IMG/VR virus record: IMGVR_UViG_3300002098_000007
Location: 1 to 55,215 of that record
Length of the DNA: 55,215 bases
Strand: one strand, 5' to 3'
DNA from: a virus
Part shown: positions 1-55,215 of the stretch, piece after piece
How positions within the stretch are numbered: position 1 is the first letter of the stretch
Layout: the number at the start of each line of letters is the position of its first letter
Notes under the pieces: model-generated
The model's database searches: none
What the model saw: the letters and a program-made list of their open reading frames with translations, nothing else
Told to the model about the DNA's origin: nothing
Made by a program: the position numbers and the translations under genes

Positions 1-79
1 TGCCATACTGGCTAATTTGCAGGCCCAACGCACGGGCTTCGGCCAGTAGCTCTTGAGTGCTTTTACGAGTGCGAGCAGC
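1..79. repeat. Terminal direct repeat, copy 1 (identical to 55137-55215)
   Basis: Bases 1-79 (tgccatactggctaatttgc...gcgagcagc) recur exactly as the last 79 bases. This fits a circular or terminally redundant contig opened at an arbitrary point. Unique length is 55136 bp. Confidence 0.95.
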
Positions 80-178
80 GCGTATGCAAGAGGCCAACCC
101 GCGAGCGGCGATTTCAGGGTGTCCCGCGGCCACGTAGCGACGGCAAAGGGCGACTTCGCGTTGTTCAGATTTTGTCAT
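1..178 (-). CDS. Hypothetical early protein, 5' part of a gene split by the linearisation point (continues at 55136..55081; 77 aa when circularised)
   Basis: ATG at 178-176 is preceded by a GGAG RBS (aactggagtaactcaaATG). It reads MTKSEQREVALCRRYVAAGHPEIAARGL...ISQYG to base 1, and the frame continues through 55136 to TGA at 55083-55081. Each fragment is below the ORF-track size cutoff. Confidence 0.5.
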   Translation of the reverse strand, partial: MTKSEQREVALCRRYVAAGHPEIAARGLASCIRAARTRKSTQELLAEARALGLQISQYG

Positions 179-406
179 TTGAGTTACTCCAGTTAGAAAG
201 TTATTACGCTATTTGCTTACTGCTCAGTGCTTGAACAGTGGATTGAATTTTGGCTGAAAAAACGTTGAAAAACCGTTCATGCCCAAAATATTTTCCAATC
301 ACGTTTTCGGGGCCGATTGGCAAAAGCAATTCTGAAATGTATTTTTCCGTTTTCGCTCGGAATGAGGCAAAATTGCGGGCTCGCGCAACTCAATAACGTA
401 TAACGC
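179..406. promoter_or_regulatory. Divergent intergenic control region between the two genome arms
   Basis: A 228-bp A/T-rich non-coding gap lies between a minus-strand gene (start 178) and the plus-strand helicase (start 407). It contains tandem and inverted short repeats. No convincing sigma70 -35/-10 pair could be fixed by eye. Confidence 0.4.
255..276 (+). repeat. Tandem 11-bp direct repeat TGAAAAAACGT / TGAAAAACCGT
   Basis: Read directly at 255-265 and 266-276. Related inverted copies are acgttttcgg (301-310) and ccgttttcgc (348-357). A near-identical inverted copy, ccgttttcaacgt, lies at 7537-7549. Confidence 0.8.
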
Positions 407-1966
407 ATGCAACTCAGAAACTATCAAACCGACGCCGTAACGGCAATTTACGCCTCGCTTCGCCGAGGGCAGCACCCAGTAGCGCAGCTAGCCACGGGCA
501 CGGGCAAGTCGCTCATCATAGCGGACGTGCTCAGGCAGGAGGCCGAACGGGGACACCGCGCCTGGGTGCTCACTCACGCGCAGCAGCTCGTAAAGCAGAA
601 CGCTGAGACCTACTACCGACACACGCAAACGCAGGCAGGAATAGTCTGCGCAGGGCTCAGCCGTGAGGACTACGGCGCGCGGGTAATCTTCGGCACCATA
701 CAGAGCATGATTGGCCCCGCTATGCGGGGTGAAATAGTTACCCCTGAGCTCATCATAATTGACGAGGCTCACCGCGTGAGCCACAAAACGGGCGAGCAGG
801 GGATGTACGGGAGCATTTTCCACCGTCACGCGGGCTCCCGTCGCCTAGCGATGACCGCTACCCCTTGGCGCACTGACAACGGGCTCATTTACGGTGATGA
901 TCCGGACTATTTTTGGTTCAACTCTCTCGCCTACAAATACACCGTACCGCAGGCCGTGGCGGAGGGCTACCTGAGCCCCCTAGTCGGCGTTGAGACCGAC
1001 GTGCAGTTGGACTTGAAAGGGGTGAGCGAGGACGGCGAGGACTTCAATCAGACCCAAGCCGGTGAGCGCGTGACTAACGAATGGCTCACTGCCGTCGCGG
1101 GCTCGCTGCTCGAGCTGGCGCGCAACCGTAAGCACGTGGCGCTTTACGCACCGACCGTGGCAGCCGCTATGCGCGCCCAGGCCGCCGTTGAGCGCGTAAC
1201 CGGCTGGCGCACAAAGCTGCTCACCGGGGCGCACAAGCAGCGCGAGCGAGAGGAGATGTTTCGCGGCTGGGCCGCCGGTGAGTTCAAAGTTCTTTGCTCG
1301 GTGGACACGCTGACCACCGGGTTTGACTTCCCCGCGCTGGACTGTATTGCCTGCCTCCGGCCCACGCTGTCGTCTTCGCTCTGGGTTCAAATTCAGGGCC
1401 GCGGCACCCGCCTGAGCGAGGGCAAGCGCAACTGCCTGCTGCTCGACTACGCGGGCAACCTGCAGCGGCTGGGCGGGGTGGACATGCTGGAGACTTACGT
1501 CAAGCAGCGTGACCCGCATACGCCGGTCCAGGCCGTTGAGCCGCCCGAAAAGCGCGCTCGCGCACCGCGTCGGTTCCTACCCGGAGTGCGCACTTTGACG
1601 GCCATTGATCCCTTGACGGGCGCTCAGGCCACCGACGGCGCACTGCTCAAAGTCACTCCACACTCGAGCTCAGCCGTAGCGCTACGTATGCGTAACAAAG
1701 TTGGGGCGTTCATGCTCATGCGGACGTTTGAGTGCACCACGCCGGAGGGCGCCCGTATTACCGCCAGCACGTTCATATACCCCGAGCTGCCCGCGGCGAA
1801 AGAACAAACCGAGAAAAAGCTCCGTGAATGGGGTGTTGCGGCTACCTTACCCGTTAAGGCCAAAGTGCTCAGCTGGCAAAGCAAGACGTGGCCTCTGCCC
1901 TCAGCGCTCACGGTAAAAAAGAGCGGTAAGTATTGGAATATAACCACGATGGAGTTTAACAAATGA
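407..1966 (+). CDS. SF2 DEAD/DEAH-box DNA helicase
   Basis: 519 aa. Motifs seen: Walker A ATGTGKS, DEAH box IIIDEAHR, motif III MTATP, motif VI QIQGRGTR. Confidence 0.85.
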   Translation: MQLRNYQTDAVTAIYASLRRGQHPVAQLATGTGKSLIIADVLRQEAERGHRAWVLTHAQQLVKQNAETYYRHTQTQAGIVCAGLSREDYGARVIFGTIQSMIGPAMRGEIVTPELIIIDEAHRVSHKTGEQGMYGSIFHRHAGSRRLAMTATPWRTDNGLIYGDDPDYFWFNSLAYKYTVPQAVAEGYLSPLVGVETDVQLDLKGVSEDGEDFNQTQAGERVTNEWLTAVAGSLLELARNRKHVALYAPTVAAAMRAQAAVERVTGWRTKLLTGAHKQREREEMFRGWAAGEFKVLCSVDTLTTGFDFPALDCIACLRPTLSSSLWVQIQGRGTRLSEGKRNCLLLDYAGNLQRLGGVDMLETYVKQRDPHTPVQAVEPPEKRARAPRRFLPGVRTLTAIDPLTGAQATDGALLKVTPHSSSAVALRMRNKVGAFMLMRTFECTTPEGARITASTFIYPELPAAKEQTEKKLREWGVAATLPVKAKVLSWQSKTWPLPSALTVKKSGKYWNITTMEFNK

Positions 1967-2268
1967 AACCCGGCTACGTAAAACCGCCGCGCATTAAAGC
2001 GCCAAAAGAGATGCCCGTTGAGCATGCCACACGCATTCAGACGTACCTTGACAACGCTGTTCCTCCGTTGCACAGGCTCGTGACTGAGCGCGCCCTCACC
2101 GGACAGCTCGCTCGTGCCGCAGCGGTGAAGGTAAAATGTTTGTCCTGCTGCAATTTTGAGCGGGATGAGGTGAAGCACTGCGCAGTGGTGATTTGCCCGT
2201 TGCACCTAATCCGCCCGTATCAAGGCAAGCACACTATTGAGGACTCTGACGATGACGCCACCGCGTAA
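1963..2268 (+). CDS. Small Cys-rich (putative zinc-binding) protein
   Basis: 101 aa, with ATGA overlap onto the helicase stop. Cysteine cluster KCLSCCNFERDEVKHCAVVICPLH. Confidence 0.5.
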   Translation: MKPGYVKPPRIKAPKEMPVEHATRIQTYLDNAVPPLHRLVTERALTGQLARAAAVKVKCLSCCNFERDEVKHCAVVICPLHLIRPYQGKHTIEDSDDDATA

Positions 2269-4387
2269 GCCTAAACACATGTGGGACGTAAGCGTTGAGT
2301 CGGCGCCCTCGGGCTTAGATTATGCCCTCGCGTACGCTCGGCTCGGCTGGGCCGTGCTACCCGTGTGGTCAGTAGACGACCATGGGCAGTGCCGCTGCGG
2401 GCGGCCTAACGGCGAGAAAGGCCACAAGGCGGGCAAGCACCCACAAACGGCCCTGGCTCCCCGCGGACACCACGACGCCACCACGGATGAGCAGACCATT
2501 CGCGAGTGGTGGGCGGTGGATCCTGACGCGGGCATCGGAATCTCCCTCTCGGACTCCGGACTGCTGGCCCTAGACATTGACCCACAGAACGGCGGACGGG
2601 AGAGCCTAGCCGCGGTAGAGGCCGAACACGGTGTGTTGCACAGCGACTGCACCGCGGCGACGCAGGGCGGCGGGGAGCACCGGCTGTTCCGCGCCGAACC
2701 GGACATGAACTACCCGGCCAAGCTCGGCGCGGGGCTGGACTTGAAGCACCACGGTTATATCTGCGTCGCGCCTACGCTGGGGCCTTCGGGGGCGTACAGC
2801 TGGGTTGCGGGCGGCTCGCCCCTGAGCGCCAGCCGCCCCGCTCAGCCCTCGCCGTTACCCTCGCTCATAGCTAGCAAGGGCCGCTCGGCGGGGGGCTACG
2901 CCCTAACGGAGCGCGGCGGGGTGCCGGTGGCCACTGCGCAGACGTTTGACGATTTGCGCTCCGCGCTCCGGCACGTCGACGCGGATGACTATGATACCTG
3001 GGTCAACGTCGGGGTGGTGCTCAAGCCGTACGGCGAGAACGGCTATCGAGTGTGGACGGAGTGGGCCGCCCGAAGCGACAAATTTGACGCCGCCGCGCAG
3101 CGCCGCAAGTGGGAGCGGGACATTGACGCGCCGCACTCAATCACCTACCGCTCAATCTTCCGCATGGCACTGGACAACGGCTGGGCGGGGAATAACCACA
3201 CCCCGCAGCCTCAAACCGAGCCACCCGCGCCGGGCGAGCATCCGCTCTCGCTCAGCCGCTCGCTGCACTCGGGTGCCGGGGTGGTTGAGTTGTTTGAGTA
3301 CGTATTTGACGACCTGATGAGCACCGGAGTGAACGTAATTGCCGGCGCTCCGGGAGTGGGTAAAACCACTTTGATTGTCCCCCTGGCCTTGGCCGCTGCG
3401 CACCTCTGCTCGAGCGACTACGCCTTAAAGCCCGCCGTGCGCCGCAACGTCATAATCATTACCGAGTCGCCGGTGCAGGTTCAACGTGTGGTGTACTCGG
3501 TGGCGCGCTGGGGTTACACGGGCGAGGGCGCCGCGGAGTTTGAAGCTCGCGTGCGCGTCATTCCCGCTCAACGGCTCCCGCCGGAGTTGGTGGCCGCGGT
3601 GGCCGCGGAGTACGGGGGGTGGACCTGCGACAACGCCACCGCCGACGGCGGAACCTTTAGCGCCCGGCCCCTGGTCGTCTTTGACACTGCCAACGCCGTT
3701 TTTGACCTCGAGAGCGAGAACGACAACGCGGAGGTGGGCCGGGCTATGTCCGCAATTAAGCAGTCTTTTACTGACTTCCCGGTCATAATAGTCGCCCACA
3801 CCGCCAAGGCGCAAGGCACGGGCGAGGTCGACTACTTTACGCCGCGGGGTGCGGGGGCCTGGACTGGGGACGCGCAGGGGGTGTACACAGTGTTTAAAGA
3901 CGGCGAGGCCGAAGAGGCCCCCCGGGTAATGAAGGCCGCAAAGGTGCGCTTCCCCGTCACCCACCCCGAGCTCACGTTTGAACTAGTCAGCAACAAGGAG
4001 ACCCACAAGGACGTGCTGGGGTATCGCAAGGACATCTGGTTCGCGCACTCAGTAGCCCGGCCCCTAAAGCCCGGCGAACGGCGGAAGATTAAGGAAGACA
4101 TTAAGGAACAGAAAGAACAAGGCGACTGGGTTCAGCTCTGTGACGACATGCTGAACTTAATTCGCTCTCAACCGCAACGCTCCCGCTCGTACTACGAACA
4201 ATTAACAGTGATAAAGGGCGGGGCTCGGGGGTCGCAAGACCGCAAAGAGCGCGCGCTGACGAGCTTAATAAACGACGGCTCGGTAGTGCGCGTAGAGTTG
4301 GAAAAACCAGTCGGGCGGGCAAATCACTACCTGCGGGTGGACGAGGCCACCGTGGACTCGATCGAAAAAGGAAGGTACGCGGTATGA
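2252..4387 (+). CDS. Bifunctional primase-polymerase (Prim-Pol) fused to PriCT-like and P-loop RepA/DnaB-like helicase domains
   Basis: The ORF-track start at 2237 is TTG; ATG 2252 follows GAGGA. The N-terminus has GWAVLPV, GKHP, LALDIDP, GGEHRLF and HGYICVAPT. The middle has DDYDTWVNVG (PriCT-like). The C-terminus has Walker A GAPGVGKTT. Confidence 0.85.
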   Translation: MTPPRKPKHMWDVSVESAPSGLDYALAYARLGWAVLPVWSVDDHGQCRCGRPNGEKGHKAGKHPQTALAPRGHHDATTDEQTIREWWAVDPDAGIGISLSDSGLLALDIDPQNGGRESLAAVEAEHGVLHSDCTAATQGGGEHRLFRAEPDMNYPAKLGAGLDLKHHGYICVAPTLGPSGAYSWVAGGSPLSASRPAQPSPLPSLIASKGRSAGGYALTERGGVPVATAQTFDDLRSALRHVDADDYDTWVNVGVVLKPYGENGYRVWTEWAARSDKFDAAAQRRKWERDIDAPHSITYRSIFRMALDNGWAGNNHTPQPQTEPPAPGEHPLSLSRSLHSGAGVVELFEYVFDDLMSTGVNVIAGAPGVGKTTLIVPLALAAAHLCSSDYALKPAVRRNVIIITESPVQVQRVVYSVARWGYTGEGAAEFEARVRVIPAQRLPPELVAAVAAEYGGWTCDNATADGGTFSARPLVVFDTANAVFDLESENDNAEVGRAMSAIKQSFTDFPVIIVAHTAKAQGTGEVDYFTPRGAGAWTGDAQGVYTVFKDGEAEEAPRVMKAAKVRFPVTHPELTFELVSNKETHKDVLGYRKDIWFAHSVARPLKPGERRKIKEDIKEQKEQGDWVQLCDDMLNLIRSQPQRSRSYYEQLTVIKGGARGSQDRKERALTSLINDGSVVRVELEKPVGRANHYLRVDEATVDSIEKGRYAV

Positions 4388-4524
4388 ACGAACTTTTAGT
4401 TTATGTGCTTATATTGGTGCTGGCGTTTTGTGCCGATTACCTGCGGCGGATAGCCCTTGCGCTTGAGCGCCGTAATGAGATTGAGATGCTGCTGCTGAGA
4501 GCCAACAACGGCGTAATCAAGTGA
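4384..4524 (+). CDS. Small membrane protein (46 aa), translationally coupled to the primase
   Basis: Not in the ORF track (<60 aa). Its ATG overlaps the primase stop (ATGA). It reads MNELLVYVLILVLAFCADYLRRIALALERRNEIEMLLLRANNGVIK, with one hydrophobic helix. Confidence 0.4.
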   Translation: MNELLVYVLILVLAFCADYLRRIALALERRNEIEMLLLRANNGVIK

Positions 4525-4732
4525 TCAAGCGGGGTAATGAAGTGGGCCACTTGATCAAACCACTTGATTGCCCCTGTTTGCACCCAGGATCATGCGTAGG
4601 AGGGGGACCTCAGTCCCTCCTCCGCAGCCTGATCAGGGGTCGGTAGGCTTGATTGTAAATTTATTTTTCCGATCGATGAAGTGATGATGTATAATTTGCG
4701 TAGCAAATTCAACTTGATTGAACCACTTGATC
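4516..4732. repeat. Iteron-like CTTGAT array with a GATC cluster (putative replication origin or regulatory region)
   Basis: CCACTTGAT occurs at 4547, 4560 and 4723, and CAACTTGAT at 4710; the two tandem pairs are each 13 bp apart. Further CTTGAT cores lie at 4648 and, inverted, at 4516-4521 and 4524-4529. Six GATC sites lie at 4523, 4553, 4588, 4631, 4671 and 4729. A GC-rich hairpin aggaggg-N10-ccctcct lies at 4598-4621. Confidence 0.55.
4661..4700 (+). promoter_or_regulatory. Candidate promoter for the virion-gene arm
   Basis: A perfect TATAAT at 4690-4695 follows an A/T-rich tract. The -35 is only weak (TTCCGA, 17-bp spacer). It sits about 110 nt upstream of the first gene of the packaging/structural block. 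Confidence 0.35.
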
Positions 4733-4805
4733 GAAATCCGGGGTTCAAACCCCCCCCCGCGGGGTTAGAATTGTGTTGAGCTGTTTTCTAACAGGAGAAG
4801 TAAAA

Positions 4806-5027
4806 ATGAACGCACCCGAATCGTATCGCATGCACGAATGCTGCCCCAAGGACTGGCGTCAGACTCCGGACTTTACGGGCTGTCACGAGCTGGACGCGGT
4901 CATTCACCGTAGCAAGAACGAAAACCTCAAAGCTCGTATGTCGCTGTACGCTGACATGAACAACCGGGATGCCTACGGCCCGGTCACAGCCTACAATGGG
5001 TACTCGAATTACTCCGGAGACTCTTGA
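4806..5027 (+). CDS. Hypothetical protein
   Basis: The ORF-track start at 4773 is GTG; ATG 4806 is preceded by AGGAGA. 73 aa. Confidence 0.6.
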   Translation: MNAPESYRMHECCPKDWRQTPDFTGCHELDAVIHRSKNENLKARMSLYADMNNRDAYGPVTAYNGYSNYSGDS

Positions 5028-5030
5028 ACT

Positions 5031-5261
5031 ATGCCTTGGACTCTAGCCAGTGCCGTCAAGCACACCAAGAAAGCGGATACGCCTGCAAAAAAGGGGCAAT
5101 GGGCCACCACCGCCAACGCGGTGCTTAAGCAATCCGGCGATGAGGGAAAAGCCGTGCGAGTCGCAAACGCGGCAGTAGCTAAGACCCCGGCCAAGGCGAG
5201 CAGGAAGGTCTCCGCTAGCGCTAAAAAGCGCGTGGGCTCTGCGCTCAAAACGGACGTTTGA
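5031..5261 (+). CDS. Basic Lys/Ala-rich hypothetical protein
   Basis: 76 aa, tightly packed upstream of the terminase genes. A faint ChaB-like pattern is unverified. Confidence 0.55.
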   Translation: MPWTLASAVKHTKKADTPAKKGQWATTANAVLKQSGDEGKAVRVANAAVAKTPAKASRKVSASAKKRVGSALKTDV

Positions 5262-5291
5262 GTGTGACATAGGAATCAAAGGAATCAAATC

Positions 5292-5708
5292 ATGTCTAGT
5301 GGTGGTTTACGTAAAGGAGCAGGCCGACCCGCGGGCGCTAAGAACAGCTCCGTGGTGATTGAACCCGCTGCTCGGCGTAAGATTACCGACGCGTTAGTGG
5401 AGAAGGTCGCCGGTATCAACATCACCCCGCTGGAGGTCATGCTCAACGACATGAAGCTCCACCACGACGAAGCGCGTAAGCTGTTGGCCGAGCATGAGCA
5501 CGAGCAAGAGGACGGCGAGCGCAAGGGGCTGCTCATGAAGATGGCTAAGGTGGAGAGCGCGTTGGCTGTTGAGAGCGCGGCCAAGGTAGCGCCTTACATT
5601 CACGCAAAGTTGCAGACCACCACGTTGAAGGGCGACGCCGATAATCCGCTTGAGCTCGCGCTCATGGACGCTTCAACGCTGAAGGCTGCCGTGCGGGGGA
5701 GCAAGTGA
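5292..5708 (+). CDS. terS: Terminase small subunit
   Basis: 138 aa. N-terminal GGLRKGAGRPAGAKN, ITPLEVML and AAKVAPYIHAKL patterns are typical of small terminases. It lies directly upstream of and overlaps the large subunit. Confidence 0.65.
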   Translation: MSSGGLRKGAGRPAGAKNSSVVIEPAARRKITDALVEKVAGINITPLEVMLNDMKLHHDEARKLLAEHEHEQEDGERKGLLMKMAKVESALAVESAAKVAPYIHAKLQTTTLKGDADNPLELALMDASTLKAAVRGSK

Positions 5709-7300
5709 ACACCGTTGCGGCCGAGTATGAGAGCTGCTTGGATGTTCCGTTTGAGGCGGTCATCGACTACTGGGACACGACCACCGCCGGTGGTCGAGAT
5801 TTGAAAATGGTGCGTGCGCTGGCGTTGTGGGATCGTTACTTCCTGCTCGTGCAGATCTTCGGTCGTAAAGACTTGCTGCATCCTTGGCTCTACGCCCGCT
5901 GCCGGGAGGTCGAGCGCGCGCCGGACGGGTACTTGGACATCTATGGACGCGAGCACTACAAGTCCACAATCATCACCTACGCGGGGGTGATTCAGGAGCT
6001 CCTGCGCGACCCGGACATCACGATCGGTATCTTCAGCCACACCAAGGGTATAGCGCGAGCTTTTTTGCGACAGATCAAGGTCGAGCTAGAGAGCAATCAG
6101 CGGTTGAAGACGCTTTTCCCTGATGTACTATACGCCGACCCACAGGAGCAATCCCCTATGTGGTCACTAGACACGGGGCTCATTGTCAAGCGCCGCACTA
6201 ATCCCAAAGAGGCCACGGTTGAGGCCTGGGGCCTGGTCGACGGGCAGCCGACCTCAAAGCACTTTGCGCTCATGGTTTACGACGACGTGGTGACTCGCGA
6301 GTCGGTGAGCACCCCGGAGCAGATAAGTAAGACTACCGAGGCATGGGAGCTCAGTGACAACCTGGGTGCCCAAGGCGGGCGTAAGTGGCACACGGGCACC
6401 CGGTACTCTTACGCAGACACGTATCAAGAGCTGATGAAGCGCGGGGCCGTCAAGCCCCGTATCTACCCGGCGACGGCTGACGGGACTATCACCGGTAAGC
6501 CCGTGTTGTTTGACCAAGACACTTGGAACAAAAAGGTACGCGACCAGGGCGAAGCGACAATCAGCTGCCAGATGCTGGCCAACCCGCTCGCGAGGCACCA
6601 GCGGATGTTTGACGTGCAGGACTTGGTCGACTACGAGGTGCGCCCCGAGACGCTCGCGGTTTACCTGCTGATTGACCCCGCACGTAGCAAGAAAAGCGAC
6701 AGCGACGACACCGCGATGGCGGTAATAGGGCTTGACTACGCAAACAACAAATACCTGCTGGATGGTATGTGCCACAAGATGGATCTGATGGAGCGGTGGC
6801 AGAACACCGCTCGCCTGTACAGCCATTGGAAGACCCAAAGCGGAATTCAGGCAATCTACGTGGGGTACGAGAGCTTTGGTGCTCAGTCGGACTTGGATTA
6901 CTTCCGCGAGCAGCAGAAACTGACCGGCCTCCGTTTTGACATTACCGAGCTGGCTTGGCCCCGCGAGGGTGGAGGCAGCAAGGTCGATCGCGTGCAGCGC
7001 CTGGGCCCCGACTTCCGTAGTCATAAGTTCTACGTGCCGTACAAGACAGATGAGAAGAACCTGACGAGCAACCAGCGTAAAATGGTAGACGGCTACAAGT
7101 ACCGCATTAGCAAACCGATACGGCGCAAAAACGAGAACAACGAGATTTACGACCTCACCGAGCTGCTCAAGTTGCAGGTTCACTATTTCCCCTTTGGGGG
7201 TAAAAAAGACCTGGTGGACGCGGTGAGCCGCATTTACGACATGTCTCCCCGGCCACCCACCTACCGCGAAGCCCGCTACGCCGAGCCCGAATTTGTTTAA
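5705..7300 (+). CDS. terL: Terminase large subunit
   Basis: 531 aa with a GTG start overlapping the terS stop (GTGA). ATPase-like GREHYKST and LMVYDDV motifs are followed by a nuclease-like C-terminal half (LLIDPA...DDTAMAV). Position is immediately before the portal block. Confidence 0.8.
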   Translation: MNTVAAEYESCLDVPFEAVIDYWDTTTAGGRDLKMVRALALWDRYFLLVQIFGRKDLLHPWLYARCREVERAPDGYLDIYGREHYKSTIITYAGVIQELLRDPDITIGIFSHTKGIARAFLRQIKVELESNQRLKTLFPDVLYADPQEQSPMWSLDTGLIVKRRTNPKEATVEAWGLVDGQPTSKHFALMVYDDVVTRESVSTPEQISKTTEAWELSDNLGAQGGRKWHTGTRYSYADTYQELMKRGAVKPRIYPATADGTITGKPVLFDQDTWNKKVRDQGEATISCQMLANPLARHQRMFDVQDLVDYEVRPETLAVYLLIDPARSKKSDSDDTAMAVIGLDYANNKYLLDGMCHKMDLMERWQNTARLYSHWKTQSGIQAIYVGYESFGAQSDLDYFREQQKLTGLRFDITELAWPREGGGSKVDRVQRLGPDFRSHKFYVPYKTDEKNLTSNQRKMVDGYKYRISKPIRRKNENNEIYDLTELLKLQVHYFPFGGKKDLVDAVSRIYDMSPRPPTYREARYAEPEFV

Positions 7301-7311
7301 GGAGAAAGACT

Positions 7312-7521
7312 ATGCCCGCCAACGTACCCAACCCCGTGTCGCAGTCACAGCTGAACAACCTGGGCTACCCGGTAACCACTCGCAGCTACTCGTACCTCGA
7401 CCTCGTCATGCGTCAGTGGGGCTCTGAGTTTAAAGCGCCTGACCACGGTATCTACGAGTTCAGCAACTCTCGCCGCTTTGACAGCACCGACCAAGGCACC
7501 ACCGGGCTGTACTCGCGCTGA
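7312..7521 (+). CDS. Hypothetical protein
   Basis: 69-aa ORF with a GGAGA RBS. Confidence 0.5.
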   Translation: MPANVPNPVSQSQLNNLGYPVTTRSYSYLDLVMRQWGSEFKAPDHGIYEFSNSRRFDSTDQGTTGLYSR

Positions 7522-7573
7522 ACGGGGCTAAAATTTCCGTTTTCAACGTGTATTAACTTTCAGGAGAACCCCC

Positions 7574-7870
7574 ATGAACGAGCTGAACGACTCAGACTTG
7601 GAGAAACTGTACAAAGCTCATCAAGCCGAGAGCCACGATGCCGGACTGCGTGCGGTGTACGCGGCGGGGTTTGCAGCCGGGGCCCACCCCCAGGCCGCGC
7701 AACTTGAGCCCGCAGCCCAAGCACAGGCCCAAGCAACCGAGCTCGCCCCTGAGGAACAAGCCATAGTCGAGACTCTTGACTCAACCGAGCCGGTAACTCC
7801 GACCGAGCTGAGCTCGGGTGGATTGGCCCGGTGGGATACCCTGGCATCAACCACGGAGCCCGCAGCATGA
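7574..7870 (+). CDS. Hypothetical acidic protein
   Basis: 98-aa ORF with an AGGAGA RBS. Confidence 0.5.
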   Translation: MNELNDSDLEKLYKAHQAESHDAGLRAVYAAGFAAGAHPQAAQLEPAAQAQAQATELAPEEQAIVETLDSTEPVTPTELSSGGLARWDTLASTTEPAA

Positions 7871-8256
7871 GCGAAGTGGCAGCCAATTTGGGGCTCGACC
7901 ACTCGATCGACACCCAGCTCATCGAGGCCACACCGGACGTCGAGAACGAGCGTATGCACCTGGTCGCTAAGATGGCTGCCGGTGAGTTGGGTCGGGCCTA
8001 TCCGGGCCATCTGTGGATGATAGGCTGGGCGCCGGGTATGACGTTGGTCATCAAGCATATGTTGGGCGACGCCAAGTACGGCTACACCGTGGACGCTGCT
8101 AAGGCCGCTACTATTAGCGAGCTAGAGCACGCCATCATCATGGGCGGGGGCGAGCTGCTTGAGCGCTTAGGGCTGCCGCGTCGCGCCTGGAACGGTGACC
8201 TGCCTGAGCAAACGTATGACGGCGTCCGCCCGCAAGACCAAATTCAACTCATGTGA
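7867..8256 (+). CDS. Hypothetical protein
   Basis: ATG at 7867 overlaps the upstream stop (ATGA). The ORF-track start at 7831 would overlap the previous gene by 40 nt. Confidence 0.55.
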   Translation: MSEVAANLGLDHSIDTQLIEATPDVENERMHLVAKMAAGELGRAYPGHLWMIGWAPGMTLVIKHMLGDAKYGYTVDAAKAATISELEHAIIMGGGELLERLGLPRRAWNGDLPEQTYDGVRPQDQIQLM

Positions 8257-8267
8257 GGAATCTTAAT

Positions 8268-8477
8268 ATGCCAAAAGAAGCTATGGGCGACACCGAGCGC
8301 AAGATCCGCGAAGAACAGGCCGAAAAGAAAATGCAGGCCGCCACCGACAAAGCCTACAACAAGGCCCTCACCTACCCGGAGAGCACGCCCCCTGCAAAGT
8401 CCGCACCCGTCAAGCCCAAGATGGGCGTCGACAAGGGCGAAGCGGGCAAGCCCTGGGACGCGCTGTTCAGCAAGTGA
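8268..8477 (+). CDS. Hypothetical Lys-rich protein
   Basis: ATG 8268 is preceded by GAGGA. 69 aa. Confidence 0.5.
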   Translation: MPKEAMGDTERKIREEQAEKKMQAATDKAYNKALTYPESTPPAKSAPVKPKMGVDKGEAGKPWDALFSK

Positions 8478-8489
8478 GCGCGCACCCGT

Positions 8490-8843
8490 ATGGTTGAAGA
8501 CAAGCGTAAGCGTGGCGATGGGTGGATAGGCGTAGACCTAGACGGCACGCTCGCGCACTGGGACGGGTTTAAAGGCGAGGACCACGTCGGTAAGCCCGTT
8601 GAACCTATGGTCAAGCGCGTGCGCCAGTGGTTGCGCGAGGGGCGAGATGTTCGCCTGTTTACGGCTCGAAAGCCCCACCCCGCTATTCGTCGTTGGATGG
8701 TGGAGCACCTGGGCGAACAGCTGCCAATCACCAACGTCAAAGACCGACACATGCAGGCGTTTTATGACGACCGCGCCGTGCAAGTAACCCGCAACACGGG
8801 CGAGACCCGTGACACCGATGAAGCTCAAGCCTGGAGTAAATGA
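8490..8843 (+). CDS. Small HAD-superfamily-like phosphatase
   Basis: 117 aa with HAD motif I GVDLDGTLA, followed by FTAR and a YDDR segment. Confidence 0.5.
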   Translation: MVEDKRKRGDGWIGVDLDGTLAHWDGFKGEDHVGKPVEPMVKRVRQWLREGRDVRLFTARKPHPAIRRWMVEHLGEQLPITNVKDRHMQAFYDDRAVQVTRNTGETRDTDEAQAWSK

Positions 8844-11077
8844 TGCCCGCAATGCGCCCCGATCCCCGCAATCATTCGCCGTCGGCGCAGACCGGAGGTA
8901 CGGACTCGGGACTGCCGTCCGCGGAGTCGGATTGGTTGGAGCGCGCGCGTAGCGCGTTTTATTCTTCCACCACGTACGTCGACTCGAACCTGCGCAAGGG
9001 GTGGGACGACTCAATCCGCGCCTTCAACAACCAACACCCCTCCGACAGCAAGTACAACCAGCCCGCTTTTGACAAGCGCAGCAAAGTCTACCGCCCCAAA
9101 CTACGCACGGTAATTCGTAAGAACGAAGCCGCTGCAGCCGCGGCCTTCTTCAGCAACATGGACGTGGTGAGCGTAGACGCGAATGACGCCAGTGACAAGG
9201 CCGAGGTGGCCAGCGCGGACATCATGAAGCAGCTGCTGCAGTACCGCCTGACTAAAACCATCCCCTGGTTCCAGACCGTGCTCGGCGGCCTGCAAGATGC
9301 CCAAAACACTGGCGTCGCTTGCGCCCACATTTACTGGAAGTACGAGGAAGAAAAGCCCGAGGAAGAAGCCAAGGACTTGATGCGGAGCTTCTTTGACGCC
9401 GCCAAGGGCGAGTCCGCCCACCCCGCCCAGGCCGTTGAGCGGGGTGACGAACAGCTAGAAGATAATTCTGAGTATCCCGACCAGAACCCCGCGGGCATGC
9501 CTCGTGGTGCCTTGGTGGCTACCGAGGAAGGCGGACTTGAGGCGCCCTCAGCGGTGCAGGTTGATGCGCTGCTCGTGAGCAACGCCGAGCCCAAGGTTAA
9601 GGTAGACAAACCCTGCATTGACCTAATCCCCGTGGAGAACATCCGTATTGACCCGGGCGCGAGCTGGATAGACCCAATTGGAACCTCGCCCTACGTAATT
9701 CACCTCATGCCGATGTACGTGCAGGACGTTAAAGACCGGATGGAGAGCGGGGAGTGGCGTCAACTGGCGGACTCGGTTATTTCCTCGGCCACCGAAGTCA
9801 AGACCGACTCAACGCGTATAGCGCGACAAAAAGATCGTGATGACCCCTACTCTGCCGATGTGCGTAGCGTTGACGACTACGAGGTAGTCTGGGTTCAGCG
9901 CCACATTCACCGCCGTGACGATCAAGAGTGGGAGTTCTACACCATGGGTGACGTGGCGTTGCTCACCACCCCCAACCCTTTAAAAGAGACCGTATTCCAC
10001 GGCCAGCGACCTTACGTCATGGGGGTGTGTAACCTAGAGGCGCACAAGTTGTTCCCCTCGTCAATACCGGCGCTGGGGCGCGGGTTGGCGGATGAGACTA
10101 ACGAGATTGCCAACCAGCGCATTGACAACATTAAGTTCGTGCTCAACAAGAAGTACTTTGTCAAGCGCGGCAAAGAGGCCGACATCGCGGGTCTAGTTCG
10201 CAACGTGCCCGGTGGGGTGGTGATGCTTGACGACCCACAAACGGACGTCAAGGAGCTGACCTGGCAGGACGTCACTGCCAGCAGCTTTCAAGAGGCCCAG
10301 GGCATCGGCATGGAGTTGGACGAGTTGCTGGGGAACTTTAACCCGGCGAACTTGATGGCCCAGGGCGGTATGAACTCACCCGCGCGCAATATGGCTATGG
10401 TCAGCAACTCGCAGGGTACCCTGGTAGAGTACATGCTGCGTACGTACGTGGAGACCTTTGTTCAGCCTATTTTGCGCCAGCTGGTTAAGTTGGAGCAAGA
10501 GTACGAGACCGACAAAGTGGTGATGAAAATTGCCGCCAAGCGCGCGCAGTTGTTTCAAAAGTACGGTATTGACGAGGTCACGGATGACCTGCTCAACCGG
10601 GAGCTCACCCTGACGGTTAACGTGGGTATGGGCGCCACCGACCCGATGATGCGCTTGAACAAGTTCCTCACGGCGATGAACACCTACACGGCGATGCTAA
10701 AGCAACCCACCCCGGGTATTGACATGAAGGAAGTGGGGCGGGAGATCTTCGGTCACCTAGGTTACGCCGACGGCAGCCGGTTCTTCAGCTCAGAGGACCC
10801 ACAGATCCAGGCGTTGCAGCAGCAACTGCAGCAGGCCCAAGGCGTCATTACACAGCTGCAGCAGAAGGTACAGGAGAAGAAAGAGGCGAACCAGGTCAAA
10901 CTTCAGACCGCACAGATGTCCAACCAGACTAAGGTACAGACCACCGCCATTCACGAGCAAGCGAGCAACCAGCGCGCCCTCGCTACGCATTGGCGTGCGC
11001 TGCACGAGCACCAACTGACCACGGCGCAGAACATCGCCTCCGCGCGGCTCATGCCCCAGCAAGGGAAGACTAAATGA
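8840..11077 (+). CDS. Portal protein with a long Gln-rich C-terminal coiled coil (P22-type barrel-like)
   Basis: 745 aa, placed after terminase and before scaffold/capsid. The C-terminus reads QIQALQQQLQQAQGVITQLQQKVQEKKE. Confidence 0.8.
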   Translation: MMPAMRPDPRNHSPSAQTGGTDSGLPSAESDWLERARSAFYSSTTYVDSNLRKGWDDSIRAFNNQHPSDSKYNQPAFDKRSKVYRPKLRTVIRKNEAAAAAAFFSNMDVVSVDANDASDKAEVASADIMKQLLQYRLTKTIPWFQTVLGGLQDAQNTGVACAHIYWKYEEEKPEEEAKDLMRSFFDAAKGESAHPAQAVERGDEQLEDNSEYPDQNPAGMPRGALVATEEGGLEAPSAVQVDALLVSNAEPKVKVDKPCIDLIPVENIRIDPGASWIDPIGTSPYVIHLMPMYVQDVKDRMESGEWRQLADSVISSATEVKTDSTRIARQKDRDDPYSADVRSVDDYEVVWVQRHIHRRDDQEWEFYTMGDVALLTTPNPLKETVFHGQRPYVMGVCNLEAHKLFPSSIPALGRGLADETNEIANQRIDNIKFVLNKKYFVKRGKEADIAGLVRNVPGGVVMLDDPQTDVKELTWQDVTASSFQEAQGIGMELDELLGNFNPANLMAQGGMNSPARNMAMVSNSQGTLVEYMLRTYVETFVQPILRQLVKLEQEYETDKVVMKIAAKRAQLFQKYGIDEVTDDLLNRELTLTVNVGMGATDPMMRLNKFLTAMNTYTAMLKQPTPGIDMKEVGREIFGHLGYADGSRFFSSEDPQIQALQQQLQQAQGVITQLQQKVQEKKEANQVKLQTAQMSNQTKVQTTAIHEQASNQRALATHWRALHEHQLTTAQNIASARLMPQQGKTK

Positions 11078-11370
11078 ACGACATAGTAAAGCAGGCCGAG
11101 GTGTTGGTTGATACGGCGGTGTTGGGTAAGTTGACGCTGGACTTCCTGCAGAGCGACGTCGGCCGTTACCTCAACAAGTGCATCGACGACGAGTACGCCG
11201 AGGGCCTTGAGCGGTTGAAGCTCGTCGACGCAAACAACGCCGACGCCGTACGCACTGCACAGAATCAAGTCTGGCGCGCGGAGGAGCTCCGCCGCTGGTT
11301 GCAGACCGCCATTCACGCCGGTGTGCGCGCTACTCAGGTGCTTGAGAGCCGTGAAGACGAAGATAACTAA
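11074..11370 (+). CDS. Hypothetical head-module protein
   Basis: 98 aa, with ATGA overlap onto the portal stop. Confidence 0.55.
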   Translation: MNDIVKQAEVLVDTAVLGKLTLDFLQSDVGRYLNKCIDDEYAEGLERLKLVDANNADAVRTAQNQVWRAEELRRWLQTAIHAGVRATQVLESREDEDN

Positions 11371-11410
11371 AATTTCCCCACCAACCCCGCCTTGAATAAG
11401 GAAGAGAGCA

Positions 11411-12466
11411 ATGTTAATTAAGAAACTGGTAGCACAACTTTACCGCAACGCTGACGCAGGCGAAGACTCCGGGGGCGGAATGTCCGTCGCCGAGGACGGT
11501 AGCACGATTGGCACTAACAATGACGCGCGCTTAGCGTTCATGAATCAGATTAACGACGCCAACGACGGCCTCCGCGCTGAGGAGATGGCCGAAATCAACG
11601 ACGACGGCACCACCTCGGAGTTCAAAGTCGACCCCGAAACACAAAAAGAATTTGACCGTTTTAACGCCGAGGCGAACGGCGACGTTGAGGATGAAACTCC
11701 TAAATCCACACCCGATTTGGTCAAGCATAAGCTCAAGGTCAATGGAAAAGAGCTAGAATTGTCAACAGACGAGTTAATTGCTCGTGCGCAGAAAATTGAG
11801 GCCGCTGATCAGTACATCACCGAGGCCGCGCGCATCAAGCGCGAAGCCGAAGCGTATGCCGCTCAGCAGCATCAACAGAACACTCAGCAGCGTGTAGTTA
11901 CTCCCCCGGAGCCTACTCAGGCCGAGCTCCTTGAGGAAAGGAGAGCGCTAGTCCGCGCTATACAAATGGGCACCGAGGATGAGGCAATGGCCGCTCTCGA
12001 AAGACTGCAAGCACCGGTGCAGAAAGGGCTAAACCCCGACGACCTGGCGCGTACAGTGGACGAGCGATTGACCTTTAAAGATGCTGTGCATCGGTTTGAG
12101 ACCGAGTTCAATGACATCACTGGCGACCCGATGTTGCTGCAGTTGGCTTTGCAAAAAGACCAACAGCTGCTCGCCCGGGGCGACAAGCGAGGTTATTGGG
12201 ATCGGTACGCAGAGATCGGCAATGAGTTGCGGAGCTGGAAACAGTCTTTCGCGCCTCAGGTTGATCCCGCCGAAGCGGCCCGAAAAGCCGCCGAAGCCGC
12301 CGCTGCCAGCAAGGCACAGCGTAAAGCTGCAGCACCTAAGACCCCTAACGCTGCCGGGAGTAAAGCCCCCGCGTCGCGTCAGGATGATGAGGGTGATGAG
12401 TCCGTCGGCGATGTGATTGCGTCAATCGCAAAAGCGCGCGGCGGCCCGCAGTGGATGCGCTCTTGA
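11411..12466 (+). CDS. Scaffolding protein
   Basis: 351 aa, acidic and coiled-coil rich with an Ala/Lys-rich C-terminus. It lies immediately upstream of the major capsid gene. Confidence 0.65.
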   Translation: MLIKKLVAQLYRNADAGEDSGGGMSVAEDGSTIGTNNDARLAFMNQINDANDGLRAEEMAEINDDGTTSEFKVDPETQKEFDRFNAEANGDVEDETPKSTPDLVKHKLKVNGKELELSTDELIARAQKIEAADQYITEAARIKREAEAYAAQQHQQNTQQRVVTPPEPTQAELLEERRALVRAIQMGTEDEAMAALERLQAPVQKGLNPDDLARTVDERLTFKDAVHRFETEFNDITGDPMLLQLALQKDQQLLARGDKRGYWDRYAEIGNELRSWKQSFAPQVDPAEAARKAAEAAAASKAQRKAAAPKTPNAAGSKAPASRQDDEGDESVGDVIASIAKARGGPQWMRS

Positions 12467-12514
12467 GTTTGTTGAATTTTTTGTTTTTAAACTTTTCTCA
12501 TTAGGAGTATCGAA

Positions 12515-13486
12515 ATGGCAGGACAAGTCTGGGCCGTAAACTCGCTGGGTGGCTACATGTATAGCCGTCAGCTGTCAAACGTGTTGCGCATGGCCGTGCA
12601 ACCATTGGTAAAGTTCCGTCAGTTTGCTGACGTGCGCGATGCCAGCCAACAGGGTAAAAAGAAGGGTGATATTTTCACTTGGGACGTGTTCTCTGATGTC
12701 GCCACCGCGGGTGGTGCGTTGGTTGAGACTAACACTATGCCTGAGACCAACTTCACAATCGTGCAGGGTACCCTGACGATTACCGAAGCCGGTAACAGCG
12801 TTCCCTACTCGGGTAAGCTGGACAACTTGTCCAAGTTTCCCGTGATGGAGCTCATCCAGAAAGTCTTGAAGAACGACGCCGTCAAGACCTTTGACCGTTT
12901 TGCCTGGAACCAGTTCAACCAGACCGTATTGCGCGCTATCCCCACCGGTGGTACTGACACTGCTGCGGTTACGTTGTACACCAACGGCACCGTGACTGGC
13001 ACAAACAACGTGGCCTTTAACAACGCCCACGCCAAGTCGGTCGTTGACCAGATGAAGGAACGTAACATTCCTGCGTACCTGGGTGATGACTACTACGCGC
13101 TGGCCTGGCCAACTACGTTGCGTTCGTTCAAGAACAACCTTGAGACCATCCACCAGTACTCGGACACTGGTTTCAAGTTGATCATGAACGGCGAAATTGG
13201 TCGTTACGAGAACGTCCGCTACGTCGAGCAAACCAACATCGCCAAGGGTACCGGCACCGACGGTATCACCCAAACGCCTTGGACTAACGGTAAGTCTGAC
13301 TGGATTTACTTCTTCGGCAACGACACCGTGGCTGAGGCCATCGCTGTGCCCGAGGAAATGCGCGGTAAGATTCCGTCTGACTACGGTCGTAGCAAAGGCG
13401 TGGCCTGGTACTACCTGGGCGGCTTTGGTATCGTTCATACTCTTGCTTCCAATGCTCGCATTGTCAAGTGGGACTCACAGGCTTAA
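12515..13486 (+). CDS. Major capsid protein (HK97-fold type)
   Basis: 323 aa with a strong AGGAG RBS. Its position after the scaffold and a composition typical of coat proteins support the call. Confidence 0.8.
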   Translation: MAGQVWAVNSLGGYMYSRQLSNVLRMAVQPLVKFRQFADVRDASQQGKKKGDIFTWDVFSDVATAGGALVETNTMPETNFTIVQGTLTITEAGNSVPYSGKLDNLSKFPVMELIQKVLKNDAVKTFDRFAWNQFNQTVLRAIPTGGTDTAAVTLYTNGTVTGTNNVAFNNAHAKSVVDQMKERNIPAYLGDDYYALAWPTTLRSFKNNLETIHQYSDTGFKLIMNGEIGRYENVRYVEQTNIAKGTGTDGITQTPWTNGKSDWIYFFGNDTVAEAIAVPEEMRGKIPSDYGRSKGVAWYYLGGFGIVHTLASNARIVKWDSQA

Positions 13487-13513
13487 CACTCAAATCGATA
13501 GGAGTAAAAAATC

Positions 13514-13921
13514 ATGGCTACTAAAAACATGGCTTACGACCACCCCGCCTACTTGGCGCGCGTGGGCGCGGCGATGGGCGAAGCCGGGGGCGCCGCCACC
13601 ACTCAGTACGCTAAATTTGCCGCGTTCACCGCGATGCAAGCCTTTAGCGCACAGCTCACCGTCACCACCGCCGGAACGGCTACCGCGCACGGCTTTCAGG
13701 TCGTCAAGATTAGCGGCACCGCGACCACCGCGCTCGGCACCGCCACGCTGGGCACCAGCGCTGCGGGCACGACGCAGAACTTGTTGCTGACCAACGTCAG
13801 CGGCGGGGTTGCGTTGGCGCAGGGCGACATCTTGGCTGCGATCTCGCTCGCGGACGTGGTGGGTAAAGCCGCCATCGCCTACGAGCACGCCGCGCAGCCT
13901 TTGGCTAACGTCACCGCCTAA
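13514..13921 (+). CDS. Ala/Thr-rich head protein (possible decoration protein)
   Basis: 135 aa, directly downstream of the capsid gene with an AGGAG RBS. Confidence 0.5.
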   Translation: MATKNMAYDHPAYLARVGAAMGEAGGAATTQYAKFAAFTAMQAFSAQLTVTTAGTATAHGFQVVKISGTATTALGTATLGTSAAGTTQNLLLTNVSGGVALAQGDILAAISLADVVGKAAIAYEHAAQPLANVTA

Positions 13922-13933
13922 AGGAGAACTAAC

Positions 13934-14356
13934 ATGGCTGGAAACACAACCACCAAGAAGACCTTCAACAGCATTCGCGAAGACGCTGTTGAAAAAGCCC
14001 GTCCCTCCAAGGGCGTCAACTACAGCAATCGCCCTGGCGTCTACGACGGCCAGCTCAGCGGCATGCGCGAGAAATTTGCCGACCCCATGAACATGGGCGC
14101 GCCGGCAAAAATTGGCGGCGGCATTGCCGGCCTGCACAACGACATTGGCGAAATGTCGGGCTTCGTGACCGATGGTTACCTTGACAAAGGCAACACCCCT
14201 TACGGTGAGAACGCCAAGTTCAACTTCATGCCTCCGGGTATGGACATCGGTAACCAGGAGATGGCCGAGATCCACGACATGCCACTGCGCAAACTCGTGG
14301 CCGAGTCTTACCCCGGCGATGGCTGGATGCCCACCCCCCGTGACATCACGGAGTAA
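13934..14356 (+). CDS. Hypothetical virion-module protein, PPGMDI-motif paralogue A
   Basis: 140 aa. It contains KFNFMPPGMDIGNQ...MPL, a motif shared with the next gene. Confidence 0.6.
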   Translation: MAGNTTTKKTFNSIREDAVEKARPSKGVNYSNRPGVYDGQLSGMREKFADPMNMGAPAKIGGGIAGLHNDIGEMSGFVTDGYLDKGNTPYGENAKFNFMPPGMDIGNQEMAEIHDMPLRKLVAESYPGDGWMPTPRDITE

Positions 14357-14384
14357 TTGAACTGCAGTAGTGCAGTTGCCAGTT

Positions 14385-14422
14385 GAGCACAGGTGCCGTA
14401 AAAAAGCCCTGTGCTCTTTTTT
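14385..14422 (+). terminator. Rho-independent terminator
   Basis: A 9-bp stem gagcacagg / cctgtgctc (14385-14393 / 14408-14416) is followed by TTTTTT (14417-14422). A 7-bp hairpin aactgca-gtag-tgcagtt (14360-14377) precedes it. Confidence 0.7.
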
Positions 14423-14437
14423 AATTGGAGAACCAAA

Positions 14438-14851
14438 ATGTCTTTACAAGAGAAATTCCAGATCACCGTACCCCCAACCAAACCCGAGGAGGAGTCTTGG
14501 GTGGGGTTTGGGCAGGTGCGTAACGTGGGCGAGGCGGGCTTCCTGCATCAAAACAACAGCGAGGCCACCGGCCCCCTGGGGCCCAAGTTCAACACTGCCC
14601 CTCCGGGTATGGATATCAGCAACCAGTTGCGTAGTCGAATCCTGCAAATGCCTTTGACCATGGCCGGTGAAACCGACGTCAGCAAGGACACCAACGAACA
14701 GGCTTTTGCGCGAGGCTTTACCCGTCGCGACATGAAGGGCACCGACGACCAATACACCGGCGAACACATGGATCACTTCTACGGCGAGGTGGTTAATGAG
14801 TACGGCGAGGTGGGTTTTATTGAGCGCAACAACTACCTCGACAGGGAGTAA
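14438..14851 (+). CDS. Hypothetical virion-module protein, PPGMDI-motif paralogue B
   Basis: ATG 14438 follows GGAGA (the ORF-track start at 14411 lies inside the terminator). It contains KFNTAPPGMDISNQ...MPL. Confidence 0.6.
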   Translation: MSLQEKFQITVPPTKPEEESWVGFGQVRNVGEAGFLHQNNSEATGPLGPKFNTAPPGMDISNQLRSRILQMPLTMAGETDVSKDTNEQAFARGFTRRDMKGTDDQYTGEHMDHFYGEVVNEYGEVGFIERNNYLDRE

Positions 14852-14856
14852 CTGAA

Positions 14857-15396
14857 ATGGGACAACCCGTAGCCGCGTTCTTACAGAACGTCAACACTGA
14901 GAGTTCAAAGGCCACCTACTCGGCGGTTATTCAGGACTTTGCACCCGCCGCCAACGCCACCGACATTGTCACCTTGACCGGTGCTGCGGGTAAAACCGTA
15001 ACACTAACCAACGTGCGGATCAGCGGCACCGCAACCGCCGCGGCTAGTCAAGATATTTATATTTTTAAAAGAAGCGCGGTAAACACCGGGGGAACTTCGG
15101 CGGCGGTGGTGCCCACCGTGCACGACAGCACAGACCCCGCACCCTCGGGCGCGGTGGTTAAGTACAGCGCCAACCCCTCGGCGCTAGGCGCGGGAACCCT
15201 GTTGCGGGGTGATAGGGTTTCTATTCCGGCCTTGGCCGGAGCTAACGGTACTACGCAGGTTTGGGACTTTGGTGACCGCGCGGGCAAAGCCCCCAAGCTC
15301 CAAAACGCCTCCGAGTCGATTGCTATCAACTGGGGTGGGGCGTCGGTGGCTTCGGGTACCAACCTTTACATCACGCTAGAGTGGACAGAAGAATAA
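14857..15396 (+). CDS. Hypothetical structural protein
   Basis: 179 aa, Ala/Thr/Ser-rich with a beta-rich composition. Confidence 0.55.
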   Translation: MGQPVAAFLQNVNTESSKATYSAVIQDFAPAANATDIVTLTGAAGKTVTLTNVRISGTATAAASQDIYIFKRSAVNTGGTSAAVVPTVHDSTDPAPSGAVVKYSANPSALGAGTLLRGDRVSIPALAGANGTTQVWDFGDRAGKAPKLQNASESIAINWGGASVASGTNLYITLEWTEE

Positions 15397-15501
15397 ACTT
15401 CCCTGCCCGCGCTGTGAAGCGCTAAAATTTGCTTCGCCTACGGGGGTAAAAGCCCGTGGGTGAATCATATAATCTTTTTCCACTCATAAGGAATAACTGG
15501 T

Positions 15502-15711
15502 ATGCAACTCCCTGAAAAATTCAACCTCATCCTCACCCCTCAAGAAGCCGACGCTGTCGTGCTCGCGGTGCGTCGCGCCTTTACGCTTGAGCAGGGCGAA
15601 GAGTTCCTCAACAACATTCGTATGCAGTTAAATGCGCAAGTGGCCGCGGTGAACGCTCCCCCGGCCAACACTGTACCGGTTTCTGAGCCCGAGGCCCCGG
15701 CAGCTGAATAA
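15502..15711 (+). CDS. Hypothetical protein
   Basis: 69 aa with an AAGGA RBS, after a 105-nt structured gap. Confidence 0.5.
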   Translation: MQLPEKFNLILTPQEADAVVLAVRRAFTLEQGEEFLNNIRMQLNAQVAAVNAPPANTVPVSEPEAPAAE

Positions 15712-15726
15712 ACGGGAGAACTCAAA

Positions 15727-16146
15727 ATGAAGTTCAACCCCGGCCAGCCGCACGGCACAATTGTGGGCCACGAGTGGGCCCGCTACGAGCAAAACGGCAT
15801 CCTCTACGACGGCGCGGGGTTGATCCCCGAGGCCGCCGCGGCAATAGACAAAGCCGCCGCGAAACCAGCTAAAAACGCGCCAGCGAGCAAAACAAAAACA
15901 GAAGCCAAGGCCGAGCCCAAGGCCCCCGCTCCGCAGGACGATTTGAAGCTAAAAAACGCCACCGAGTTCTTGACTAATTTGCTCTCCGGCGGGCCAATCG
16001 ACAAATCCGTTGTGTTCAAAGAGTCGGACAGCAACTGCCAAGACTGGGGCACCGTGAAGGCCGCCTTTGCGCAGATGAACGGGGTGAGCTTCAAGCGCGG
16101 GCAGTCTGAAATCTGGCGCCTGAACCCTGAGGAGGTTCAGCAATGA
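15727..16146 (+). CDS. Hypothetical protein
   Basis: 139 aa with a GGAGA RBS and a central Ala/Lys/Pro-rich linker. Confidence 0.55.
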   Translation: MKFNPGQPHGTIVGHEWARYEQNGILYDGAGLIPEAAAAIDKAAAKPAKNAPASKTKTEAKAEPKAPAPQDDLKLKNATEFLTNLLSGGPIDKSVVFKESDSNCQDWGTVKAAFAQMNGVSFKRGQSEIWRLNPEEVQQ

Positions 16147-17717
16147 CATGGGACGCAACTGAGCCGTACATGGCGGAGTCGAAAAAGATCGTCTGGGAGG
16201 TGGCCCCGTACCTACGCGGGCGGGGCTTAGACATTGGCGCGGGGGACTTCAAAGTCCTGCCTCACGTCATCAGCGTGGACAACATGCACCACTCGCAGTT
16301 CGGGTTCAGCGTCAAGCCGGACGTGATGTGCGAGGCGAGCAACTTAGATGTCTTCGGTAGCCAGTCGATGGATTTTGTTTACAGCAGCCATACGCTTGAG
16401 CACATTGCTGACTACGAGAATACGCTTAAAGAATGGTGGCGCGTCATCAAACAAAACGGCTACCTCATACTCTACCTGCCCGATGAGGACGAATACCCCA
16501 AGGTGGGCACCCCACACGCCAATCCTGATCACAAGTGGGACGTCAACTACGACAAAGTAGTTAACGCCATGAGTTGTGTCAAGGGCGGGTGGGATTTGAT
16601 TGACTTTCAGAAACGTAATGCTGACAACGAGTACAGTTTGTATTTTGTGTTTAAAAAGCAGAACTCTGACAAGTTCAAATTCAGTTACAAAAACCCTAAG
16701 CCTGAAAAAACCGCCTGCGTAGTGCGTTACGGCGCGTTCGGAGATATGATGATGGCTTCCTCAGTGTGGGCCGGGCTCAAAAAGCAGGGTTATCACGTCA
16801 CGGTGTTTTGCTCGCGCCCGGGTAGCGATGTTGTCACTAATGATCCCAACATAGACAACCTGGTGCTGTTTGACAAAGACCAAGTGCCTAATGCGAACCT
16901 GGTGGATTTCTGGGGTTATCAGGCCAACAAGTTTGACAAGTTCGTAAATTTGAGCGAGTCGGTTGAGGGTACGTTCCTGGCTATGCCCGGGCGCGCCCCG
17001 CACAAGTGGCCCGCCGCGTTACGCCACAAGCACATGAACGCCAACTACGTTCAGTTCTCACACGAGCTAGCGGGCGTGCCGCACGAGCCGCAGGTGAAGT
17101 TCTACCCCACTACGGAGGAGCTAGACTGGGCCCGTAAAACTCGCGCCAAAATGGGCGACGGGGTCATCATGTGGTCGCTGGCGGGGTCTTCTGTGCACAA
17201 AACCTGGGCCGGACTTGACAACATACTCGCCGCGGTGATGACCAATTTCCCCTCGGTGCATGTGGTATTGGTCGGTGGGCCGGAGTGCGTGATGCTGGAG
17301 GCTGGATGGGAGAACGAACCCCGCGTGCACAAGACCTCGGGCAAGTGGAGCATACGCCAGAGTCTGTCGTTCTTGTACGAGTGCGACCTGGTGATTGGCT
17401 CCGAGACCGGGGTGCTGAACGCGGCGGCCTGTCTCGACGTGCCTAAAATTACGTTGTTGTCACACTCAACACACGAGAACTTGACCCGCGACTGGAAGAA
17501 CGTGATACCGATCGCCTCGGAAAACACCACCTGCCCCGGGCGCGGCAACAACGACGCCCCCGCGTGTCATCAACTGCACTACGGCTGGGTGCACTGCAAA
17601 CAAGACCCCCACCAGGGCGTTGCGCAGTGCCAAGCCGACATCAGCGTCGACACCGTATGGCAGGCCACCTACGGCGTCATCAAAGCTGCGCTCGAGCGCA
17701 ACAGGAAGGTAGCGTAA
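16143..17717 (+). CDS. Fusion protein: class I SAM-dependent methyltransferase (N-terminal) + glycosyltransferase family 9 (heptosyltransferase-like, C-terminal)
   Basis: 524 aa. The N-terminus has GLDIGAGDF (motif I) and FVYSSHTLEHI...NGYLILYLP (Methyltransf_11-like). The C-terminus has VVRYGAFGDMMMAS...HVTVF, VLVGGPEC, SGKWSIRQSLSFLYECDLVIGSETGVLNAAA, the GT9 pattern. Its ATGA overlaps the upstream gene. Confidence 0.8.
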   Translation: MTWDATEPYMAESKKIVWEVAPYLRGRGLDIGAGDFKVLPHVISVDNMHHSQFGFSVKPDVMCEASNLDVFGSQSMDFVYSSHTLEHIADYENTLKEWWRVIKQNGYLILYLPDEDEYPKVGTPHANPDHKWDVNYDKVVNAMSCVKGGWDLIDFQKRNADNEYSLYFVFKKQNSDKFKFSYKNPKPEKTACVVRYGAFGDMMMASSVWAGLKKQGYHVTVFCSRPGSDVVTNDPNIDNLVLFDKDQVPNANLVDFWGYQANKFDKFVNLSESVEGTFLAMPGRAPHKWPAALRHKHMNANYVQFSHELAGVPHEPQVKFYPTTEELDWARKTRAKMGDGVIMWSLAGSSVHKTWAGLDNILAAVMTNFPSVHVVLVGGPECVMLEAGWENEPRVHKTSGKWSIRQSLSFLYECDLVIGSETGVLNAAACLDVPKITLLSHSTHENLTRDWKNVIPIASENTTCPGRGNNDAPACHQLHYGWVHCKQDPHQGVAQCQADISVDTVWQATYGVIKAALERNRKVA

Positions 17718-17720
17718 CTT

Positions 17721-18677
17721 ATGAGCACTTCGGGCTCTTACTCATTCACGGTCAACCGGGATCAAATCATCCGGCAGGCGATGCTTACCATCGGCAAATT
17801 GGACGAGTCCGAAGTGCCCAACGCGCAGGAGGTCTCAGACTGCGCCTTTACGCTCAATCTGCTCATCAAACAGTGGCAGGGGCGCACTGACTTTGCGCCG
17901 GGTCTCAAAGTGTGGACGCGGCGTCGAGGTCACCTGTTTTTGAACGGAGCCTCCGGACAATATAGCGTTGGCCCGTCCGCTGTGGGTTGGACTGAGAACT
18001 ACGTGTACCCGCTCACCACCGCGGGAGCTAACGCTGCTGCCACCGCAGTGGTGGTTAGCTCGGCTTCAGGCATCGCCACGGGTTACAACATCGGCGTGCA
18101 GTTGGACTCGGGGTTGTTGTTCTGGACAACTGTAGCGTCGGTTGCTGGCACTACGGTGAACCTAAACGCCCCGCTGCCTAGTAAGTCTTCCAGCGGGTCG
18201 CAGGTATTTGCGTACCAGACCACTGCTCAGCAACCGTTGACAATTGAGACCGCGGTGTTGCGTGACAATCAGCTGAACGACACCCCGATGAAGATCATGA
18301 CGGTGCAGGACTACGACTACCTGCCTAGCAAAGTTGCGCCGTTGAACATTGGCGACCCCACGGCAATTTACTACGAGTTCCAACTCGGCAACTCTTATCT
18401 CTACACCGACATTGCCGCTGCTCAAGACGTCAGCAAGCATCTGGTGCTCACGTACTTAGAGTCCGTTCAGGATGTGCTTCAGGCATCTGACAACTTTGAG
18501 TACCCGCAGGAGTGGTTCCTGCCGCTCTCGTTAGGACTCGGCAAGCAGATCGCGCCGATGTTTAATGCGAGCTGGACAGCGCTGATGCAGGACAACTACG
18601 TCGAGGCGCTTTCAATCGCCCGACGTAAAGACCCCGAGCGTAGCAGTATGTTCTTTCAACCAGGGGCCGAAGAGTGA
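17721..18677 (+). CDS. Head-to-tail adaptor, P22 gp4-like N-terminus
   Basis: 318 aa. N-terminal RDQIIRQAMLTIGKL...VSDCAFTLNLLIKQWQG parallels the remembered P22 gp4 pattern (LVRAALRKLGV...AVDDLEAMMAEWYQDG). Its position precedes the gp10-like gene. Confidence 0.5.
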   Translation: MSTSGSYSFTVNRDQIIRQAMLTIGKLDESEVPNAQEVSDCAFTLNLLIKQWQGRTDFAPGLKVWTRRRGHLFLNGASGQYSVGPSAVGWTENYVYPLTTAGANAAATAVVVSSASGIATGYNIGVQLDSGLLFWTTVASVAGTTVNLNAPLPSKSSSGSQVFAYQTTAQQPLTIETAVLRDNQLNDTPMKIMTVQDYDYLPSKVAPLNIGDPTAIYYEFQLGNSYLYTDIAAAQDVSKHLVLTYLESVQDVLQASDNFEYPQEWFLPLSLGLGKQIAPMFNASWTALMQDNYVEALSIARRKDPERSSMFFQPGAEE

Positions 18678-20146
18678 AAGCGATACCGCTGTTTGGCGAT
18701 GGGGTCAACGCCTATTCCCCGGTGGTGTCGCGCCAACGGCGCTTGAACTGTTTTTACGACGTACGCAAGGACGGCGACAAGTACAGCTCAATACTCCGCG
18801 GTACGCCGGGTAGCGTTCGTTTTGTGCAGCTGCCCACGTACCCCGTGCGCGGTTGGCGCGTGGTGGGTAGTCTACTCTACGTAGTTGCCGGCTCGGCTCT
18901 CTACTCGGTTAACACTTCGGGTGCGTACACGGTGTTGGGGGCGCTGACAATCTCAAACAGCTCCGTCAGCATGTCTGACAACGGGGTGCAGTTGGGTATG
19001 GTGGACGGGGCGTCGCTTTACTGCTACACGCTGGTGACCGGGAGCTATTCTCAATCGGCTTTGAACACCGCGGGTTCGTTCGGCAAGGTGACCGATGCGA
19101 ACTTCCCCGCCGGGGCTACCTCGTTGGCGTTTCTGGATGGACGCATAATCACCAACCGCCCGAGCTCTCGTCAATTCTACGTCTCTGAGCAGTATGACTT
19201 GACGGCTTGGACAAACGTGAGCTCGCTGCCCACCTACGGCACTAAGGAAAATAGCTCAGACCAGTTGCTAGCGGTTGACGTTCTAAACGGTGCGTTGGTG
19301 TTGTGGGGGGCGCAGTCAATAGAGTTCTGGCAAGACGTCGGCAGCTTCCCGCTACCCTTCCAGCGCATTAACGGCGCTACGCAGACCTGGGGTCTCGCCT
19401 CGGTATACAGCCGGGCGTTCCTCAACAACACGATGATCTTTTTAGGTCAGAACCCCCAGGGCGGCGTTCAGGTCATGCTGCTCAACGGATACGCGCCTCA
19501 GCGGGTGAGCACCTCGGACATTGAGAACATCTTCAGCAGCTTCAGCACCGTGACCGATGCCACCGCGCTGACGTACATTGTTGACGGACACCCGATGTAC
19601 CAGATCAACTTCCCCACCGCGAACCGTTCGTTTTTGTACGATGCGCTTACGGGTATCTGGCAGGAAGTGCAAACTGGCCTCGCCATTCAGGCCCGACACT
19701 ACGGCAACCTCGGGGTGGCTTTCAACGCTGAGAATTACATCTCGGACTACAGCTCGGGCAACATCTATCAACTCCGCACTGATGTCTACACCGACAACGG
19801 TTCACCAATCAAACGTCAAGTCGCCTCGCGCCACATGCACGCCGGGGGTAACGAGCTCGCACTATCGGAGCTCTGGCTTGACATTGAGACCGGTGTAGGG
19901 CTGCAGGCCGGGCAAGGCGTTGACCCCCAGATCATGCTCCAAGTCTCCCGCGACGGGGGGCGCACCTTTGGCGCTGAAAAGTGGGTGTCGATTGGTAAAG
20001 TGGGGCAGTACCTTTCGCCCCGGGCGTATTGGAAGCGTCTCGGCTCTGCAAAAGATTTTGTCTTCCAATGGACGGTGACTGACCCAGTAAAGTTCACAAT
20101 TGTAGGCGGCTCGGCACAGCCCCGGGAAACTACTAACAATGGCTAA
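18674..20146 (+). CDS. Tail hub / tail accessory factor, P22 gp10-like (phage stabilisation protein family)
   Basis: 490 aa with a GTG start overlapping the upstream stop. By eye it is colinear with remembered P22 gp10 blocks (SIEFWQDVG..., MYQINFP...FLYD, LQVSRDGGRTFG...YWKRLG). Confidence 0.6.
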   Translation: MKAIPLFGDGVNAYSPVVSRQRRLNCFYDVRKDGDKYSSILRGTPGSVRFVQLPTYPVRGWRVVGSLLYVVAGSALYSVNTSGAYTVLGALTISNSSVSMSDNGVQLGMVDGASLYCYTLVTGSYSQSALNTAGSFGKVTDANFPAGATSLAFLDGRIITNRPSSRQFYVSEQYDLTAWTNVSSLPTYGTKENSSDQLLAVDVLNGALVLWGAQSIEFWQDVGSFPLPFQRINGATQTWGLASVYSRAFLNNTMIFLGQNPQGGVQVMLLNGYAPQRVSTSDIENIFSSFSTVTDATALTYIVDGHPMYQINFPTANRSFLYDALTGIWQEVQTGLAIQARHYGNLGVAFNAENYISDYSSGNIYQLRTDVYTDNGSPIKRQVASRHMHAGGNELALSELWLDIETGVGLQAGQGVDPQIMLQVSRDGGRTFGAEKWVSIGKVGQYLSPRAYWKRLGSAKDFVFQWTVTDPVKFTIVGGSAQPRETTNNG

Positions 20147-20759
20147 CCTCACGCAGCTACCCCCACCGGTCGGCTCGGGTGTTGACGCCGGAGCGGCTAA
20201 GGTCTCGTGGCCCTGGCTGCAGTGGTTTCAGAACCTGGTCTCAAACCTGAAAGCACTGCTAGGTACGTTGGGCGCGCAGTATTTGAACGCGCCTTACGGA
20301 ATGTTTCAAAGCAACGTGAGTCAGACACTCACCACTGCTAACACTCCCACGCGTGTGGCGCTTGAGGTGACCGACTACGCCAACGGTGTTTACGCCGTAG
20401 TGGGGAACGGGATTCACTTTCCGCAGGCCGGGCTGTATAACCTCACCTACAGTATTCAGTTTGCCAACACTGACAATCAGATACACAACGCGGTGGTGTG
20501 GTTCAGGCAGAACGGCGTTGATGTTGCCGGCTCGGCTAGCAAGTTTGATATCATTGCTCACCACGGCAGCGCTGATGGTTACGTAATTGGGGCTTCGGTC
20601 TTCCCGGTAAAAGCCGCCGCGGACGATTACGTCGAGCTCTGGTGGGCGTGTGACTCGACCACAGTTTACCTTGAGGCTTACACTGCTCAGACTTCGCCTT
20701 ACGCCCGGCCTTCTATCCCTTCGGTTGTAGCTACTGTTCAATTCGTAAGTAACGTTTGA
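20139..20759 (+). CDS. Tail needle / receptor-binding protein candidate with a C1q/TNF-like C-terminal knob
   Basis: 206 aa in the gp26 position after the gp10-like gene. The C-terminal ~130 aa have a jelly-roll-like pattern (GIHFPQAGLYNLTYSIQF...VWFRQNG...YVELWW). Confidence 0.4.
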   Translation: MANLTQLPPPVGSGVDAGAAKVSWPWLQWFQNLVSNLKALLGTLGAQYLNAPYGMFQSNVSQTLTTANTPTRVALEVTDYANGVYAVVGNGIHFPQAGLYNLTYSIQFANTDNQIHNAVVWFRQNGVDVAGSASKFDIIAHHGSADGYVIGASVFPVKAAADDYVELWWACDSTTVYLEAYTAQTSPYARPSIPSVVATVQFVSNV

Positions 20760-20811
20760 GCGGTTTAGGCTTGAACCTGAGTAAAATTCACGGTTGATAA
20801 AGAGGTAAAAC

Positions 20812-23658
20812 ATGGCTGAAAACGCACAAAATTATGGATGGCCTCAAAACGCAGAGCCTTCTACCTATTCTTTGCCAAGTCTTAGCGATATTTCAAAAGC
20901 AAGAACAAATGCTCGTCAGTTTGGTGACGGTACTGCCTATGCGCTTGATTTCAATGTAAACGGTCAAAATTACACGTTTGTGCCTAAAAACGTTGCATCA
21001 AATGGCGGCGTTACTGCTGGAGAAAACACGTATTTGCTGCCTTACTTTACGGACGCAAACAATCAAAAAGACTTTAACAAAAATGCTCAAGCGTTTGATC
21101 TTTCCTCAAACACTGGTTTAGCAAATTACCTTCAAAGCCAAGGTCAATCAACTAATGGTTATTTAATCCCAAGCGACAAAGTATCGTTTGATGGAAATGT
21201 GTTAACCCAACCGACAAGCACTTTGGGCGGTTCATTGTCTGGCCTTAAACAAACAGGCGATGGGTTTTCTTATGGAATTAGTGGCGGTCATGGTCAACGT
21301 TATCTGACTTCTACAGGTGAAGTTCATGACCCTTACGAAACAAAAAGCTCATTACTTGGTGATATTTTTGGTGGTGTTGGACAAAGCATTTCCGATTTTG
21401 CAAACACAGATTTGGGCAAAGCGGCTTTAGCTGCTGCCTCTATTTACGCAGGGCTGCCTCCTGAGGCTTCTGCTTTAGACGTTTCCGGAGCAGATGTTGT
21501 TACTGGAAGCATGGCGGGCGTAGCGCCCACGGCTGAGGCCGTCGCGGCAGGGCAAGCCGCCGCTGATACGACTGCCGAGGCGGCGGGCGTTGCAGCAACG
21601 CCCTCGGCTCCGGCTTTAACGACTTCTGATTTAACTGCTAATGGTGCTGTTTATTCTCCAGATCAAGGCGTTTGGATTGATCCTAAAACCGGGCAGATCG
21701 CGGCAGGCTCAGCCGGGGTTGCTCCGGACGCTTCGTCTTTTATTACGCCGATTGACACTACGAGTTTTCAATACACCCCGCCGAGCGTCGGCCCCGCCGT
21801 TCAAGTCGCTAGCACCGACGCTGGCGCGGGCGTAGCCGAGGCTGCACAAGCCGCACAGCCCAGCACATTGGCTTCTGGGTTGAGCACAGCACCCGAAATG
21901 ACCGCTCAGCAGACCCTAGACGCCATAAACGCGGAACAGCAAGCCGCGGGCGTGACTTCGGCGGCTGCGGCTCCCGCAACTGCGGCTTCAACGCTCAGCC
22001 CCACCACTCAGTCCGCGCTCAGTTCCGCGTTGAAAGGGGCTGCCGTTTCGGGCGGCATAGCCGCGGCTACGGGGGGTGACGTTGCTAAGGCGGCGTTGAC
22101 CGGCGGGGCTGTTGGGGGTGCTGTTGGGGGTGCAGCCCCCGCAATCAGTTCAGCAATTGGGCCAACTATGACAGATACCTTGGGAACCACAGGCGGGCAG
22201 GCCGCCACTTCGGCAATCACTAGCGCGATTCTAGGCGGAACCGTAGCCGCGGTTACGGGCGGTGACTTCCTGAAGGCCGCGCTCACCGCGGGAACCGTGG
22301 GGGGCGTTGCTTCCGCTGCAGGAGCAGTGAGCAACGCTATAAGTTCAGCCCTGGGTGTCACCCCTACAACAAATACAACAGGAGGCAACGTGGCCACAGG
22401 TTCGACTGGGACGACTATGGACGCCTCACAAATTCAGGCCGCGGTGCAGGCCTATGTTGACGCGGGATACTCTCAGGAGCAAGCTGCGCAGTTCGTGGCT
22501 GACGCTACGGGTTCCAACGTCGATGTTGTGAACAACGCGGTCATCAACGGGGTGGGTTCAATCACCACCAGCGACCAAGGCGCTTACACGCTCGCTTCAG
22601 GCGTCTCCCAGGCCGCAGGGGTTAACCCTGCCAACATTACCAACCCCGCCGGCGGAGCTGCCTCAGGAACCAACGTCATTACTGCCGCACTACAGGCCGC
22701 CGCAGCTCAGCAAGCCGGACAGCAACTCGCCGCCGGGGCAACCGGCGCAGCGGGTGTGTTGGCTCCGGCTTACACTGCCGCAGGCGCTAAGCAGGCCGCC
22801 GCACAAACCGGCGCCGCACAGACCCTAGCCAGCGCGTATGGCACGGCAGGGGAGCAACAGATCGCGGGCTTGAAAGACGCTCAGGGCACGGTGGCCAACA
22901 TCTTAGGTGTTGAGACCGCGAATCAACAGCCCTATCAAGCGCTGGGCACCGGAGCGGCTAGTACGCTGGCTGCGGGGCTCGCGCCGGGTGGGCAGTTCAA
23001 CAAACCTTTCAGCACCGCCGACATGGCCAACGTCATGCCTGCGTACACCTTTGCTGAACAACAAGCCCAGGCCGCGATGGCTAACAAAATGGCCGCCGGG
23101 GGACAGAACCTGAGCACCAACGCTGTTCAGGGTGCGGGTACGCTGGCCGCCGGGTTGGCGTCTCAGTACGAACAGCAGGCTTTTAACCAGTGGTTGCAGT
23201 CAAACAACCTGAGCCTAGGCGCGCTGCAGAACGCCGTAGCCACCGGACAGACTTCTACGGCGCAGTTGCAAAGCGCACTACAGCAGGCCGGACTCAGCAG
23301 CGAAGCTATTCAGCAGGCTATTGGGCAGGTCGGCGCTACCTCAACGCTCGGCGCTGCTCAAGCTACGGGTGCGGGGCAAATTGGCGCGGCTAACGCGCTG
23401 GCGGGTGCGGACGTTAACGCCGCGGGGGCTACTGCTTCGGGCATACTTGGGGCTTCTAAGGCTCAGGCCGCAGGCACCACCGGCACAGCCAATGCGCTGA
23501 ACACCGCTATCGGCAATATCAGCACAAATACCGTTCAACAGAACGCCACTACGGCAGCCAACAGCCCGATTAACAACCTGATTGCGCAGAACCCGGCAAA
23601 CACCCTGGCTAGCGGGTTGTCTCAGACCTCAGCTACCGGCGGAACCTTGAAAATTTAA
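20812..23658 (+). CDS. Internal virion / ejection protein candidate, largely Ala/Gly/Thr/Gln low-complexity
   Basis: 948 aa, first of three large ORFs between the tail hub and the fibre. Residues after ~210 are almost entirely A/G/T/S/Q. Confidence 0.5.
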   Translation: MAENAQNYGWPQNAEPSTYSLPSLSDISKARTNARQFGDGTAYALDFNVNGQNYTFVPKNVASNGGVTAGENTYLLPYFTDANNQKDFNKNAQAFDLSSNTGLANYLQSQGQSTNGYLIPSDKVSFDGNVLTQPTSTLGGSLSGLKQTGDGFSYGISGGHGQRYLTSTGEVHDPYETKSSLLGDIFGGVGQSISDFANTDLGKAALAAASIYAGLPPEASALDVSGADVVTGSMAGVAPTAEAVAAGQAAADTTAEAAGVAATPSAPALTTSDLTANGAVYSPDQGVWIDPKTGQIAAGSAGVAPDASSFITPIDTTSFQYTPPSVGPAVQVASTDAGAGVAEAAQAAQPSTLASGLSTAPEMTAQQTLDAINAEQQAAGVTSAAAAPATAASTLSPTTQSALSSALKGAAVSGGIAAATGGDVAKAALTGGAVGGAVGGAAPAISSAIGPTMTDTLGTTGGQAATSAITSAILGGTVAAVTGGDFLKAALTAGTVGGVASAAGAVSNAISSALGVTPTTNTTGGNVATGSTGTTMDASQIQAAVQAYVDAGYSQEQAAQFVADATGSNVDVVNNAVINGVGSITTSDQGAYTLASGVSQAAGVNPANITNPAGGAASGTNVITAALQAAAAQQAGQQLAAGATGAAGVLAPAYTAAGAKQAAAQTGAAQTLASAYGTAGEQQIAGLKDAQGTVANILGVETANQQPYQALGTGAASTLAAGLAPGGQFNKPFSTADMANVMPAYTFAEQQAQAAMANKMAAGGQNLSTNAVQGAGTLAAGLASQYEQQAFNQWLQSNNLSLGALQNAVATGQTSTAQLQSALQQAGLSSEAIQQAIGQVGATSTLGAAQATGAGQIGAANALAGADVNAAGATASGILGASKAQAAGTTGTANALNTAIGNISTNTVQQNATTAANSPINNLIAQNPANTLASGLSQTSATGGTLKI

Positions 23659-23669
23659 GGACTAAACAG

Positions 23670-25325
23670 ATGGCTATCTCACTTTCTTCAGGCCTGCCTG
23701 CGCCTTCTACGCTGCCTACGGGTCTGGCTGAAATACCCATGCAGGGGGACTTTAATGCGCCGCTTAAGGTGCAGGCTCCGGCCACGGTTGACGTTCTGGG
23801 GGAAACCTCACGTGCGTACAAGTTGTCAGATCAGATGATGCAACACCGGGAAAAACAAGAGGAAGAGCAAGACCGGCTGCAGGTCAACGACTACGTCAAA
23901 CAGGGCGGCAACTTCAGCACCCCGGAAGGCATAAACAAAGCCGCGCAGGATTTACGCGGTAAAGTCTCCGCCAAATCGTATCAAGAACTAGTGACCCAGG
24001 CTCAGCAGTCGGCCACGTGGCAAACTAAGATGAACGAGGCGTATGCTAAATTGCCCGAGCAGCAGTTCAAACAGACCGAAGCACAGAACGAACTGGTACT
24101 GCAGCAGCTCGAGCGCGCTAGCATGGCGTACGACGAAGCCGCAAAGACTAAGGGCGAACCCGCAGCAATTGAAGACTTTAACGCTGCTAAAAAGGCCGCT
24201 ATCGCCTACGTCAGCAACCTGAAAACCCCTGACGGCAAGCCCATGCTAGGTGAAGATTTCATTTCTAGCTATTCCGAGATGTCACCCGCGATGGTGAAAT
24301 CGATGCTCGAAACTAGCAAATTTCATCAAGCCCGACTCAGAGACGCTTCAACAATTCGCTTAAACAACGCCAAAGCGCAACAAATCGAGCAGGGCGGGCC
24401 TGAGGTCGCCCGGCTCGCCGCGCTCGAGGAAGAATTCGGAAAGGACAGCCCCGAGTACAAGGCCGCGCTGCTCAAAATGCAGGGTAAAGGCGGCGCGGGC
24501 GGCGCGGGCGGTAAGGGCAACATGAACCCGGACGCGATTGATATTGCCGCCGAGCGGTTGTTGGTGGGTGACACCACCGCGTTGACCAACATCGGACGCG
24601 GGGCACAAGGCGCAGCGGACATCGCAGCCATCAACAACCGCGTGGCCACGCTAGCTAAGGAGCGTTTCGCCAATCCGCAAGAGGCCGCACAGCGCATAAT
24701 GCAGGCTCGGGCTGAACTGCGTTCCGCCAGCAAGGGTCTTGATACACTCGCCAGCCGTAGCGCCAAAATTGACTCCGCAGCGCTTGAGGTTGACAAATTC
24801 GCCGACAACGCGCTCAGCGCGCTTGACAAAGTGTCCCGGGGGGACATTGTTCCGGTTAACAGCATCCTGCGCAAAGTGGCCACTGGCTCGGGCTCGCCTG
24901 AGGAGGTCGCCTTTGCCACCTACGTGCAGTCGCTCTCCGGCGCGTATGCGTCGGTAATCTCACGCGGTAACCCGACTGTGAACTCGCAGCGCGAGGCGGC
25001 GGACATCATCGGCAAAGACATGAGCAAGCCTCAGTTCCGCGCGATGATAGCCGCGCTCAAGAACGAAGCCAAAGCCGTGCAGCAGTCTTCAACCGAGGCG
25101 GCTAAAAACATCAAAGCCGAGGCCTTTAACCCTCAAGGCTCTGAACCCGGTAAAAACGCTACCCCGGCGACCGCTCCGGCCCCGACACCTGGCGGGGGTG
25201 GCCCGGTGAAGATTAATTCTCCCGAGGAGTTAAAAAAGGCAGTGTCTGAGGGCCGTTTAAAAATCGGTGGACATTTTGTGGGGCCTGATGGCGTGGACAG
25301 GGTGCTCAAAAAGGAGCCTAAGTAA
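23670..25325 (+). CDS. Internal virion / ejection protein candidate (coiled-coil rich)
   Basis: 551 aa with a central [12 protein letters not shown] linker. Position is analogous to podovirus ejection proteins. Confidence 0.5.
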
Positions 25326-28300
25326 TGAGCTGGCTTGACGAATACTCGGTGCCGTTTGACCCGGGCACGGGCGGTGACAGCTGGGACAACGCCGGGAGCG
25401 CGGCCTTCGGCGTGTACCCGCAGATGAGCGGACGCCGTAAGGCGCAGACTCCCGAGTCGGTTGAGCAGGCTAAAGCAGTGCCGGTCTCTCTTGCTCGAGG
25501 TTCGGTGGCTTCTGGTCTGGGTCTGCCCGTAGACATTGCCAACGCGATGAGCAACCCTGAGGCGGGCTTGCCTATTTCGCCTGCTGAGGGGGAAGACATT
25601 TTCTCCGGTCAACAGAAGCAACTCCCTTACGGAACTGAGTTCTACCGCAATAATCTACCCCTCAAGCAGGAAGGCCCCGTCAACGTAGCCGCTGAGGAAC
25701 TGGGCACAATGATTCCTGCGACTGAGGCGCTGGCTCAGGGTGCGGTCAAAGCGGGCAGGCTCGCGGGCCAGGGTGCGCGGGCACTCGCCCCCACCGCAGG
25801 CGCCATGGCTATGCGGGCGGCTGAGGTCACCGGCGCCCCCGTGCGCGGGTTGGGGGTGGTTAAAGAAAAGGGCGGCAACTGGCTTGTTAATTCGGTTGAA
25901 GAGGGCGTACAGGGTTTAAAACAAAACGTCTTGAATGAATTAGGTTTGAAAAACCTAGCCGAACGGGCGGGCGCAGACGTTGCTGAAGAAGTAAGAGTTA
26001 GACAACAACCTACAGAGGCTTTAAACAGTTGGATTGACAAAAAACTCACCAAGTACATTAAAAACGAAATGGGCACTGCGGAAGACCCTATTCGCAAATT
26101 GGCCGAGCAGGACATTTTACATGTCAACCCTGACACTTTGAATTTCAACTTAGAAACCTACGGCAAGTACCCGTCTGAAGGTCAAAGGTTTTTAGCCAAA
26201 TCTGACAAAGCTAAAGCATGGGAAGGTGCTTCGGATTTGAAAATTGGCAGCGGTACGCGTGACAACCCTTATCGCCCGGGCGAGCAGATGTTAGAGCACG
26301 GTGTGAACGAGCCCCGCGACCTGCCTGCCGATTTGGGGTTCGATCACGTTATTGACGTTTTGAGGGAAGAACTCGCTTCTGGTAAGCTCAAACCCGCGGA
26401 CTTGGAAAAGATCAGCGTGGCGGATGCCGTCAAACGTACACATGCTTACAACGTAGAGCGCGAAGAGGCTATGCGTAAGGCCGCGTTGCAGAGCATGGAG
26501 GGTATGCCCGTTGCGATGCAGTTTCCCGACAATAGCAAAATTGTACAGCTAACTAAGCCCGGACAGTTCGCTGCCGAGTCTGACGCCATGGGCCACTCGG
26601 TTCGAGGCTACGAACCCGCAAAGGGTTCAACCGACTGGGTTAAAGAGTCTGGCAACTCGGGCAGTGGCAGCTATGGACACGGCGGGTGGGAGGGAGTTAA
26701 GTCAGGTCGAGCTCAGGTTTACTCGGTACGCGGGCCTGAGGGCAAATCGTTCGCTACGATTGAAGCCGGAAGACCTCGGCTTTACGGCGAGACCGCCGTC
26801 GACTACCGAGAGTTGACGCCCGAGAACTTTGACAAAAAGTACGGCGCGGGGTTTCTGGAAAAACAAGCCCATGATGTTACTCAAATCAAAGGGCCTAAAA
26901 ATGAAAAAGTAGACTCTAAAAAAGCCGAACAGATTAAAGATTTTCTCAACTCTAAAGAGTGGGGTAAGGCGAGTGATCTTGACAAAGTGGGCTTGACGGA
27001 CACCAGAAACTTACAAGATTTAAGCAATCTCGCGGGCGATTTGTATGACGTCACCGGCAAACCTCGACATCTGATGGAAGACGTCTTAAAAGAAGCGATT
27101 GAAAGCGCCAATTTGCCTCGTTTTATTTCAAGAAGCGACGCTATAAAAGCGTTGGGCTTAGCCGGAGCAACGGGCGCTGCGGGGGCCGCGCAAGCCGCAC
27201 CTGCTGAGGGCATGCTCGAGCCTGGAAATATTGACCTACACGCGCGCCCCGTAGTTAAGAACAAAGACGGCTCAATCAGCACTGTGCGCTCGATGTCAGT
27301 CAACTTTGACGGCAAAGAGGTGCTCATTCCTACGGTCTCAGACGACGGTAAAATAATGTCTGACCGAGAGGCTATTGAGGTTTACAAAAAGACCGGCAAG
27401 CACCTGGGCAAGTTTAAAACCCCGGCGCAAGCCACCGCCTACGCTCAATCCCTGCACGAGGCGCAGGCTCAAGAATACCTACCTAAAGGTGAAAATAAAA
27501 TGGCAGACAAGAACTGGCTCGACGACGTATCCGCCCCCGCAGCGGACTCGCAATACGACATGGAAGAGTACTCGGCCCCGGCGGGCGAGACCACTGTGCA
27601 GCGTATCAAACGCCTAGGCCGCTCCGCCGCAAAAGAGATGGGCCTCACCGGCGAGCAGTCTGCAAAGAACCAGGGTCGCGTACCGCCCGAGGCGGTTAAA
27701 AAAGCGCTGCTCGGCACGGGCGAGGCGGGCCTGCAAATGCTGACCGGCGGAGTGTCGAGTGCGGTGGGGGGTTTAGCGGGATTGGGCCGCATAGGGTATG
27801 GGTTAGTCACGGGTGAAGGTGGAGAGGCTATGCGTAAAGGCGCCGAAGTGATGACCGCTACGCAGAAAGCAGGCACCTACGAACCCCGCACCGAGACCGG
27901 TAAAGCGATTAGCGAAACCGCAGCGGTGCCTTTCTCGCTGGCTGGCGAGTACGCCGGTAAAGCGCTCAAGCCTGTGGGCGGGGCTATTGGCGAAGCCGTG
28001 GGCGGTGAACGGGGGCGCATTTATGGCGAGGCCGCCGGGCAGGCCGCGGGCGAGTTGGCTCCGCAAGTCGCCCCGGTGCTTTACGGCGGGCGTAAGGCCC
28101 TGACCGAGGCGGGTAAAAAGCCAGTCGCCGTTCAGCCTTCCAATGCGCAAGAAGCTGCGGCTATCAAAGCTCAGCAGACGGGCTACGTGTTGCCGCCCTC
28201 AGAGGCTCGCCCCTCGCTGCTGAATCGCTTTATTACCGGCTACGGCGGCAAGCTCCAGACCCAACAAGAGGCCAGCATCAAGAATCAACCCCTCACCAAT

Positions 28301-29221
28301 ACCCTCACCAAAAAGGCGCTCGGCATCGCAGAAGACGCGGAGCTGTCAACTGAAACCCTCAACGCCGTACGCGCCAAGGCTGGCGAGGCGTATCAAGCTG
28401 TCAAGGACACCAAAGAACCCATTTACAGCAACACCAAATACAAGCAGTCGATTGACGCGCTGAGCAAAGACTGGCAGGCCGCTGAGCGGGACTTTCCGGA
28501 AATCGCCAAAAACAAGGGTGACATCACTGACTTGCAGAACATGATGCGCAAGGCGCAAATCAGTCCCACGGGGGCGATTGAGATGGTTAAGCAGTTGCGC
28601 AGCGAGGCTAAGACTAATTTGAAGGCATTTGACAAGCCCGACAAACAGGCCCTGGGCCGTGCGCAACGCCAGGCGGCTGAGGCGCTTGATCAACTCGTTG
28701 ATGACAACTTGAGCCAGAACACCCTAGTCACCAAAGCCAACCCCGACCTTGTAAAAAATTACCGTCAGGCACGGGAGCTTATCGCCAAGTCTTATGACGT
28801 TGAAACCGCCTTGAATGAGGCTACCGGCAACATCGACGCTGCTCGGCTGGGTCGGTTGTTGTCTAAGAAGCAGCTCACCGGCTACCTCAAAGACATTGCC
28901 GAGTTTCAGCGCGCATTCCCCAAGGCGGCACAGCTGCCTGAGCGTATAGGGGCCGCGCCGGGTATTAGCCCGTTGGACGTTGCTACTGCCGGAATAGAGG
29001 GCACTTCGGCGCTCGCAGCGGGTAAGCCCGGCCTTGCCGCGGGGGCTGTCGGCACTGTGCTAGGCCGTCCGGTTGCGCGCAGTATAGGGCTGAGCGAGAG
29101 ATACCAACGGGGGCCCGGCTCGGCGCAACAGTTTGACCTTTCAGGACGTAAAATTTTACCTAAAGGCGCGCCCCTCGGCGCTGCTGGAGCACAATCAGCT
29201 GTTGAGAGACAAGAACAATGA
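25325..29221 (+). CDS. Large internal virion / ejection protein candidate
   Basis: 1298 aa, the largest ORF of the block. It has several modules separated by Ala/Gly linkers, including [42 protein letters not shown]. Confidence 0.55.
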
Positions 29222-30552
29222 AATTACTCATCATCGATACCGACGGAGTCGGCTTGAGTTTCGCTTTCCGTGCTAGTATAGCGGGTCATCAAGTGCGTTG
29301 GTTTATAGAACCGAAACCTAGCAATAACAAAGCCACCGGCAACGGTTTTAAGGGTATTGAGAAGATCGATAACTGGGTGCCGTCGGTTAAGTGGGCCGAT
29401 CTCATCATCCAGACCAGCAACGACAAATACGTTGAGAAGCTAGACTTCTTCCGCAAGCAGGGGTATCCGGTGTTCGGCCCTACGCCTGAGAGCGCGAAGT
29501 TGGAGATTAGCCGCGGTGACGGTATGAAGTTGATGGAGAAGGTGGGCATTAAGACCGTCCCCTACGAAACGTTCAAAAACATGAACGAAGCTAAGAAGCA
29601 CGTTGAGAAAACGGGTGAGCGCTTTGTCTTCAAAACCCTGGGTGACAACGAGGACAAATCACTCACGTACGTGGCTAAGAGCCCCGCAGACCTGATTGGC
29701 TGGATGGAGCGTCTGATTGCTCGCGGCGAGCAGCCTAAAGGCGACGTCATGCTGCAGACCTTTGTTAAGGGTATCGAGATGGGCGTCAGCCGCTTTATGG
29801 GTAGCAAAGGCTGGGTTGGGCCCTGGAATGAGAGTTTTGAACACAAAAAGCTCATGCCCGGTAACTACGGCCCCAATACCGGCGAGATGGGCACAATTGC
29901 CTACTTCACCGAGGAAAGCAAGTTGGGCGAGGAAACACTGGGCAAGCTAGAAAAAGAGCTGCTCAAACTCGGCCACACCGGCGACGTTGCTCTCGGGTTC
30001 ATGATAGACGAAAAGGGCCAGCCCTGGCCCACGGAGTGGACGTGTCGCTTCGGTTGGCCCATTGCCAACATGATGCTCGGTGCGACCGAGGGCGACCCGG
30101 TTGAGTGGATGCGCGACGCGCTGAACGGTAAGGACACTACGTCCTTCAAAACTGATATCGGCTGCTGCGTGGTGCTGGCGCACGGGGACTTTCCGCACGG
30201 TAATATGACCAAGCGCGAAGTCTCCGGAGTTCCGCTCTACGGAGTTACTAAGGGTAACAAAAAGCACATCCACCCCCAGGCCATCAAGATTGACGTACTG
30301 CCCGATATGGACGGCGAACAGATGACCCGCCGCCCGTTGTGGAACACCTCGGGCGACTACGTAGCGGTGGTCACCGGGTACGGTCGGGACGTAAAGCAGG
30401 CTAGCTCTCGGGCCTACAAGACCGTTGAACAACTGCACATCAGCAATATAATTGTGCGTGATGATATTGGCGAAGAGTTAGAAGAAACCCTGCCCAAGCT
30501 GCACGCTATGGGTTATGCCCAACACTGTGAATTTGATACCGGGAGTAAGTAA
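29218..30552 (+). CDS. PurD-family (phosphoribosylamine-glycine ligase-like) ATP-grasp ligase, divergent
   Basis: 444 aa, colinear by eye with PurD. Matching blocks: VFGPT..SAKLE.S, FVFKT...(A-domain), [20 protein letters not shown] (vs DHKR..D.GPNTGGMG), [22 protein letters not shown] (vs GLMI...P.VIEFNCRFGDP) and a C-terminal ...VRDDIG. The N-terminal GGREHA motif is replaced by [10 protein letters not shown]. Confidence 0.8.
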
Positions 30553-33500
30553 TGAGTGCATTTCTCGCGCCGATGTTCGGCGCAGGCTACCAAGCCTTTA
30601 ATAACCAAGGTTCGGCAGTCCTCTCCGGAGGTAAACTCTACACATATCAGGCGGGCTCCACCGCACCACAAGCCACGTGGACAGACTCTACGCAGTCAGT
30701 GGCTAACGCTAACCCCGTAATCTTGAACTCGGCGGGGCGGCCCGCGAATGAGATCTGGCTGCAAGGGGGGAGCTCTTACAAATTCGTGTTGACTGACGCC
30801 AACGGCACGCAGCTGGGTGCGTGGGACAACATCTCGGGTTTGAACGACGCTAACTACCAGGGCTTCAGTGAGTGGATCCCGTTCACTACGGCGCCTACCT
30901 ACGTTAGCGCTACTACGTTCACCGTGAGCGGTAATCAGGTAAACACCTTCCAGGTGGGACGCCGGGTGCAGGCGTTCATGCTCAGCAAGACTCTTTACGG
31001 CACCATCAACACCGTCACGTACAACTCAGGCGCGGGCACTACCTCAGTCGTCGTTTCGCTTGACAGCGGTAGCTACGACTCAACGCTCTATGCGGTGAGT
31101 TACGGCTTTATGAGCGCGGTCAACACCTCGCTCCCCGTGGCTAGCACCTCTGCGGTTATTCCCGCGAGCCTGCAAGGGCAGACGTACACCACGGCCTCGG
31201 TGTCGGGCACCACAGGCACGTATACGATGTCGCTAGCGCCGTCGTTTACCTTGGCGACCAACTCGCGAGTCTTCGCACGCATGCCCGAAACGCGAACCGG
31301 CGCGGCCACGCTGAACGTGAACGGTGGGGGCGCAGTCGCTATCAAGCAGTACAACGCCGCGGGCAACAAGATTGACCCCGTGTTGTTCATCAATCAGCCA
31401 ACCGACCTAGTTTACGACGGTACTCACTGGGTGTTGATTGACGCCTTTAGCACCGTAGCGGCCTTTACCTCGGGCACTATTGATGGGGTTGTAATCGGCG
31501 GTACGAGTCCGTCCTCGGGGGCGTTTACCTCGTTGAGCGCGAGCGGGTTTACGCTGAACGGTACGCAGACTATGACCGGCGCGGCTATTAATGAGGCGCA
31601 GAGTAGCGCCATAGCCAGCGCTAGCACTGTGGATCTAGGCTCCGCCGCGGGTAACTACGTTCACGTTACGGGTACGACCGCGATTACGGCTGTTACCCTG
31701 GCCCAGGGCAGCTCACGCACCGTAGTGTTTGACGGCGTGTTGACGCTGACTAACGGCGCTTCGCTGATACTGCCTAACGGGGTCAATATTACCACCGCCG
31801 CGGGCGACGTAGCCACGTTCCGGGGCGAGGCCGCGGGCGTTGTACGTTGCGTGGCGTACACCTCGGCCAACGGGGTCTTTAACACGCTGCAGAACCGGGC
31901 GCTGACCTCGGGGCGCGTGACGTATGCGGGCACAGCCGGTCTGCTGCAAGACTCGGCCTCCTTCACTTGGGATGGAACCACCCTCGTAACCCCGTCTCAC
32001 ACGACCAACACCGCAACCACCGGCTCGACCAACAAAGGCCCGTTGAACTACGGCACGTTGAGTTTCAGCGATACCGGGATCGTGCAGTCTGCGCAAACAA
32101 GTGTAAACAGCTACTTCCAGAACGTCATCCAAAACACCAGCGCGGGCACTGCGGCATCGGCTGAGTTCATTGCGTACAACGACCAAGGAACAGCCTCGAC
32201 CAACTACGCTACCGTGGGTATCAACTCAAGCGGTTACAGCGGCACGGGCTCAATTAACGCACCGGGTTATGCTTACTTCCTGTCGGCCAGTACAGACTTG
32301 GTGTTGGGCACTATTGGCGCAAACGGCATCCACTTCACCACGAACTCATCGGCCACGGACGCACTGGCAATCAGCTCTGCGGGTGCGGTATCCCTACCCG
32401 GCGGCGCAGCCAACGGTGTTGCTTACCTCAATAGTTCTAAAGTCCTGACCACTGGTTCTGCGCTGACGTTTGATGGGGCAACACTTGGGGTTAACAGTGT
32501 TTCTGTTGGTCGTGGTGCAGGCGCTGTGTCTACCAACACTGCGGTGGGTGCAAATGCTTTGGCAGCAAATACGACAGGCTCAAGCAATTCTGGTTTTGGT
32601 GTAAATGCGCTGAACTCAAATCAAGACGGTATTCAAAACAGTGCTTTTGGGTATCAAGCGCTCAATGCAAACGTATCTGGTTATTACAACGTAGGGATGG
32701 GCTACCGAGCCCTTTTCAATTCCACAGGTAACAGTAATGTAGGCATAGGAGCACAAGCTCTTCAGGCAAACACCACAGCCTCTAACAACACTGCTGTGGG
32801 TTATCAAACCTCGTACAACAACACCACAGGCGATCAAAACGTAGCAATTGGCAAGTGGGCTCTGCTTACCAATCAAACGGGCGCAAGCAACGTTGCGGTT
32901 GGTGCTAGGGCTCTTGAGGCCAGCACCGCCAACTACAACACGGCCTTGGGGTTTGCTGCCAGTTTCACAAACACGACAGGAACTCGCAACGTAAGTGTGG
33001 GCTATCTTTCCCTGTACACAAACTCTACAGGCACCAGTAACACCTCGGTGGGAGCATCTGCCCTTGTGGCGAACACCACAGGGTCGAACAATACCGCCGT
33101 CGGAGATGGAGCGCTGTCTTCCAACACAACAGCGCTTTACAACACCGCCGTGGGCTATCAAGCAGCCGTCTCAAACACAACTGGGGCAGGAAACACGGCT
33201 GTTGGCAGAACCACACTCAACAGCAATACGACGGGTAGTGGTAATACCGCAGTGGGTGGGTTCGATGGCTCTGTTTTGCCCTCAATGTATTACAACTCAA
33301 CAGGCGCCAACAATACCGCCATGGGTGTTGGCGCTCTTTCAAATAACACAACGGGTAACAATAGCGTAGCAATTGGCTTCCAAGCGGCATATGCAGGTGC
33401 TGGAGCTGCCGTCACTGCTGTTGGCTTTCAAGCCGGGTATGCCAACACCGACAACTCGGGTGGGGTATTTGTGGGTTACCAGTCCGGTAAACTTAATTCA

Positions 33501-34418
33501 ACGGGAAATGGAAATACCGCAGTTGGCACGTTTTCATTGACAACAAATAGTACGGGCGCCTACAACACTGCGGTCGGCTATCAAGCTCTCAACACTAATA
33601 CAGCCTCCAACAACACCGCTGTGGGTTATGAAGCGGGGTATACAGGAACAACTGCAAGTGGCAATACGTTTATTGGTTCTCAAACTGGATACGGCATTAC
33701 AACTGGCACTGGCAATACGTTTATTGGAAACAACGCATTTTCTGCTTCTGGATATTTTGTAACTACTGGTTCTAAGAACACCATTCTTGGCAGCTACTCA
33801 GGCAACCAAGGCGGCCTCGACATTCGCACAGCAAGCAACTTCATCGTGCTGTCTGATGGGGATGGAAACCCACGGGGCTTTTTTGATAGCAACGGCGTTT
33901 ATAGAGTGGGTACACCCGATGCCGCTGGTACATCTGGCGTAGGGGTTTCGATTAACCCAACATCATCAGGTGTGCGTGCTGTTAGCGCCGCATCAACAGG
34001 CGCCACTGAAACATTCTCTATGTATTCAACGGGAGCTTCTGCCTATCGTTTCTATGTGGATTGGGGCGGTACTATTCATGCCACATCTATTGTTATTACT
34101 GCCATTTCCGATCAGCGCCTTAAAGAAAATGTCCGTGACATTGATACAGGACTTGGCGCAATCATGGCGCTTAAACCTCGCCGTTTTGATTGGAAAGAAG
34201 GTAAAGGTCAAGATAAGAAAAATGCTGCTGGTTTTATTGCTCAAGAGTTTGAAACAGTATTTCCAGAATGTGTTAGCACATCAAAGGCTGGTGAAGATGG
34301 CATTGAATACAAGAACATTAACCATGAAACACTGATTCCAACTCTGGTCAAAGCCATCCAAGAGCAACAAGCCATGATTGAACAACTCACCACCCGCCTT
34401 GCAGCAGCAGGCATATAA
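30552..34418 (+). CDS. Tail fibre / tailspike with a repetitive beta-helix region and a C-terminal S74 intramolecular chaperone
   Basis: 1288 aa. The N-terminus reads LSGGKLYTYQAGSTAPQATWTD...NPVILNSAGR. About 25-30 degenerate NTAVG..AL..NTTG repeats follow. The C-terminus is SDQRLKENV...AAGFIAQEFETVFPE...ETLIPTLVKAIQEQ. Confidence 0.85.
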   Translation: MSAFLAPMFGAGYQAFNNQGSAVLSGGKLYTYQAGSTAPQATWTDSTQSVANANPVILNSAGRPANEIWLQGGSSYKFVLTDANGTQLGAWDNISGLNDANYQGFSEWIPFTTAPTYVSATTFTVSGNQVNTFQVGRRVQAFMLSKTLYGTINTVTYNSGAGTTSVVVSLDSGSYDSTLYAVSYGFMSAVNTSLPVASTSAVIPASLQGQTYTTASVSGTTGTYTMSLAPSFTLATNSRVFARMPETRTGAATLNVNGGGAVAIKQYNAAGNKIDPVLFINQPTDLVYDGTHWVLIDAFSTVAAFTSGTIDGVVIGGTSPSSGAFTSLSASGFTLNGTQTMTGAAINEAQSSAIASASTVDLGSAAGNYVHVTGTTAITAVTLAQGSSRTVVFDGVLTLTNGASLILPNGVNITTAAGDVATFRGEAAGVVRCVAYTSANGVFNTLQNRALTSGRVTYAGTAGLLQDSASFTWDGTTLVTPSHTTNTATTGSTNKGPLNYGTLSFSDTGIVQSAQTSVNSYFQNVIQNTSAGTAASAEFIAYNDQGTASTNYATVGINSSGYSGTGSINAPGYAYFLSASTDLVLGTIGANGIHFTTNSSATDALAISSAGAVSLPGGAANGVAYLNSSKVLTTGSALTFDGATLGVNSVSVGRGAGAVSTNTAVGANALAANTTGSSNSGFGVNALNSNQDGIQNSAFGYQALNANVSGYYNVGMGYRALFNSTGNSNVGIGAQALQANTTASNNTAVGYQTSYNNTTGDQNVAIGKWALLTNQTGASNVAVGARALEASTANYNTALGFAASFTNTTGTRNVSVGYLSLYTNSTGTSNTSVGASALVANTTGSNNTAVGDGALSSNTTALYNTAVGYQAAVSNTTGAGNTAVGRTTLNSNTTGSGNTAVGGFDGSVLPSMYYNSTGANNTAMGVGALSNNTTGNNSVAIGFQAAYAGAGAAVTAVGFQAGYANTDNSGGVFVGYQSGKLNSTGNGNTAVGTFSLTTNSTGAYNTAVGYQALNTNTASNNTAVGYEAGYTGTTASGNTFIGSQTGYGITTGTGNTFIGNNAFSASGYFVTTGSKNTILGSYSGNQGGLDIRTASNFIVLSDGDGNPRGFFDSNGVYRVGTPDAAGTSGVGVSINPTSSGVRAVSAASTGATETFSMYSTGASAYRFYVDWGGTIHATSIVITAISDQRLKENVRDIDTGLGAIMALKPRRFDWKEGKGQDKKNAAGFIAQEFETVFPECVSTSKAGEDGIEYKNINHETLIPTLVKAIQEQQAMIEQLTTRLAAAGI
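32529..33745 (+). repeat. Degenerate ~14-15-aa coding repeats (NTAVGxxALxxNTTGxx), YadA-head / beta-roll-like
   Basis: Read in the translation of 30552..34418. The DNA copies are diverged, so this is not a perfect tandem array. Confidence 0.7.
34107..34418 (+). other. Peptidase S74 (endosialidase-type) autocleaving chaperone domain of the tail fibre
   Basis: It starts at Ser1186 in ISDQRLKEN (SDxRxK hallmark) and runs to the stop codon. Confidence 0.75.
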
Positions 34419-34433
34419 CCAAAAGGAAAAAAC

Positions 34434-34847
34434 ATGACAAACTTCACCACCACCATCATCACCCGCATGTACACCCTGCCTCAAGTTGAGGGCAAGACCG
34501 ATGTGGTCGTCAACGCGATGTTCAAGGTTGTAGGCGTGGACGGCGACGTCACCGCTGAGATTGACGGAAGCCAGCAGTTCACACTTCCTGCTGATGACCC
34601 CAGCTTCACCCCTTACGATCAACTGACCCAAGACCAAGTTTTGGGCTGGATTGATCCCAAGACGATCAGCAGCCTTGAGGCATGCGTGCAAGGTCAGATC
34701 GACTCAATCAACAACCCACCTGTCAGCCCATCTGCACAACCTTTGCCTTGGGTTGATAAAGAAGCCACGGAAGCTGCTTTGGCCTCTCAGATTGAGTTAC
34801 TGAAGAACCCTGTGCAAGCTGCTGGCGTTCCTTGGGCGCAAGCATAA
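34434..34847 (+). CDS. Hypothetical protein downstream of the tail fibre
   Basis: 137-aa ORF with an AAGGA RBS. Confidence 0.55.
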   Translation: MTNFTTTIITRMYTLPQVEGKTDVVVNAMFKVVGVDGDVTAEIDGSQQFTLPADDPSFTPYDQLTQDQVLGWIDPKTISSLEACVQGQIDSINNPPVSPSAQPLPWVDKEATEAALASQIELLKNPVQAAGVPWAQA

Positions 34848-34859
34848 TAGAGGTGAATC

Positions 34860-35072
34860 ATGTCAGAAGAACAGATGATTTCTAATACTGAGGCTAAGTT
34901 GATGTCACATGAAGCGGTATGCGCCGAGCGTTACAAAGGAATTAGCGAGTCACTAAACAAAGGCTCCGAGCGCATGACTAAGATCGAGTATTTGCTGTAC
35001 GCGGTGATGGCTTGTGTATTGTTAGGCCCAGGGGTTGCCGCCTCGCTCATACAAAAACTTTTCGGTATCTAA
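34860..35072 (+). CDS. Small membrane protein (holin-class candidate)
   Basis: 70 aa with a GAGGTG RBS and a single C-terminal TM (IEYLLYAVMACVLLGPGVAASLI). Confidence 0.45.
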   Translation: MSEEQMISNTEAKLMSHEAVCAERYKGISESLNKGSERMTKIEYLLYAVMACVLLGPGVAASLIQKLFGI

Positions 35073-35075
35073 GAT

Positions 35076-35804
35076 GTGGATCCCATTAGTCTTCTCCTCA
35101 TGGCTCAGAGCGCGGTCGGTGCGATACGCACCGGCTGCCAGTTCTTGGCAGAGGGTAAGGCTGAAATTGACAAATTTAAAAAGACTGTTGAGGGGGGAGT
35201 TGGGAATGCAAAAGCAATCTACGGAGAAGTCTTGGGGTTCTGGGGTTGGCTTAGAAACCTTTTGCAGCCCAAAAATCCTAACCCTGTTGCGCAAGCGCAG
35301 CCTGCGCCAGCGAGTCAACCGGGAGTATCCAAACCTAGTGCGGTTAAACGCAAAGAGCAAGAACTCAGCTACGAAGAGTACCAAGCACGCGCAGTCCATG
35401 AAATTTGCGAGCATCTCAAAGTCTATTTTGAGGCCATTCGAGCGCTGAAAGCACACTGCCGGGAACTTGAACAGCAATCTCTCACCACCGAGAAAGTTGC
35501 CGACAGTGCGATTGATCGAATTGAACTTGAGTGGCAGATGACACAGTTGTCTACACAGGTACGCGAAGCCATGACCTACACGCCTGAAAAGCTCGGGCTG
35601 CAAGACCTTTACAAACGGTTTCTCAAGATGTACAACCAAATTCTGGAAGAGCAAGAGTTTGCCCGCGACGTCAAGGCAAAGAAAGATCGGGATGAGCAAT
35701 GGCGACACGAACACCGCAGAGAAATCCTAACGTACAAACTGATGTACGCAGTGGTGGTGTTTCTAGGGCTGCTGGAGACAGCGGGACTGTATTTCACTCT
35801 ATGA
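35076..35804 (+). CDS. Coiled-coil protein with a C-terminal transmembrane anchor
   Basis: 242 aa. The start is uncertain (GTG 35076 or ATG 35100, no clear RBS). C-terminal TM: LMYAVVVFLGLLETAGLYF. Confidence 0.45.
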   Translation: MDPISLLLMAQSAVGAIRTGCQFLAEGKAEIDKFKKTVEGGVGNAKAIYGEVLGFWGWLRNLLQPKNPNPVAQAQPAPASQPGVSKPSAVKRKEQELSYEEYQARAVHEICEHLKVYFEAIRALKAHCRELEQQSLTTEKVADSAIDRIELEWQMTQLSTQVREAMTYTPEKLGLQDLYKRFLKMYNQILEEQEFARDVKAKKDRDEQWRHEHRREILTYKLMYAVVVFLGLLETAGLYFTL

Positions 35805-35986
35805 ACGAATTTAAATTTTGGGCAATCATCGTCACACTGTTGATATTCTGCATCATGGTGCTTTCGGCTATGGTGTTGCATGTGGAAAAGCGTATTAACA
35901 AAGCAGACGCTATGATTCTACGTCTTGAAGAAAAGGAAAAGAAACGTGAAAAGCCTCGTATTGATCCTGAGCCTGATGCTGATTAG
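35801..35986 (+). CDS. Small membrane protein (holin/antiholin candidate)
   Basis: ATG 35801 overlaps the upstream stop (ATGA). 61 aa with an N-terminal TM (FWAIIVTLLIFCIMVLSAMVL) and a charged tail. Confidence 0.5.
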   Translation: MNEFKFWAIIVTLLIFCIMVLSAMVLHVEKRINKADAMILRLEEKEKKREKPRIDPEPDAD

Positions 35987-36158
35987 TGGCTGCGAAGACC
36001 GCTACCGGTACTACTGTCAAGACCCTAAGAACTGGCCGCAAAAACGTTGCCAGCGTCCGGATTGTTTGTTCACGCAGGACTGCCCGGATTACCTAGTGGC
36101 GCCCGTGTTGGAGAAACAAATCCCTGCTCAACCCGGTGCATCGGAGCCCGCAAAATGA
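35946..36158 (+). CDS. Cys-rich lipoprotein
   Basis: GTG 35946 follows AAGGA. The signal peptide plus lipobox is MKSLVLILSLMLISGC. The mature part has 6 Cys. The ORF-track start at 35925 is TTG. Confidence 0.55.
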   Translation: MKSLVLILSLMLISGCEDRYRYYCQDPKNWPQKRCQRPDCLFTQDCPDYLVAPVLEKQIPAQPGASEPAK

Positions 36159-36670
36159 AAATGTTTGAGATCAAAACCGTTGACGAGCTCGTTACGCTCA
36201 TTCAGGCGCTGGTCTGGGCCACGGTGGTGGTGGTGTTGATGTTTGTCTTCGGGGGGATTGTCAGCTCTATGATCTACTCGGTCATGTTCGTCAGCCAACC
36301 GATGAAAGGCATGGCCCCGATTGATCAAGCCTTTACTAAAATGCTCAACGACATCGTGCTCATCATGTCGAGCAGTATTACGACAATCGTCAGTATGTTC
36401 GCCGTGAATAAAGGAGCAAAGGCGCTGGCGGAGAAGATTGCGCCTGCGGTGTTAACGCCGCCCCCGACCTCCGCTCCGACGGTTGCGCAACCCAGCGCGG
36501 CGCCTGCTTCCCCAGCTGCGATGCCCGACTTTAACTGGATGGGGTTAGCGCCCACGCTTTACGACGAAGAATGGCGCGCCCCTCCTCCCCCCACCACTCC
36601 GCCGGACTACGTTGACCCTTCGCGGGAAGAAATCGCCAATGAGCGCGCCGCGGCGAGGGCCGAAGCATGA
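36155..36670 (+). CDS. Multi-pass membrane protein with a Pro-rich tail (holin candidate)
   Basis: ATG 36155 overlaps the upstream stop (ATGA). TM segments are WATVVVVLMFVFGGIVSSMIYSVMFV and IVLIMSSSITTIVSMFAV. Confidence 0.5.
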   Translation: MKMFEIKTVDELVTLIQALVWATVVVVLMFVFGGIVSSMIYSVMFVSQPMKGMAPIDQAFTKMLNDIVLIMSSSITTIVSMFAVNKGAKALAEKIAPAVLTPPPTSAPTVAQPSAAPASPAAMPDFNWMGLAPTLYDEEWRAPPPPTTPPDYVDPSREEIANERAAARAEA

Positions 36671-37116
36671 AGTCCGTCGTAGTTGCCCTCATAATCGCTG
36701 TCTGTTTGTACGCTTATGGTCACCATAAGGGTTGGGCCGAGCGCGACTTAGAGATGCAGGCCGAAATTGCAAGCAAGAATGAAGAATCCCGCGCTCGGGA
36801 GCAAAAGCTCAGCGAGCAACTTTACTCCACCTCATCACAGCTGAAGGAGGCTAATGATGCCATTACTGAAAAACAGTCTTCTCTTGACCGCGCTATTCGT
36901 GCTGGGCGGGTGCGCCTCCCCTCCTCAGGTTGCGTACAAACCAGTGCAAGTGCCCCCGCTGCCGCCGGAGATAGCCAAGATGCAAGCGAATCTGACCGAC
37001 AGACTCTCCTCCTTATTGCTCAACTCGCAGCCGAAGGAGACCAAGCCATCAACAGGCTCAACGCCTGCATCGCAGCCTACAACGCCGCCCGGGAGCAAGT
37101 GAATGATCAACGCTGA
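36667..37116 (+). CDS. Rz: i-spanin (Rz-like)
   Basis: 149 aa with an N-terminal TM (VVVALIIAVCLYAYG) and a coiled-coil periplasmic domain. It contains an embedded +1-frame lipoprotein gene. Confidence 0.7.
   Translation: MKSVVVALIIAVCLYAYGHHKGWAERDLEMQAEIASKNEESRAREQKLSEQLYSTSSQLKEANDAITEKQSSLDRAIRAGRVRLPSSGCVQTSASAPAAAGDSQDASESDRQTLLLIAQLAAEGDQAINRLNACIAAYNAAREQVNDQR
36854..37102 (+). CDS. Rz1: o-spanin (Rz1-like), embedded in the i-spanin gene
   Basis: AGGAGG RBS. Lipobox LLLTALFVLGGC, with a Pro-rich mature region (VQVPPLPPE). Confidence 0.75.
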   Translation: MMPLLKNSLLLTALFVLGGCASPPQVAYKPVQVPPLPPEIAKMQANLTDRLSSLLLNSQPKETKPSTGSTPASQPTTPPGSK

Positions 37117-37717
37117 ACAGTTGCAACGGCTTGGAATAGGTCTGGAATGGGTGCCTGCGTTAAATGAGGCTTTTACTCAATTCAACATAGCCACTCCCAG
37201 GCAACAGGCCGCCTTTATCGGCCAGTGTGGTCATGAGTGCGGCAATTTTCGAGTGTTAGAAGAAAACCTGAACTACCGGGCCGCCACGTTGATGAAGCTC
37301 TGGCCCAAACGATTTCCAACACAAGAGGTGGCCAATGCCTACGCCGGAAACCCCAAGAAAATTGCCAACATGGTGTACGCCAACCGCATGGGGAATCGAG
37401 ACGAGACTTCTGGTGATGGCTATCGCTTTCGTGGTCGCGGATGCATTCAGCTCACTGGGCACGCGAATTATTATCATGCCGGGCAGGCTCTGGGCGTTGA
37501 TTTCGTGATGAATCCCGACCTAGTAGCAACGCCTAAGTACGCGGCTCTGACTGCAGCGTGGTTCTGGACAACGCACGGGTGCAACACCCCCGCCGAGTCG
37601 GCTGACTGGGTGGCGTTGACAAAAAAGATCAATGGTGGAACAATCGGCCTTGATGACCGCGTCAAACACACCAACATGGTCTTCGCGGTGTGTGCTGAAT
37701 GTTCCGCCACGGCTTAA
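37103..37717 (+). CDS. Endolysin, glycoside hydrolase family 19 (chitinase-like lysozyme)
   Basis: 204 aa. Motifs: QAAFIGQCGHECGNF, YRFRGRGCIQLTGHANY, LTAAWFW, KKINGG. Confidence 0.85.
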   Translation: MINAEQLQRLGIGLEWVPALNEAFTQFNIATPRQQAAFIGQCGHECGNFRVLEENLNYRAATLMKLWPKRFPTQEVANAYAGNPKKIANMVYANRMGNRDETSGDGYRFRGRGCIQLTGHANYYHAGQALGVDFVMNPDLVATPKYAALTAAWFWTTHGCNTPAESADWVALTKKINGGTIGLDDRVKHTNMVFAVCAECSATA

Positions 37718-37761
37718 TACCAGACATCGACCAAGCCGGTTTCGCTTAATATTGAGCAGGC

Positions 37762-37827
37762 TAGAGCTACAAAAAGCGGCTCTAACAACCACATTGTGAG
37801 CCCGACGTTAAGGGCGTCGGTCATTTT
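37762..37827. terminator. Convergent-arm junction with two weak hairpins
   Basis: The hairpins are tagagc-N11-gctcta (37762-37784) and ccgacg-N7-cgtcgg (37802-37820), the latter followed by tcatttt. They lie between the plus-arm end (37717) and the minus-arm end (37808). Confidence 0.35.
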
Positions 37828-38011
37828 CGCCCGCTATGCACTTGTGTTTGTACTCAGCCTGTTCGGGTGTCAGCGCTCTCACTTCTTTGCGGCACGCTGT
37901 ACACTTGTAAGAGCTCGTGCCGTCGGTGTAACACGCTTCCCATGTCCACCGGGCGTTGCCGGGAATGATAGGAAAAGCTGTGGCGGGATCTTTGTAGTCT
38001 GCAGGGTTCAT
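37808..38011 (-). CDS. Small Cys-containing hypothetical protein
   Basis: 67 aa, last gene of the minus arm, with ATGA overlap onto the upstream gene. Confidence 0.5.
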   Translation of the reverse strand: MNPADYKDPATAFPIIPGNARWTWEACYTDGTSSYKCTACRKEVRALTPEQAEYKHKCIAGENDRRP

Positions 38012-38556
38012 GCTATATGATATCCTAAGCGTGAGATTTCTTCATTCAGATTGAGCAGGTATTTACCCTGCCAGAGCGCATCGGCCAACGCATCGTGGGC
38101 CATTCCGTTTTCTGCAGGTTTTAACTTACCGAGTGGGTCAAAAGTCTTATATAGCGTCATAAGGTCGCGCTCATAATTGTAAAGCCACGGCTTTTCACCG
38201 TTCCAAAGTGAGGTTAGAATCGGCAGGTCAAACATCGCGGGCGAACCCCATACGGTGATATCCGGGTGCGCGTCAACAATTATTTTCAAAGCGTAAAACA
38301 AGTCAATCGCGGGTATACGTCCGTCTTCTTTGAAAACCCCCTCAGCCACTTTGCGGTCTTGACGCATCCACCAACAAAGCGTGCCCCAGTCGATGTGTTG
38401 TTTTTCGGGGTTCACTTCAATTAAATGATTGAAATTCCATTTCTCATCAATAAACCGCCCGTCAAGATTGATTACGCAACCACCCACCTGCGTAACTGCC
38501 GAGTCGGGGCGCAGCCCTAGGGTCTCAATATCCAACATCAAAGCGTAATTTGTCAT
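38008..38556 (-). CDS. DEDDh 3'-5' exonuclease (DnaQ / Rv2179c-like)
   Basis: ATG 38556 follows GGAGGA and overlaps the upstream stop (ATGA). Motifs seen: MLDIETLG, MFDLPIL, HDALADA. The ORF-track N-terminal extension overlaps the RuvC-like gene. Confidence 0.75.
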   Translation of the reverse strand: MTNYALMLDIETLGLRPDSAVTQVGGCVINLDGRFIDEKWNFNHLIEVNPEKQHIDWGTLCWWMRQDRKVAEGVFKEDGRIPAIDLFYALKIIVDAHPDITVWGSPAMFDLPILTSLWNGEKPWLYNYERDLMTLYKTFDPLGKLKPAENGMAHDALADALWQGKYLLNLNEEISRLGYHIA

Positions 38557-39023
38557 TTCATTCCTCCGTATAAACCGATTAAAGCCGCGTCCGCTAGCGC
38601 CTGCCCGTTGCCTTTTTTGTCTAGGTCGCGCCACTCGGGCCAGAGCTGAACGGCTCGCGTGCGCGCAGCGTCTTTGTCCTGACCCATTAACCCTGCGCGC
38701 TTTTTCCAAGCCCGCGGGGTGACCATTGTAACGGGTATCCGCAGCGCGCCGAGCACGCCTGAGACCGTTCCGCAGGAGTGCCCAAAGTTGAACATGCCCG
38801 ACACCCCTTGTCCGGGCATCGCACCCACCTGCTCAAGATAGGCGTCGTACATGTAAAGCTCAGGGTTAAACAGGCTAGCTAACGCGGCGGCGTTAACTCG
38901 CGTGGCTGAACCGACTTTTAGGGTCGGCATCAGCATCCACTCGATAGGCTTACCCCCGTCAAGGAAGACTATCGCCCCCGAGGCGCCGGGGTCTATTCCG
39001 ACGGTCATTTTTATATCACTCAT
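38553..39023 (-). CDS. RuvC-like Holliday junction resolvase
   Basis: GIDPGASGA and LEQV...SGMFNFGHSCG...VTPRAWKK are typical of the phage RuvC family. Its start overlaps the upstream stop (TGATG), with a GAGG RBS. Confidence 0.7.
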   Translation of the reverse strand: MSDIKMTVGIDPGASGAIVFLDGGKPIEWMLMPTLKVGSATRVNAAALASLFNPELYMYDAYLEQVGAMPGQGVSGMFNFGHSCGTVSGVLGALRIPVTMVTPRAWKKRAGLMGQDKDAARTRAVQLWPEWRDLDKKGNGQALADAALIGLYGGMK

Positions 39024-39859
39024 CAAAGCACCTCGTAATGTTGACATGCCGCTTTTTGTTCATCAAGGGAAAGCGGAATACCCTTCAAATTACAAGTCCA
39101 GCTACCGTTCTCTGTCGGCTCAGAGTTACGGCATGATCGACATGTGCGTAGCGGAGCAGCCCGCCCAGTGCACACCTCTTTCATGTCGCAGTACTTGCAG
39201 CCGAAAGCCTCGCCATCGTCGCTTATTCCCGCGGGGCGCAGCCTTGCGTCTACGAGCTTGACTACCCGTTTCAGCATTTCCTCAACATGCGGCTTGTCTG
39301 GGTGAAGACGCTCCACGTAGTACTTCTCGTCGTCTTTGCAGATAGCCGCGTAGAGCCCACGCTCAAAGCCCCCGAGCGCCATCCCCATCTGCGTCTGCGT
39401 GTAGTGCTCGGGTTTGACCTCGAGCACTTTCTTTTTGGCAAACCCGCTAAAGCTGTTCTTGTTGTGGCTCTTGGCCTCAAACAGGTGCGCCTTGCTGCTG
39501 CCCGGAACGCCCGTGACCACGCCGTCCACCTTGGCCACTAAGTGCCCCGTGGGGTCGGTAAAAGCGTATTGGTTGCCCTCGGCGTCCTCGCTAAACACCT
39601 GCAGACCTGCGGAGCGCAAGTCCTGGATGATGCGTTCTTCCTGCCGGTGGCCAGTTTCAAAAAGCCTCAGCATGCGCCCCTCAAAGCTCGGGCGGGCATA
39701 GGCTCGCCAGTCTAGCCATATCATTCTCAAACACTCTTTGCCGATGAACGACGCACCTAGTCGACCTAGGTAGAGCCCGCGCTCTTGCTCCTTGGCTTCA
39801 TACGTGGCGTACACGCGGTTGATGATTTCCTGCTCGGCGTCTGGTGGTATCGCTGCCAT
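39023..39859 (-). CDS. PD-(D/E)XK nuclease, Cas4/RecB-like, with a 4Fe-4S-type cysteine pattern
   Basis: 278 aa. It has VDGVV...LFEAKS (D...ExK). One N-terminal Cys (GKEC) plus CKYCDMKEVC (CX2CX5C) gives the Fe-S pattern. An extra C-terminal CRSC...C...C segment follows. Confidence 0.7.
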   Translation of the reverse strand: MAAIPPDAEQEIINRVYATYEAKEQERGLYLGRLGASFIGKECLRMIWLDWRAYARPSFEGRMLRLFETGHRQEERIIQDLRSAGLQVFSEDAEGNQYAFTDPTGHLVAKVDGVVTGVPGSSKAHLFEAKSHNKNSFSGFAKKKVLEVKPEHYTQTQMGMALGGFERGLYAAICKDDEKYYVERLHPDKPHVEEMLKRVVKLVDARLRPAGISDDGEAFGCKYCDMKEVCTGRAAPLRTCRSCRNSEPTENGSWTCNLKGIPLSLDEQKAACQHYEVL

Positions 39860-40032
39860 CGTTATGTCCTTTGAGTTATACGTTAAGAATTGACCCGTTT
39901 CTGAATTCCGCGTCCCCTGTTCTATGAACCCGTCGTTCGCACAGGCCCCGCCCCCAGAGTTTCGTTCACATTCAGACTTTTTGCCGAGTGGGTCAAGCTC
40001 AGATGAAAGGTCGGGGCGGGCTTTTAGTTAGC

Positions 40033-40530
40033 TTAATCCCAGGGGTTGCCGGACTTGGCAGGAGCGGCAGCAGTCTTGGCGGGGGAGGGCTTAGCCGCGG
40101 GCTTTACCGCGCCCTTAACCTCAGGCAACAAGTAGCCCGTAATCTTGTTACGGTCACCGTAGCCGTTTTGCCCCTTTTCAAGTCCTAGCGTGCAGCTAAA
40201 CTGCACATCAATCAACACGTCGGTGTCATCAGCGTTAGGCTTGCCACATGCGGTGGCCCAGTCCTTCAACTGCGCGCGCCCAATTTGCTGAGCTTTCTCG
40301 CTCGGGTTGTTAATGTTGTAATTGTTCCACACTTTGCGGCCTGCGTGCTCGCCGCGAACGACTTCAAAAGTCGCTGCAATAAAGCTACCGGTGCCCGCTT
40401 TTGTGGGCTTTTCAACTGCCTCGGTTGCCTTCAAGACGTAATCGCCATCGGGCAGGGGCTCGTAGCTACCTCCACCCGAGCCGCCGTTACCTGCTTCTAC
40501 TTCACCGAGATCAAATCCAAATTTAGCCAT
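40033..40530 (-). CDS. DUF669-family protein (phage ssDNA-binding type)
   Basis: 165 aa. PLPDGDYVLK...FEVV.GEHAGRKVW..YNI and an Ala/Pro-rich tail fit the family. It is adjacent to the Sak4-like ATPase, as usual for this family. Confidence 0.6.
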   Translation of the reverse strand: MAKFGFDLGEVEAGNGGSGGGSYEPLPDGDYVLKATEAVEKPTKAGTGSFIAATFEVVRGEHAGRKVWNNYNINNPSEKAQQIGRAQLKDWATACGKPNADDTDVLIDVQFSCTLGLEKGQNGYGDRNKITGYLLPEVKGAVKPAAKPSPAKTAAAPAKSGNPWD

Positions 40531-40560
40531 GTTATATACTCCTGTTTGTGTTGAAAATGT

Positions 40561-41301
40561 TTATTCCGCAATGGGAATGAGTTTCTTGAAGTTCTCAATC
40601 GTCATCTCAGCCGTATCGGGACATGAGTAACGGTTCTTAGCCGCGTACGCAGCGTTCTCCACGAAGTGCAGCAGCCGCTCGCCGGTGCTAGCGCCGCGGG
40701 TGACTTCCTTGTTGAACCCGGCGTCCGCTTTCTTGATGATGACTTTGAAGGCGCAGAACGCCAACACGTCTGCCCATTCCTGCAGCAACGCATTGCAGCG
40801 GTTAGGCAGCTTAGGTGTATAGCGGTCGTAGGGGTCAGTGCGGGGGTCTTCAAACTTCACTACCGAGGCGTGAGCGATGAGCACTACGTTCATATTGCGG
40901 CGAGTGCGTAGGGCGTCTAGGCCCTGCAAGATCTCACGGAACTCTTCAGCTACGTACATTTGGCCCTTGCCGTAGCTTTGTTGTTTCTCGTCGTACTGTT
41001 CGTCTACGCTAGCAGTTATTAAAGGCTCAATTAACCAATCGACCGAGTCTACAACCACGGTGCGGAAGTCGTGTTCCTCCTTGAGCAGGGTTTTGATCGA
41101 TTCGACCACATCCGTGAGCTTTTGCGCCTTGGGAAAGCTCGTCACGTCTAGCGAATCGATGCCGTCCTCCGTGCTGATGAAGATTGGCGCGGGAAACTGA
41201 CTAGCCAGCGTGGACTTGCCGATTCCGTGCCCTCCGTACAAACAGATTCGCGGGGGAACCTGCTGCGGGCCGACCCGCAAAGTATCTTTCCAATTTGACA
41301 T
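40561..41301 (-). CDS. Sak4-like / AAA_24 RecA-fold ATPase (recombination mediator)
   Basis: 246 aa. Walker A LYGGHGIGKSTLA, Walker B VVVDSV. Confidence 0.7.
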   Translation of the reverse strand: MSNWKDTLRVGPQQVPPRICLYGGHGIGKSTLASQFPAPIFISTEDGIDSLDVTSFPKAQKLTDVVESIKTLLKEEHDFRTVVVDSVDWLIEPLITASVDEQYDEKQQSYGKGQMYVAEEFREILQGLDALRTRRNMNVVLIAHASVVKFEDPRTDPYDRYTPKLPNRCNALLQEWADVLAFCAFKVIIKKADAGFNKEVTRGASTGERLLHFVENAAYAAKNRYSCPDTAEMTIENFKKLIPIAE

Positions 41302-41332
41302 GATTTGTTTTCCTTTCTTGGTTAGAGGCGGT

Positions 41333-41680
41333 TCAGTCTTCCGCCGTTAAAAACTCGTTCAGCTCAGCCGCGTCAAAGTCCCAGCGCTGAGGCACGTATT
41401 TGAAGTCCACTTTGTCCCACTTCAACACGTCCACCAGGCCGTGCTTTTCGGCAATCGCAATCATAGCTATACCGCAGAGCGTAGGGTCGCCGCTGATGAG
41501 CAAATAATCGCCCGGAACCCATTCGCCGAGCACCTTGCGAGCGTGAACAATCATCCGGGGGGTGTTATAGTTCCGCGCCACGTTGCCAAAGACATCCCGC
41601 AACGCGCCGTAACGCTCCGCGTCGGAGTAATTCTTGCGGCTGTCGTTATGCACGATGAACACTATACGTTCGTTATTCAT
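41333..41680 (-). CDS. Hypothetical protein
   Basis: 115 aa, overlapping the polymerase gene end by 8 nt. Confidence 0.55.
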   Translation of the reverse strand: MNNERIVFIVHNDSRKNYSDAERYGALRDVFGNVARNYNTPRMIVHARKVLGEWVPGDYLLISGDPTLCGIAMIAIAEKHGLVDVLKWDKVDFKYVPQRWDFDAAELNEFLTAED

Positions 41681-43511
41681 CTTTCTTTTTCCTCTTAGTT
41701 TTCTTTACTTCTACCCGGGCGAGTAGCTCGGGTGTTAAATACTCGGCGCAGCCGATGTCGCAGGAAATCTTAACCGCCTCGGTAATATACCACTCGTAGT
41801 CCAGGTCGGCGGGGTGCTCGCCCTGCGGGTCAATAGTCATACACGCGCGGGCGCCGTCAGACTTAGGCACCTTGTTGCCGTTAGTCTTGTACCGGATAGG
41901 CTCCAGCGCGGGATCATTGCTCTGATACCACCGCACCACCTTGCCCAGGTAGTTACCCATCTGCTCACCACCGCCGGTCACGTTCCGCGCACTTATAAAG
42001 TCCACAAATGGCGCGTTTTTAATGGTTTCAGCAAACGCCGTACCCCGGGCCAGCCACTGGCCTACAGCAGCCGCACAAACTCCCGCGGTGGCGTTCTTTT
42101 TTAGGCTCAGAGGGGCATAAATACCCTTCTCTTTAAGCGAGCGGTCAGGCTTCACCGCGATGTAGTTATTTACGTCCTTCATCGCCAACGCGCGGTAAGG
42201 CGTGAACTCAAAACGCAGCCCGGTGTGGAGCTCAAAAGCCTTTACGACGTTCTTCACCGTTTCTTCAATCTTACGGGGATAGCCTACTGCAATACCGTCA
42301 GTGTTCGCGCTTAAGGTTACGGCCTCAACCTGCTCAAGTCGCTCAATCAACATGAGCAGCGTGAACTGCCCAGTGAGCGTTACGGCGAGCATGAACTCCG
42401 GCGCGTACAGCACCGAGTATTTGCTAGCGAGCTTGCCGAACGTGCCGTTGAGCGAAATCTTCAACGTCTCATTGGTAGCCTTGTCGCCCGTGCGCTTGGC
42501 CTCGATTCGTTTGTCGTAGATCTTGCGGTATTCGTCCAGGAACTTCGACCCCACGGCCTCTGGGTACATACCGGCGAGCAAAATGAGTGAGGGGTAGAAC
42601 GACTCGGCGTCGATGTCGCATATGACATAATCCTCCCCCGCGACGTGACATACCTTACGGTCATGCGCGCTATGAATACCCCCCACGCCGAGCTGATAAA
42701 CACCGCCGTTAAACCCGACGAGCTCTTCCCCCAGGAAGTCCGGCAGTATGACGTGTCCGCTGAGCGGATTCATACGGAACGTGTGCTCGCTCACCCGTTT
42801 GAGCAGCGCACGCAGGTACTCGTTATTAAAGCACAAGAACCCGGGTGGAGCATAGCGAATGGTCTTAGGCACGGGAACATCTTGTCGCTTCAACTTGAGC
42901 GTGGCAATGTACGCCGCCTCTGCCATCTGCGAGTCCGACTTGCTACGCATGTCCACCCCATAACGGCGACTCATATCCACGCGGAGCAGCAGCTCTGAGT
43001 CTAAACGACGTAGCAGCTCTTCAGTCGTGTCTAGGTCGTTCCAGTTGTACTCGTCAATCTGCTGCTTCTGTTCATCGTTGACCTCGGCGTCATGCGCCAA
43101 CGGCATGTCCTGCAACTTGGGCATGTGCATTCGCGCGCCGTAGGCTTTTAAACCTACAAACGAGGGCGCAACTTCAATCAAGTCGATTGAGTCAAACGGC
43201 ACAGGCGCTAAGTTGAACTGTCGGCGCGCAACCCAGGGTTTTAAACGCCGCACGATGAGCGCATCCGCAATGCGTTTGATTTCTAGCTCAGTCCGCCCTG
43301 CGCAGAACGCATCAACAATCACATCGTCAAAAGAATGATTATTGAATCCGACAAAAGTGGTGTCCGGTTGGAGCATGAACTCACGCAGGCGTGCCGGGGC
43401 GTCAGGCTCATTGCGGCGAAACTGCTTACGGCGGCCTGAGTCGACATCCTTAAACCCGACCACTGTGTAATTGGGCAGGGTCTCAAAATCGAATACAAGG
43501 GTAGGCATCAA
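41673..43511 (-). CDS. Family B DNA polymerase with a 3'-5' exonuclease domain
   Basis: 612 aa. Exo motifs: FDFET, NHSFDD, YNWND. Pol motifs: A DIDAESFYPSLI, B KISLNGTFGKL, C SANTDGIAV. Confidence 0.8.
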   Translation of the reverse strand: MMPTLVFDFETLPNYTVVGFKDVDSGRRKQFRRNEPDAPARLREFMLQPDTTFVGFNNHSFDDVIVDAFCAGRTELEIKRIADALIVRRLKPWVARRQFNLAPVPFDSIDLIEVAPSFVGLKAYGARMHMPKLQDMPLAHDAEVNDEQKQQIDEYNWNDLDTTEELLRRLDSELLLRVDMSRRYGVDMRSKSDSQMAEAAYIATLKLKRQDVPVPKTIRYAPPGFLCFNNEYLRALLKRVSEHTFRMNPLSGHVILPDFLGEELVGFNGGVYQLGVGGIHSAHDRKVCHVAGEDYVICDIDAESFYPSLILLAGMYPEAVGSKFLDEYRKIYDKRIEAKRTGDKATNETLKISLNGTFGKLASKYSVLYAPEFMLAVTLTGQFTLLMLIERLEQVEAVTLSANTDGIAVGYPRKIEETVKNVVKAFELHTGLRFEFTPYRALAMKDVNNYIAVKPDRSLKEKGIYAPLSLKKNATAGVCAAAVGQWLARGTAFAETIKNAPFVDFISARNVTGGGEQMGNYLGKVVRWYQSNDPALEPIRYKTNGNKVPKSDGARACMTIDPQGEHPADLDYEWYITEAVKISCDIGCAEYLTPELLARVEVKKTKRKKKDE

Positions 43512-43762
43512 CGATCCTGATTCACGTAACTTGAAGTGGGTTCTTCGCCGTTGTCAAGAATCTTGTTCTGAACCTCGATATATTTCTCCAAGAAATGCAA
43601 CGCCTTCTGCAGGTCGGTAATACCGTTCTTCTTTTTCCAGCGAGTGACGTACTTGGTGATTTGAGCCTGGAAATAGTCAAGATCATTAGCCAGCACGTAG
43701 TCCCAGTGCTGAATGCTAGATTTATAGTGCGAGCCGCCCACTTGTTTGTCATTTGCTTTCAT
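43508..43762 (-). CDS. DUF3310-family protein
   Basis: VGGSHYKSSIQHWDY...ITKYVTRWKKKNGITDLQKALHFLEKY. ATG 43762 was chosen because the ORF-track start at 43780 is TTG. Confidence 0.6.
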   Translation of the reverse strand: MKANDKQVGGSHYKSSIQHWDYVLANDLDYFQAQITKYVTRWKKKNGITDLQKALHFLEKYIEVQNKILDNGEEPTSSYVNQDR

Positions 43763-44252
43763 TTGCGTACATTTCCCCAATCAGTTTAAACAGTTTGTAT
43801 TCTTTGTGCACGGGCATCATGTCCCATGCGTAGGACATATACCGATGATACACATCGGCCATTTTGTGGTTGCCGAGCTGAATTTCACGAATGCAGAACA
43901 GCGCGCCATGGGCAATGTCGGCTAGTTTCAGAGTGCGATATTCCCAGTCTTCCAGGTCAGGTAACGGGAAACCGCCGTCCTTCAGCAGGGACTCCTCAAC
44001 ACGGCTGACTTGATCACCGATGCCGTAGAGACGTTTTGCGGGAGAGGGAATGTCGCCGGTTTTTTGCTCAGCCAGGTCATGAACCAGCGCGGCGGTTAGT
44101 AATTCAGCGGTGGCGTCTGGAACCATGAGTAGGCATAACAACGCAACACCGTGAGAGTGATGCCCCACGGTGTCCGCGGCTAGTGTGCGTACGGTATGAT
44201 ATCGGCGGACATCCGACCCGTTGAGCATAAATTCCAAGTTTGAAAGGTTCAC
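43749..44252 (-). CDS. HD-domain phosphohydrolase, YfbR-like 5'-deoxynucleotidase
   Basis: 167 aa with a GTG start after GGAGA. Motifs: RYHT...TVGHHSHGVA, VHDLAEQKTGDIPSPAK, KLADI. Confidence 0.75.
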   Translation of the reverse strand: MNLSNLEFMLNGSDVRRYHTVRTLAADTVGHHSHGVALLCLLMVPDATAELLTAALVHDLAEQKTGDIPSPAKRLYGIGDQVSRVEESLLKDGGFPLPDLEDWEYRTLKLADIAHGALFCIREIQLGNHKMADVYHRYMSYAWDMMPVHKEYKLFKLIGEMYANESK

Positions 44253-44291
44253 TTCAGTTCTCCAGTTATACAGTTAAAAAGCTATGCTGCG

Positions 44292-44325
44292 AATTTTAGC
44301 CCTGTTTTTACGCAGGGCTAAAATT
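44292..44325. other. Perfect 13-bp inverted repeat (aattttagccctg / cagggctaaaatt) forming a stem-loop
   Basis: Stem 44292-44304 / 44313-44325 with an 8-nt loop. It lies in the 72-nt gap between the ThyA-like and HD genes, and the right arm abuts the ThyA-like stop codon. Confidence 0.8.
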
Positions 44326-45311
44326 TATTTTTCTGCCAGTGCGAGCTCCCGGCGATGAATCCAATCGTTAGCGGCGCGGCGAATGTCTTCATGAGTGATT
44401 TTGGCAGCCCAAGCGGAACCGTCACCGGCTTTAGTCTTACGGGTGTGGCTGATCATAGCGAGGGGGTAGGCCACGTTGGTGAAGAACGGGTGAGAGTAAC
44501 GGCGGATTTTAATCGGATCATCGCAGAACAACTCACACTCTTCAAGAAACGTGCGGTAGCTACCCGCACCGAGTATAGGCGCCGGGCGCACCAGGCACGC
44601 TGAATACAAGTCGTAGTCCTCGGCCACCGGGGGGTTCTCAATATACTTAGTCGCTGAGTACAACTCAGTATACAAGTGCAGGTTGGTACTGAAGGTGCGG
44701 TACACCCCCAAGTTGACACACACCGCGGAGGCTACAAACTCCTGCACAACGCTGAAGTGAACGATATTAGCCCCGGCGTAACCCCACCACGCATCGTTGC
44801 TACGGTTAATCACCGTCATGTTGAGCTTTTCGTTCTGAATTTCAAAGATGAGCTGCATGTTGCAGGCTTTGTCTTTAGTGTTTTTGGTCAAATCTTCCGG
44901 GGCCCACATCTGCACCACGGCCTGGCGGGTGTCGTGGTTCTTGCGCAGTTGTTGAATGACCTCAATCAACTGATCGTTTCCAAAGTGATGACGCCAGCGG
45001 TAACCATAGGCAGCGTTAAAAATCTTCCCGTTGTCCGAGTACGCCCCAATCTTGCTGTTGAAGCGCTTCAAAAACGCGACGTCGCGCCGCCCGGCGAGCA
45101 TCCAAATCGGCTCCAACATGTGGAAAATGGGGTTAGCGTCTCGCCCATGGTGAAACAAGATACGCTCCTGAGGATACTTTACAGTTGTCATTACAGGCTC
45201 GGGGATGCGCAGGGCAGGGCCATTGCGCGTTTCAACCGGAATGCCAGAGGTCTTCAAACGCCAGAACATATCTTGAAACATTGTATTTGCGTTACGTGTG
45301 GTGATTTCCAT
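44325..45311 (-). CDS. Divergent thymidylate synthase (ThyA)-family enzyme; candidate dUMP hydroxymethylase
   Basis: 328 aa. Motifs: YGYRWR, DQLIEVIQQLRKNHDTRQAVVQMW, KACNMQ (Cys nucleophile retained; PCH->ACN), RSNDAWWGYAGANIVHF, STNLHLY. A ~60-aa C-terminal extension is present. Confidence 0.7.
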   Translation of the reverse strand: MEITTRNANTMFQDMFWRLKTSGIPVETRNGPALRIPEPVMTTVKYPQERILFHHGRDANPIFHMLEPIWMLAGRRDVAFLKRFNSKIGAYSDNGKIFNAAYGYRWRHHFGNDQLIEVIQQLRKNHDTRQAVVQMWAPEDLTKNTKDKACNMQLIFEIQNEKLNMTVINRSNDAWWGYAGANIVHFSVVQEFVASAVCVNLGVYRTFSTNLHLYTELYSATKYIENPPVAEDYDLYSACLVRPAPILGAGSYRTFLEECELFCDDPIKIRRYSHPFFTNVAYPLAMISHTRKTKAGDGSAWAAKITHEDIRRAANDWIHRRELALAEK

Positions 45312-45313
45312 CT

Positions 45314-46171
45314 TCAGAACTCCGTCTCAGGTTTGTAAAGTGTTCTAGGGGCGCCTTCGTTAAAGATCACCTTGCAGTATTTACTATACTCGCAAAGGCA
45401 ATTCTGTACGTCATGTAGTGTCAGGTCGGTTATACTCAACTTGTCAACGATTTCAGCCCTTATTTTGATGAGCGCCGCGTTGAATGAGTCTTGATTCCAC
45501 GTGTGATACGGCTTGAACCCGTAGACGTAATTCAGCCCGCGTTGGCTACCGGGGCCTAAGGGCGCAAAGGTATGCAAGTCCGGCGCCCGGCCCAGTTGCC
45601 GCCGCATATAGGTCAAATCTGCTGCGACCTGCCCCGCGATGAAGGTGCTGACGCCGAAACACTTAGACATTTCATGCACAAAGCCCTCAATTCGACCGGC
45701 GCGCAGCGCCATACGGATGAGCGGGGCGCGCTTAATCACGTCGCTAATTATGTGCTCACACATAGCCTCAGCTTTACCGCGGCCCTTGTTCTTTGTCGGA
45801 AAGACCATATACGCGCCCGAATAGACTTTGCCGTGTGTTTTAGCGTCCTCAACAACTTTTATGAACCCCGCAGCGTTGAAACCCTCCGCGTAGGTTGGCA
45901 ACACCTTGGCATCAATCAGCCGCTGCAGAGTCGGCGGCCAGTTGATTAACCGAGCCAGGAACAGCGTGAACCACAAGTCCGGTGCGTCAGCCTGGGGGGC
46001 GATTAGGTGATCGATGATCCACTTTGAAACCCTATCGTCTTTGCGACGGATATTAGTGAATTTGTACTTCTGTAGAACTAAGTCTTTAGTCCATGGGGCG
46101 GGCGCCCCGGCCTCGCGCTTCAAGCGAATTGACTCGCGCTCAAACACAAACTCTAACAACATGTCATTCAT
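45314..46171 (-). CDS. Candidate aGPT-Pplase-type DNA base hypermodification transferase (285 aa)
   Basis: The N-terminal ERESIRLKREAGAPAPWTKDLVLQKYKFTNIRRKDDRVS motif is recalled for alpha-glutamyl/putrescinyl thymine pyrophosphorylase-like proteins. The gene is sandwiched between the ThyA-like gene and the P-loop kinase. Not verified by search. Confidence 0.45.
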   Translation of the reverse strand: MNDMLLEFVFERESIRLKREAGAPAPWTKDLVLQKYKFTNIRRKDDRVSKWIIDHLIAPQADAPDLWFTLFLARLINWPPTLQRLIDAKVLPTYAEGFNAAGFIKVVEDAKTHGKVYSGAYMVFPTKNKGRGKAEAMCEHIISDVIKRAPLIRMALRAGRIEGFVHEMSKCFGVSTFIAGQVAADLTYMRRQLGRAPDLHTFAPLGPGSQRGLNYVYGFKPYHTWNQDSFNAALIKIRAEIVDKLSITDLTLHDVQNCLCEYSKYCKVIFNEGAPRTLYKPETEF

Positions 46172-46749
46172 TGCTCGAACTCCCAGAAGACCTGCACCAG
46201 CGAAGGATGCGGGTCGGTGTAATTGATCACGCGTACATCAAACCCCCCGGCAGCTTTCAGGTTACGGTAGCAGTTCACCACGCTTTTGAACTTGTCTACT
46301 AGGTTCACAGGGTCAAAAGGTTTAGCGTTACCCGCAGCGGCCCGGCGGCCTTTTACGCGCTCGATGCACAACTCCTCAGGGGTGTTCAAAAACGCGTACA
46401 CATCGCACCCCGTGGGGTGAATAGACTGCGTAACCGCACCCGCGAGCCCCGAGGCTGAGACAAGGGCGCCCTCGAACAAAACATGCCCCCGGGCGTGCGC
46501 CTTGTGTATACGCTCGGCAATCTCGTCCTGAGTCTTGATTGAATCCGTCCCACCGCAGACGTTGTCGTATTTGCCGACTATAAAGATCGGCTGCTGTACG
46601 AGCGCCGCGCTCGCGTCACACTTGTAACCCATGATTTTACCCGCCGAGTTGCGCAGTTCGGTAGTGGGGTATCGAGTCATGAACTCGCGCACCGCGGTGG
46701 TCTTACCCGAACCGAACGTACCGCGAACTGAGAGTATGGCTCGCCTCAT
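46168..46749 (-). CDS. P-loop kinase; candidate 5-hmdU DNA kinase
   Basis: 193 aa. Walker A RGTFGSGKTT. Small size and ATGA coupling on both sides fit the call. Confidence 0.55.
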   Translation of the reverse strand: MRRAILSVRGTFGSGKTTAVREFMTRYPTTELRNSAGKIMGYKCDASAALVQQPIFIVGKYDNVCGGTDSIKTQDEIAERIHKAHARGHVLFEGALVSASGLAGAVTQSIHPTGCDVYAFLNTPEELCIERVKGRRAAAGNAKPFDPVNLVDKFKSVVNCYRNLKAAGGFDVRVINYTDPHPSLVQVFWEFEQ

Positions 46750-46925
46750 TTCTCACCCCCGAACGCCAAGTGCAGCAACAAATACCACATCGCTAAATGT
46801 GCGGCGTCAGATCTGCCCGTTTTATTGAACACTTCCGCGTAGTGTTTGTGCCAACCGTAGTTGTCGCTGCCGAGGGGTAAATTGCTCAGCCGCTTAAGCG
46901 CATGCTGCCGTTGCTTGGGTGTCAT
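46746..46925 (-). CDS. Small hypothetical protein (59 aa)
   Basis: Not in the ORF track. It reads MTPKQRQHALKRLSNLPLGSDNYGWHKHYAEVFNKTGRSDAAHLAMWYLLLHLAFGGEK. Its stop overlaps the kinase ATG (ATGA), and it starts 3 nt after the upstream stop. Confidence 0.45.
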   Translation of the reverse strand: MTPKQRQHALKRLSNLPLGSDNYGWHKHYAEVFNKTGRSDAAHLAMWYLLLHLAFGGEK

Positions 46926-46928
46926 TTG

Positions 46929-47954
46929 TTATTCCTTTACGTTATAGCGCTCGGGCCGGTACTCACCAAGCCTGATGAGCGAACCCGTCGCGGGGAAAAT
47001 TTTAGCCTTTTCCGCAACGCTGCGGTATTTATTTTCGCACTCAGCGCGGAGCCAGTTTGGCAGCCTATCGGAGCGTATGTCTTTGAATACTTCGGTATAT
47101 TCCTGCAGGTTGCGTTCATCTGCCCATAGGATCCGCTCCCAGGCCATATCAGCGTAAACCCCAGGGTAACGACGACCGAAGAAGTGATTCTTAAACGTGC
47201 ACAAGTTGCTCTCAAGTGTGAATAGAGAGGCGCCGGTCAGCTCGGGGTGTTGAGACTTGAACAGATCGAGCCAAATGTCCGCCCCCGCGGCTAAGAAGGC
47301 ACACATCGGTTTGAAGTTATTGTATTCACCGGTCTGCCCGTTAGGTAGCCGCTTGTCCCACACGAGATCATCTTTACCGAGCAGGAACAGCATTCCGTTA
47401 CGGTGCGACTTGCTGCCCGACTTGTCCTCAAACAACAGACTGTCACAGTCCGCGCCGAACCCCTTCAGGTAGACATACTCCAAGTAGCTGAATGAGGACA
47501 ACCGTCCGAATGAGTAGTAATTCCCGCGCACCAGCGTCCAGAGCTGTGAGTACGTTTTACCGCTCAGCATTCCCTCCTGAGAGCCATGACTATCAACCAG
47601 TTCAGCGTATCTCTTTATAGCTATTACGGTTTCTTTTTTCTGATACCTGCGGTCTGTATCGAATTGCAATGTGTCCCATTCGCTGTTGAACCACTCTTCA
47701 AACTTGCTGAGTGTTGAGCCCGCGGGCGGACACTCGGGCAGGCGTTCAAACAGCCTGAGAGAGGTGATAGGGTTCTGCGTCATGCCGTTGAGGAACGCGA
47801 ACCATAACTTCTGCTCAGCGCCCCACCCGTTACGCTGCGCCAGCTCGGGCATGTACAAGTATACCAGGCCGGGCATAATCCGGTGCTCTAGGTTCATAGC
47901 GTACAAATCCGTAAAGAACTGATTTCGGTTTTCCGGCAGTCGGTAGTCAATCAT
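46929..47954 (-). CDS. Candidate second DNA-hypermodification transferase (aGPT-Pplase clade-2 / amino-acid:DNA-transferase-like), 341 aa
   Basis: A large helical protein with no motif I can place in a housekeeping family. Its position inside the kinase/ThyA/PLP cluster supports the call, but the family assignment rests on context and memory only. Confidence 0.35.
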   Translation of the reverse strand: MIDYRLPENRNQFFTDLYAMNLEHRIMPGLVYLYMPELAQRNGWGAEQKLWFAFLNGMTQNPITSLRLFERLPECPPAGSTLSKFEEWFNSEWDTLQFDTDRRYQKKETVIAIKRYAELVDSHGSQEGMLSGKTYSQLWTLVRGNYYSFGRLSSFSYLEYVYLKGFGADCDSLLFEDKSGSKSHRNGMLFLLGKDDLVWDKRLPNGQTGEYNNFKPMCAFLAAGADIWLDLFKSQHPELTGASLFTLESNLCTFKNHFFGRRYPGVYADMAWERILWADERNLQEYTEVFKDIRSDRLPNWLRAECENKYRSVAEKAKIFPATGSLIRLGEYRPERYNVKE

Positions 47955-48084
47955 TCAAACTCTCCATTATTCCAAGCGCGGCAATGTACATAAAAAGCAA
48001 CCCGACTAAAGCCACAACCCCCACCCCAAGCAGTGCGCAAAGGACAAAGACGTTAGCAACGTCTTCAAATATAACAATATTCAT
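47947..48084 (-). CDS. Small membrane protein (45 aa)
   Basis: Not in the ORF track. It reads MNIVIFEDVANVFVLCALLGVGVVALVGLLFMYIAALGIMESLND and overlaps the downstream start by 8 nt. Confidence 0.4.
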   Translation of the reverse strand: MNIVIFEDVANVFVLCALLGVGVVALVGLLFMYIAALGIMESLND

Positions 48085-48086
48085 AC

Positions 48087-48299
48087 TCACCACCTTACGT
48101 CAGATTCAAGTCTGCGATCAACCGCGAACCCGAGCGCTAAGCCGAAAACCACGGTAAAGTAACGCGCCGACCATGCCCAATCTACCGGATTACGCGACCA
48201 TTCCACAAATGCACCTAAGGCGTAAGCAAACGCTAAGGTGCTGGCAAAGGGCATAAACCAGTACAATACGTGCCCCAGGTCGGTTGCGAGTTTTTTCAT
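48087..48299 (-). CDS. Membrane protein (70 aa, two predicted TM segments)
   Basis: ATG 48299 follows GGAGA and overlaps the upstream stop (ATGA). It reads MKKLATDLGHVLYWFMPFASTLAFAYALGAFV...YFTVVFGLALGFAV. Confidence 0.5.
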   Translation of the reverse strand: MKKLATDLGHVLYWFMPFASTLAFAYALGAFVEWSRNPVDWAWSARYFTVVFGLALGFAVDRRLESDVRW

Positions 48300-48484
48300 T
48301 TCGCTTCTCCAGTTATGTTGTGATAGACCTCCACCCAGCGTACGATTTGTTCTAGGCTCTGCCATGGGCCGTAGTTCTTCTGTATAACCTGCGCGGGCAT
48401 GGGCTCAATAATTTTGGCGTCAACAATCACGCCCTCGTGGTCTCGAATCAAAGTTACCGCCTGCGCGGTTGAGGCGTTGCTCAT
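48296..48484 (-). CDS. Hypothetical protein
   Basis: 62 aa, ATGA-coupled to the PLP-enzyme gene. Confidence 0.5.
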   Translation of the reverse strand: MSNASTAQAVTLIRDHEGVIVDAKIIEPMPAQVIQKNYGPWQSLEQIVRWVEVYHNITGEAK

Positions 48485-49440
48485 ACGGGCTCCTTGTGCG
48501 TGTAGAAAGGTTCAATCACTTTAGGGTTAGGGGTCGAGCCTACAATCCAGAACCCGGCTTTGTCATCAAAATTGAGCTCATTATTTTGTCTCAAATAACG
48601 CCAAATTTTTGCCTCGTACGTGGGATGAAAATGAATACCGTCATGGCTCTCCCCTTTGAACTTGTCGCTGTACGCGCTAAACTTCATGTCGTGCAGGCTG
48701 ACATGAGACCAGTGGAAAGGGAGATGATCAATATTAACCCCCATAATCGCCATTCTCTCACGCACCCACTTGCGCTTGTCGGGGCCGATTCCGTAGGTCA
48801 TCAGAAAGTCTACATTTTTAGGGTCTCGGCTCAGGCCGAGCAGGATGCTGCAAAGCGAGTTACACGAGCCCGCGGGCGCTATCAACGTGCGGAGCTCGAG
48901 CGGCAGGTTGCGCACCTGATTGGCACCGACCTCATGAAACTTGAGCACATCCTCCGCGGGGTAGCGGTCATGCGGAACGGTGATGCCGTACTCAACCACT
49001 AGCGAGGCGGGCTTAGTCAGGTCGGCCACGCGGCGTTGAATGATCGGGTTGTACGGCCCATTTACATACTCAAAGTGCGCGCCGAACCCCGCTGCAATAC
49101 GTGGGTTCTCGTGCGTGAGCAGGGTGTGTGGCCTGCTGTAGACCACCTGCCGAGCGATGAGCCCATAGTGTGCTCCTACAATCGCGGACATGCTCAGCTG
49201 CGGGCTCTGCACACTTGCTCCGGTGAGTATGTGAGTCTTCTGCGCTCTGTATCTATTAATGTACCAGATGAGCTGGCGCATCTTGCTGCCGTTGGGGCCG
49301 CCATAGCCTAGCGGCGCAAAGTAATCCTCACGTTTGAACCAGAGCCCCTGGTGATTCTCCCACGGGGTGAACTCGCCCAGGCTCTTCTCCCAATGAACCT
49401 GAGCGCGATCAAGCGTGTGAACAGGAAAAATGCTGCTCAT
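48481..49440 (-). CDS. Fold-type II PLP-dependent enzyme (ACC deaminase / D-cysteine desulfhydrase / Trp-synthase-beta-like)
   Basis: WFKREDYFAPLGYGGPNGSKMRQLIWYI matches the KRED...GGNKxRKL lysine motif region. ATG 49440 follows GGAG. The longer ORF-track start (49596) would overlap the upstream gene by 80 nt. Confidence 0.65.
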   Translation of the reverse strand: MSSIFPVHTLDRAQVHWEKSLGEFTPWENHQGLWFKREDYFAPLGYGGPNGSKMRQLIWYINRYRAQKTHILTGASVQSPQLSMSAIVGAHYGLIARQVVYSRPHTLLTHENPRIAAGFGAHFEYVNGPYNPIIQRRVADLTKPASLVVEYGITVPHDRYPAEDVLKFHEVGANQVRNLPLELRTLIAPAGSCNSLCSILLGLSRDPKNVDFLMTYGIGPDKRKWVRERMAIMGVNIDHLPFHWSHVSLHDMKFSAYSDKFKGESHDGIHFHPTYEAKIWRYLRQNNELNFDDKAGFWIVGSTPNPKVIEPFYTHKEPV

Positions 49441-49516
49441 TTCAAATACTCCAGTATTCCCGTAATAGTGTCTACCACTGAACAAATGGTCATTAGGATG
49501 ATCATTCCTCTGATTT

Positions 49517-49738
49517 TCATGTGTGCTTCTCCCAAAGTTTTTCAAAACACGGTTTGCAACAATCAAATGTGCCATATTCACCACCTGAGCCATCAATAGA
49601 CATAATTGTTGTCACGTTTTCACAAATTTCGCATGTGTATGTACCAATTTCAATACCTACACTTCGACCATAAACAGGTTTTTCAGAATCAAACACTGAT
49701 TTTCTTGTAGCCATCCACGTTTTCCATAATTCAGACAT
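49517..49738 (-). CDS. Zinc-ribbon-like small protein
   Basis: 73 aa with CEIC...CCKPC. Confidence 0.5.
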   Translation of the reverse strand: MSELWKTWMATRKSVFDSEKPVYGRSVGIEIGTYTCEICENVTTIMSIDGSGGEYGTFDCCKPCFEKLWEKHT

Positions 49739-50009
49739 TGTTCTTCTCCAATAAGCTCTTTACCATTAGATAAACGTCATTCCTTGCGGCGTTGTCGACC
49801 TCCAGCTTGTCAAACCCTGCGTAGCGCATCTCGTTCTCGCAGCGTTGCAGCAGCTCATACATCTCGCGCAAACAGTCTGCAGCCTTTCCATGCAAGGGCC
49901 ACTGCATGGTCTTTTCCAACATAGCTGCAAGGCTTAGAGGCTTTGGTAGTTTTCCAACACGCATCAGTTCTGCGGTGTCTTCTTCGGCGCTGTAGTTTTC
50001 TTCAATCAT
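49731..50009 (-). CDS. Hypothetical protein
   Basis: 92-aa ORF. Its start follows the conserved AAGGAGTAA junction. Confidence 0.55.
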   Translation of the reverse strand: MIEENYSAEEDTAELMRVGKLPKPLSLAAMLEKTMQWPLHGKAADCLREMYELLQRCENEMRYAGFDKLEVDNAARNDVYLMVKSLLEKNNV

Positions 50010-50012
50010 GTT

Positions 50013-50591
50013 TTACTCCTTAATGCCGTGGGCGGCTTTGTACCCTGCATAAATAGGCGTTCTGCCTTCTGGCACTTCTTCGCCATATCCGTTGAAGATG
50101 TAAATGTTGTTGATGGCAAGGTCAGCGTGACCAATCAATTCCAATCGCTCATCGGTCAGCGGCTTGCGCTGTGGTGGGGTGGTGTACAAACCAACGTCAC
50201 CTTCTTCGGGTTCAAGCCCAAGGTTTACACGCCAATCTTTTGCGCCCGCATACGCATTGCTTCGCATTACCAAAAGTTCTTTGGGGCTAATCCACGCCAC
50301 GGGTTCCTGATCTGGCTCTTTGTGCAACAACTCAAACAACTCTGCAACCTGCTCGTTTGTATAAACACCAACATGTGAATCAGGAAACTTAACCCATTGT
50401 CGGTCTGTTCCTGAAATATGAATAACGCAATATTCCTCTGTCTCAAGGCATATCAACCTGTCGCCACGGCGATACTTGCGCTGTGCCAACAAATCAGCCG
50501 CCGCTTTTAATGCTTCGCTATCCCTCGGCAATGTGACTGTTGGATACTTCGCCATTTCGCGCAATGCTTTAATAATTTCTTCTGTGTTCAT
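50013..50591 (-). CDS. Accessory protein, EPVAW/LYTTPPQRKPLT/AAHGIKE paralogue family
   Basis: 192 aa. It contains DQEPVAW, LYTTPPQRKPLT and the C-terminal AAHGIKE. Confidence 0.6.
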   Translation of the reverse strand: MNTEEIIKALREMAKYPTVTLPRDSEALKAAADLLAQRKYRRGDRLICLETEEYCVIHISGTDRQWVKFPDSHVGVYTNEQVAELFELLHKEPDQEPVAWISPKELLVMRSNAYAGAKDWRVNLGLEPEEGDVGLYTTPPQRKPLTDERLELIGHADLAINNIYIFNGYGEEVPEGRTPIYAGYKAAHGIKE

Positions 50592-50594
50592 GTC

Positions 50595-50825
50595 TTACTC
50601 CTTTATGCCTTGGGCGGCTTCTCGCAGCCCTTGAAATTTAAGTTGACTGAGAGCTTCGCAGCGTTCGCAACGATGGCGCAGCGCGATTGACCCCGCGTTG
50701 TACAGATCGTTGTCGTTGCAGCTTGTGCGGTCATGCTCAGGCCACACGGCATCAATCTTTTCGCGGTCGGTCAAGTTGGTTAGCTCAGTGCTCCACCAAG
50801 TAACTTCTTTTTTCTTTTTACCCAT
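50595..50825 (-). CDS. Accessory protein ending in AAQGIKE
   Basis: 76 aa. It shares the family C-terminus and junction sequence. Confidence 0.55.
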   Translation of the reverse strand: MGKKKKEVTWWSTELTNLTDREKIDAVWPEHDRTSCNDNDLYNAGSIALRHRCERCEALSQLKFQGLREAAQGIKE

Positions 50826-50828
50826 TTC

Positions 50829-50933
50829 TTACTCCTTTATGCCGTGTGCGGCTTCGCTGGCAAAAATTTGCCAACAACGTTTGCAGATAATCCAATCACG
50901 CATTGCGGGTCTGCCGCAGTGTTCGCATTTCAT
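50829..50933 (-). CDS. Mini zinc-ribbon protein (34 aa) ending in AAHGIKE
   Basis: Not in the ORF track. It reads MKCEHCGRPAMRDWIICKRCWQIFASEAAHGIKE. Its ATG overlaps the upstream stop (ATGA), and it has the same C-terminal junction cassette. Confidence 0.45.
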   Translation of the reverse strand: MKCEHCGRPAMRDWIICKRCWQIFASEAAHGIKE

Positions 50934-51310
50934 GCTTCCCCCTTGATGCCGTGGGCTGCTTTTTCAATTGCTCGGTATTCCGCAAAACTGATGCTCAATG
51001 CAGCTTCTGCCAGTGCGTCTGTCTTAAATAACGGGCGTATTGCGGCATACATTTCATCTCTCGTAAGCGGCTTGCGCTGTGGTGGGGTGGTGTAGAGAGG
51101 CACAGTGTGCAATGGCCCGCCGTTTGTCCGCACCTTCATGTCAAAGTTTTGCAAGTCGTTTGGGTTAGCCCACGCCACAGGCTCTTGCTCTGGCTGTTCT
51201 GGAACCATCTTGGTGACGGTCACATCATTAGGTAGGTCATACGGCTGCTCAAATTCAAACCATCTTGCTTGTTCGTTCTCGCACATCCAGATTTCTTTTG
51301 GTAGTTTCAT
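50930..51310 (-). CDS. Accessory protein, EPVAW/LYTTPPQRKPLT paralogue
   Basis: 126 aa with EQEPVAW, LYTTPPQRKPLT and the C-terminal AAHGIKGEA. Confidence 0.6.
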   Translation of the reverse strand: MKLPKEIWMCENEQARWFEFEQPYDLPNDVTVTKMVPEQPEQEPVAWANPNDLQNFDMKVRTNGGPLHTVPLYTTPPQRKPLTRDEMYAAIRPLFKTDALAEAALSISFAEYRAIEKAAHGIKGEA

Positions 51311-51313
51311 GTC

Positions 51314-52147
51314 TTACTCCTTAATGCCGTGGGCCGCTTCGATGGCTCGGGCAAAGCAAACCAATTCAAAGTCAGGCGCGGCAATAGTCGGCCCGTTTTC
51401 TTCGCCATCTGGGTAATTGGCTTCAAGAATCTGCTCGTTCGTTAGTTGGTTACGGATTGGATTGTTGATGTAATGACTGCATCCTTCTTGATGTCCGTTG
51501 TACGTCAAACACTCACGGCAATAACTTGCCACAGGCTCCTGTTCTGGCTCTTTGGGTTGTGCCTTCACATAACCCCATGCAGTAGCAAGACGGGCTTGGG
51601 TTGATTTGCAATTTAAGTTTTGCTCTGGTTGTGGTGGGGTGGTGTAGAGCGCCTGAACTTCTTTAGCAATTGCCACAGCCAAGTCGCTGTCCATTGTCTT
51701 GTTTGCGTTTTCCTCGTAGCACCAGCCACGGGCAACAGCGCCAAGTAAACTTTCCCACGCCACAGGCTTTTGTTCTGGCTTGCCTATGCCAACGCCAGTC
51801 TGCACAAGTTTTATGCGCTCTAAATCGCCTTGTGCGTTCTCCATCAACTGATAGTCTGATGTGGCGTTGTATTGCTGTGCCCCGCAGTTGCACTCACCCT
51901 TTGGATACGCTGGCTCGTTGTGAACAGCGCAGTCGCTTGCGTGCAAAGTCACTTTGCAATTTGGGCATTGACACGGCTCTGGCTGTGCCAAGGCTTTTTC
52001 GATGGCGGTAATGGCAGGGCCGCAAGCGTTTGAAGCCTCCAGCACATGATGAAGCGGTGGGTCAATGTCCCAAGCCATAAGTTCTTCTGCCAGCGCAGAG
52101 TCACACTTCTTCAACGCCTCAAGCGCCAGCTTCAATGCTTCTTTCAT
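51314..52147 (-). CDS. Accessory protein, multi-module EPVAW/LYTTPPQ paralogue with Cys clusters
   Basis: 277 aa with EQKPVAW, LYTTPPQPEQ, EQEPVAS, CQCPNC...C..H...CNC and the C-terminal AAHGIKE. Confidence 0.6.
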   Translation of the reverse strand: MKEALKLALEALKKCDSALAEELMAWDIDPPLHHVLEASNACGPAITAIEKALAQPEPCQCPNCKVTLHASDCAVHNEPAYPKGECNCGAQQYNATSDYQLMENAQGDLERIKLVQTGVGIGKPEQKPVAWESLLGAVARGWCYEENANKTMDSDLAVAIAKEVQALYTTPPQPEQNLNCKSTQARLATAWGYVKAQPKEPEQEPVASYCRECLTYNGHQEGCSHYINNPIRNQLTNEQILEANYPDGEENGPTIAAPDFELVCFARAIEAAHGIKE

Positions 52148-52389
52148 GCTTCACCTCTTGCTCGGATTGCTTTAGCTGCGGCAGTTCCATAAATCCTCAC
52201 GCCTGTTGGAATATGCGTATCGCAAACCGTCTTTTGAGCAAGAATTGCACACGCCTCACGCTCGGCCTCTGCTACCAGTTTGGCAAAGCGGCTCAAATCA
52301 TGTTTGTCACATTGAAAAAATAAACCATTTGTTGAGTTGTTGATTCCAGCTTGTCTAGCCATTTCAATGATTTCTGTTTGTGTTGTCAT
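52144..52389 (-). CDS. Accessory protein, MARQAG...EREACA...IRARGxA family, copy 1
   Basis: 81 aa. It reads EIIEMARQAG...FAKLVAEAEREACA...AIRARGEA. Confidence 0.6.
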   Translation of the reverse strand: MTTQTEIIEMARQAGINNSTNGLFFQCDKHDLSRFAKLVAEAEREACAILAQKTVCDTHIPTGVRIYGTAAAKAIRARGEA

Positions 52390-53015
52390 GGCTGAACTCC
52401 AAAGTTATATCCAATCAACTGACAGAACAAACGGTATTGCTCTAAATGCTCTTTGTTTTCTTTATGAGATTTTTCGATTTGTTTTGAAAACTCTGCAACC
52501 GTTCCAGTAAAGCAACCACAAACAACTCGAACACCGATTTTTTCATCCATAAAAGCCGTGGTGAATCTGCCTGACGATTTGGCAGGGCCGATCAGTAGCC
52601 AATGAGTTCTATCAGACACTTGAGCATTGCCAGACACCTGAGCATTGCCAGACACCTGAGCATTGCCAGACACCCGAGCATCGCCATACACCCGAGCATC
52701 GCCAGACACCCGAGCATCGCCAGACACCCGAGCATTGCCAGACACCCAAGCATTGCCAGACACCCAAGCATCGCCATACACCCAAGCATTGCCAGACACC
52801 CAAGCATTGTCATACACCCGAGCATTGCCAGACACCCAAGCATTGCCAGACACCCAAGCATCGCCAGACACTTGAGAAAGATTTTTCTCTGATTCAATAT
52901 ATCCACCCAAATCATTAGGCGTTACCAATGAACCAATTGCAACAAGTGCGCGAATTCGGTACAAAGTTTTTCCAAAAACCTGCTTTGTGTCTGTTTTTAC
53001 AAGTTCATATTTCAT
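52386..53015 (-). CDS. Hexapeptide-repeat (left-handed beta-helix-like) protein
   Basis: ATG 53015 follows AGAGGA (MKYELVKTD...). It carries about 15 consecutive 6-aa units, (G/Y)(N/D)A(W/R/Q)VS. The ORF-track start at 53069 lies in a duplicated gene-start remnant. Confidence 0.65.
   Translation of the reverse strand: MKYELVKTDTKQVFGKTLYRIRALVAIGSLVTPNDLGGYIESEKNLSQVSGDAWVSGNAWVSGNARVYDNAWVSGNAWVYGDAWVSGNAWVSGNARVSGDARVSGDARVYGDARVSGNAQVSGNAQVSGNAQVSDRTHWLLIGPAKSSGRFTTAFMDEKIGVRVVCGCFTGTVAEFSKQIEKSHKENKEHLEQYRLFCQLIGYNFGVQP
52613..52876. repeat. 18-bp tandem repeat array, 14 full units plus one partial (cagacacc[c/t][g/a]agcat[t/c]gc)
   Basis: Units start every 18 bp from 52613 to 52865 (counted individually). 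They encode the hexapeptide repeats on the minus strand. Confidence 0.9.
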
Positions 53016-53054
53016 AACAATGCGTCCTCTGTTTGTGCGCGTTGTTGTTGCGCG

Positions 53055-53079
53055 TATCCATGATTTCATCTTGTGTCAT
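53055..53079. repeat. 25-bp direct repeat, copy 1 (tatccatgatttcatcttgtgtcat)
   Basis: Identical to 53279-53303. It carries a second, orphan copy of the MTQDEIMD gene start. Confidence 0.9.
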
Positions 53080-53303
53080 GCTTTACCTCTTGCTCGAATC
53101 ATGGTGGCAAACCTTCTAGGCCATTGACTTTGACTTTCTTTGTCAACTTCATCACACAAGTTTGCACACGCCTCACGCTCTTTAGCTGCTACCAGTTGGG
53201 CAAAGGCTTCAATCATGGCGTAATTGGTTCCAATCGGGTCGCCAATGTGCGTCACCACAAATCCAGCCTGTCTAGCCATATCCATGATTTCATCTTGTGT
53301 CAT
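53076..53303 (-). CDS. Accessory protein, MARQAG...EREACA...IRARGxA family, copy 2
   Basis: 75 aa. It reads EIMDMARQAG...FAQLVAAKEREACA...MIRARGKA. Confidence 0.6.
   Translation of the reverse strand: MTQDEIMDMARQAGFVVTHIGDPIGTNYAMIEAFAQLVAAKEREACANLCDEVDKESQSQWPRRFATMIRARGKA
53279..53303. repeat. 25-bp direct repeat, copy 2
   Basis: Identical to 53055-53079. It covers the true start of gene 53076..53303. Confidence 0.9.
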
Positions 53304-53488
53304 ACATCCTCCAATGCTTCTTTAATGACGGCTTGAGCAAACTTAGCCACGGGAAATGGCATCGCTTTGTCAATCATTTCCAACGACTCCAACACTTGTT
53401 CCAGTTTGGCCCGATCAATCGTGACCTTGCTGCCATCTGTCACGCCATGCGCCACTCTGAGCTGCTGCTGTTTTTCTGCATCATTCAT
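53300..53488 (-). CDS. Hypothetical protein
   Basis: ATG 53488 (MNDAEKQQQL...) overlaps the upstream stop (ATGA). The ORF-track start at 53500 is TTG. Confidence 0.5.
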   Translation of the reverse strand: MNDAEKQQQLRVAHGVTDGSKVTIDRAKLEQVLESLEMIDKAMPFPVAKFAQAVIKEALEDV

Positions 53489-53652
53489 GTCAGCACCCAA
53501 AACACTAAGACTAAACTCAACACCGAGAGCATGTAGATGATCTTGTCGGCAGGATGAGTTTTTTCAACCTCGGGACGAATCAGCGGATCTGCCCATGAGT
53601 AGAAAGTAGCATCATCAAGAGTGCGCGGAGTTTCAAAATAGGACGGTTTCAT
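53485..53652 (-). CDS. Small protein (55 aa) with a C-terminal TM
   Basis: Not in the ORF track. It reads MKPSYFETPRTLDDATFYSWADPLIRPEVEKTHPADKIIYMLSVLSLVLVFWVLT and is ATGA-coupled at both ends. Confidence 0.45.
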   Translation of the reverse strand: MKPSYFETPRTLDDATFYSWADPLIRPEVEKTHPADKIIYMLSVLSLVLVFWVLT

Positions 53653-53840
53653 TTCTTTGCCCCTTTGTACGTTATACGCGATTCACCAACCAAGCTAGGG
53701 TGAGCAAAAGCATCATATGCGCCGGGGCGCAGGCAGGTCTGTTTCAGCTCTTCTCCTTTATAACGCTGATTTAAAGGCACATAACTTGAAACCGGGACGC
53801 GCTGCACGCGACGAGTGAGGCGGCTAATCATAGAATTCAT
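53649..53840 (-). CDS. Hypothetical protein
   Basis: 63-aa ORF. Confidence 0.5.
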   Translation of the reverse strand: MNSMISRLTRRVQRVPVSSYVPLNQRYKGEELKQTCLRPGAYDAFAHPSLVGESRITYKGAKK

Positions 53841-53843
53841 AGT

Positions 53844-54311
53844 TCAAATCTCCTTTACGTTGACAAGCATAAAATCACGACCGTTCACCCCTACAACAGC
53901 GCGCTCGCCGGCCTTTGCCGCGCGGTAGAGCTGCAGCGTCAAGCGGTCTTGCTGTGCAGTGGTCATCCAGTCGGGGTTGGCCTTCCACATTGCGTGCGCG
54001 TTGGCCCAAACCTCTTTGGTATCCAGACACGTAATTGTGCGGTCGAGCTTAAGCGAGCTGGACACCTGCGGACGGATCATCTGCGGGTTAGCGGGCTGCA
54101 GCGCCCGAGCTATAGCGTTCATAGTCTTTTCTTTCTGCGTTAAGTTGCTGCGGTCTGCCCAGAGCACAGCGAGCAGGTTCTTCACTGCTCGTTCGGCCTC
54201 GGGGCGATCCTTAAACCGGGCGGCTTTCTTCTCTTTTGCGTGAAGGTTGTAAAAGTCCCACAGCTCGCGGTTGGTGGCGAGGCCGACGTTGATTTGTGGT
54301 TTTGTGCTCAT
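53844..54311 (-). CDS. Hypothetical early protein
   Basis: 155-aa ORF. Confidence 0.55.
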   Translation of the reverse strand: MSTKPQINVGLATNRELWDFYNLHAKEKKAARFKDRPEAERAVKNLLAVLWADRSNLTQKEKTMNAIARALQPANPQMIRPQVSSSLKLDRTITCLDTKEVWANAHAMWKANPDWMTTAQQDRLTLQLYRAAKAGERAVVGVNGRDFMLVNVKEI

Positions 54312-54481
54312 CTGTTACCCCAAAGCATGTGCTCTTTAAAGTCTTCGTAATATACGCTGTCTTCCATCAACCGAACCAACCGGTGACCATTACCCACGGG
54401 GAGCCGATCACACAAATAGTCCGAGTACTCGTTGTCAAATTCGCCGCGGTCAAACCGCTCTTCAAACTCTTGTTCTGTCAT
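54308..54481 (-). CDS. Small acidic hypothetical protein (57 aa)
   Basis: Not in the ORF track. It reads MTEQEFEERFDRGEFDNEYSDYLCDRLPVGNGHRLVRLMEDSVYYEDFKEHMLWGNR, has a GGAG RBS, and its stop overlaps the downstream ATG (ATGA). Confidence 0.45.
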   Translation of the reverse strand: MTEQEFEERFDRGEFDNEYSDYLCDRLPVGNGHRLVRLMEDSVYYEDFKEHMLWGNR

Positions 54482-54584
54482 AAGGGGGACTCCGGTAACT
54501 GTTGACGTTGCTGCCGAGCGTATTCGCTCTTTTGTTTATTTGTCCAGGGCACAGGGCCTAGGGGCGAGGGGAAAGGCCAAGTGT

Positions 54585-54794
54585 TCACACCGCCCCCTCT
54601 TTCACTTCTCGACGTATCAATCGGCAGCCGAAGTTGTCTTCGTAGTACTTAGCTAGCGAGCGAGCCCGAGCCGGATTAAAGGTGAACTCACCTACAGCGA
54701 AAGGCTCAGCGTCTTCGTCAATCAGCTCACCTTTAAGCTCGTAAGAGAACAGGCCGTACTGGTCAACCGTGGTTATAAACTCTAGTTCGTTCAC
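54585..54794 (-). CDS. Hypothetical early protein
   Basis: 69-aa ORF overlapping the upstream stop. Confidence 0.5.
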   Translation of the reverse strand: MNELEFITTVDQYGLFSYELKGELIDEDAEPFAVGEFTFNPARARSLAKYYEDNFGCRLIRREVKEGAV

Positions 54795-55075
54795 AGCGCA
54801 ACCTCCGCTTCGAGTTGTAGGTAAATTTCAACATCCCGCAGGCAGGAGTTGTACTCCTTCGCGCTCAGCAGGTGTGTTATGTCTTCCCACTCCGCGTCGC
54901 CCGTGACGCGAGCCAGCGCAAAGACATCTAACCCGCCGTAAAGACCGACCGAAGGGTCGTAGGGCGCGTAATTAAACACCAACGCCAGTTCGCGCTCGCC
55001 CAGGACCTCGTCAAGGCTCATGGGGAACTCGTCGGTCAAAAAGCAACCGTCATAGTGTGTGAGTTGATTAGTCAT
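54791..55075 (-). CDS. Hypothetical early protein
   Basis: ATG 55075 (MTNQLTHYDG...) lies 10 nt after GGAGG. The ORF-track start at 55084 is TTG. Confidence 0.5.
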   Translation of the reverse strand: MTNQLTHYDGCFLTDEFPMSLDEVLGERELALVFNYAPYDPSVGLYGGLDVFALARVTGDAEWEDITHLLSAKEYNSCLRDVEIYLQLEAEVAL

Positions 55076-55080
55076 AGTCT

Positions 55081-55215
55081 TCAAGCCTCCACAAAAGCCA
55101 CTGCACCCGCACCCAGGGGCAACTCTCGCAGCACGCTGCCATACTGGCTAATTTGCAGGCCCAACGCACGGGCTTCGGCCAGTAGCTCTTGAGTGCTTTT
55201 ACGAGTGCGAGCAGC
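55081..55215 (-). CDS. 3' part of the gene split across the contig ends (same gene as 1..178)
   Basis: In frame to TGA at 55083-55081. Bases 55137-55215 duplicate 1-79. Confidence 0.5.
   Translation of the reverse strand, partial: AARTRKSTQELLAEARALGLQISQYGSVLRELPLGAGAVAFVEA
55137..55215. repeat. Terminal direct repeat, copy 2 (identical to 1-79)
   Basis: Exact 79-nt match to the window start, checked base by base. Confidence 0.95.

Follow-up and report, generated by a model that had tools for sequence, protein, structure and literature searches.

Thymidine-hypermodification clusters are widespread (Lee et al. 2021). Transfer of an amine or amino acid to DNA has been shown for M6 gp51, ViI gp247, PaMx11 gp46, PhiW-14 gp109 and the enzyme of phage 15599 (PMC8989533, PMC11472151, PMC13458397); all are aGPT-Pplases of clade 2. 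The name 'aGPT-Pplase' is a trap: it spans two families, both of which were named by Iyer et al. 2013 for a predicted activity (as quoted in PMC8989533), and clade 2 (PF18724) alone has proven transferases. Clade 1 (PF18723), formerly 'aGPT-Pplase clade 1', now stands in Pfam as 'HMUDK_hel' or '5-hmdU DNA kinase, helical domain', a renaming made without functional evidence. No clade-1 activity is reported in PMC5889632, PMC8989533, PMC11472151 or PMC13458397.

Pseudomonas phage M6 uses a Gly-AADT (amino acid:DNA transferase; gp51, a PF18724 member), a radical-SAM isomerase and a PLP enzyme to make 5-NedU. The 5-hmdU DNA kinase activity of its gp54 was assayed (PMC8989533), and the clade-1 protein gp55 was left out of the reconstitution without loss of glycinylation, i.e. 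of N-alpha-GlyT. Pseudomonas phage PaMx11 has gp46 (AADT/PUGT), gp49 (5-HMUDK), gp50 (clade 1, PF18723), gp51 (ThyA-like) and gp52 (HD), in the order AADT, tailoring genes, kinase, clade 1, ThyA-like, HD, DNA polymerase; the kinase stop and clade-1 start overlap (5354-5923 and 5923-6810), and tailoring by an FAD lyase and an acetyltransferase gives 5-AcNmdU. Salmonella phage ViI carries a Ser:DNA transferase (gp247), a PLP decarboxylase (gp226), two kinases (gp67 and gp243) and a clade-1 protein (gp160), with no radical-SAM gene. In Bacillus phage SP10, gp186, like its Goe26 ortholog, joins PF18748 and PF18723 domains in one polypeptide; SP10 makes alpha-glutamylthymine, and clade 2 was not detected in it (PMC5889632 Table 3).

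Gene content and order of the locus

The window considered here is the whole 55,215-nucleotide stretch of the IMG/VR virus record IMGVR_UViG_3300002098_000007. It carries one more thymidine-hypermodification cluster, of a kind already known, in an uncultured phage. The original prediction concerned two ORFs at 45314-46749, taken as a pair of a DNA kinase and a phosphate-displacing transferase. We saw instead that the predicted transferase is encoded by a 341-aa ORF outside this interval. The interval itself is, in our moderately confident view, the conserved 'activation core' of the pathway, with the 285-aa protein being a second catalytic enzyme that acts on the phosphorylated base. The features of the locus are as follows.

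43749..44252, minus strand: HD-domain/YfbR-like 5'-deoxynucleotidase (PF12917, 39.3 bits; syntenic with PaMx11 gp52)
44291..44326, strand not assigned: hairpin with a 15-bp stem right after the stop codon of the ThyA-like gene (from the sequence)
44325..45311, minus strand: ThyA-like protein, 328 aa, predicted dUMP hydroxymethylase and source of 5-hmdU (PF00303, phrog_5131)
45314..46171, minus strand: clade-1 aGPT-Pplase, 'HMUDK_hel', 285 aa (PF18723, phrog_2396, AlphaFold2 model)
46168..46171, minus strand: ATGA start/stop overlap of the kinase and clade-1 genes (from the sequence; an overlap recurs in related loci)
46168..46749, minus strand: member of the 5-hmdU DNA kinase family, 193 aa (PF18748, homology to an assayed kinase)
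46746..46925, minus strand: 59-aa ORF, poorly conserved, in ATGA overlap with the kinase start ('tcat' at 46746-46749)
46929..47954, minus strand: predicted clade-2 aGPT-Pplase, amino acid:DNA transferase (AADT), 341 aa (PF18724, E-S-x-x-C motif, PUGT fold)
48481..49596, minus strand: ViI gp226-type PLP-dependent enzyme, predicted adduct decarboxylase (tblastn, phrog_3650)

A megablast search with positions 43500-50000 against 50,697 phage records gave no match; the phage therefore has no close cultured relative, and the comparison was done at protein level. The gene order is that of PaMx11, and the genes named above for PaMx11 have counterparts here. The tailoring genes differ, since the window has a ViI-type PLP enzyme, and the AADT is of a different subfamily (about 21-22% identity to gp46). 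M6 also has adjacent kinase and clade-1 genes, the latter product being about 32-35% identical to the 285-aa protein and sharing its invariant residues, C-E-x-x-K included; gp55 is followed by an Nmad5 gene, for which the scan of window ORFs found no counterpart. SP10 differs in having one polypeptide in place of two coupled genes and in the clade-2 gene, which the window has. The combination of AADT, PLP enzyme, kinase and clade 1 is that of ViI, and the PLP enzyme and, to a lesser degree, the AADT have ViI-type relatives among cultured phages; however, identities to ViI are about 28-36%, and the ViI genes lie scattered over the 157 kb of a myovirus genome, while those of the window form a compact cluster in a genome of ~55 kb with YuA/PaMx11-like organisation.

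The plus strand reads 'tcat' at 46168-46171, which is ATGA on the minus strand, so that the kinase stop codon (TGA) and the start codon of the 285-aa ORF (ATG) share bases; a Shine-Dalgarno-like GGGAG lies 8 nt 5' of this ATG. The gap between the ThyA-like ORF and the 285-aa ORF is 2 nt (45312-45313). Thus, the structural observations made earlier (Walker A motif, ATGA coupling, 2-nt gap) are all present in the sequence. The two ORFs are real genes and not chance ORFs, as witnessed by strong profile matches, 842 homologs of the 285-aa protein (E <= 1e-3), conserved gene order and the recurrent start/stop overlap.

The predicted kinase and amino acid:DNA transferase

The 193-aa protein, which starts MRRAILSVRGTFGSGKTT, contains a Walker A motif (GxxxxGKT) as GTFGSGKT at residues 10-17, typical of P-loop NTPases. 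It matches PF18748 (HMUDK_HMUD1) over residues 5-158 by a modest margin (32.7 bits against a gathering cut-off of 27, E 6.8e-8), with generic AAA families scoring under their own cut-offs. Identity is 36% to PaMx11 gp49 (E 4e-28), 30% over 180 residues to the assayed M6 gp54 (E 4e-14) and 23% to the SP10-type kinase domain (E 1e-8). As expected for such a kinase, the neighbouring genes include those for the ThyA-like dUMP hydroxymethylase and the AADT. A thymidylate kinase PHROG also gave a weak and partial match (E 2.8e-6); in our reading it does not outweigh the PF18748 match, the assayed homologue and the neighbourhood. By homology, then, the 193-aa protein is predicted to be a 5-hmdU DNA kinase, with DNA and not a free nucleotide as the substrate, as had been proposed. 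Kinases of the 5-HMUDK type are often mislabelled 'terminase small subunit'.

The ThyA-like protein was identified by PF00303 (76.5 bits), phrog_5131 (E 3e-99) and 38% identity to PaMx11 gp51 (E 9e-78). The 341-aa protein scores 55.2 bits against PF18724 (ADDT; cut-off 26.2). Its E248-S249-N-L-C252 aligns with E243-T244-I-L-C247 of PUGT, catalytic residues of which are known from PMC11472151 and PMC13458397; K255 and H257 are also invariant. Because the clade-2 profile contains PaMx11 gp46 and so matches 8Z2M by construction, we relied on a fold search with a model built from window-group sequences only (pLDDT 89.2): 8Z2M and 8Z2N were the sole meaningful PDB matches (probability 1.00, TM 0.52-0.61). 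We characterized the 341-aa protein, on profile and model, as the predicted clade-2 enzyme of this phage, the one that would displace the phosphate of 5-phosphomethyl-dU (5-PmdU). An AADT gene is present in 58/58 related loci with enough flank. Taken together, the family assignments of the 193-aa, 285-aa, 341-aa, ThyA-like and PLP proteins are made with high confidence. A search of NCBIfam gave nothing useful for the kinase, clade 1 or the AADT.

The 285-aa protein belongs to clade 1

The 285-aa protein, which starts MNDMLLEFVFERESIRLKREAGAPAPWTKDLVLQKYKFTNIRRKDDRVS, matches PF18723 almost end to end (148.5 bits, cut-off 25, E 3e-43; residues 3-272 on profile positions 5-278 of 281) and phrog_2396. 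The family is large (4,703 representative clusters at 50% identity); M6 gp55, PaMx11 gp50, the ViI-type 411-aa protein and the C-terminal half of the SP10-type kinase fusion all belong to it, and GenBank and UniProt entries of homologs are labelled 'aGPT-Pplase1' or 'clade 1'. The assignment to aGPT-Pplases thus holds as far as the historical group name goes, and fails for the phosphate-displacing clade: of the profiles that the original prediction had suggested as a check, the 5-HMUDK one fits the kinase, while the 285-aa protein has PF18723 as its one hit and no PF18724 match at E <= 0.01.

Among 150 clade-1 representatives with mutual identity <=50%, C260 is kept in 149, E261 in 148 and K264 in 148; R12, D30, N40, R43, D46, R74, F177, D185 and a G-P-G hairpin are near-invariant too. 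The N-terminal hallmark given in the original prediction (PWT..F.N..R..D) is genuine, with W27, T28, F38, N40, R43 and D46 invariant or nearly so. The 285-aa protein has all of these elements (W-T, F-x-N-x-x-R-x-x-D, R74, F177, D185, G-P-G, C-E-x-x-K), each of them kept in 129-149 of the 150.

Relation to clade 2 is distant. BLASTP of the 285-aa against the 341-aa protein found nothing, and hhalign of the first clade-1 and clade-2 profiles gave a probability of 0.08. Broader profiles gave a weak collinear alignment (probability 3%) in which C260 falls on the catalytic Cys of clade 2, and Q256 on its metal-binding Glu; this is suggestive of C260 being the equivalent of the catalytic Cys. By this weak alignment, Q256-N257-C258-L259-C260-E261 has an invariant Cys with Gln and Asn at the Glu and Thr positions of clade 2; clade-1 proteins of M6, PaMx11, ViI and SP10 carry Glu where the window protein has Q256, four residues N-terminal to the Cys.

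The AlphaFold2 model of the 285-aa protein (pLDDT 89.7) is all-helical, with an HhH-glycosylase-like fold. Its top PDB matches are Ogg/AlkA glycosylases, 8-oxoguanine and 3-methyladenine DNA glycosylases among them (E 0.15-2, TM 0.35-0.54, 11-13% identity), with 8Z2M/8Z2N not among the top 50. The top viral matches are clade-1 proteins of phiRSL1 and PhiW-14 and SP10 gp186 (TMq 0.75-0.87, E 9e-17 to 1e-8), the model lying on the C-terminal half of gp186 with TMq 0.75; clade-2 viral models were matched with Foldseek probability 0.99-1.00 and TMq 0.45-0.59. Clade 2 (AADT/PUGT/DADT; 8Z2M, 8Z2N and the YuA enzyme) is likewise all-helical and HhH-containing, with an invariant Cys in a C-terminal helix, and the two clades share a collinear (E/Q)-x-x-x-C motif by the weak alignment; however, they are separate Pfam families, and C-E-x-x-K together with the N-terminal W-T...F-x-N-x-x-R-x-x-D block marks clade 1. 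Clade 1 has no solved structure; a search of PDB sequences with the clade-1 profile gave 0 hits at E <= 10, and phmmer with the 285-aa and 341-aa proteins gave chance matches only.

Conservation across related loci

The gene order is kept in 80 related viral contigs. The kinase gene is directly upstream of clade 1 in 71/71 loci, and ThyA is directly downstream of it in 79/79. When the junction was scored by the in-frame start nearest to the kinase stop, overlap was seen in 70 of 77 loci (8 nt in 37, 4 nt in 27, 11 nt in 6). The PLP gene is present in 28/36, and one relative of the window phage (locus L083) has an ADDT+GNAT+FAD cassette of the PaMx11 type. The core of kinase, clade 1 and ThyA is thus constant, and the tailoring cassette varies.

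Farther away, kinase and clade-1 genes are adjacent in M6, PaMx11, Pam3 and the Microbacterium phage Bustleton, which has no detectable clade 2; one small ORF separates them in a Rhizobium phage, and they are fused in SP10-type phages. Montesquieu and the loci L103 and L107 have clade 1 beside the hydroxymethylase and apart from the kinase. Fusion to a kinase was considered as a general rule for clade 1 and rejected, as a kinase domain was found in 0/10 long family members checked; one family member is extended at its N-terminus by an HhH-GPD-like segment. In the set of loci whose AADTs are closely related, clade 1 adjoins ThyA in both evaluable ThyA-type loci and is absent from 11/11 ParB/TET-JBP-type loci, a small sample made up of partial contigs that offer no more than 10 kb of flank, as well as from the complete BobbyK genome. 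The distribution of clade 1 tracks full replacement of T by 5-hmdU and not the decoration chemistry.

Role of the 285-aa protein

A catalytic role of the 285-aa protein, with 5-PmdU DNA as its substrate, is in our view fairly likely. The protein would be a base-flipping enzyme with C260 as nucleophile, made together with the kinase and working on the same phosphorylated base in parallel to the AADT. Two observations run against a catalytic role, thymine formation included: M6 gp55 is dispensable for glycinylation, and the kinase domain of SP10 gp186 is active without its clade-1 half. Both fit a separate reaction, with which they are compatible and which they do not demonstrate.

What the reaction could be is suggested by a gap in the pathway: how 5-hmdU becomes thymidine 'is still unknown' (PMC5889632), and a clade-2 enzyme with borohydride converts 5-PmdU to thymidine (PMC8989533). 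One could speculate, as a tentative proposal, that clade 1 turns non-hypermodified 5-hmdU back to thymine, the 'default' fate of 5-PmdU: Cys260 would add at C6, the phosphate would be lost and the exocyclic methylene would be reduced. We propose clade 1 as a candidate because of the Cys-Glu-x-x-Lys motif, a glycosylase-like fold distantly common with clade 2, the overlap with the kinase, the constancy of the core, and presence in ThyA-route together with absence from TET-route loci. If true, the proposal would explain co-translation with the kinase and constancy while cassettes are swapped; it would also explain why clade 1 occurs in the ThyA-route (full-replacement) phages examined and is missing from the ParB/TET-route ones examined, which oxidise selected thymines only.

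On the other side, no domain that would bind NAD(P)H, flavin or folate and provide a hydride is recognisable in the 285-aa protein, and the portions of the literature describing lysate reconstitutions with ViI gp160 or M6 gp55 do not report thymidine formation. Bustleton, with clade 1 and no detectable clade 2, speaks against thymine formation, as does the Gln which the window subfamily has in place of Glu at the clade-2 metal-ligand position. The case is weakened further by the 3% hhalign probability behind the C260 equivalence and by the small size of the TET-type sample. SP10, with alpha-glutamylthymine and clade 1 without a detected clade 2, fits a transferase at least as well as a thymine-forming enzyme. 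The present analysis makes the 5-hmdU-to-thymine step directly testable; should clade 1 form thymine, the pathway would be completed, and a DNA-base-editing activity would be new to the toolbox already used in 5-hmU mapping.

An unlikely alternative gives the 285-aa protein a non-catalytic, accessory part beside the kinase: by binding DNA or flipping bases, it would recruit the kinase, choose the 5-hmdU positions to be phosphorylated or raise processivity. This agrees with the current Pfam name, the fusion in SP10-type phages (F8WQ30), the recurrent overlap of the clade-1 start with the kinase stop and an HhH DNA-glycosylase-like fold that suits DNA binding. Moreover, M6 gp54 alone phosphorylated just about 23% of 5-hmdU in vitro (PMC8989533), hypermodification is sequence-context specific, and a ParB-like protein may do the targeting in TET-route systems, which would also explain the phyletic pattern. 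However, Cys-Glu-x-x-Lys, several Asp and Arg residues and other positions are conserved almost absolutely in 150 distant representatives, a pattern typical for active sites and not for scaffolds. Besides, kinases work alone in vitro, SP10 gp186 minus its clade-1 half included; clade 1 stands apart from the kinase in Montesquieu and the two loci mentioned with it; and no kinase occurs among the extra domains of the ten long members.

Less probable still is the role that the original prediction gave to the 285-aa protein, displacement of the phosphate by an amine or amino acid. It would now be a second transferase, possibly for another nucleophile or sequence context than the AADT. The overall fold common with clade 2, the invariant Cys weakly aligned with the catalytic one, the naming of both clades for this activity, and SP10 and Bustleton, where clade 1 occurs with a kinase and clade 2 was not detected, all favour it. 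Yet the demonstrated transferases are all PF18724 and none PF18723 (PMC8989533 Table 1, PMC13458397), N-alpha-GlyT forms without M6 gp55, and the 285-aa protein has neither a PF18724 match nor a significant hhalign alignment to clade 2. Clade 1 stays constant whichever tailoring cassette accompanies it, it is missing from TET-route systems that still hypermodify, and the 341-aa protein already provides this phage with a complete clade-2 enzyme.

A DNA glycosylase- or lyase-type enzyme outside 5-PmdU processing, e.g. one that removes uracil or thymine or counters host repair of 5-hmdU, is very improbable: the best solved-structure matches, the HhH-GPD-like segment of one family member and the association with full replacement, which would fit management of 5-hmdU DNA, point this way, but the PDB matches are weak, the set of invariant residues has a Cys at its centre, like that of the clade-2 enzymes that attack C6, coupling to the base kinase is tight and specific, clade 1 was found only with a P-loop kinase in the systems examined, and SPO1, whose DNA retains 5-hmdU, lacks an aGPT-Pplase (PMC5889632). 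A second kinase that forms a pyrophosphate was rejected, as this all-helical HhH protein has no nucleotide-binding fold.

Proposed pathway, product and flanking genes

Returning to the activation core, we propose that the ThyA-like enzyme would supply 5-hmdUMP, so that nascent phage DNA would have 5-hmdU in place of T, and that the 193-aa kinase would turn this 5-hmdU into 5-PmdU. The AADT would then attack C6 by Cys252, eliminate the phosphate and add an amino acid, and the ViI-type PLP enzyme would decarboxylate the adduct. The ORFs scanned yielded no radical-SAM isomerase, and for both AADT and PLP enzyme there are relatives of ViI type (Ackermannviridae) in cultured phages, with none in M6 or PaMx11; for these reasons the product is probably, on a finely balanced judgement by analogy, a 5-NeOmdU-like base formed via O-linked serine. 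The best cultured-phage matches of the AADT are in Mycobacterium and Glutamicibacter phages.

Tblastn with the PLP ORF matched 348 phage records, nearly all of Ackermannviridae, with 32-36% identity over residues ~49-364; the relatives are annotated as PLP-dependent enzyme or threonine ammonia-lyase, and weak NCBIfam matches are to fold-type II PLP enzymes. The listed TTG start of this ORF is probably too far upstream. The 59-aa ORF between kinase and AADT has no Pfam or PHROG match and a homolog in only 3 of the 80 related loci. At the other end of the core, the hairpin at the ThyA-like stop codon is a possible operon-end terminator or RNA-processing site.

Gene layout and family assignments

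The window appears to be a complete metagenomic contig of 55,215 bp, as the 285-aa protein occurs at 100% identity on a contig of this length. Its layout is siphovirus-like: a long arm on the plus strand carries large ORFs, and an arm on the minus strand carries replication and modification genes. A search with positions 43500-50000 found no nucleotide-level likeness among deposited phages. The following ORFs of the modification cluster are considered here.

46168..46749, minus strand: 193-aa P-loop ORF, beginning MRRAILSVRGTFGSGKTT, with a Walker A motif
45314..46171, minus strand: 285-aa ORF, beginning MNDMLLEFVFERESIRLKREAGAPAPWTKDLVLQKYKFTNIRRKDDRVS
44325..45311: 328-aa ThyA-like ORF, following the 285-aa ORF after a 2-nt gap
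46746..46925, minus strand: 59-aa ORF, in ATGA overlap with the kinase start
46929..47954, minus strand: 341-aa ORF, ending 3 nt short of the 59-aa ORF
48481..49596, minus strand: 371-aa PLP-like ORF, TTG start as listed

The sequence features named in the original prediction (the 193-aa and 285-aa ORFs, the Walker A motif, the ATGA overlap and the 2-nt gap) were all present. Sequence inspection found 'tcat' on the plus strand at 46168-46171; the 285-aa ORF therefore starts with an ATG that, read on its own strand, overlaps the kinase TGA. A GGGAG element lies 8 nt 5′ of this ATG.

In Pfam, the 193-aa ORF matched PF18748, 5-hmdU DNA kinase (32.7 bits, cut-off 27); the 285-aa ORF matched PF18723 (HMUDK_hel, '5-hmdU DNA kinase, helical domain') over its full length with 148.5 bits; and the 341-aa ORF matched PF18724 (ADDT, 'amino acid:DNA transferase') with 55.2 bits (cut-off 26.2). 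The 328-aa ORF fell into the thymidylate synthase family (76.5 bits) and a 167-aa ORF into the HD / YfbR-like deoxynucleotidases (39.3 bits). The kinase is 36% identical to PaMx11 gp49 (E 4e-28) and 30% identical to M6 gp54 (E 4e-14), the latter having been assayed on 5-hmdU DNA (PMC8989533). With a score above the PF18748 cut-off and this identity to an assayed enzyme, the predicted 5-hmdU DNA kinase is supported at the level of family.

Kinases of this type are mis-annotated as 'terminase small subunit', and the error is spreading: PHROGs uses this name (phrog_800, E 9.5e-18 for the window kinase, 46168..46749), and so do the GenBank records of phi_M6 (L001:5411-5974) and PaMx11 (L002:5354-5923).

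The 341-aa transferase and the PLP enzyme

PF18723 is the former clade 1 of aGPT-Pplase, and homologs of the 285-aa protein appear in GenBank/UniProt as 'aGPT-Pplase1' or 'alpha-glutamyl/putrescinyl thymine pyrophosphorylase clade 1'. A direct scan placed M6 gp55 and PaMx11 gp50 in PF18723, together with a 411-aa protein of ViI type and, in the SP10-type kinase fusion, the C-terminal half; M6 gp51 fell into PF18724 (clade 2). The proven amino-acid/amine transferases acting on DNA with 5-phosphomethyl-dU (5-PmdU, the kinase product), namely M6 gp51, ViI gp247, PaMx11 gp46, PhiW-14 gp109 and the enzymes of phage 15599 and YuA, are all clade 2 (PMC8989533 Table 1; PMC11472151; PMC13458397). Since the demonstrated transferases are all clade 2 and the clade 2 protein of the window is the 341-aa ORF, the proposed pairing of the 193-aa and 285-aa ORFs as kinase and transferase is not supported. 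The 285-aa protein had been placed in the right superfamily, and the N-terminal hallmark named for it is a genuine clade 1 feature, but the transfer reaction belongs to the neighboring 341-aa protein; the original prediction is partly supported.

The 341-aa protein aligned to M6 gp51 and PaMx11 gp46 at LESNLCTFKNH / VETILCKWKSH, with its E248, S249 and C252 opposite E243, T244 and C247 of PUGT (PaMx11 gp46), the metal ligands and catalytic nucleophile of that enzyme (PMC11472151, PMC13458397). An AlphaFold2 model built from sequences of the window's phage group only (pLDDT 89.2) had as its sole meaningful PDB matches three PUGT chains, in 8Z2M and 8Z2N (probability 1.00, TM 0.52-0.61). Its relatives in cultured phages are actinophage and ViI-type amino acid:DNA transferases (AADTs), not those of M6 or PaMx11. 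In the protein collection the 285-aa protein was present at 100% identity (P0001) and the best match of the 341-aa AADT reached 73%, perhaps owing to a different start call for the gene on the source contig.

The 371-aa ORF had no Pfam match; its phage relatives are ViI-type PLP-dependent enzymes of Ackermannviridae, 32-36% identical over residues ~49-364. The stretch homologous to these enzymes starts near residue 49-55, and the relatives are about 324 aa long; the true start probably lies downstream of the listed TTG. Of the remaining minus-strand ORFs scanned in the window (115 aa or longer), none was a radical-SAM, FAD or acetyltransferase gene. As the PLP enzyme is of ViI type and no radical-SAM isomerase was found, the most economical prediction for the product would be a 5-NeOmdU-like base, formed by decarboxylation of an O-linked serine adduct. 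Residues that set donor specificity in such transferases are defined in PMC13458397.

Gene order in related loci

The order observed in PaMx11, AADT gp46, gp47, gp48, kinase gp49, clade 1 gp50, ThyA-like gp51, HD gp52 and polymerase, recurs in the window, and M6, cyanophage Pam3 and a Rhizobium phage share the same core. We compared 80 loci from IMG/VR that belong to the phage group of the window (51-60% identity), counting for each feature the loci with enough flank. The kinase was directly upstream of clade 1 in 71/71 loci and the ThyA-like gene directly downstream in 79/79; an AADT was present in 58/58 and a ViI-type PLP gene in 28/36. In 70 of 77 loci the kinase stop and clade 1 start overlapped, by 4, 8 or 11 nt.

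At one locus, L083:677-5227 (IMG/VR 3300033066_000512), a PaMx11-type cassette of a 292-aa ADDT, a GNAT acetyltransferase and an FAD oxidoreductase replaces the ViI-type AADT and PLP genes, with the kinase, clade 1 and ThyA-like genes unaltered and the kinase-clade 1-ThyA-HD-polymerase order as in the window. This natural cassette swap predicts a different, 5-AcNmdU-like base. Because the neighbors of clade 1 are constant while cassettes are swapped, we assign clade 1 to an invariant core with the kinase and hydroxymethylase, not to the variable decoration module. The window cluster is a mosaic, a YuA/PaMx11-like core joined to ViI-type transferase and PLP genes, from an abundant uncultured phage group.

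The PLP gene was missing from 8 of the 36 loci (L046, L049, L050, L053, L055, L056, L060 and L068). In the four of these that were inspected (L049, L053, L055 and L060), a 167-171-aa ORF without family assignment precedes a 338-385-aa AADT. Their pathway may end with the amino-acid adduct or include a different tailoring step.

Structure and conservation of the 285-aa protein

The model of the 285-aa protein is of high confidence (pLDDT 89.7, pTM 0.88) and all-helical. Its best matches among solved structures were HhH-GPD DNA glycosylases (Ogg, AlkA), all weak (E 0.15-2, TM 0.35-0.54), and PUGT was absent from the top 50 PDB fold matches; a search of PDB sequences with the clade 1 profile found no solved clade 1 structure. 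Among viral models the top matches were clade 1 proteins of phiRSL1, PhiW-14, Microbacterium and Nodularia phages and SP10 gp186, with TMq 0.73-0.87, compared with only 0.45-0.59 for clade 2 models.

The clade 1 family comprises 4,703 representative clusters (E <= 1e-3). In the best 150 representatives C260 is conserved in 149, and E261 and K264 in 148 each; R12, D30, N40, R43, D46, R74, F177, D185 and the G206-P207-G208 hairpin are near-invariant in the same set. The motif E-x-x-x-C-E-x-x-K occurs in M6, PaMx11, ViI-type and SP10-type members, with Q at the first position in the window subfamily. A first profile-profile comparison of clade 1 with clade 2 gave no match; broader profiles gave a weak alignment (E 0.014, probability 3%), collinear over 228 columns, which superposes FG...VA(A)D, G-x-G-S..R-x-G and (E/Q)-x-x-x-C and places C260 on the catalytic Cys of clade 2. 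We read the 285-aa protein as a distant transferase homolog that keeps a cysteine-centered active site, rather than as a passive 'helical domain'.

In two longer proteins, P0334 (461 aa) and P0337 (406 aa), clade 1 is fused in one case to a YpsA/SLOG domain in circularly permuted form (PF12694, E 3e-36) and in the other to an N-terminal segment resembling HhH-GPD; the 10 long family members checked included no kinase fusion.

Clade 1 and the source of 5-hmdU

In some phages 5-hmdU is made by ParB-dependent TET/JBP dioxygenases that oxidize selected thymines in place (PMC13229309); in others every T is replaced, by the ThyA-like hydroxymethylase route. Mycobacterium phage BobbyK encodes ParB, a Tet_JBP-like protein, an ADDT and a PF18751 kinase; no clade 1 gene was detected in its whole 70.9-kb genome with HMMs that recover all other clade 1 genes, including divergent ViI-, SP10- and Microbacterium-type ones.

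We further considered 14 viral loci whose AADTs are of BobbyK type (46-99% identical). Clade 1 was found in none of the 11 ParB/TET-type loci, which are partial contigs. In two ThyA-type loci, L103 and L107, it lies directly upstream of ThyA; the contig of the third, L106, ends where clade 1 would lie. In Glutamicibacter phage Montesquieu, also ThyA-type, clade 1 adjoins the hydroxymethylase, apart from the AADT/PLP/kinase cluster. The sample is small and, BobbyK excepted, the TET loci are partial; even so, the pattern is clean in the phages examined, clade 1 occurring with the ThyA route and being absent from the TET route. That closely related AADTs show it too speaks against an artefact of phylogeny alone.

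Clade 1 also occurs without detectable clade 2. In Microbacterium phage Bustleton (L010, MK814762.1, 36348..37821) the PF18751 P-loop kinase (gene 54) overlaps clade 1 gene 53, the ThyA-like gene is gene 47, and a search across all 39 kb of the genome detected no clade 2 gene; its clade 1 gene is found in about 42 Microbacterium phage records. SP10 is likewise reported to be without clade 2 (PMC5889632 Table 3).

Possible role of clade 1 proteins

Hydroxymethylase, DNA-base kinase, clade 2 transferase and PLP enzyme were identified in the window by family membership. Omission of M6 gp55 from lysate reconstitution left glycinylation intact, and the kinase domain of SP10 gp186 alone retained phosphorylation (PMC8989533). 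Virion DNA of these phages contains hypermodified T together with ordinary T and no 5-hmdU, and 'How 5-hmdU is converted to thymidine ... is still unknown' (PMC5889632). Clade 2 chemistry produces a methylene outside the ring, and reduction of this group by borohydride yields thymidine (PMC8989533); covalent trapping of clade 2 has been carried out with beta-mercaptoethanol and borohydride.

We somewhat favor a catalytic role, in which the 285-aa protein would be a base-flipping enzyme acting on the 5-PmdU made by the kinase. One could speculate further that clade 1, as a transferase paralog, might carry out the reduction of the methylene to thymine biologically. Such a thymine-forming activity leads one to expect co-expression with the kinase, independence of the decoration type, a need confined to phages in which every T is at first 5-hmdU, and a retained nucleophilic Cys; all four were observed for clade 1. 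On the other side, the 285-aa protein has no obvious hydride-donor domain, and the lysate mixes with gp160 or gp55 are not reported to have formed thymidine. We hold thymine formation to be a tentative proposal.

An accessory or targeting function of clade 1 appears unlikely beside the cysteine-centered site. Less probable still is the transferase role originally predicted for the 285-aa protein: the phages with clade 1 only, SP10 and Bustleton, fit it at least as well as they fit thymine formation, but the proven transferases are those of the other clade. The main value of the cluster is a sharpened, testable hypothesis for the orphan clade 1 family rather than the pair as annotated.

Other features of the cluster

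The 59-aa ORF between AADT and kinase has a homolog in only 3/80 related loci and no match in the Pfam and PHROG families searched; some relatives have a different ~70-aa ORF in its place. At 44291..44326 a hairpin with a 15-bp stem (ATTTTAGCCCTG...CAGGGCTAAAAT) starts at the ThyA-like stop codon, before the SD/GTG of the HD gene, and may be a terminator or RNA-processing element at the end of the AADT-kinase-clade 1-ThyA unit.

A 612-aa ORF (41673..43511, minus strand) occupies the syntenic position of the 'DNA polymerase' gene in M6, PaMx11 and Pam3. It has no Pfam match at E <= 0.01, and its orthologs in two viral loci (L005 and L006) are without a precomputed Pfam family; its stretches DIDAESFYPSL, KISLNGTFGKL and NTDG may be polymerase-like. 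A 227-aa ORF (52386..53069, minus strand) matches YdcK beta-solenoid repeats four times (PF18836, E 7e-21) and bactofilin weakly; such a protein is unusual for the early/replication arm of a phage.

Follow-up and report, generated by a model that had tools for sequence, protein, structure and literature searches.

The 55,215-nt stretch of viral DNA that we analyzed as a whole (positions 1–55,215 of IMG/VR record IMGVR_UViG_3300002098_000007; hereafter, the window) contains a 341-aa open reading frame (ORF), which raises the question of how many DNA transferases its gene cluster encodes. In the original prediction, made from the letters and their translated ORFs, it was read as a possible second DNA transferase acting beside a 285-aa neighbor. 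By combining profile, structure, and synteny comparisons, we reach a simpler answer: the ORF most probably encodes an amino-acid:DNA transferase (AADT), the one such enzyme in an operon of canonical type by which an uncultured phage of ~55 kb hypermodifies thymidine after replication. An anonymous ORF is in this way turned into a confident amino-acid:DNA transferase, and the idea of two transferases is corrected.

A Conserved Gene

The ORF is a real, conserved gene, because 888 homologs were retrieved at E ≤ 1e-3 in a database search, the best of them at 64–73% identity, and because a protein identical to it is encoded on six other metagenome contigs. PF18724 is present in all 120 homologs listed, out of the 888. 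The ORF begins with ATG, with a GGAGAG Shine–Dalgarno sequence 5 nt upstream, and its translation is the peptide quoted in the original prediction; its position between the kinase block and a group of small ORFs, as described there, was confirmed from the ORF coordinates (table 1). Megablast of the 6-kb cluster gave no match among cultured phages, which means that there is no close reference genome; the lineage is thus without a close cultured relative, yet has hundreds of metagenomic homologs.

Table 1. Features of the gene cluster, in gene order (positions in the window)
Feature	Positions	Strand	Basis
PLP-dependent enzyme, ViI gp226 decarboxylase homolog, 371 aa	48481..49596	-	TTG start; BLASTP, phrog_3650
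Three small ORFs (48/45, 92/70, 62 aa), PLP–AADT interval, lineage-specific inserts	47947..48484	-	ORF list, L007–L009 gene calls
AADT gene (PF18724, formerly aGPT-Pplase clade 2), 341 aa	46929..47954	-	ORF list, Pfam, phrog_3271, AF2/Foldseek, BLASTP
Catalytic motif E248-S249-N250-L251-C252-T253-F254-K255 of the AADT	47190..47213	-	Translation ESNLCTFK
59-aa ORF, AADT–kinase interval, lineage-specific	46746..46925	-	ORF list
P-loop 5-hmdU DNA kinase (5-HMUDK), 193 aa	46168..46749	-	PF18748 HMUDK_HMUD1
Clade-1 paralog, PF18723 "5-hmdU DNA kinase, helical domain", 285 aa	45314..46171	-	Pfam, synteny, AF2/Foldseek
Thymidylate-synthase (TS)-like protein, presumed dUMP hydroxymethylase supplying 5-hmdU	44325..45311	-	PF00303, phrog_5131
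HD-domain 5'-deoxynucleotidase-like hydrolase, presumed nucleotide-pool editor	43749..44252	-	PF12917 YfbR-like, E = 7e-10
DNA polymerase, downstream end of syntenic block	41673..43511	-	tblastn; synteny with M6, PaMx11, L006

Family, Catalytic Site, and Fold of the 341-aa Protein

The 341-aa protein matches PF18724 with 55.2 bits (cutoff 26.2; E = 1.1e-14) and phrog_3271 with an E-value of 1e-58. The Pfam envelope covers residues 43–195 only, and the catalytic motif was assigned through alignment and fold. E248, C252, K255, and Y263 are invariant when the protein is aligned with M6 gp51, PaMx11 gp46 (E243/C247), and ViI gp247, and the motif is retained almost throughout a set of 46 diverse homologs (E in 45, S/T in all 46, C in 45, and K in 43), in which the position following the cysteine (Cys+1) varies (T in 19, A in 7, C in 6, S in 3, W in 3, and G in 2). 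Mutagenesis has shown the catalytic Cys and Glu to be essential in M6 gp51 and ViI gp247 (PMC8989533), and a Glu–Thr pair coordinates the metal in PaMx11 (E243/T244) and phage 15599 (E222/T223) (PMC11472151; PMC13458397). With residue roles drawn from these three studies (metal-binding Glu–Ser, nucleophilic Cys, donor-specificity Cys+1), the metal pair of the 341-aa protein is predicted to be E248–S249, in which Ser would be a conservative replacement of Thr.

The AF2 model of the protein is all helical (pLDDT 96.6), and the Foldseek comparison that had been proposed as a check returned an AADT: the top three matches in the PDB are PaMx11 gp46 (8z2m/8z2n, crystal structures with and without DNA), with probability 1.00 and TM 0.51–0.60 at 13–15% identity in the Foldseek alignments, and later matches are noise. 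Against BFVD, the top matches are AADT-domain proteins with TMq up to 0.88, the value at which the model of the phage Fortunato homolog aligns. The modeled structure conforms to the fold described for PaMx11 gp46 and YuA Pplase2, in which two bundles are built of alpha helices only. When PDB sequences were searched, phmmer with the single 341-aa sequence gave just a spurious FERM/RhoGEF match (E = 0.82), and a profile of the AADT family recovered the YuA AADT 25qc (E = 0.007) and 8z2m; the fold search was decisive for the structural match, and the sequence route needed the family profile.

Among characterized AADTs, the closest to the 341-aa protein is ViI gp247, a serine:DNA transferase, which in BLASTP is 26% identical (89% query coverage, E = 3e-24); the pairwise match to M6 gp51 falls short of significance (E = 0.076). 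At 15–18% identity, the MAFFT register is ambiguous outside the motifs, including at the glycine-pocket residues of PaMx11 (D24, Y47, Y51, W146, and K150), and positions were used at the motif level. Taken together, the Pfam score, the conserved E248/C252, and the PaMx11 gp46 fold assign the protein to the PF18724 AADT family, and the tentative guess of an aGPT-Pplase clade-2/AADT type made in the original prediction was right.

HhH glycosylases are distant relatives of the superfamily, and the tenth-ranked Foldseek match in the PDB is the Tm1821 OGG (probability 0.30), which would be in keeping with an HhH-type DNA glycosylase, or a repair or DNA-binding protein, rather than a modifying enzyme. 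This is very hard to reconcile with the conservation of the AADT-specific Glu/Cys/Lys/Tyr motif, with AADTs as the sole confident structural matches of the model, and with the location of the gene in an operon with kinase, PLP, and TS-like genes, partners to which relatives are fused (fusions to PALP, P-loop kinases, and Tet/JBP domains were found), and we consider a glycosylase extremely improbable.

A Complete and Compact Operon

The genes follow each other in the order PLP enzyme, AADT, kinase, helical protein, dUMP hydroxymethylase-like TS, HD hydrolase, and DNA polymerase, and this order is kept in a relative, contig L006, whose AADT is 65% identical, and on the contigs carrying the identical AADT. 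The window holds a complete, compact thymidine-hypermodification operon of known type.

Upstream of the AADT gene, the PLP enzyme gave no match in a Pfam scan, and its identity came from tblastn and from BLASTP to ViI gp226 (33% identity, E = 2e-55). It matches phrog_3650 (E = 8e-74) and is weakly similar to M6 gp52 (E = 0.002), and its K105, in the motif GSKMRQ, aligns with K92 of ViI gp226, the proposed PLP lysine (PMC8989533). The TTG start yields 371 aa; gene callers on an identical contig give 364 aa. In a tblastn search of cultured phages, the matches to the AADT and to the PLP enzyme fall in almost the same set of organisms.

On the downstream side, the kinase gene lies 180 nt from the AADT gene, and its product matches PF18748, the family of M6 gp54 (E = 6.8e-8, 32.7 bits, cutoff 27). 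The TS-like protein encoded in the same operon matches PF00303 (E = 2e-21) and phrog_5131 (E = 3e-99) and is 39% identical to M6 gp58 (E = 6e-81). The HD hydrolase gene occupies the position of M6 gp59 and PaMx11 gp52, and the DNA polymerase reaches no more than 40% identity with those of cultured phages (tblastn).

The two intervals flanking the AADT gene differ among relatives. The 59-aa ORF, for which a Pfam scan gave no match, is called as a gene on the identical contigs L007–L009 and is absent from L006. The three small ORFs, two of them hydrophobic, are missing from L006 as well, and its PLP and AADT genes overlap. Downstream of the primase gene, where L006 has an ORF of dUTPase/dCTP-deaminase size, no ORF of that size was seen at the corresponding place of the window.

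A Probable Single Transferase and Its Putative Helical Partner

The 285-aa neighbor belongs to PF18723 (E = 3e-43, 148.5 bits, cutoff 25). It had been noted that the 341-aa and 285-aa proteins show no visible similarity, and BLASTP of the pair agrees (not significant, E = 0.18). Profile and fold comparisons suggest a very remote relatedness: hhalign gives an E-value of 0.0075 with a probability of only 5%, and "HMUDK helical" proteins appear at ranks 16–18 (TM 0.35–0.48) when the 341-aa model is compared with BFVD.

This faint resemblance in fold could speak for both proteins being DNA transferases, producing two adducts or acting in sequential transfers, a chemistry that would be new relative to the described single-transferase pathways. 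The 285-aa family also has an invariant Cys-Glu...Lys set (C260, E261, and K264), which hhalign lays over the AADT ExxxC..K motif. Moreover, phage SP10 makes glutamyl-thymidine although it is listed with a kinase-fused paralog only, without a second Pplase paralog beside it (PMC5889632, Table 3), and part of the 5-hmdU is converted to plain thymine in these phages (PMC8989533), a step whose enzyme is unnamed in the cited literature.

Several lines of evidence nevertheless make two transferases improbable. In M6, gp54 (kinase) and gp51 (AADT) are sufficient for transfer in vitro, and the product is still formed without the PF18723 protein gp55, which is therefore dispensable (PMC8989533). Both M6 and ViI carry the two paralogs, yet reports describe a single hypermodified base in either phage. 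PF18723 is tied to the kinase, either by fusion, as in SP10 gp186, whose kinase domain is active alone (PMC8989533), or by overlap, the 285-aa and kinase genes sharing 4 nt in the window. M6 gp55 and PaMx11 gp50 carry a Glu in line with the metal ligand of the AADTs; in this lineage, Q256 takes its place. The model of the 285-aa protein (pLDDT 91.5) has an HhH glycosylase-like fold, with OGG, AlkA, and Tm1821 glycosylases as top Foldseek matches, and does not resemble PaMx11 gp46; the low hhalign probability between the clades points the same way. The converse possibility hinted at by SP10, that the 285-aa protein is itself the transferase, was rejected as the main reading on the dispensability of gp55, the kinase fusion or overlap, Q256, and the glycosylase-like model.

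The layout of known operons leads to the same answer. M6 and PaMx11 each have a kinase-then-PF18723 gene pair together with one PF18724 gene, and their PF18723 proteins, gp55 and gp50, occupy the same operon position as the 285-aa protein. Because of these gene sets, of the dispensability of gp55, and of the SP10 fusion, the pathways described as having a single transferase must be regarded as already containing both proteins, and to carry the two paralogs together is usual, as known from M6, PaMx11, ViI, and PhiW-14. The second transferase of the original prediction, with its two adducts or novel sequential chemistry, is accordingly not supported: the 341-aa protein is the only recognizable transferase of the operon. 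The 285-aa protein is likely to assist the kinase by binding DNA or flipping bases. The name given to PF18723, kinase helical domain, is an annotation and not the result of an assay.

Proposed Pathway and Amino-Acid Donor

With the 341-aa protein as the single AADT, a pathway can be proposed whose chemistry is borrowed from the characterized homologs. The TS-like enzyme would produce 5-hmdUMP, and the phage polymerase would place 5-hmdU into DNA, where the P-loop kinase, probably aided by the 285-aa HhH-fold protein, would convert it to 5-PmdU. The AADT would then flip the base; Cys252 would add to C6, and the phosphate would leave with the help of a divalent metal on Glu248/Ser249. The resulting exocyclic methylene on the flipped base would be captured by the nucleophile of a free amino acid, and the ViI gp226-like PLP enzyme would decarboxylate the adduct afterwards.

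The tailoring genes bear on the identity of the donor. No rSAM, FAD-lyase, or acetyltransferase tailoring domain was found among the window ORFs scanned, and the PLP enzyme requires a free amine (PMC8989533). Without a radical-SAM isomerase in the window, the amino acid must keep a free alpha-amine once it is attached, which makes a linkage through the side chain of the donor the most likely one. Because the PLP enzyme, with its aligned lysine, is a gp226 homolog and no isomerase accompanies it, a ViI-like route is predicted, and our best guess by analogy is that L-serine yields O-SerT and then 5-NeOmdU, as in ViI.

Serine is a guess because Thr253 differs from the Cys+1 residue of the characterized enzymes, which is Trp in ViI (Ser donor), Lys in YuA/M6 (Gly), and Gly in phage 15599 (diaminopropane) (PMC13458397). 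The same family and mechanism might operate with threonine, homoserine, cysteine, or a side-chain-linked basic amino acid, giving after decarboxylation an undescribed hypermodification. Besides the departure of Thr253 from the Trp, Lys, and Gly of characterized clusters and the variability of this position across the clade, two pocket positions, including Cys+1, are known to reprogram donor choice (PMC13458397). Furthermore, many clusters of the sequence-similarity network in that study are uncharacterized, the similarity to ViI gp247 falls far short of the 1e-50 cutoff of the network, and the nearest cultured relatives, cluster-B-like mycobacteriophages (35% identity), are themselves uncharacterized. 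Set against this, the AADT and the PLP enzyme alike have their nearest characterized homologs in the ViI serine pathway, and the motifs GRLSxF/W and GSxSxRNG, which the glycine enzymes lack, are common to the 341-aa protein and ViI gp247. We therefore regard a donor other than serine as possible but the less probable option; if it were used, the thymidine hypermodification of these phages would be one not yet described. A donor-specificity residue unlike that of every characterized enzyme makes this AADT a reasonable target in the search for another DNA adduct.

More speculatively, this AADT clade, which is abundant but uncultured, has Thr at Cys+1, and comes with a ViI-type PLP decarboxylase, may use a donor beyond serine, glycine, putrescine, and diaminopropane, and the conserved Cys-Glu-Lys site of the clade-1 partner might act on 5-PmdU, for example in the conversion of the remaining 5-hmdU to thymine; we hold both ideas only tentatively.

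Comparison with Known Systems

The 341-aa protein appears to most resemble the ViI pathway, but is not assigned to the ViI cluster. ViI gp247 has, in addition to the two motifs above, the same Glu...Cys...Lys...Tyr site, and both the ViI genome and the window combine a gp226-type PLP enzyme with the absence of a radical-SAM isomerase. In contrast, ViI gp247 has an ExxxxC motif with Trp after the Cys, whereas the 341-aa protein has ExxxC, one residue shorter between Glu and Cys, followed by Thr. ViI gp247, a protein of 411 aa, is also extended at both its N and C termini, and ViI is a 157-kb myovirus with dispersed hypermodification genes and two kinases, whereas the window has one compact operon and one kinase.

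M6 (gp51–gp55) and PaMx11 (gp46–gp50) share with the window the operon logic and the order of kinase, PF18723, TS-like, HD, and DNA polymerase genes, and PaMx11 gp46 (PUGT) has the same fold and the same catalytic Glu-x3-Cys as the 341-aa protein. Their AADTs, however, attach glycine through its alpha-amine and have Lys after the Cys, plus W146/K150, whereas the 341-aa protein has Thr253 and lacks GPWIGFK. Tailoring differs as well, with rSAM and PLP enzymes in M6, an FAD lyase and an acetyltransferase in PaMx11, and only the ViI-type PLP enzyme in the window. The operon joins a ViI-like tailoring module (AADT and PLP enzyme) to a core of M6/PaMx11 type (kinase, helical protein, TS, HD, and polymerase), a mixed make-up that exemplifies the idea, put forward in PMC8989533, of a modular gene pool.

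In Bacillus phage SP10, the presence of kinase and PF18723 in one polypeptide mirrors the gene overlap seen here; SP10 has this single fused protein, whereas the window encodes two proteins and a separate PF18724 transferase.

The closest AADTs of cultured phages are the gene 3 products of mycobacteriophages BobbyK, Zemanar, and JAMaL (98% coverage, E about 1e-46), which share the ExxxC-T motif with the 341-aa protein. Their cassette consists of ParB, a Tet/JBP dioxygenase, the AADT, and P-loop-kinase-3, with no adjacent PLP enzyme or PF18723 gene, which implies that 5-hmU is made there by oxidation of T in DNA and not by a dUMP hydroxymethylase.

An Amino Acid:DNA Transferase in a Known Operon Type

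The 341-aa ORF is a real gene, with the coordinates and length given in the original prediction and both quoted peptides in its translation; its ATG lies 5 nt downstream of a GGAGAG ribosome-binding site, and six further metagenome contigs encode the identical protein. By searching a collection of 5.8 billion proteins, we identified 888 homologs, the best 120 of which share 64–73% identity with it and all contain PF18724 (120/120). The protein itself scores 55.2 bits for PF18724 ("ADDT, amino acid:DNA transferase"), for which the Pfam cutoff is 26.2, and falls into phrog_3271 in PHROGs (E=1e-58). PF18724 corresponds to the former aGPT-Pplase clade 2. The donors placed onto 5-phosphomethyl-dU in DNA are glycine for M6 gp51 and PaMx11 gp46 (Pseudomonas phages), serine for ViI gp247 (Salmonella phage) and putrescine for PhiW-14 gp109 (PMC8989533); a scan with the same Pfam library assigned M6 gp51, PaMx11 gp46, and ViI gp247 to PF18724.

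When the 341-aa protein is aligned with the three, its E248, C252, K255, and Y263 prove invariant, E248 and C252 of its ESNLCTFK motif corresponding to PaMx11 E243 and C247. M6 gp51 and ViI gp247 both require the Cys and the Glu close to it (PMC8989533), and the active-site metal is bound by a Glu-Thr pair (PMC11472151, PMC13458397). Among 46 diverse homologs, reaching down to 22% identity, the site is conserved almost throughout (E 45/46, S/T 46/46, C 45/46, K 43/46, Y 46/46). The AlphaFold2 model is all helical and very confident (pLDDT 96.6, pTM 0.93), and its only significant PDB matches are three chains of PaMx11 gp46/PUGT (probability 1.00, TM 0.51–0.60). Its best matches among predicted viral structures are named "Amino acid:DNA transferase domain-containing" (TMq up to 0.88), and the family sequence profile also retrieves the YuA transferase structure 25qc (E=0.007) and 8z2m. 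Family, catalytic residues and fold thus bear out what had been a tentative assignment to clade 2; the protein adds a member to a known enzyme family, the amino acid:DNA transferases (AADTs), within a known operon type.

Genes of the modification operon, in order of transcription
Feature	Coordinates	Strand	Remarks
PLP-type enzyme, 371 aa	48481..49596	-	
Three small ORFs	47947..48484	-	between PLP gene and AADT
AADT, 341 aa	46929..47954	-	ATG start
59-aa ORF	46746..46925	-	between AADT and kinase
P-loop 5-hmdU DNA kinase	46168..46749	-	PF18748
285-aa protein	45314..46171	-	PF18723; 4-nt overlap with kinase gene
Thymidylate-synthase (TS)-like protein	after 285-aa gene	-	M6 gp58, 39% identity, E=6e-81
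HD hydrolase	after TS-like gene	-	
DUF3310-like ORF	between HD hydrolase and DNA polymerase	-	
DNA polymerase	tenth and last in this order	-	

A relative (L006), whose AADT is 65% identical, shows the same order (PALP-AADT-kinase-PF18723-TS-HD-DUF3310-polymerase) with the PLP gene directly overlapping the AADT gene. Because it lacks the small ORFs, we regard these as lineage-specific inserts outside the conserved pathway; gene calls on the contigs with an identical AADT include those around the AADT, and the 48-aa and 92-aa ORFs are hydrophobic. The kinase-PF18723-TS-HD-...-polymerase stretch matches M6 gp54-gp62 and PaMx11 gp49-gp55. In its core, from the kinase and helical protein through TS and HD to the polymerase, the window resembles M6 and PaMx11, and in its tailoring module (AADT and PLP enzyme) it resembles ViI, a mixture that fits the idea of a modular gene pool (PMC8989533). 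The window, an entire contig of 55,215 bp, has no close relative among cultured phages: megablast of its 6-kb cluster against them gave no match, and no cultured-phage match of its DNA polymerase exceeds 40% identity.

The 285-aa Protein and the Question of a Second Transferase

The original prediction envisaged a possible second transferase and a two-step or dual modification, which the data do not support. The 285-aa protein is the clade-1 paralog, PF18723, currently named "5-hmdU DNA kinase, helical domain" in Pfam. M6 gp55 and PaMx11 gp50 also contain PF18723, each being encoded immediately after the kinase gene, and in Bacillus phage SP10 a single polypeptide, gp186, combines the kinase domain PF18748 (residues 35-193) with PF18723 (residues 313-598). 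The pathways described as single-transferase thus already include both proteins; having two paralogs does not imply two adducts. In M6, lysates with the kinase gp54 and the AADT gp51 alone sufficed, and the product was still made without gp55 (PMC8989533).

As had been noted by eye, the 341-aa and 285-aa proteins show no similarity in BLASTP (E=0.18). Profile–profile comparison with the 285-aa family gave a weak collinear alignment (E=0.0075 but a probability of 5%), setting LESNLCTFK over VQNCLCEYSK. The 285-aa model (pLDDT 91.5) matches helix-hairpin-helix (HhH) DNA glycosylases, namely OGG (probability 0.92), Tm1821 (TM 0.43/0.55), and AlkA, and "HMUDK helical" proteins are weak matches of the AADT model (ranks 16-18 among predicted viral structures). 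Both proteins probably belong, as very distant relatives, to an HhH-glycosylase-like superfamily, in line with a proposal in the literature. In the 285-aa family, C260-E261...K264 are invariant, and the residue four positions before the Cys is Gln256 in this metagenomic lineage and Glu in M6 gp55 and PaMx11 gp50 (EHTLCEF). Conservation of a Cys in a protein whose sole annotation is a helical domain suggests an uncharacterized functional site. We favor a putative role alongside the kinase, in which the 285-aa protein would bind DNA or flip bases.

Predicted Chemistry and Donor

By homology, the AADT would act on 5-phosphomethyl-dU in double-stranded DNA: Cys252 would attack C6, the phosphate would depart, and the donor would capture the exocyclic methylene (mechanism, PMC8989533; metal requirement, PMC13458397). 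The 371-aa PLP-type enzyme shares 33% of its residues with ViI gp226 (E=2e-55), its K105 lying opposite K92, the proposed PLP lysine of gp226 (PMC8989533), and shows only marginal similarity to M6 gp52. ViI gp226 decarboxylates O-serinyl-thymidine (O-SerT), and M6 gp52 can act on N-alpha-linked glycine only after its amine has been freed by a radical-SAM enzyme (PMC8989533). Among the ORFs scanned in the window, we found no radical-SAM, FAD-lyase, or acetyltransferase gene; without a radical-SAM enzyme, the donor should join via a side-chain atom, keeping its alpha-amine free.

The closest characterized AADT is the serine transferase ViI gp247 (E=3e-24), which has GRLSxF/W and GSxSxRNG motifs in common with the query; the glycine enzymes lack them. 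Among cultured phages, AADT-like and PLP-like tblastn matches have nearly equal organism distributions, except in mycobacteriophages, which have the AADT only. Since both enzymes have their nearest characterized homologs in ViI, and given the missing radical-SAM gene, the motifs and the co-distribution, our best guess is that serine would be the donor, with a predicted route through O-SerT to 5-NeOmdU. The residue after the catalytic Cys helps set the donor, being Lys in glycine enzymes and Gly in a diaminopropane enzyme (PMC13458397); it is Thr253 in the query versus Trp in ViI gp247 and is variable across the clade. At 26% identity to ViI gp247, the serine assignment is tentative.

Related Cassettes and Fusions

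The closest cultured homolog of the AADT lies at a genome end of Mycobacterium phage BobbyK (1..3462), in a four-gene cassette that has genes for a ParB-like protein and a Tet/JBP-like dioxygenase on one side of it and, on the other, a P-loop kinase-3 gene labeled "adenylate kinase". The AADT gene itself is annotated as hypothetical and probably starts at CTG. This gene content would be that of a thymidine hypermodification starting with oxidation of T in DNA. In multi-domain relatives (P0128, P0129, P0137, P0140, P0147, and P0152), whose AADT part is 38–43% identical, the fusion partners are P-loop kinases (AAA_18, Ploopntkinase3, and HMUD2 in a 1278-aa protein), a Tet/JBP oxygenase domain, and, in a 730-aa relative, a PALP domain. 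Such fusions are Rosetta-stone links across the whole pathway.

Other Features of the Window

Between 50013 and 53303 (-), tightly packed or overlapping early ORFs, none with a Pfam match, carry near-identical C-terminal tails, either AAHGIKE/AAHGIKGEA (50013-50591, 50595-50825, 50829-50933, 50930-51310, and 51314-52147) or IRARGEA/IRARGKA (52144-52389 and 53076-53303), and have internal modules in common (LYTTPPQRKPLT, EQEPVAW). They look like paralogous small phage proteins made of shuffled modules. At 52386..53069 (-), a 227-aa protein consists of GNAWVSG/GDARVSG repeats. It matches the YdcK beta-solenoid repeat (E=7e-21) and has a weak match to bactofilin; its repeat DNA yields long ORFs that are spurious, both on the + strand and in other frames. 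Two unusual enzymes are encoded amid the structural genes, a 524-aa methyltransferase/GT9 heptosyltransferase-like fusion (16143..17717, +) and a 444-aa GARS-type ATP-grasp protein (29218..30552, +) flanked by two ORFs of ~1290 aa each; both are candidate virion-modifying enzymes.

Follow-up and report, generated by a model that had tools for sequence, protein, structure and literature searches.

A compact fold-type-II PLP enzyme of an uncultured phage, a likely decarboxylase in a ViI-type thymidine hypermodification pathway

The closest described systems are those of phages ViI and M6. Gp226 is the PLP-dependent decarboxylase of the ViI pathway to 5-aminoethoxymethyl-dU (5-NeOmdU; Lee et al. 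2018, 2021). With no radical-SAM partner, the purified protein turns O-serinyl-thymidine (O-SerT) in DNA into that base (Lee et al. 2021, PMC8989533), and purified M6 gp52 decarboxylates C-alpha-GlyT in DNA (PMC8989533). Both purified proteins are yellow, with absorbance at 410–425 nm, and the action of each on its substrate lowers the mass by 44 Da, with the loss of one carbon shown by isotope labelling (PMC8989533). When gp226 is left out of the ViI pathway, the carboxylated adduct (345 u) builds up on the DNA, where it is converted by purified gp226 (PMC8989533). The two enzymes were modelled on 1j0a, which has the Trp-synthase-beta-like fold of the ACC-deaminase homologues, with Lys92 of gp226 and Lys36 of gp52 as the Schiff-base lysines (PMC8989533). 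M6 uses the radical-SAM enzyme gp53 to unmask the primary amine; ViI has no such enzyme because its O-linked serine already presents a free alpha-amine. A PLP enzyme that works without a radical-SAM partner is thus nothing new, being already described for ViI. A search of the 2022–2026 literature on the gp226/gp52 family found nothing beyond the papers cited here.

The window analysed here is a stretch of 55,215 nucleotides of viral DNA (positions 1 to 55,215 of IMG/VR record IMGVR_UViG_3300002098_000007). Its first and last 79 nt are identical, and the contig is therefore closed on itself. The PLP gene lies at the coordinates that the first-pass annotation had given, 48481-49440, on the minus strand, and its 319-residue product carries the motif reported there, WFKREDYFAPLGYGGPNGSKMRQLIWYI, at residues 34–61. 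A longer form could start from a TTG at 49596, but the 319-residue form is favoured because the 120 close homologues, of 315–350 residues, begin at the same position. A search for contigs encoding an identical protein found no record.

Searched on its own, the PLP protein gives no match in Pfam, where PALP does not reach significance, and none in the PDB (phmmer); the sequence is too divergent, and family profiles are needed. A profile built from 79 diverse relatives matches ACC deaminase (ACCD, 1f2d) at 9.4e-17, D-cysteine desulfhydrase (DCyD, 4d8t) at 1e-15, 1j0a at 4.8e-14 and TrpB at about 1e-6, and, taken one by one, 68 of the 79 sequences hit PF00291 (PALP). The AlphaFold2 model of the protein (pLDDT 84.7, pTM 0.85) leads to the same fold: the top 50 Foldseek matches in the PDB are all fold type II, with a probability of 1.0 and TM scores of up to 0.66, the best being DCyD (E 5.8e-11, TM 0.62), with 1j0a at TM 0.65. 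Judged by the profiles and the predicted model, the likeness to fold-type-II enzymes greatly exceeds what chance would produce.

The key positions of the protein are Lys53, Ser79-Pro80-Gln81, the phosphate loop at Gly191-Ser192, and Tyr275-Glu276. Lys53, in an NGSK motif, aligns with the Schiff-base Lys51 of ACCD and DCyD and is invariant in the 79 relatives. Conservation is similarly high for Tyr275 (79/79), Glu276 and Gly191 (78/79 each) and Ser79 (76/79). Thus the ACC-deaminase-like, fold-type-II assignment made at first pass holds, together with its catalytic lysine: the searches led to no other fold type, and the lysine is retained on alignment. The stretch Gly191-Ser192-x-Asn-Ser aligns with the Gly-rich phosphate-binding loop of ACCD and DCyD, and Val300 with a Leu of ACCD and Thr315 of DCyD. 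In the carboxylate-binding loop of ACCD and DCyD, an Asn holds the substrate carboxylate through its backbone NH; this residue is replaced by Pro80 in 73 of the 79 relatives. Glu276 aligns with ACCD Glu296, whose carboxylate hydrogen-bonds the pyridine nitrogen and is said to stabilise the quinonoid (PMC3344862). The roles of Glu276 and Pro80 in the PLP protein are those that we infer from these alignments.

The relationship to gp226 is much closer. Blastp aligns the PLP protein with gp226 (orf00226, YP_004327553) at 32.6% identity over 377 columns (E 3e-55), the match spanning residues 3–312 of 319, or 97% of the protein. Altogether 348 phage records match it with coverage of 95–97%, mostly from Ackermannviridae, plus 157-kb Vibrio phages. 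All mapped active-site residues are identical to those of gp226. M6 gp52 gives no blastp match at E 0.01; the family alignment alone connects it to the PLP protein, with an identity of about 21%. In that alignment, Lys53 coincides with Lys92 of gp226 and Lys36 of gp52, positions that were checked by residue count.

The genes around the PLP gene are listed in Table 1.

Table 1. The PLP gene and its neighbours in the window.
Feature	Coordinates	Strand	Description
PLP-dependent enzyme gene	48481..49440	-	319 aa; ATG start; MSSIFPV...
Small ORF	48296..48484	-	62 aa; ATG overlaps the TGA of the PLP gene (ATGA)
Small ORF	48087..48299	-	70 aa (MKKLATDLG...); two hydrophobic TM-like segments; ATGA overlap with the stop of the preceding ORF
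Small ORF	47947..48084	-	45 aa, hydrophobic; stop overlaps the start of the transferase gene
Amino acid:DNA transferase (AADT, alias aGPT-Pplase2)	46929..47954	-	341 aa; ViI gp247 subfamily
Small ORF	46746..46925	-	59 aa; between transferase and kinase
P-loop 5-hmdU DNA kinase (5-HMUDK)	46168..46749	-	193 aa; PF18748, 32.7 bits (cutoff 27); 30% identity to M6 gp54
HMUDK helical-domain protein (formerly aGPT-Pplase1)	45314..46171	-	285 aa; PF18723, 3e-43; 32% identity to M6 gp55
Thymidylate-synthase-family protein	44325..45311	-	PF00303, 2e-21; 39% identity to M6 gp58, E 8e-80
HD-domain, YfbR-like 5'-deoxynucleotidase	43749..44252	-	Pfam
DNA polymerase	41673..43511	-	612 aa; 38-40% identity to annotated phage DNA polymerases

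The AADT, kinase, helical-domain, thymidylate-synthase-like and HD genes share the strand of the PLP gene and are tightly packed; the helical-domain and kinase genes overlap by 4 nt, and the overlap of the PLP gene with the 62-residue ORF suggests translational coupling. The transferase shares with the gp247 subfamily the motifs FDTDRRY, FGRLS and GSKSHRNG and a conserved Cys252. From its context, the thymidylate-synthase-family protein is predicted to be a dUMP hydroxymethylase supplying 5-hmdU, and the HD protein may clear the dTMP/dTTP pool, to judge from the position of M6 gp59 and from PMC13458397. With the transferase, kinase, helical partner and thymidylate-synthase-like gene as neighbours, the thymidine-hypermodification cluster recognised at first pass is confirmed, and the neighbours jointly reproduce the ViI gene set. 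Among 83 sequences searched (the window and 82 related loci), the 62-residue ORF occurs in the window alone, and homologues of the 70- and 59-residue ORFs occur in four sequences each, of which the window may be one.

The absence of a radical-SAM partner, also noted at first pass, extends to the whole closed genome, in which no plausible ORF contains CxxxCxxC and a tblastn search with M6 gp53 finds nothing. The isomerase that stands beside the PLP gene in M6 is thus missing from the window, and no gp53 homologue was found in the 82 related loci. No acetyltransferase, FAD enzyme, amidoligase or radical-SAM enzyme is encoded by the small ORFs near the PLP gene, by the upstream early genes, or by the 1–4-kb insertions that separate the PLP and AADT genes in two relatives (L082 and L025); the search of these regions returned hypothetical proteins, a DUF7338 protein and a weak DHH-like protein only. 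A methyltransferase-GT9 fusion (16143-17717) was considered as an additional tailoring enzyme and set aside. It sits in the structural module and has 27 homologues on viral contigs, all of them other than the 80 viral contigs with PLP loci, and no match in cultured phages.

The related loci, found by alignment of close relatives, comprise 80 IMG/VR viral contigs and two metagenome contigs. Among these 82, the PLP gene is accompanied by an AADT gene in 80 and by the kinase gene in 77, and the association of the cluster is kept in 73–80. The relatives include natural fusions of the types PLP-AADT, AADT-PLP, kinase-PLP and kinase-PLP-AADT. The 6-kb cluster of the window has no megablast match in cultured phages and hence no close cultured relative; no DNA polymerase of a cultured phage is more than 40% identical to its own.

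We consider it likely from these sequence comparisons that the gene encodes a DNA-acting PLP-dependent decarboxylase, the last enzyme of a ViI-type thymidine hypermodification. Its substrate would be a side-chain-linked, DNA-tethered amino acid, probably serine. Decarboxylation is an atypical reaction for fold type II, and we infer it here by analogy with the two characterised homologues, gp226 (about 33% identity) and gp52. In the proposed pathway, the thymidylate-synthase-like enzyme would produce 5-hmdUMP, so that 5-hmdU is incorporated during replication, and the P-loop kinase and its helical partner would phosphorylate 5-hmdU within the DNA. The ViI-type AADT would then replace the phosphate with a free amino acid joined through its side chain, most likely serine, to give O-serinyl-thymidine. 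Such a side-chain linkage leaves the alpha-amine free, and no radical-SAM isomerase would be needed. The tethered alpha-amine would displace Lys53 from PLP by transaldimination, after which CO2 would leave C-alpha via a quinonoid, with Glu276 stabilising at the pyridine nitrogen, and C-alpha would be reprotonated. Finally, the internal aldimine would form again with Lys53; with serine as the donor, the base would then carry an aminoethoxymethyl group (5-NeOmdU).

The donor amino acid is the least certain part of this pathway. The nearest characterised AADT to that of the window is the ViI serine transferase gp247, at 26% identity (E 4e-23), and the M6 glycine transferase gp51 gives no match; the closest cultured homologues, at 35% identity, are uncharacterised proteins of Zemanar-type Mycobacterium phages. 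With gp247 at 26% and closer homologues at 35%, the donor specificity is not readable from the sequence. These mycobacteriophages appear to have no PLP enzyme: Mycobacterium accounts for 27 records of the AADT search, whereas it is not one of the ten genera listed for the PLP search, in which no more than 9 of the 348 records belong to genera outside those ten. Mapping the glycine-binding residues of PaMx11 gp46 (Asp24, Trp146, Lys150) onto the window transferase was abandoned, the alignment being too poor at 16% identity. Known donors in the Pplase2/AADT family are glycine, serine, putrescine and 1,3-diaminopropane, and its similarity network contains numerous uncharacterised clusters (PMC13458397); Lee et al. 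(PMC8989533) expected metagenomic clusters to give uncharacterised products. It is conceivable, if clearly less probable than serine transfer, that the AADT attaches some other amino acid through its side chain, such as threonine, homoserine, cysteine, ornithine, lysine or diaminobutyrate, with the decarboxylation unchanged. The product would then be an undescribed hypermodification, for example an aminopropoxy-, an aminoethylthio- or an in-situ-made diamine-methyl-dU. The sole characterised AADT that is paired with a PLP decarboxylase and no radical-SAM enzyme takes serine, however, and both the gp247-subfamily motifs of the transferase and the mapped gp226 active-site residues of the PLP enzyme, all of them kept, argue against another donor.

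The first-pass annotation had instead proposed chemistry other than decarboxylation, namely beta-elimination, beta-replacement or deamination of the DNA-linked adduct, on the assumption that the known hypermodification decarboxylases have a different fold. Elimination or deamination is indeed the reaction of most enzymes of fold type II, among them ACC deaminase and D-cysteine desulfhydrase, whose structures are the nearest solved ones, and the conserved Tyr275 is the equivalent of DCyD Tyr287, which abstracts the C-alpha proton (PMC3344862). The assumption was mistaken, however, since gp226 and gp52 were modelled on 1j0a: both characterised members of the family share this fold and are decarboxylases (PMC8989533). 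Beta-elimination on O-SerT would regenerate 5-hmdU in a futile cycle, the carboxylate-binding Asn of ACCD and DCyD gives way to Pro80 in most relatives, and the strong homology to gp226 extends to every mapped active-site residue. We therefore regard elimination or deamination as very improbable. Equally improbable is a free metabolite as the substrate, such as a free amino acid decarboxylated into an amine or alcohol donor for the AADT: the transferases of PhiW-14 and SH-Ab 15599 do take free diamines directly and the closest relatives of solved structure have free small molecules as substrates, but the 345-u adduct of the ViI pathway accumulates on DNA when gp226 is left out and is converted there (PMC8989533), the PLP domain is covalently fused to the DNA kinase or DNA transferase in some relatives, and, as a weak point, the window protein is basic (pI 9.0; clade median 8.7).

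The preferred reading, decarboxylation of a DNA-tethered amino acid, makes the enzyme an ordinary member of a known DNA-hypermodification pathway, with no new chemistry indicated. It would extend the ViI-type route, from kinase to amino-acid transferase to PLP decarboxylase without a radical-SAM enzyme, beyond the large Ackermannviridae and into environmental phages of about 55–59 kb that form an abundant, uncultured clade, in which it would be encoded as one compact operon. It also predicts that the DNAs of these phages resist restriction enzymes, and they may be hard to sequence or clone. The assignment could be of use in annotation: in the source records the homologous proteins are almost all unnamed, apart from a few JGI records that give ACC deaminase/D-cysteine desulfhydrase-like, and the phage homologues are labelled as hypothetical protein, threonine dehydratase or threonine ammonia lyase. 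The compact PLP family is without a solved structure, and the residue map (Lys53, Ser79-Pro80-Gln81, Tyr275-Glu276 and Val300) offers ideas on why this fold-type-II subfamily would decarboxylate. Even if the product is 5-NeOmdU, it yields a hypothesis for a retuned fold-type-II scaffold, with Glu at the pyridine nitrogen and Pro in place of the carboxylate-clamping Asn.

Compared with ACCD and DCyD (1f2d, 1j0a, 4d8t), the PLP protein has the same fold (TM 0.6–0.66) at 15–17% identity. The Schiff-base Lys, the substrate-loop Ser, the Gly-rich phosphate loop and the ring-stacking Tyr are common to both, and ACC deaminase also has Glu at the position that hydrogen-bonds the pyridine nitrogen. The Asn that precedes the Lys in ACCD and DCyD is, however, a Ser in the window protein, in addition to the Asn-to-Pro change in the carboxylate loop. 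ACCD and DCyD catalyse ring opening or elimination, whereas the window enzyme would, by homology, decarboxylate a DNA-tethered amino acid.

M6 gp52 belongs to the same family and has the same fold and an aligned Schiff-base lysine, but it lacks the SPQ loop and has Asp at the position of Glu276. The gene order in M6 is similar, with the DNA polymerase directly downstream of the modification module in both genomes, and the kinase, helical-partner and thymidylate-synthase-like genes of the window are closest to M6 gp54, gp55 and gp58. In contrast with M6 and its gp53, the window genome and the 82 related loci are without a radical-SAM enzyme.

Among the characterised enzymes, ViI gp226 is the closest to the PLP protein. 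The two share the fold and the SPQ, HPxYEGK and FWIVGS motifs, and both gene sets contain a 5-HMUDK, a helical partner, a clade-2 AADT and a dUMP-hydroxymethylase-like gene, with no radical-SAM enzyme. Gp226 is longer, with 424 residues against 319: it is extended at the N-terminus by about 30 residues and carries an internal insertion of some 50, both absent from the window protein. The kinase, helical partner and thymidylate synthase of the window are M6/YuA-like (related contigs have Pfam YuA_Gp49 matches), unlike those of ViI. While the PLP and transferase genes of ViI lie about 10 kb apart in a 157-kb genome, those of the window belong to one compact operon in a 55-kb phage.

The PLP enzyme is basic (pI 9.0; clade median 8.7), a property only weakly suggestive of a DNA substrate. 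An alternative TTG start at 49596 would give a protein of 371 aa and overlap a 73-aa ORF upstream; since the 120 closest homologues are 315–350 aa long and share the same start position, the 319-aa form is taken as the gene product. Residues 34–61 are WFKREDYFAPLGYGGPNGSKMRQLIWYI, the stretch in which the first-pass annotation had recognised the lysine region of fold-type-II enzymes. The protein alone is too divergent to match Pfam, and phmmer against PDB sequences returns no match. Within 1.84 billion cluster representatives, 431 clusters match at E ≤ 1e-3, and a profile built from 79 diverse full-length members matches ACC deaminase (ACCD; 1f2d, 9.4e-17), Salmonella D-cysteine desulfhydrase (DCyD; 4d8t, 1e-15), the ACC-deaminase homologue 1j0a (4.8e-14) and tryptophan synthase beta (~1e-6). 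Singly, 68 of the 79 members match PF00291 (PALP). An AlphaFold2 model with 43 homologues as input (pLDDT 84.7, pTM 0.85) has fold-type-II enzymes throughout its best 50 PDB matches, at TM 0.6–0.66. In the alignments Lys53 (motif NGSK) falls on Lys51, the Schiff-base residue of ACCD and DCyD, and it is invariant (79/79). At the level of the family, the profile and model evidence is decisive for a predicted type II fold, and the lysine-region match stands; neither another fold type nor loss of the catalytic lysine emerged from profile or alignment.

Genes of the modification cluster and the DNA polymerase after it, in order of transcription
Feature	Position	Strand	Remark
PLP enzyme	48481–49440	−	ORF, 319 aa, N-terminus MSSIFPV
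Three tiny ORFs (62, 70, 45 aa)	directly downstream of PLP gene	−	overlapping start/stop codons (coupled)
Amino acid:DNA transferase (AADT)	after the three mini-ORFs	−	PF18724, 1e-14
59-aa ORF	between transferase and kinase	−	ORF
P-loop 5-hmdU DNA kinase (HMUDK)	after 59-aa ORF	−	PF18748
HMUDK helical-domain protein	after kinase	−	PF18723, 3e-43
Thymidylate-synthase (TS)-family protein	after helical-domain gene	−	
HD/YfbR-like nucleotidase	after TS-family gene	−	
DNA polymerase	after HD/YfbR-like gene	−	

A tblastn search of 50,697 phage records finds a homologue in 348, with 32–36% identity over 95–97% of the query; the carriers comprise Ackermannviridae (among them ViI, CBA120-like phages and Limestone) together with a set of 157-kb Vibrio phages. 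The match in Salmonella phage ViI is Vi01_182, annotated 'orf00226', and pairwise blastp against the ViI decarboxylase gp226 gives 32.6% identity (E 3e-55). Both gp226 and gp52 of Pseudomonas phage M6 have been purified and show PLP absorbance at 410–425 nm (Lee et al., NAR 2021, PMC8989533). In the same study the action of gp226 on O-serinyl-thymidine in DNA (345 u) gives 5-NeOmdU (301 u) with loss of one labelled carbon, while gp52 decarboxylates Cα-GlyT only once the radical-SAM enzyme gp53 has isomerised Nα-GlyT; a Phyre2 model of gp226 was built on 1j0a and placed the Schiff base at Lys92, and Lys36 was proposed in gp52 (PMC8989533). Lys53 is in register with both lysines in our alignment (residue counts verified). 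The published hypermodification decarboxylases are thus themselves ACC-deaminase-like, fold-type-II enzymes, so the premise that this fold argues against decarboxylation is inapplicable here. Of what the first-pass annotation proposed, the fold type, a role in tailoring and the lack of a radical-SAM partner survive, but the suggestion of different chemistry does not.

The active site was mapped from profile alignments to ACCD and DCyD together with the description of the Salmonella DCyD structure (PMC3344862). All mapped residues are identical in gp226, which gives no reason to expect that the two proteins differ in reaction.

Active-site residues of the PLP enzyme and their ACCD/DCyD equivalents
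Residue	Equivalent	Role or conservation
Lys53	Lys51	Schiff base
Ser52	Asn50	replaces the lysine-preceding Asn of ACCD/DCyD
Ser79	Ser78	hydroxyl binds substrate carboxylate
Pro80	Asn79, whose backbone NH also binds substrate carboxylate	Pro in 73/79 members
Gln81	Gln80/His80	
Gly191-Ser192-x-Asn-Ser	Gly-rich loop	PLP phosphate binding
Tyr275	Tyr287/Tyr295	ring stacking; 79/79 members
Glu276	ACCD Glu296	78/79 members; Asp in M6
Val300	ACCD Leu/DCyD Thr315	

In ACC deaminases the glutamate carboxylate hydrogen-bonds to the pyridine nitrogen, an interaction credited with reinforcing the electron sink and stabilizing a quinonoid (PMC3344862); decarboxylation needs exactly such stabilization. Glu276 at N1 would render carbanionic decarboxylation feasible on a fold-type-II scaffold, and the Asn-to-Pro change at position 80 would loosen the canonical carboxylate clamp, allowing the Cα–COO bond to lie perpendicular to the ring. 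The window protein is a predicted gp226-type DNA amino-acid decarboxylase of a ViI-type pathway, of a known kind and environmentally abundant. Its main points of interest are the donor specificity and the membership of an unusual fold-type-II decarboxylase family that lacks a solved structure, the PDB sequence search being blank.

Positions 1–79 and 55137–55215 are identical, indicating that the contig closes on itself as a complete genome of ~55,136 bp unique sequence, either circularly permuted or terminally redundant. Plausible ORFs of the closed genome contain no CxxxCxxC motif, and M6 gp53 as tblastn query finds no match in it. The comparison extended to 82 related loci with a PLP protein 65–81% identical, of which 80 are IMG/VR viral contigs and two are metagenome contigs. 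Beside the PLP gene, 80 of them have the transferase and 77 the kinase, the helical partner and the TS-like gene each occur in 73, and a gp53 homologue occurs in none; the absence of a radical-SAM partner is thereby upheld. Many of these contigs measure 54–63 kb, which points to a populous uncultured phage clade. Natural fusions, noted previously by Lee et al. (PMC8989533), include PLP-AADT, AADT-PLP, kinase-PLP, PLP-kinase and a kinase-PLP-AADT triple, and, as predicted proteins, physically tie the PLP domain to DNA-acting enzymes. In one metagenomic family member (P0218, 569 aa) the PLP region is preceded by HNH, NUMOD3 and intein-splicing domains, which suggests an intein or homing-endonuclease insertion inside a hypermodification gene.

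Since the PLP enzyme needs a free α-amine and no isomerase is present, the donor amino acid must be attached through its side chain, and serine is the only precedent. The known donors of the transferase family are glycine, serine, putrescine and 1,3-diaminopropane (PMC13458397). The nearest characterized relative of the window transferase is the ViI serine transferase gp247 (26%, E 4e-23), with motifs common to both; it is closer (35%) to uncharacterized proteins from mycobacteriophages of the Zemanar type, in which the PLP enzyme appears to be absent. A donor other than serine, and hence an undescribed base, is the less probable reading. The closest cultured homologue of the transferase, Mycobacterium phage Zemanar gp3, is flanked by gp2 ('queuine tRNA-ribosyltransferase') and gp4 ('terminase small subunit') (locus L006, 785–3465). 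The latter annotation is also used in M6 for gp54, in fact the 5-hmdU DNA kinase; Zemanar gp4 has no BLAST match to the window or M6 kinase.

Elsewhere in the genome, 16143–17717 (+), inside the structural-gene module, encodes a 524-aa fusion of a SAM-methyltransferase (Methyltransf_11) and a family-9, heptosyltransferase-like glycosyltransferase. Cultured phages contain no match to it, and its 27 homologues on viral contigs all lie on contigs outside the set of 80 PLP loci. Virion proteins or a host surface molecule might be its targets for glycosylation or methylation, and it may have a DNA-tailoring role. Four adjacent genes at 50013–52147 (−; 192, 76, 126 and 277 aa) encode products that terminate in '...AAHGIKE' or 'GIKGEA', and three share the motifs 'LYTTPPQRKPLT' and 'EQEPVAW'; without Pfam matches, they form a putative tandem paralogous family. 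Small paralogues of 81 and 75 aa (52144–52389 and 53076–53303, −), with N-terminal 'EIIxMARQAG...' and C-terminal 'IRARGEA/KA', enclose a YdcK β-solenoid repeat protein (52386–53069), whose hexapeptide-type DNA repeat creates long spurious ORFs in other frames. The Prim-Pol/PriCT-2/AAA_25 primase-helicase (2237–4387, +) lies on the strand opposite the PLP operon, whereas the two share a strand in relatives L003 (2921–5038) and L004; these also have a dCTP-deaminase (DCD) gene upstream of the PLP gene, missing in the window, so the early region has been rearranged within the clade.

Every gene from ~55 kb down to 38 kb lies on the minus strand. The PLP–transferase interval (47947–48484, −) is a variable insertion spot across 80 related loci, measuring 0–30 nt in ~30, ~170–230 nt in ~25, ~770 nt in ~10 and 1–4 kb in ~10. 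In the window it holds the three mini-ORFs, two of them hydrophobic, the 70-aa one with two hydrophobic segments; the bigger inserts of L082 and L025 hold only hypothetical, DUF7338 and weak DHH-like genes.

In ViI the gene set seen in this modification cluster suffices for 5-NeOmdU synthesis (PMC5889632, PMC8989533). The gene order resembles that of M6, except that the radical-SAM gene of M6 is missing. The kinase, helical partner and TS-like protein are nearest to M6 gp54, gp55 and gp58 (30–39%), whereas the PLP enzyme and transferase match ViI gp226 and gp247 and have no BLAST match to M6 gp52 and gp51. Judged by these similarities, the cluster is a mosaic of M6-like and ViI-like genes.
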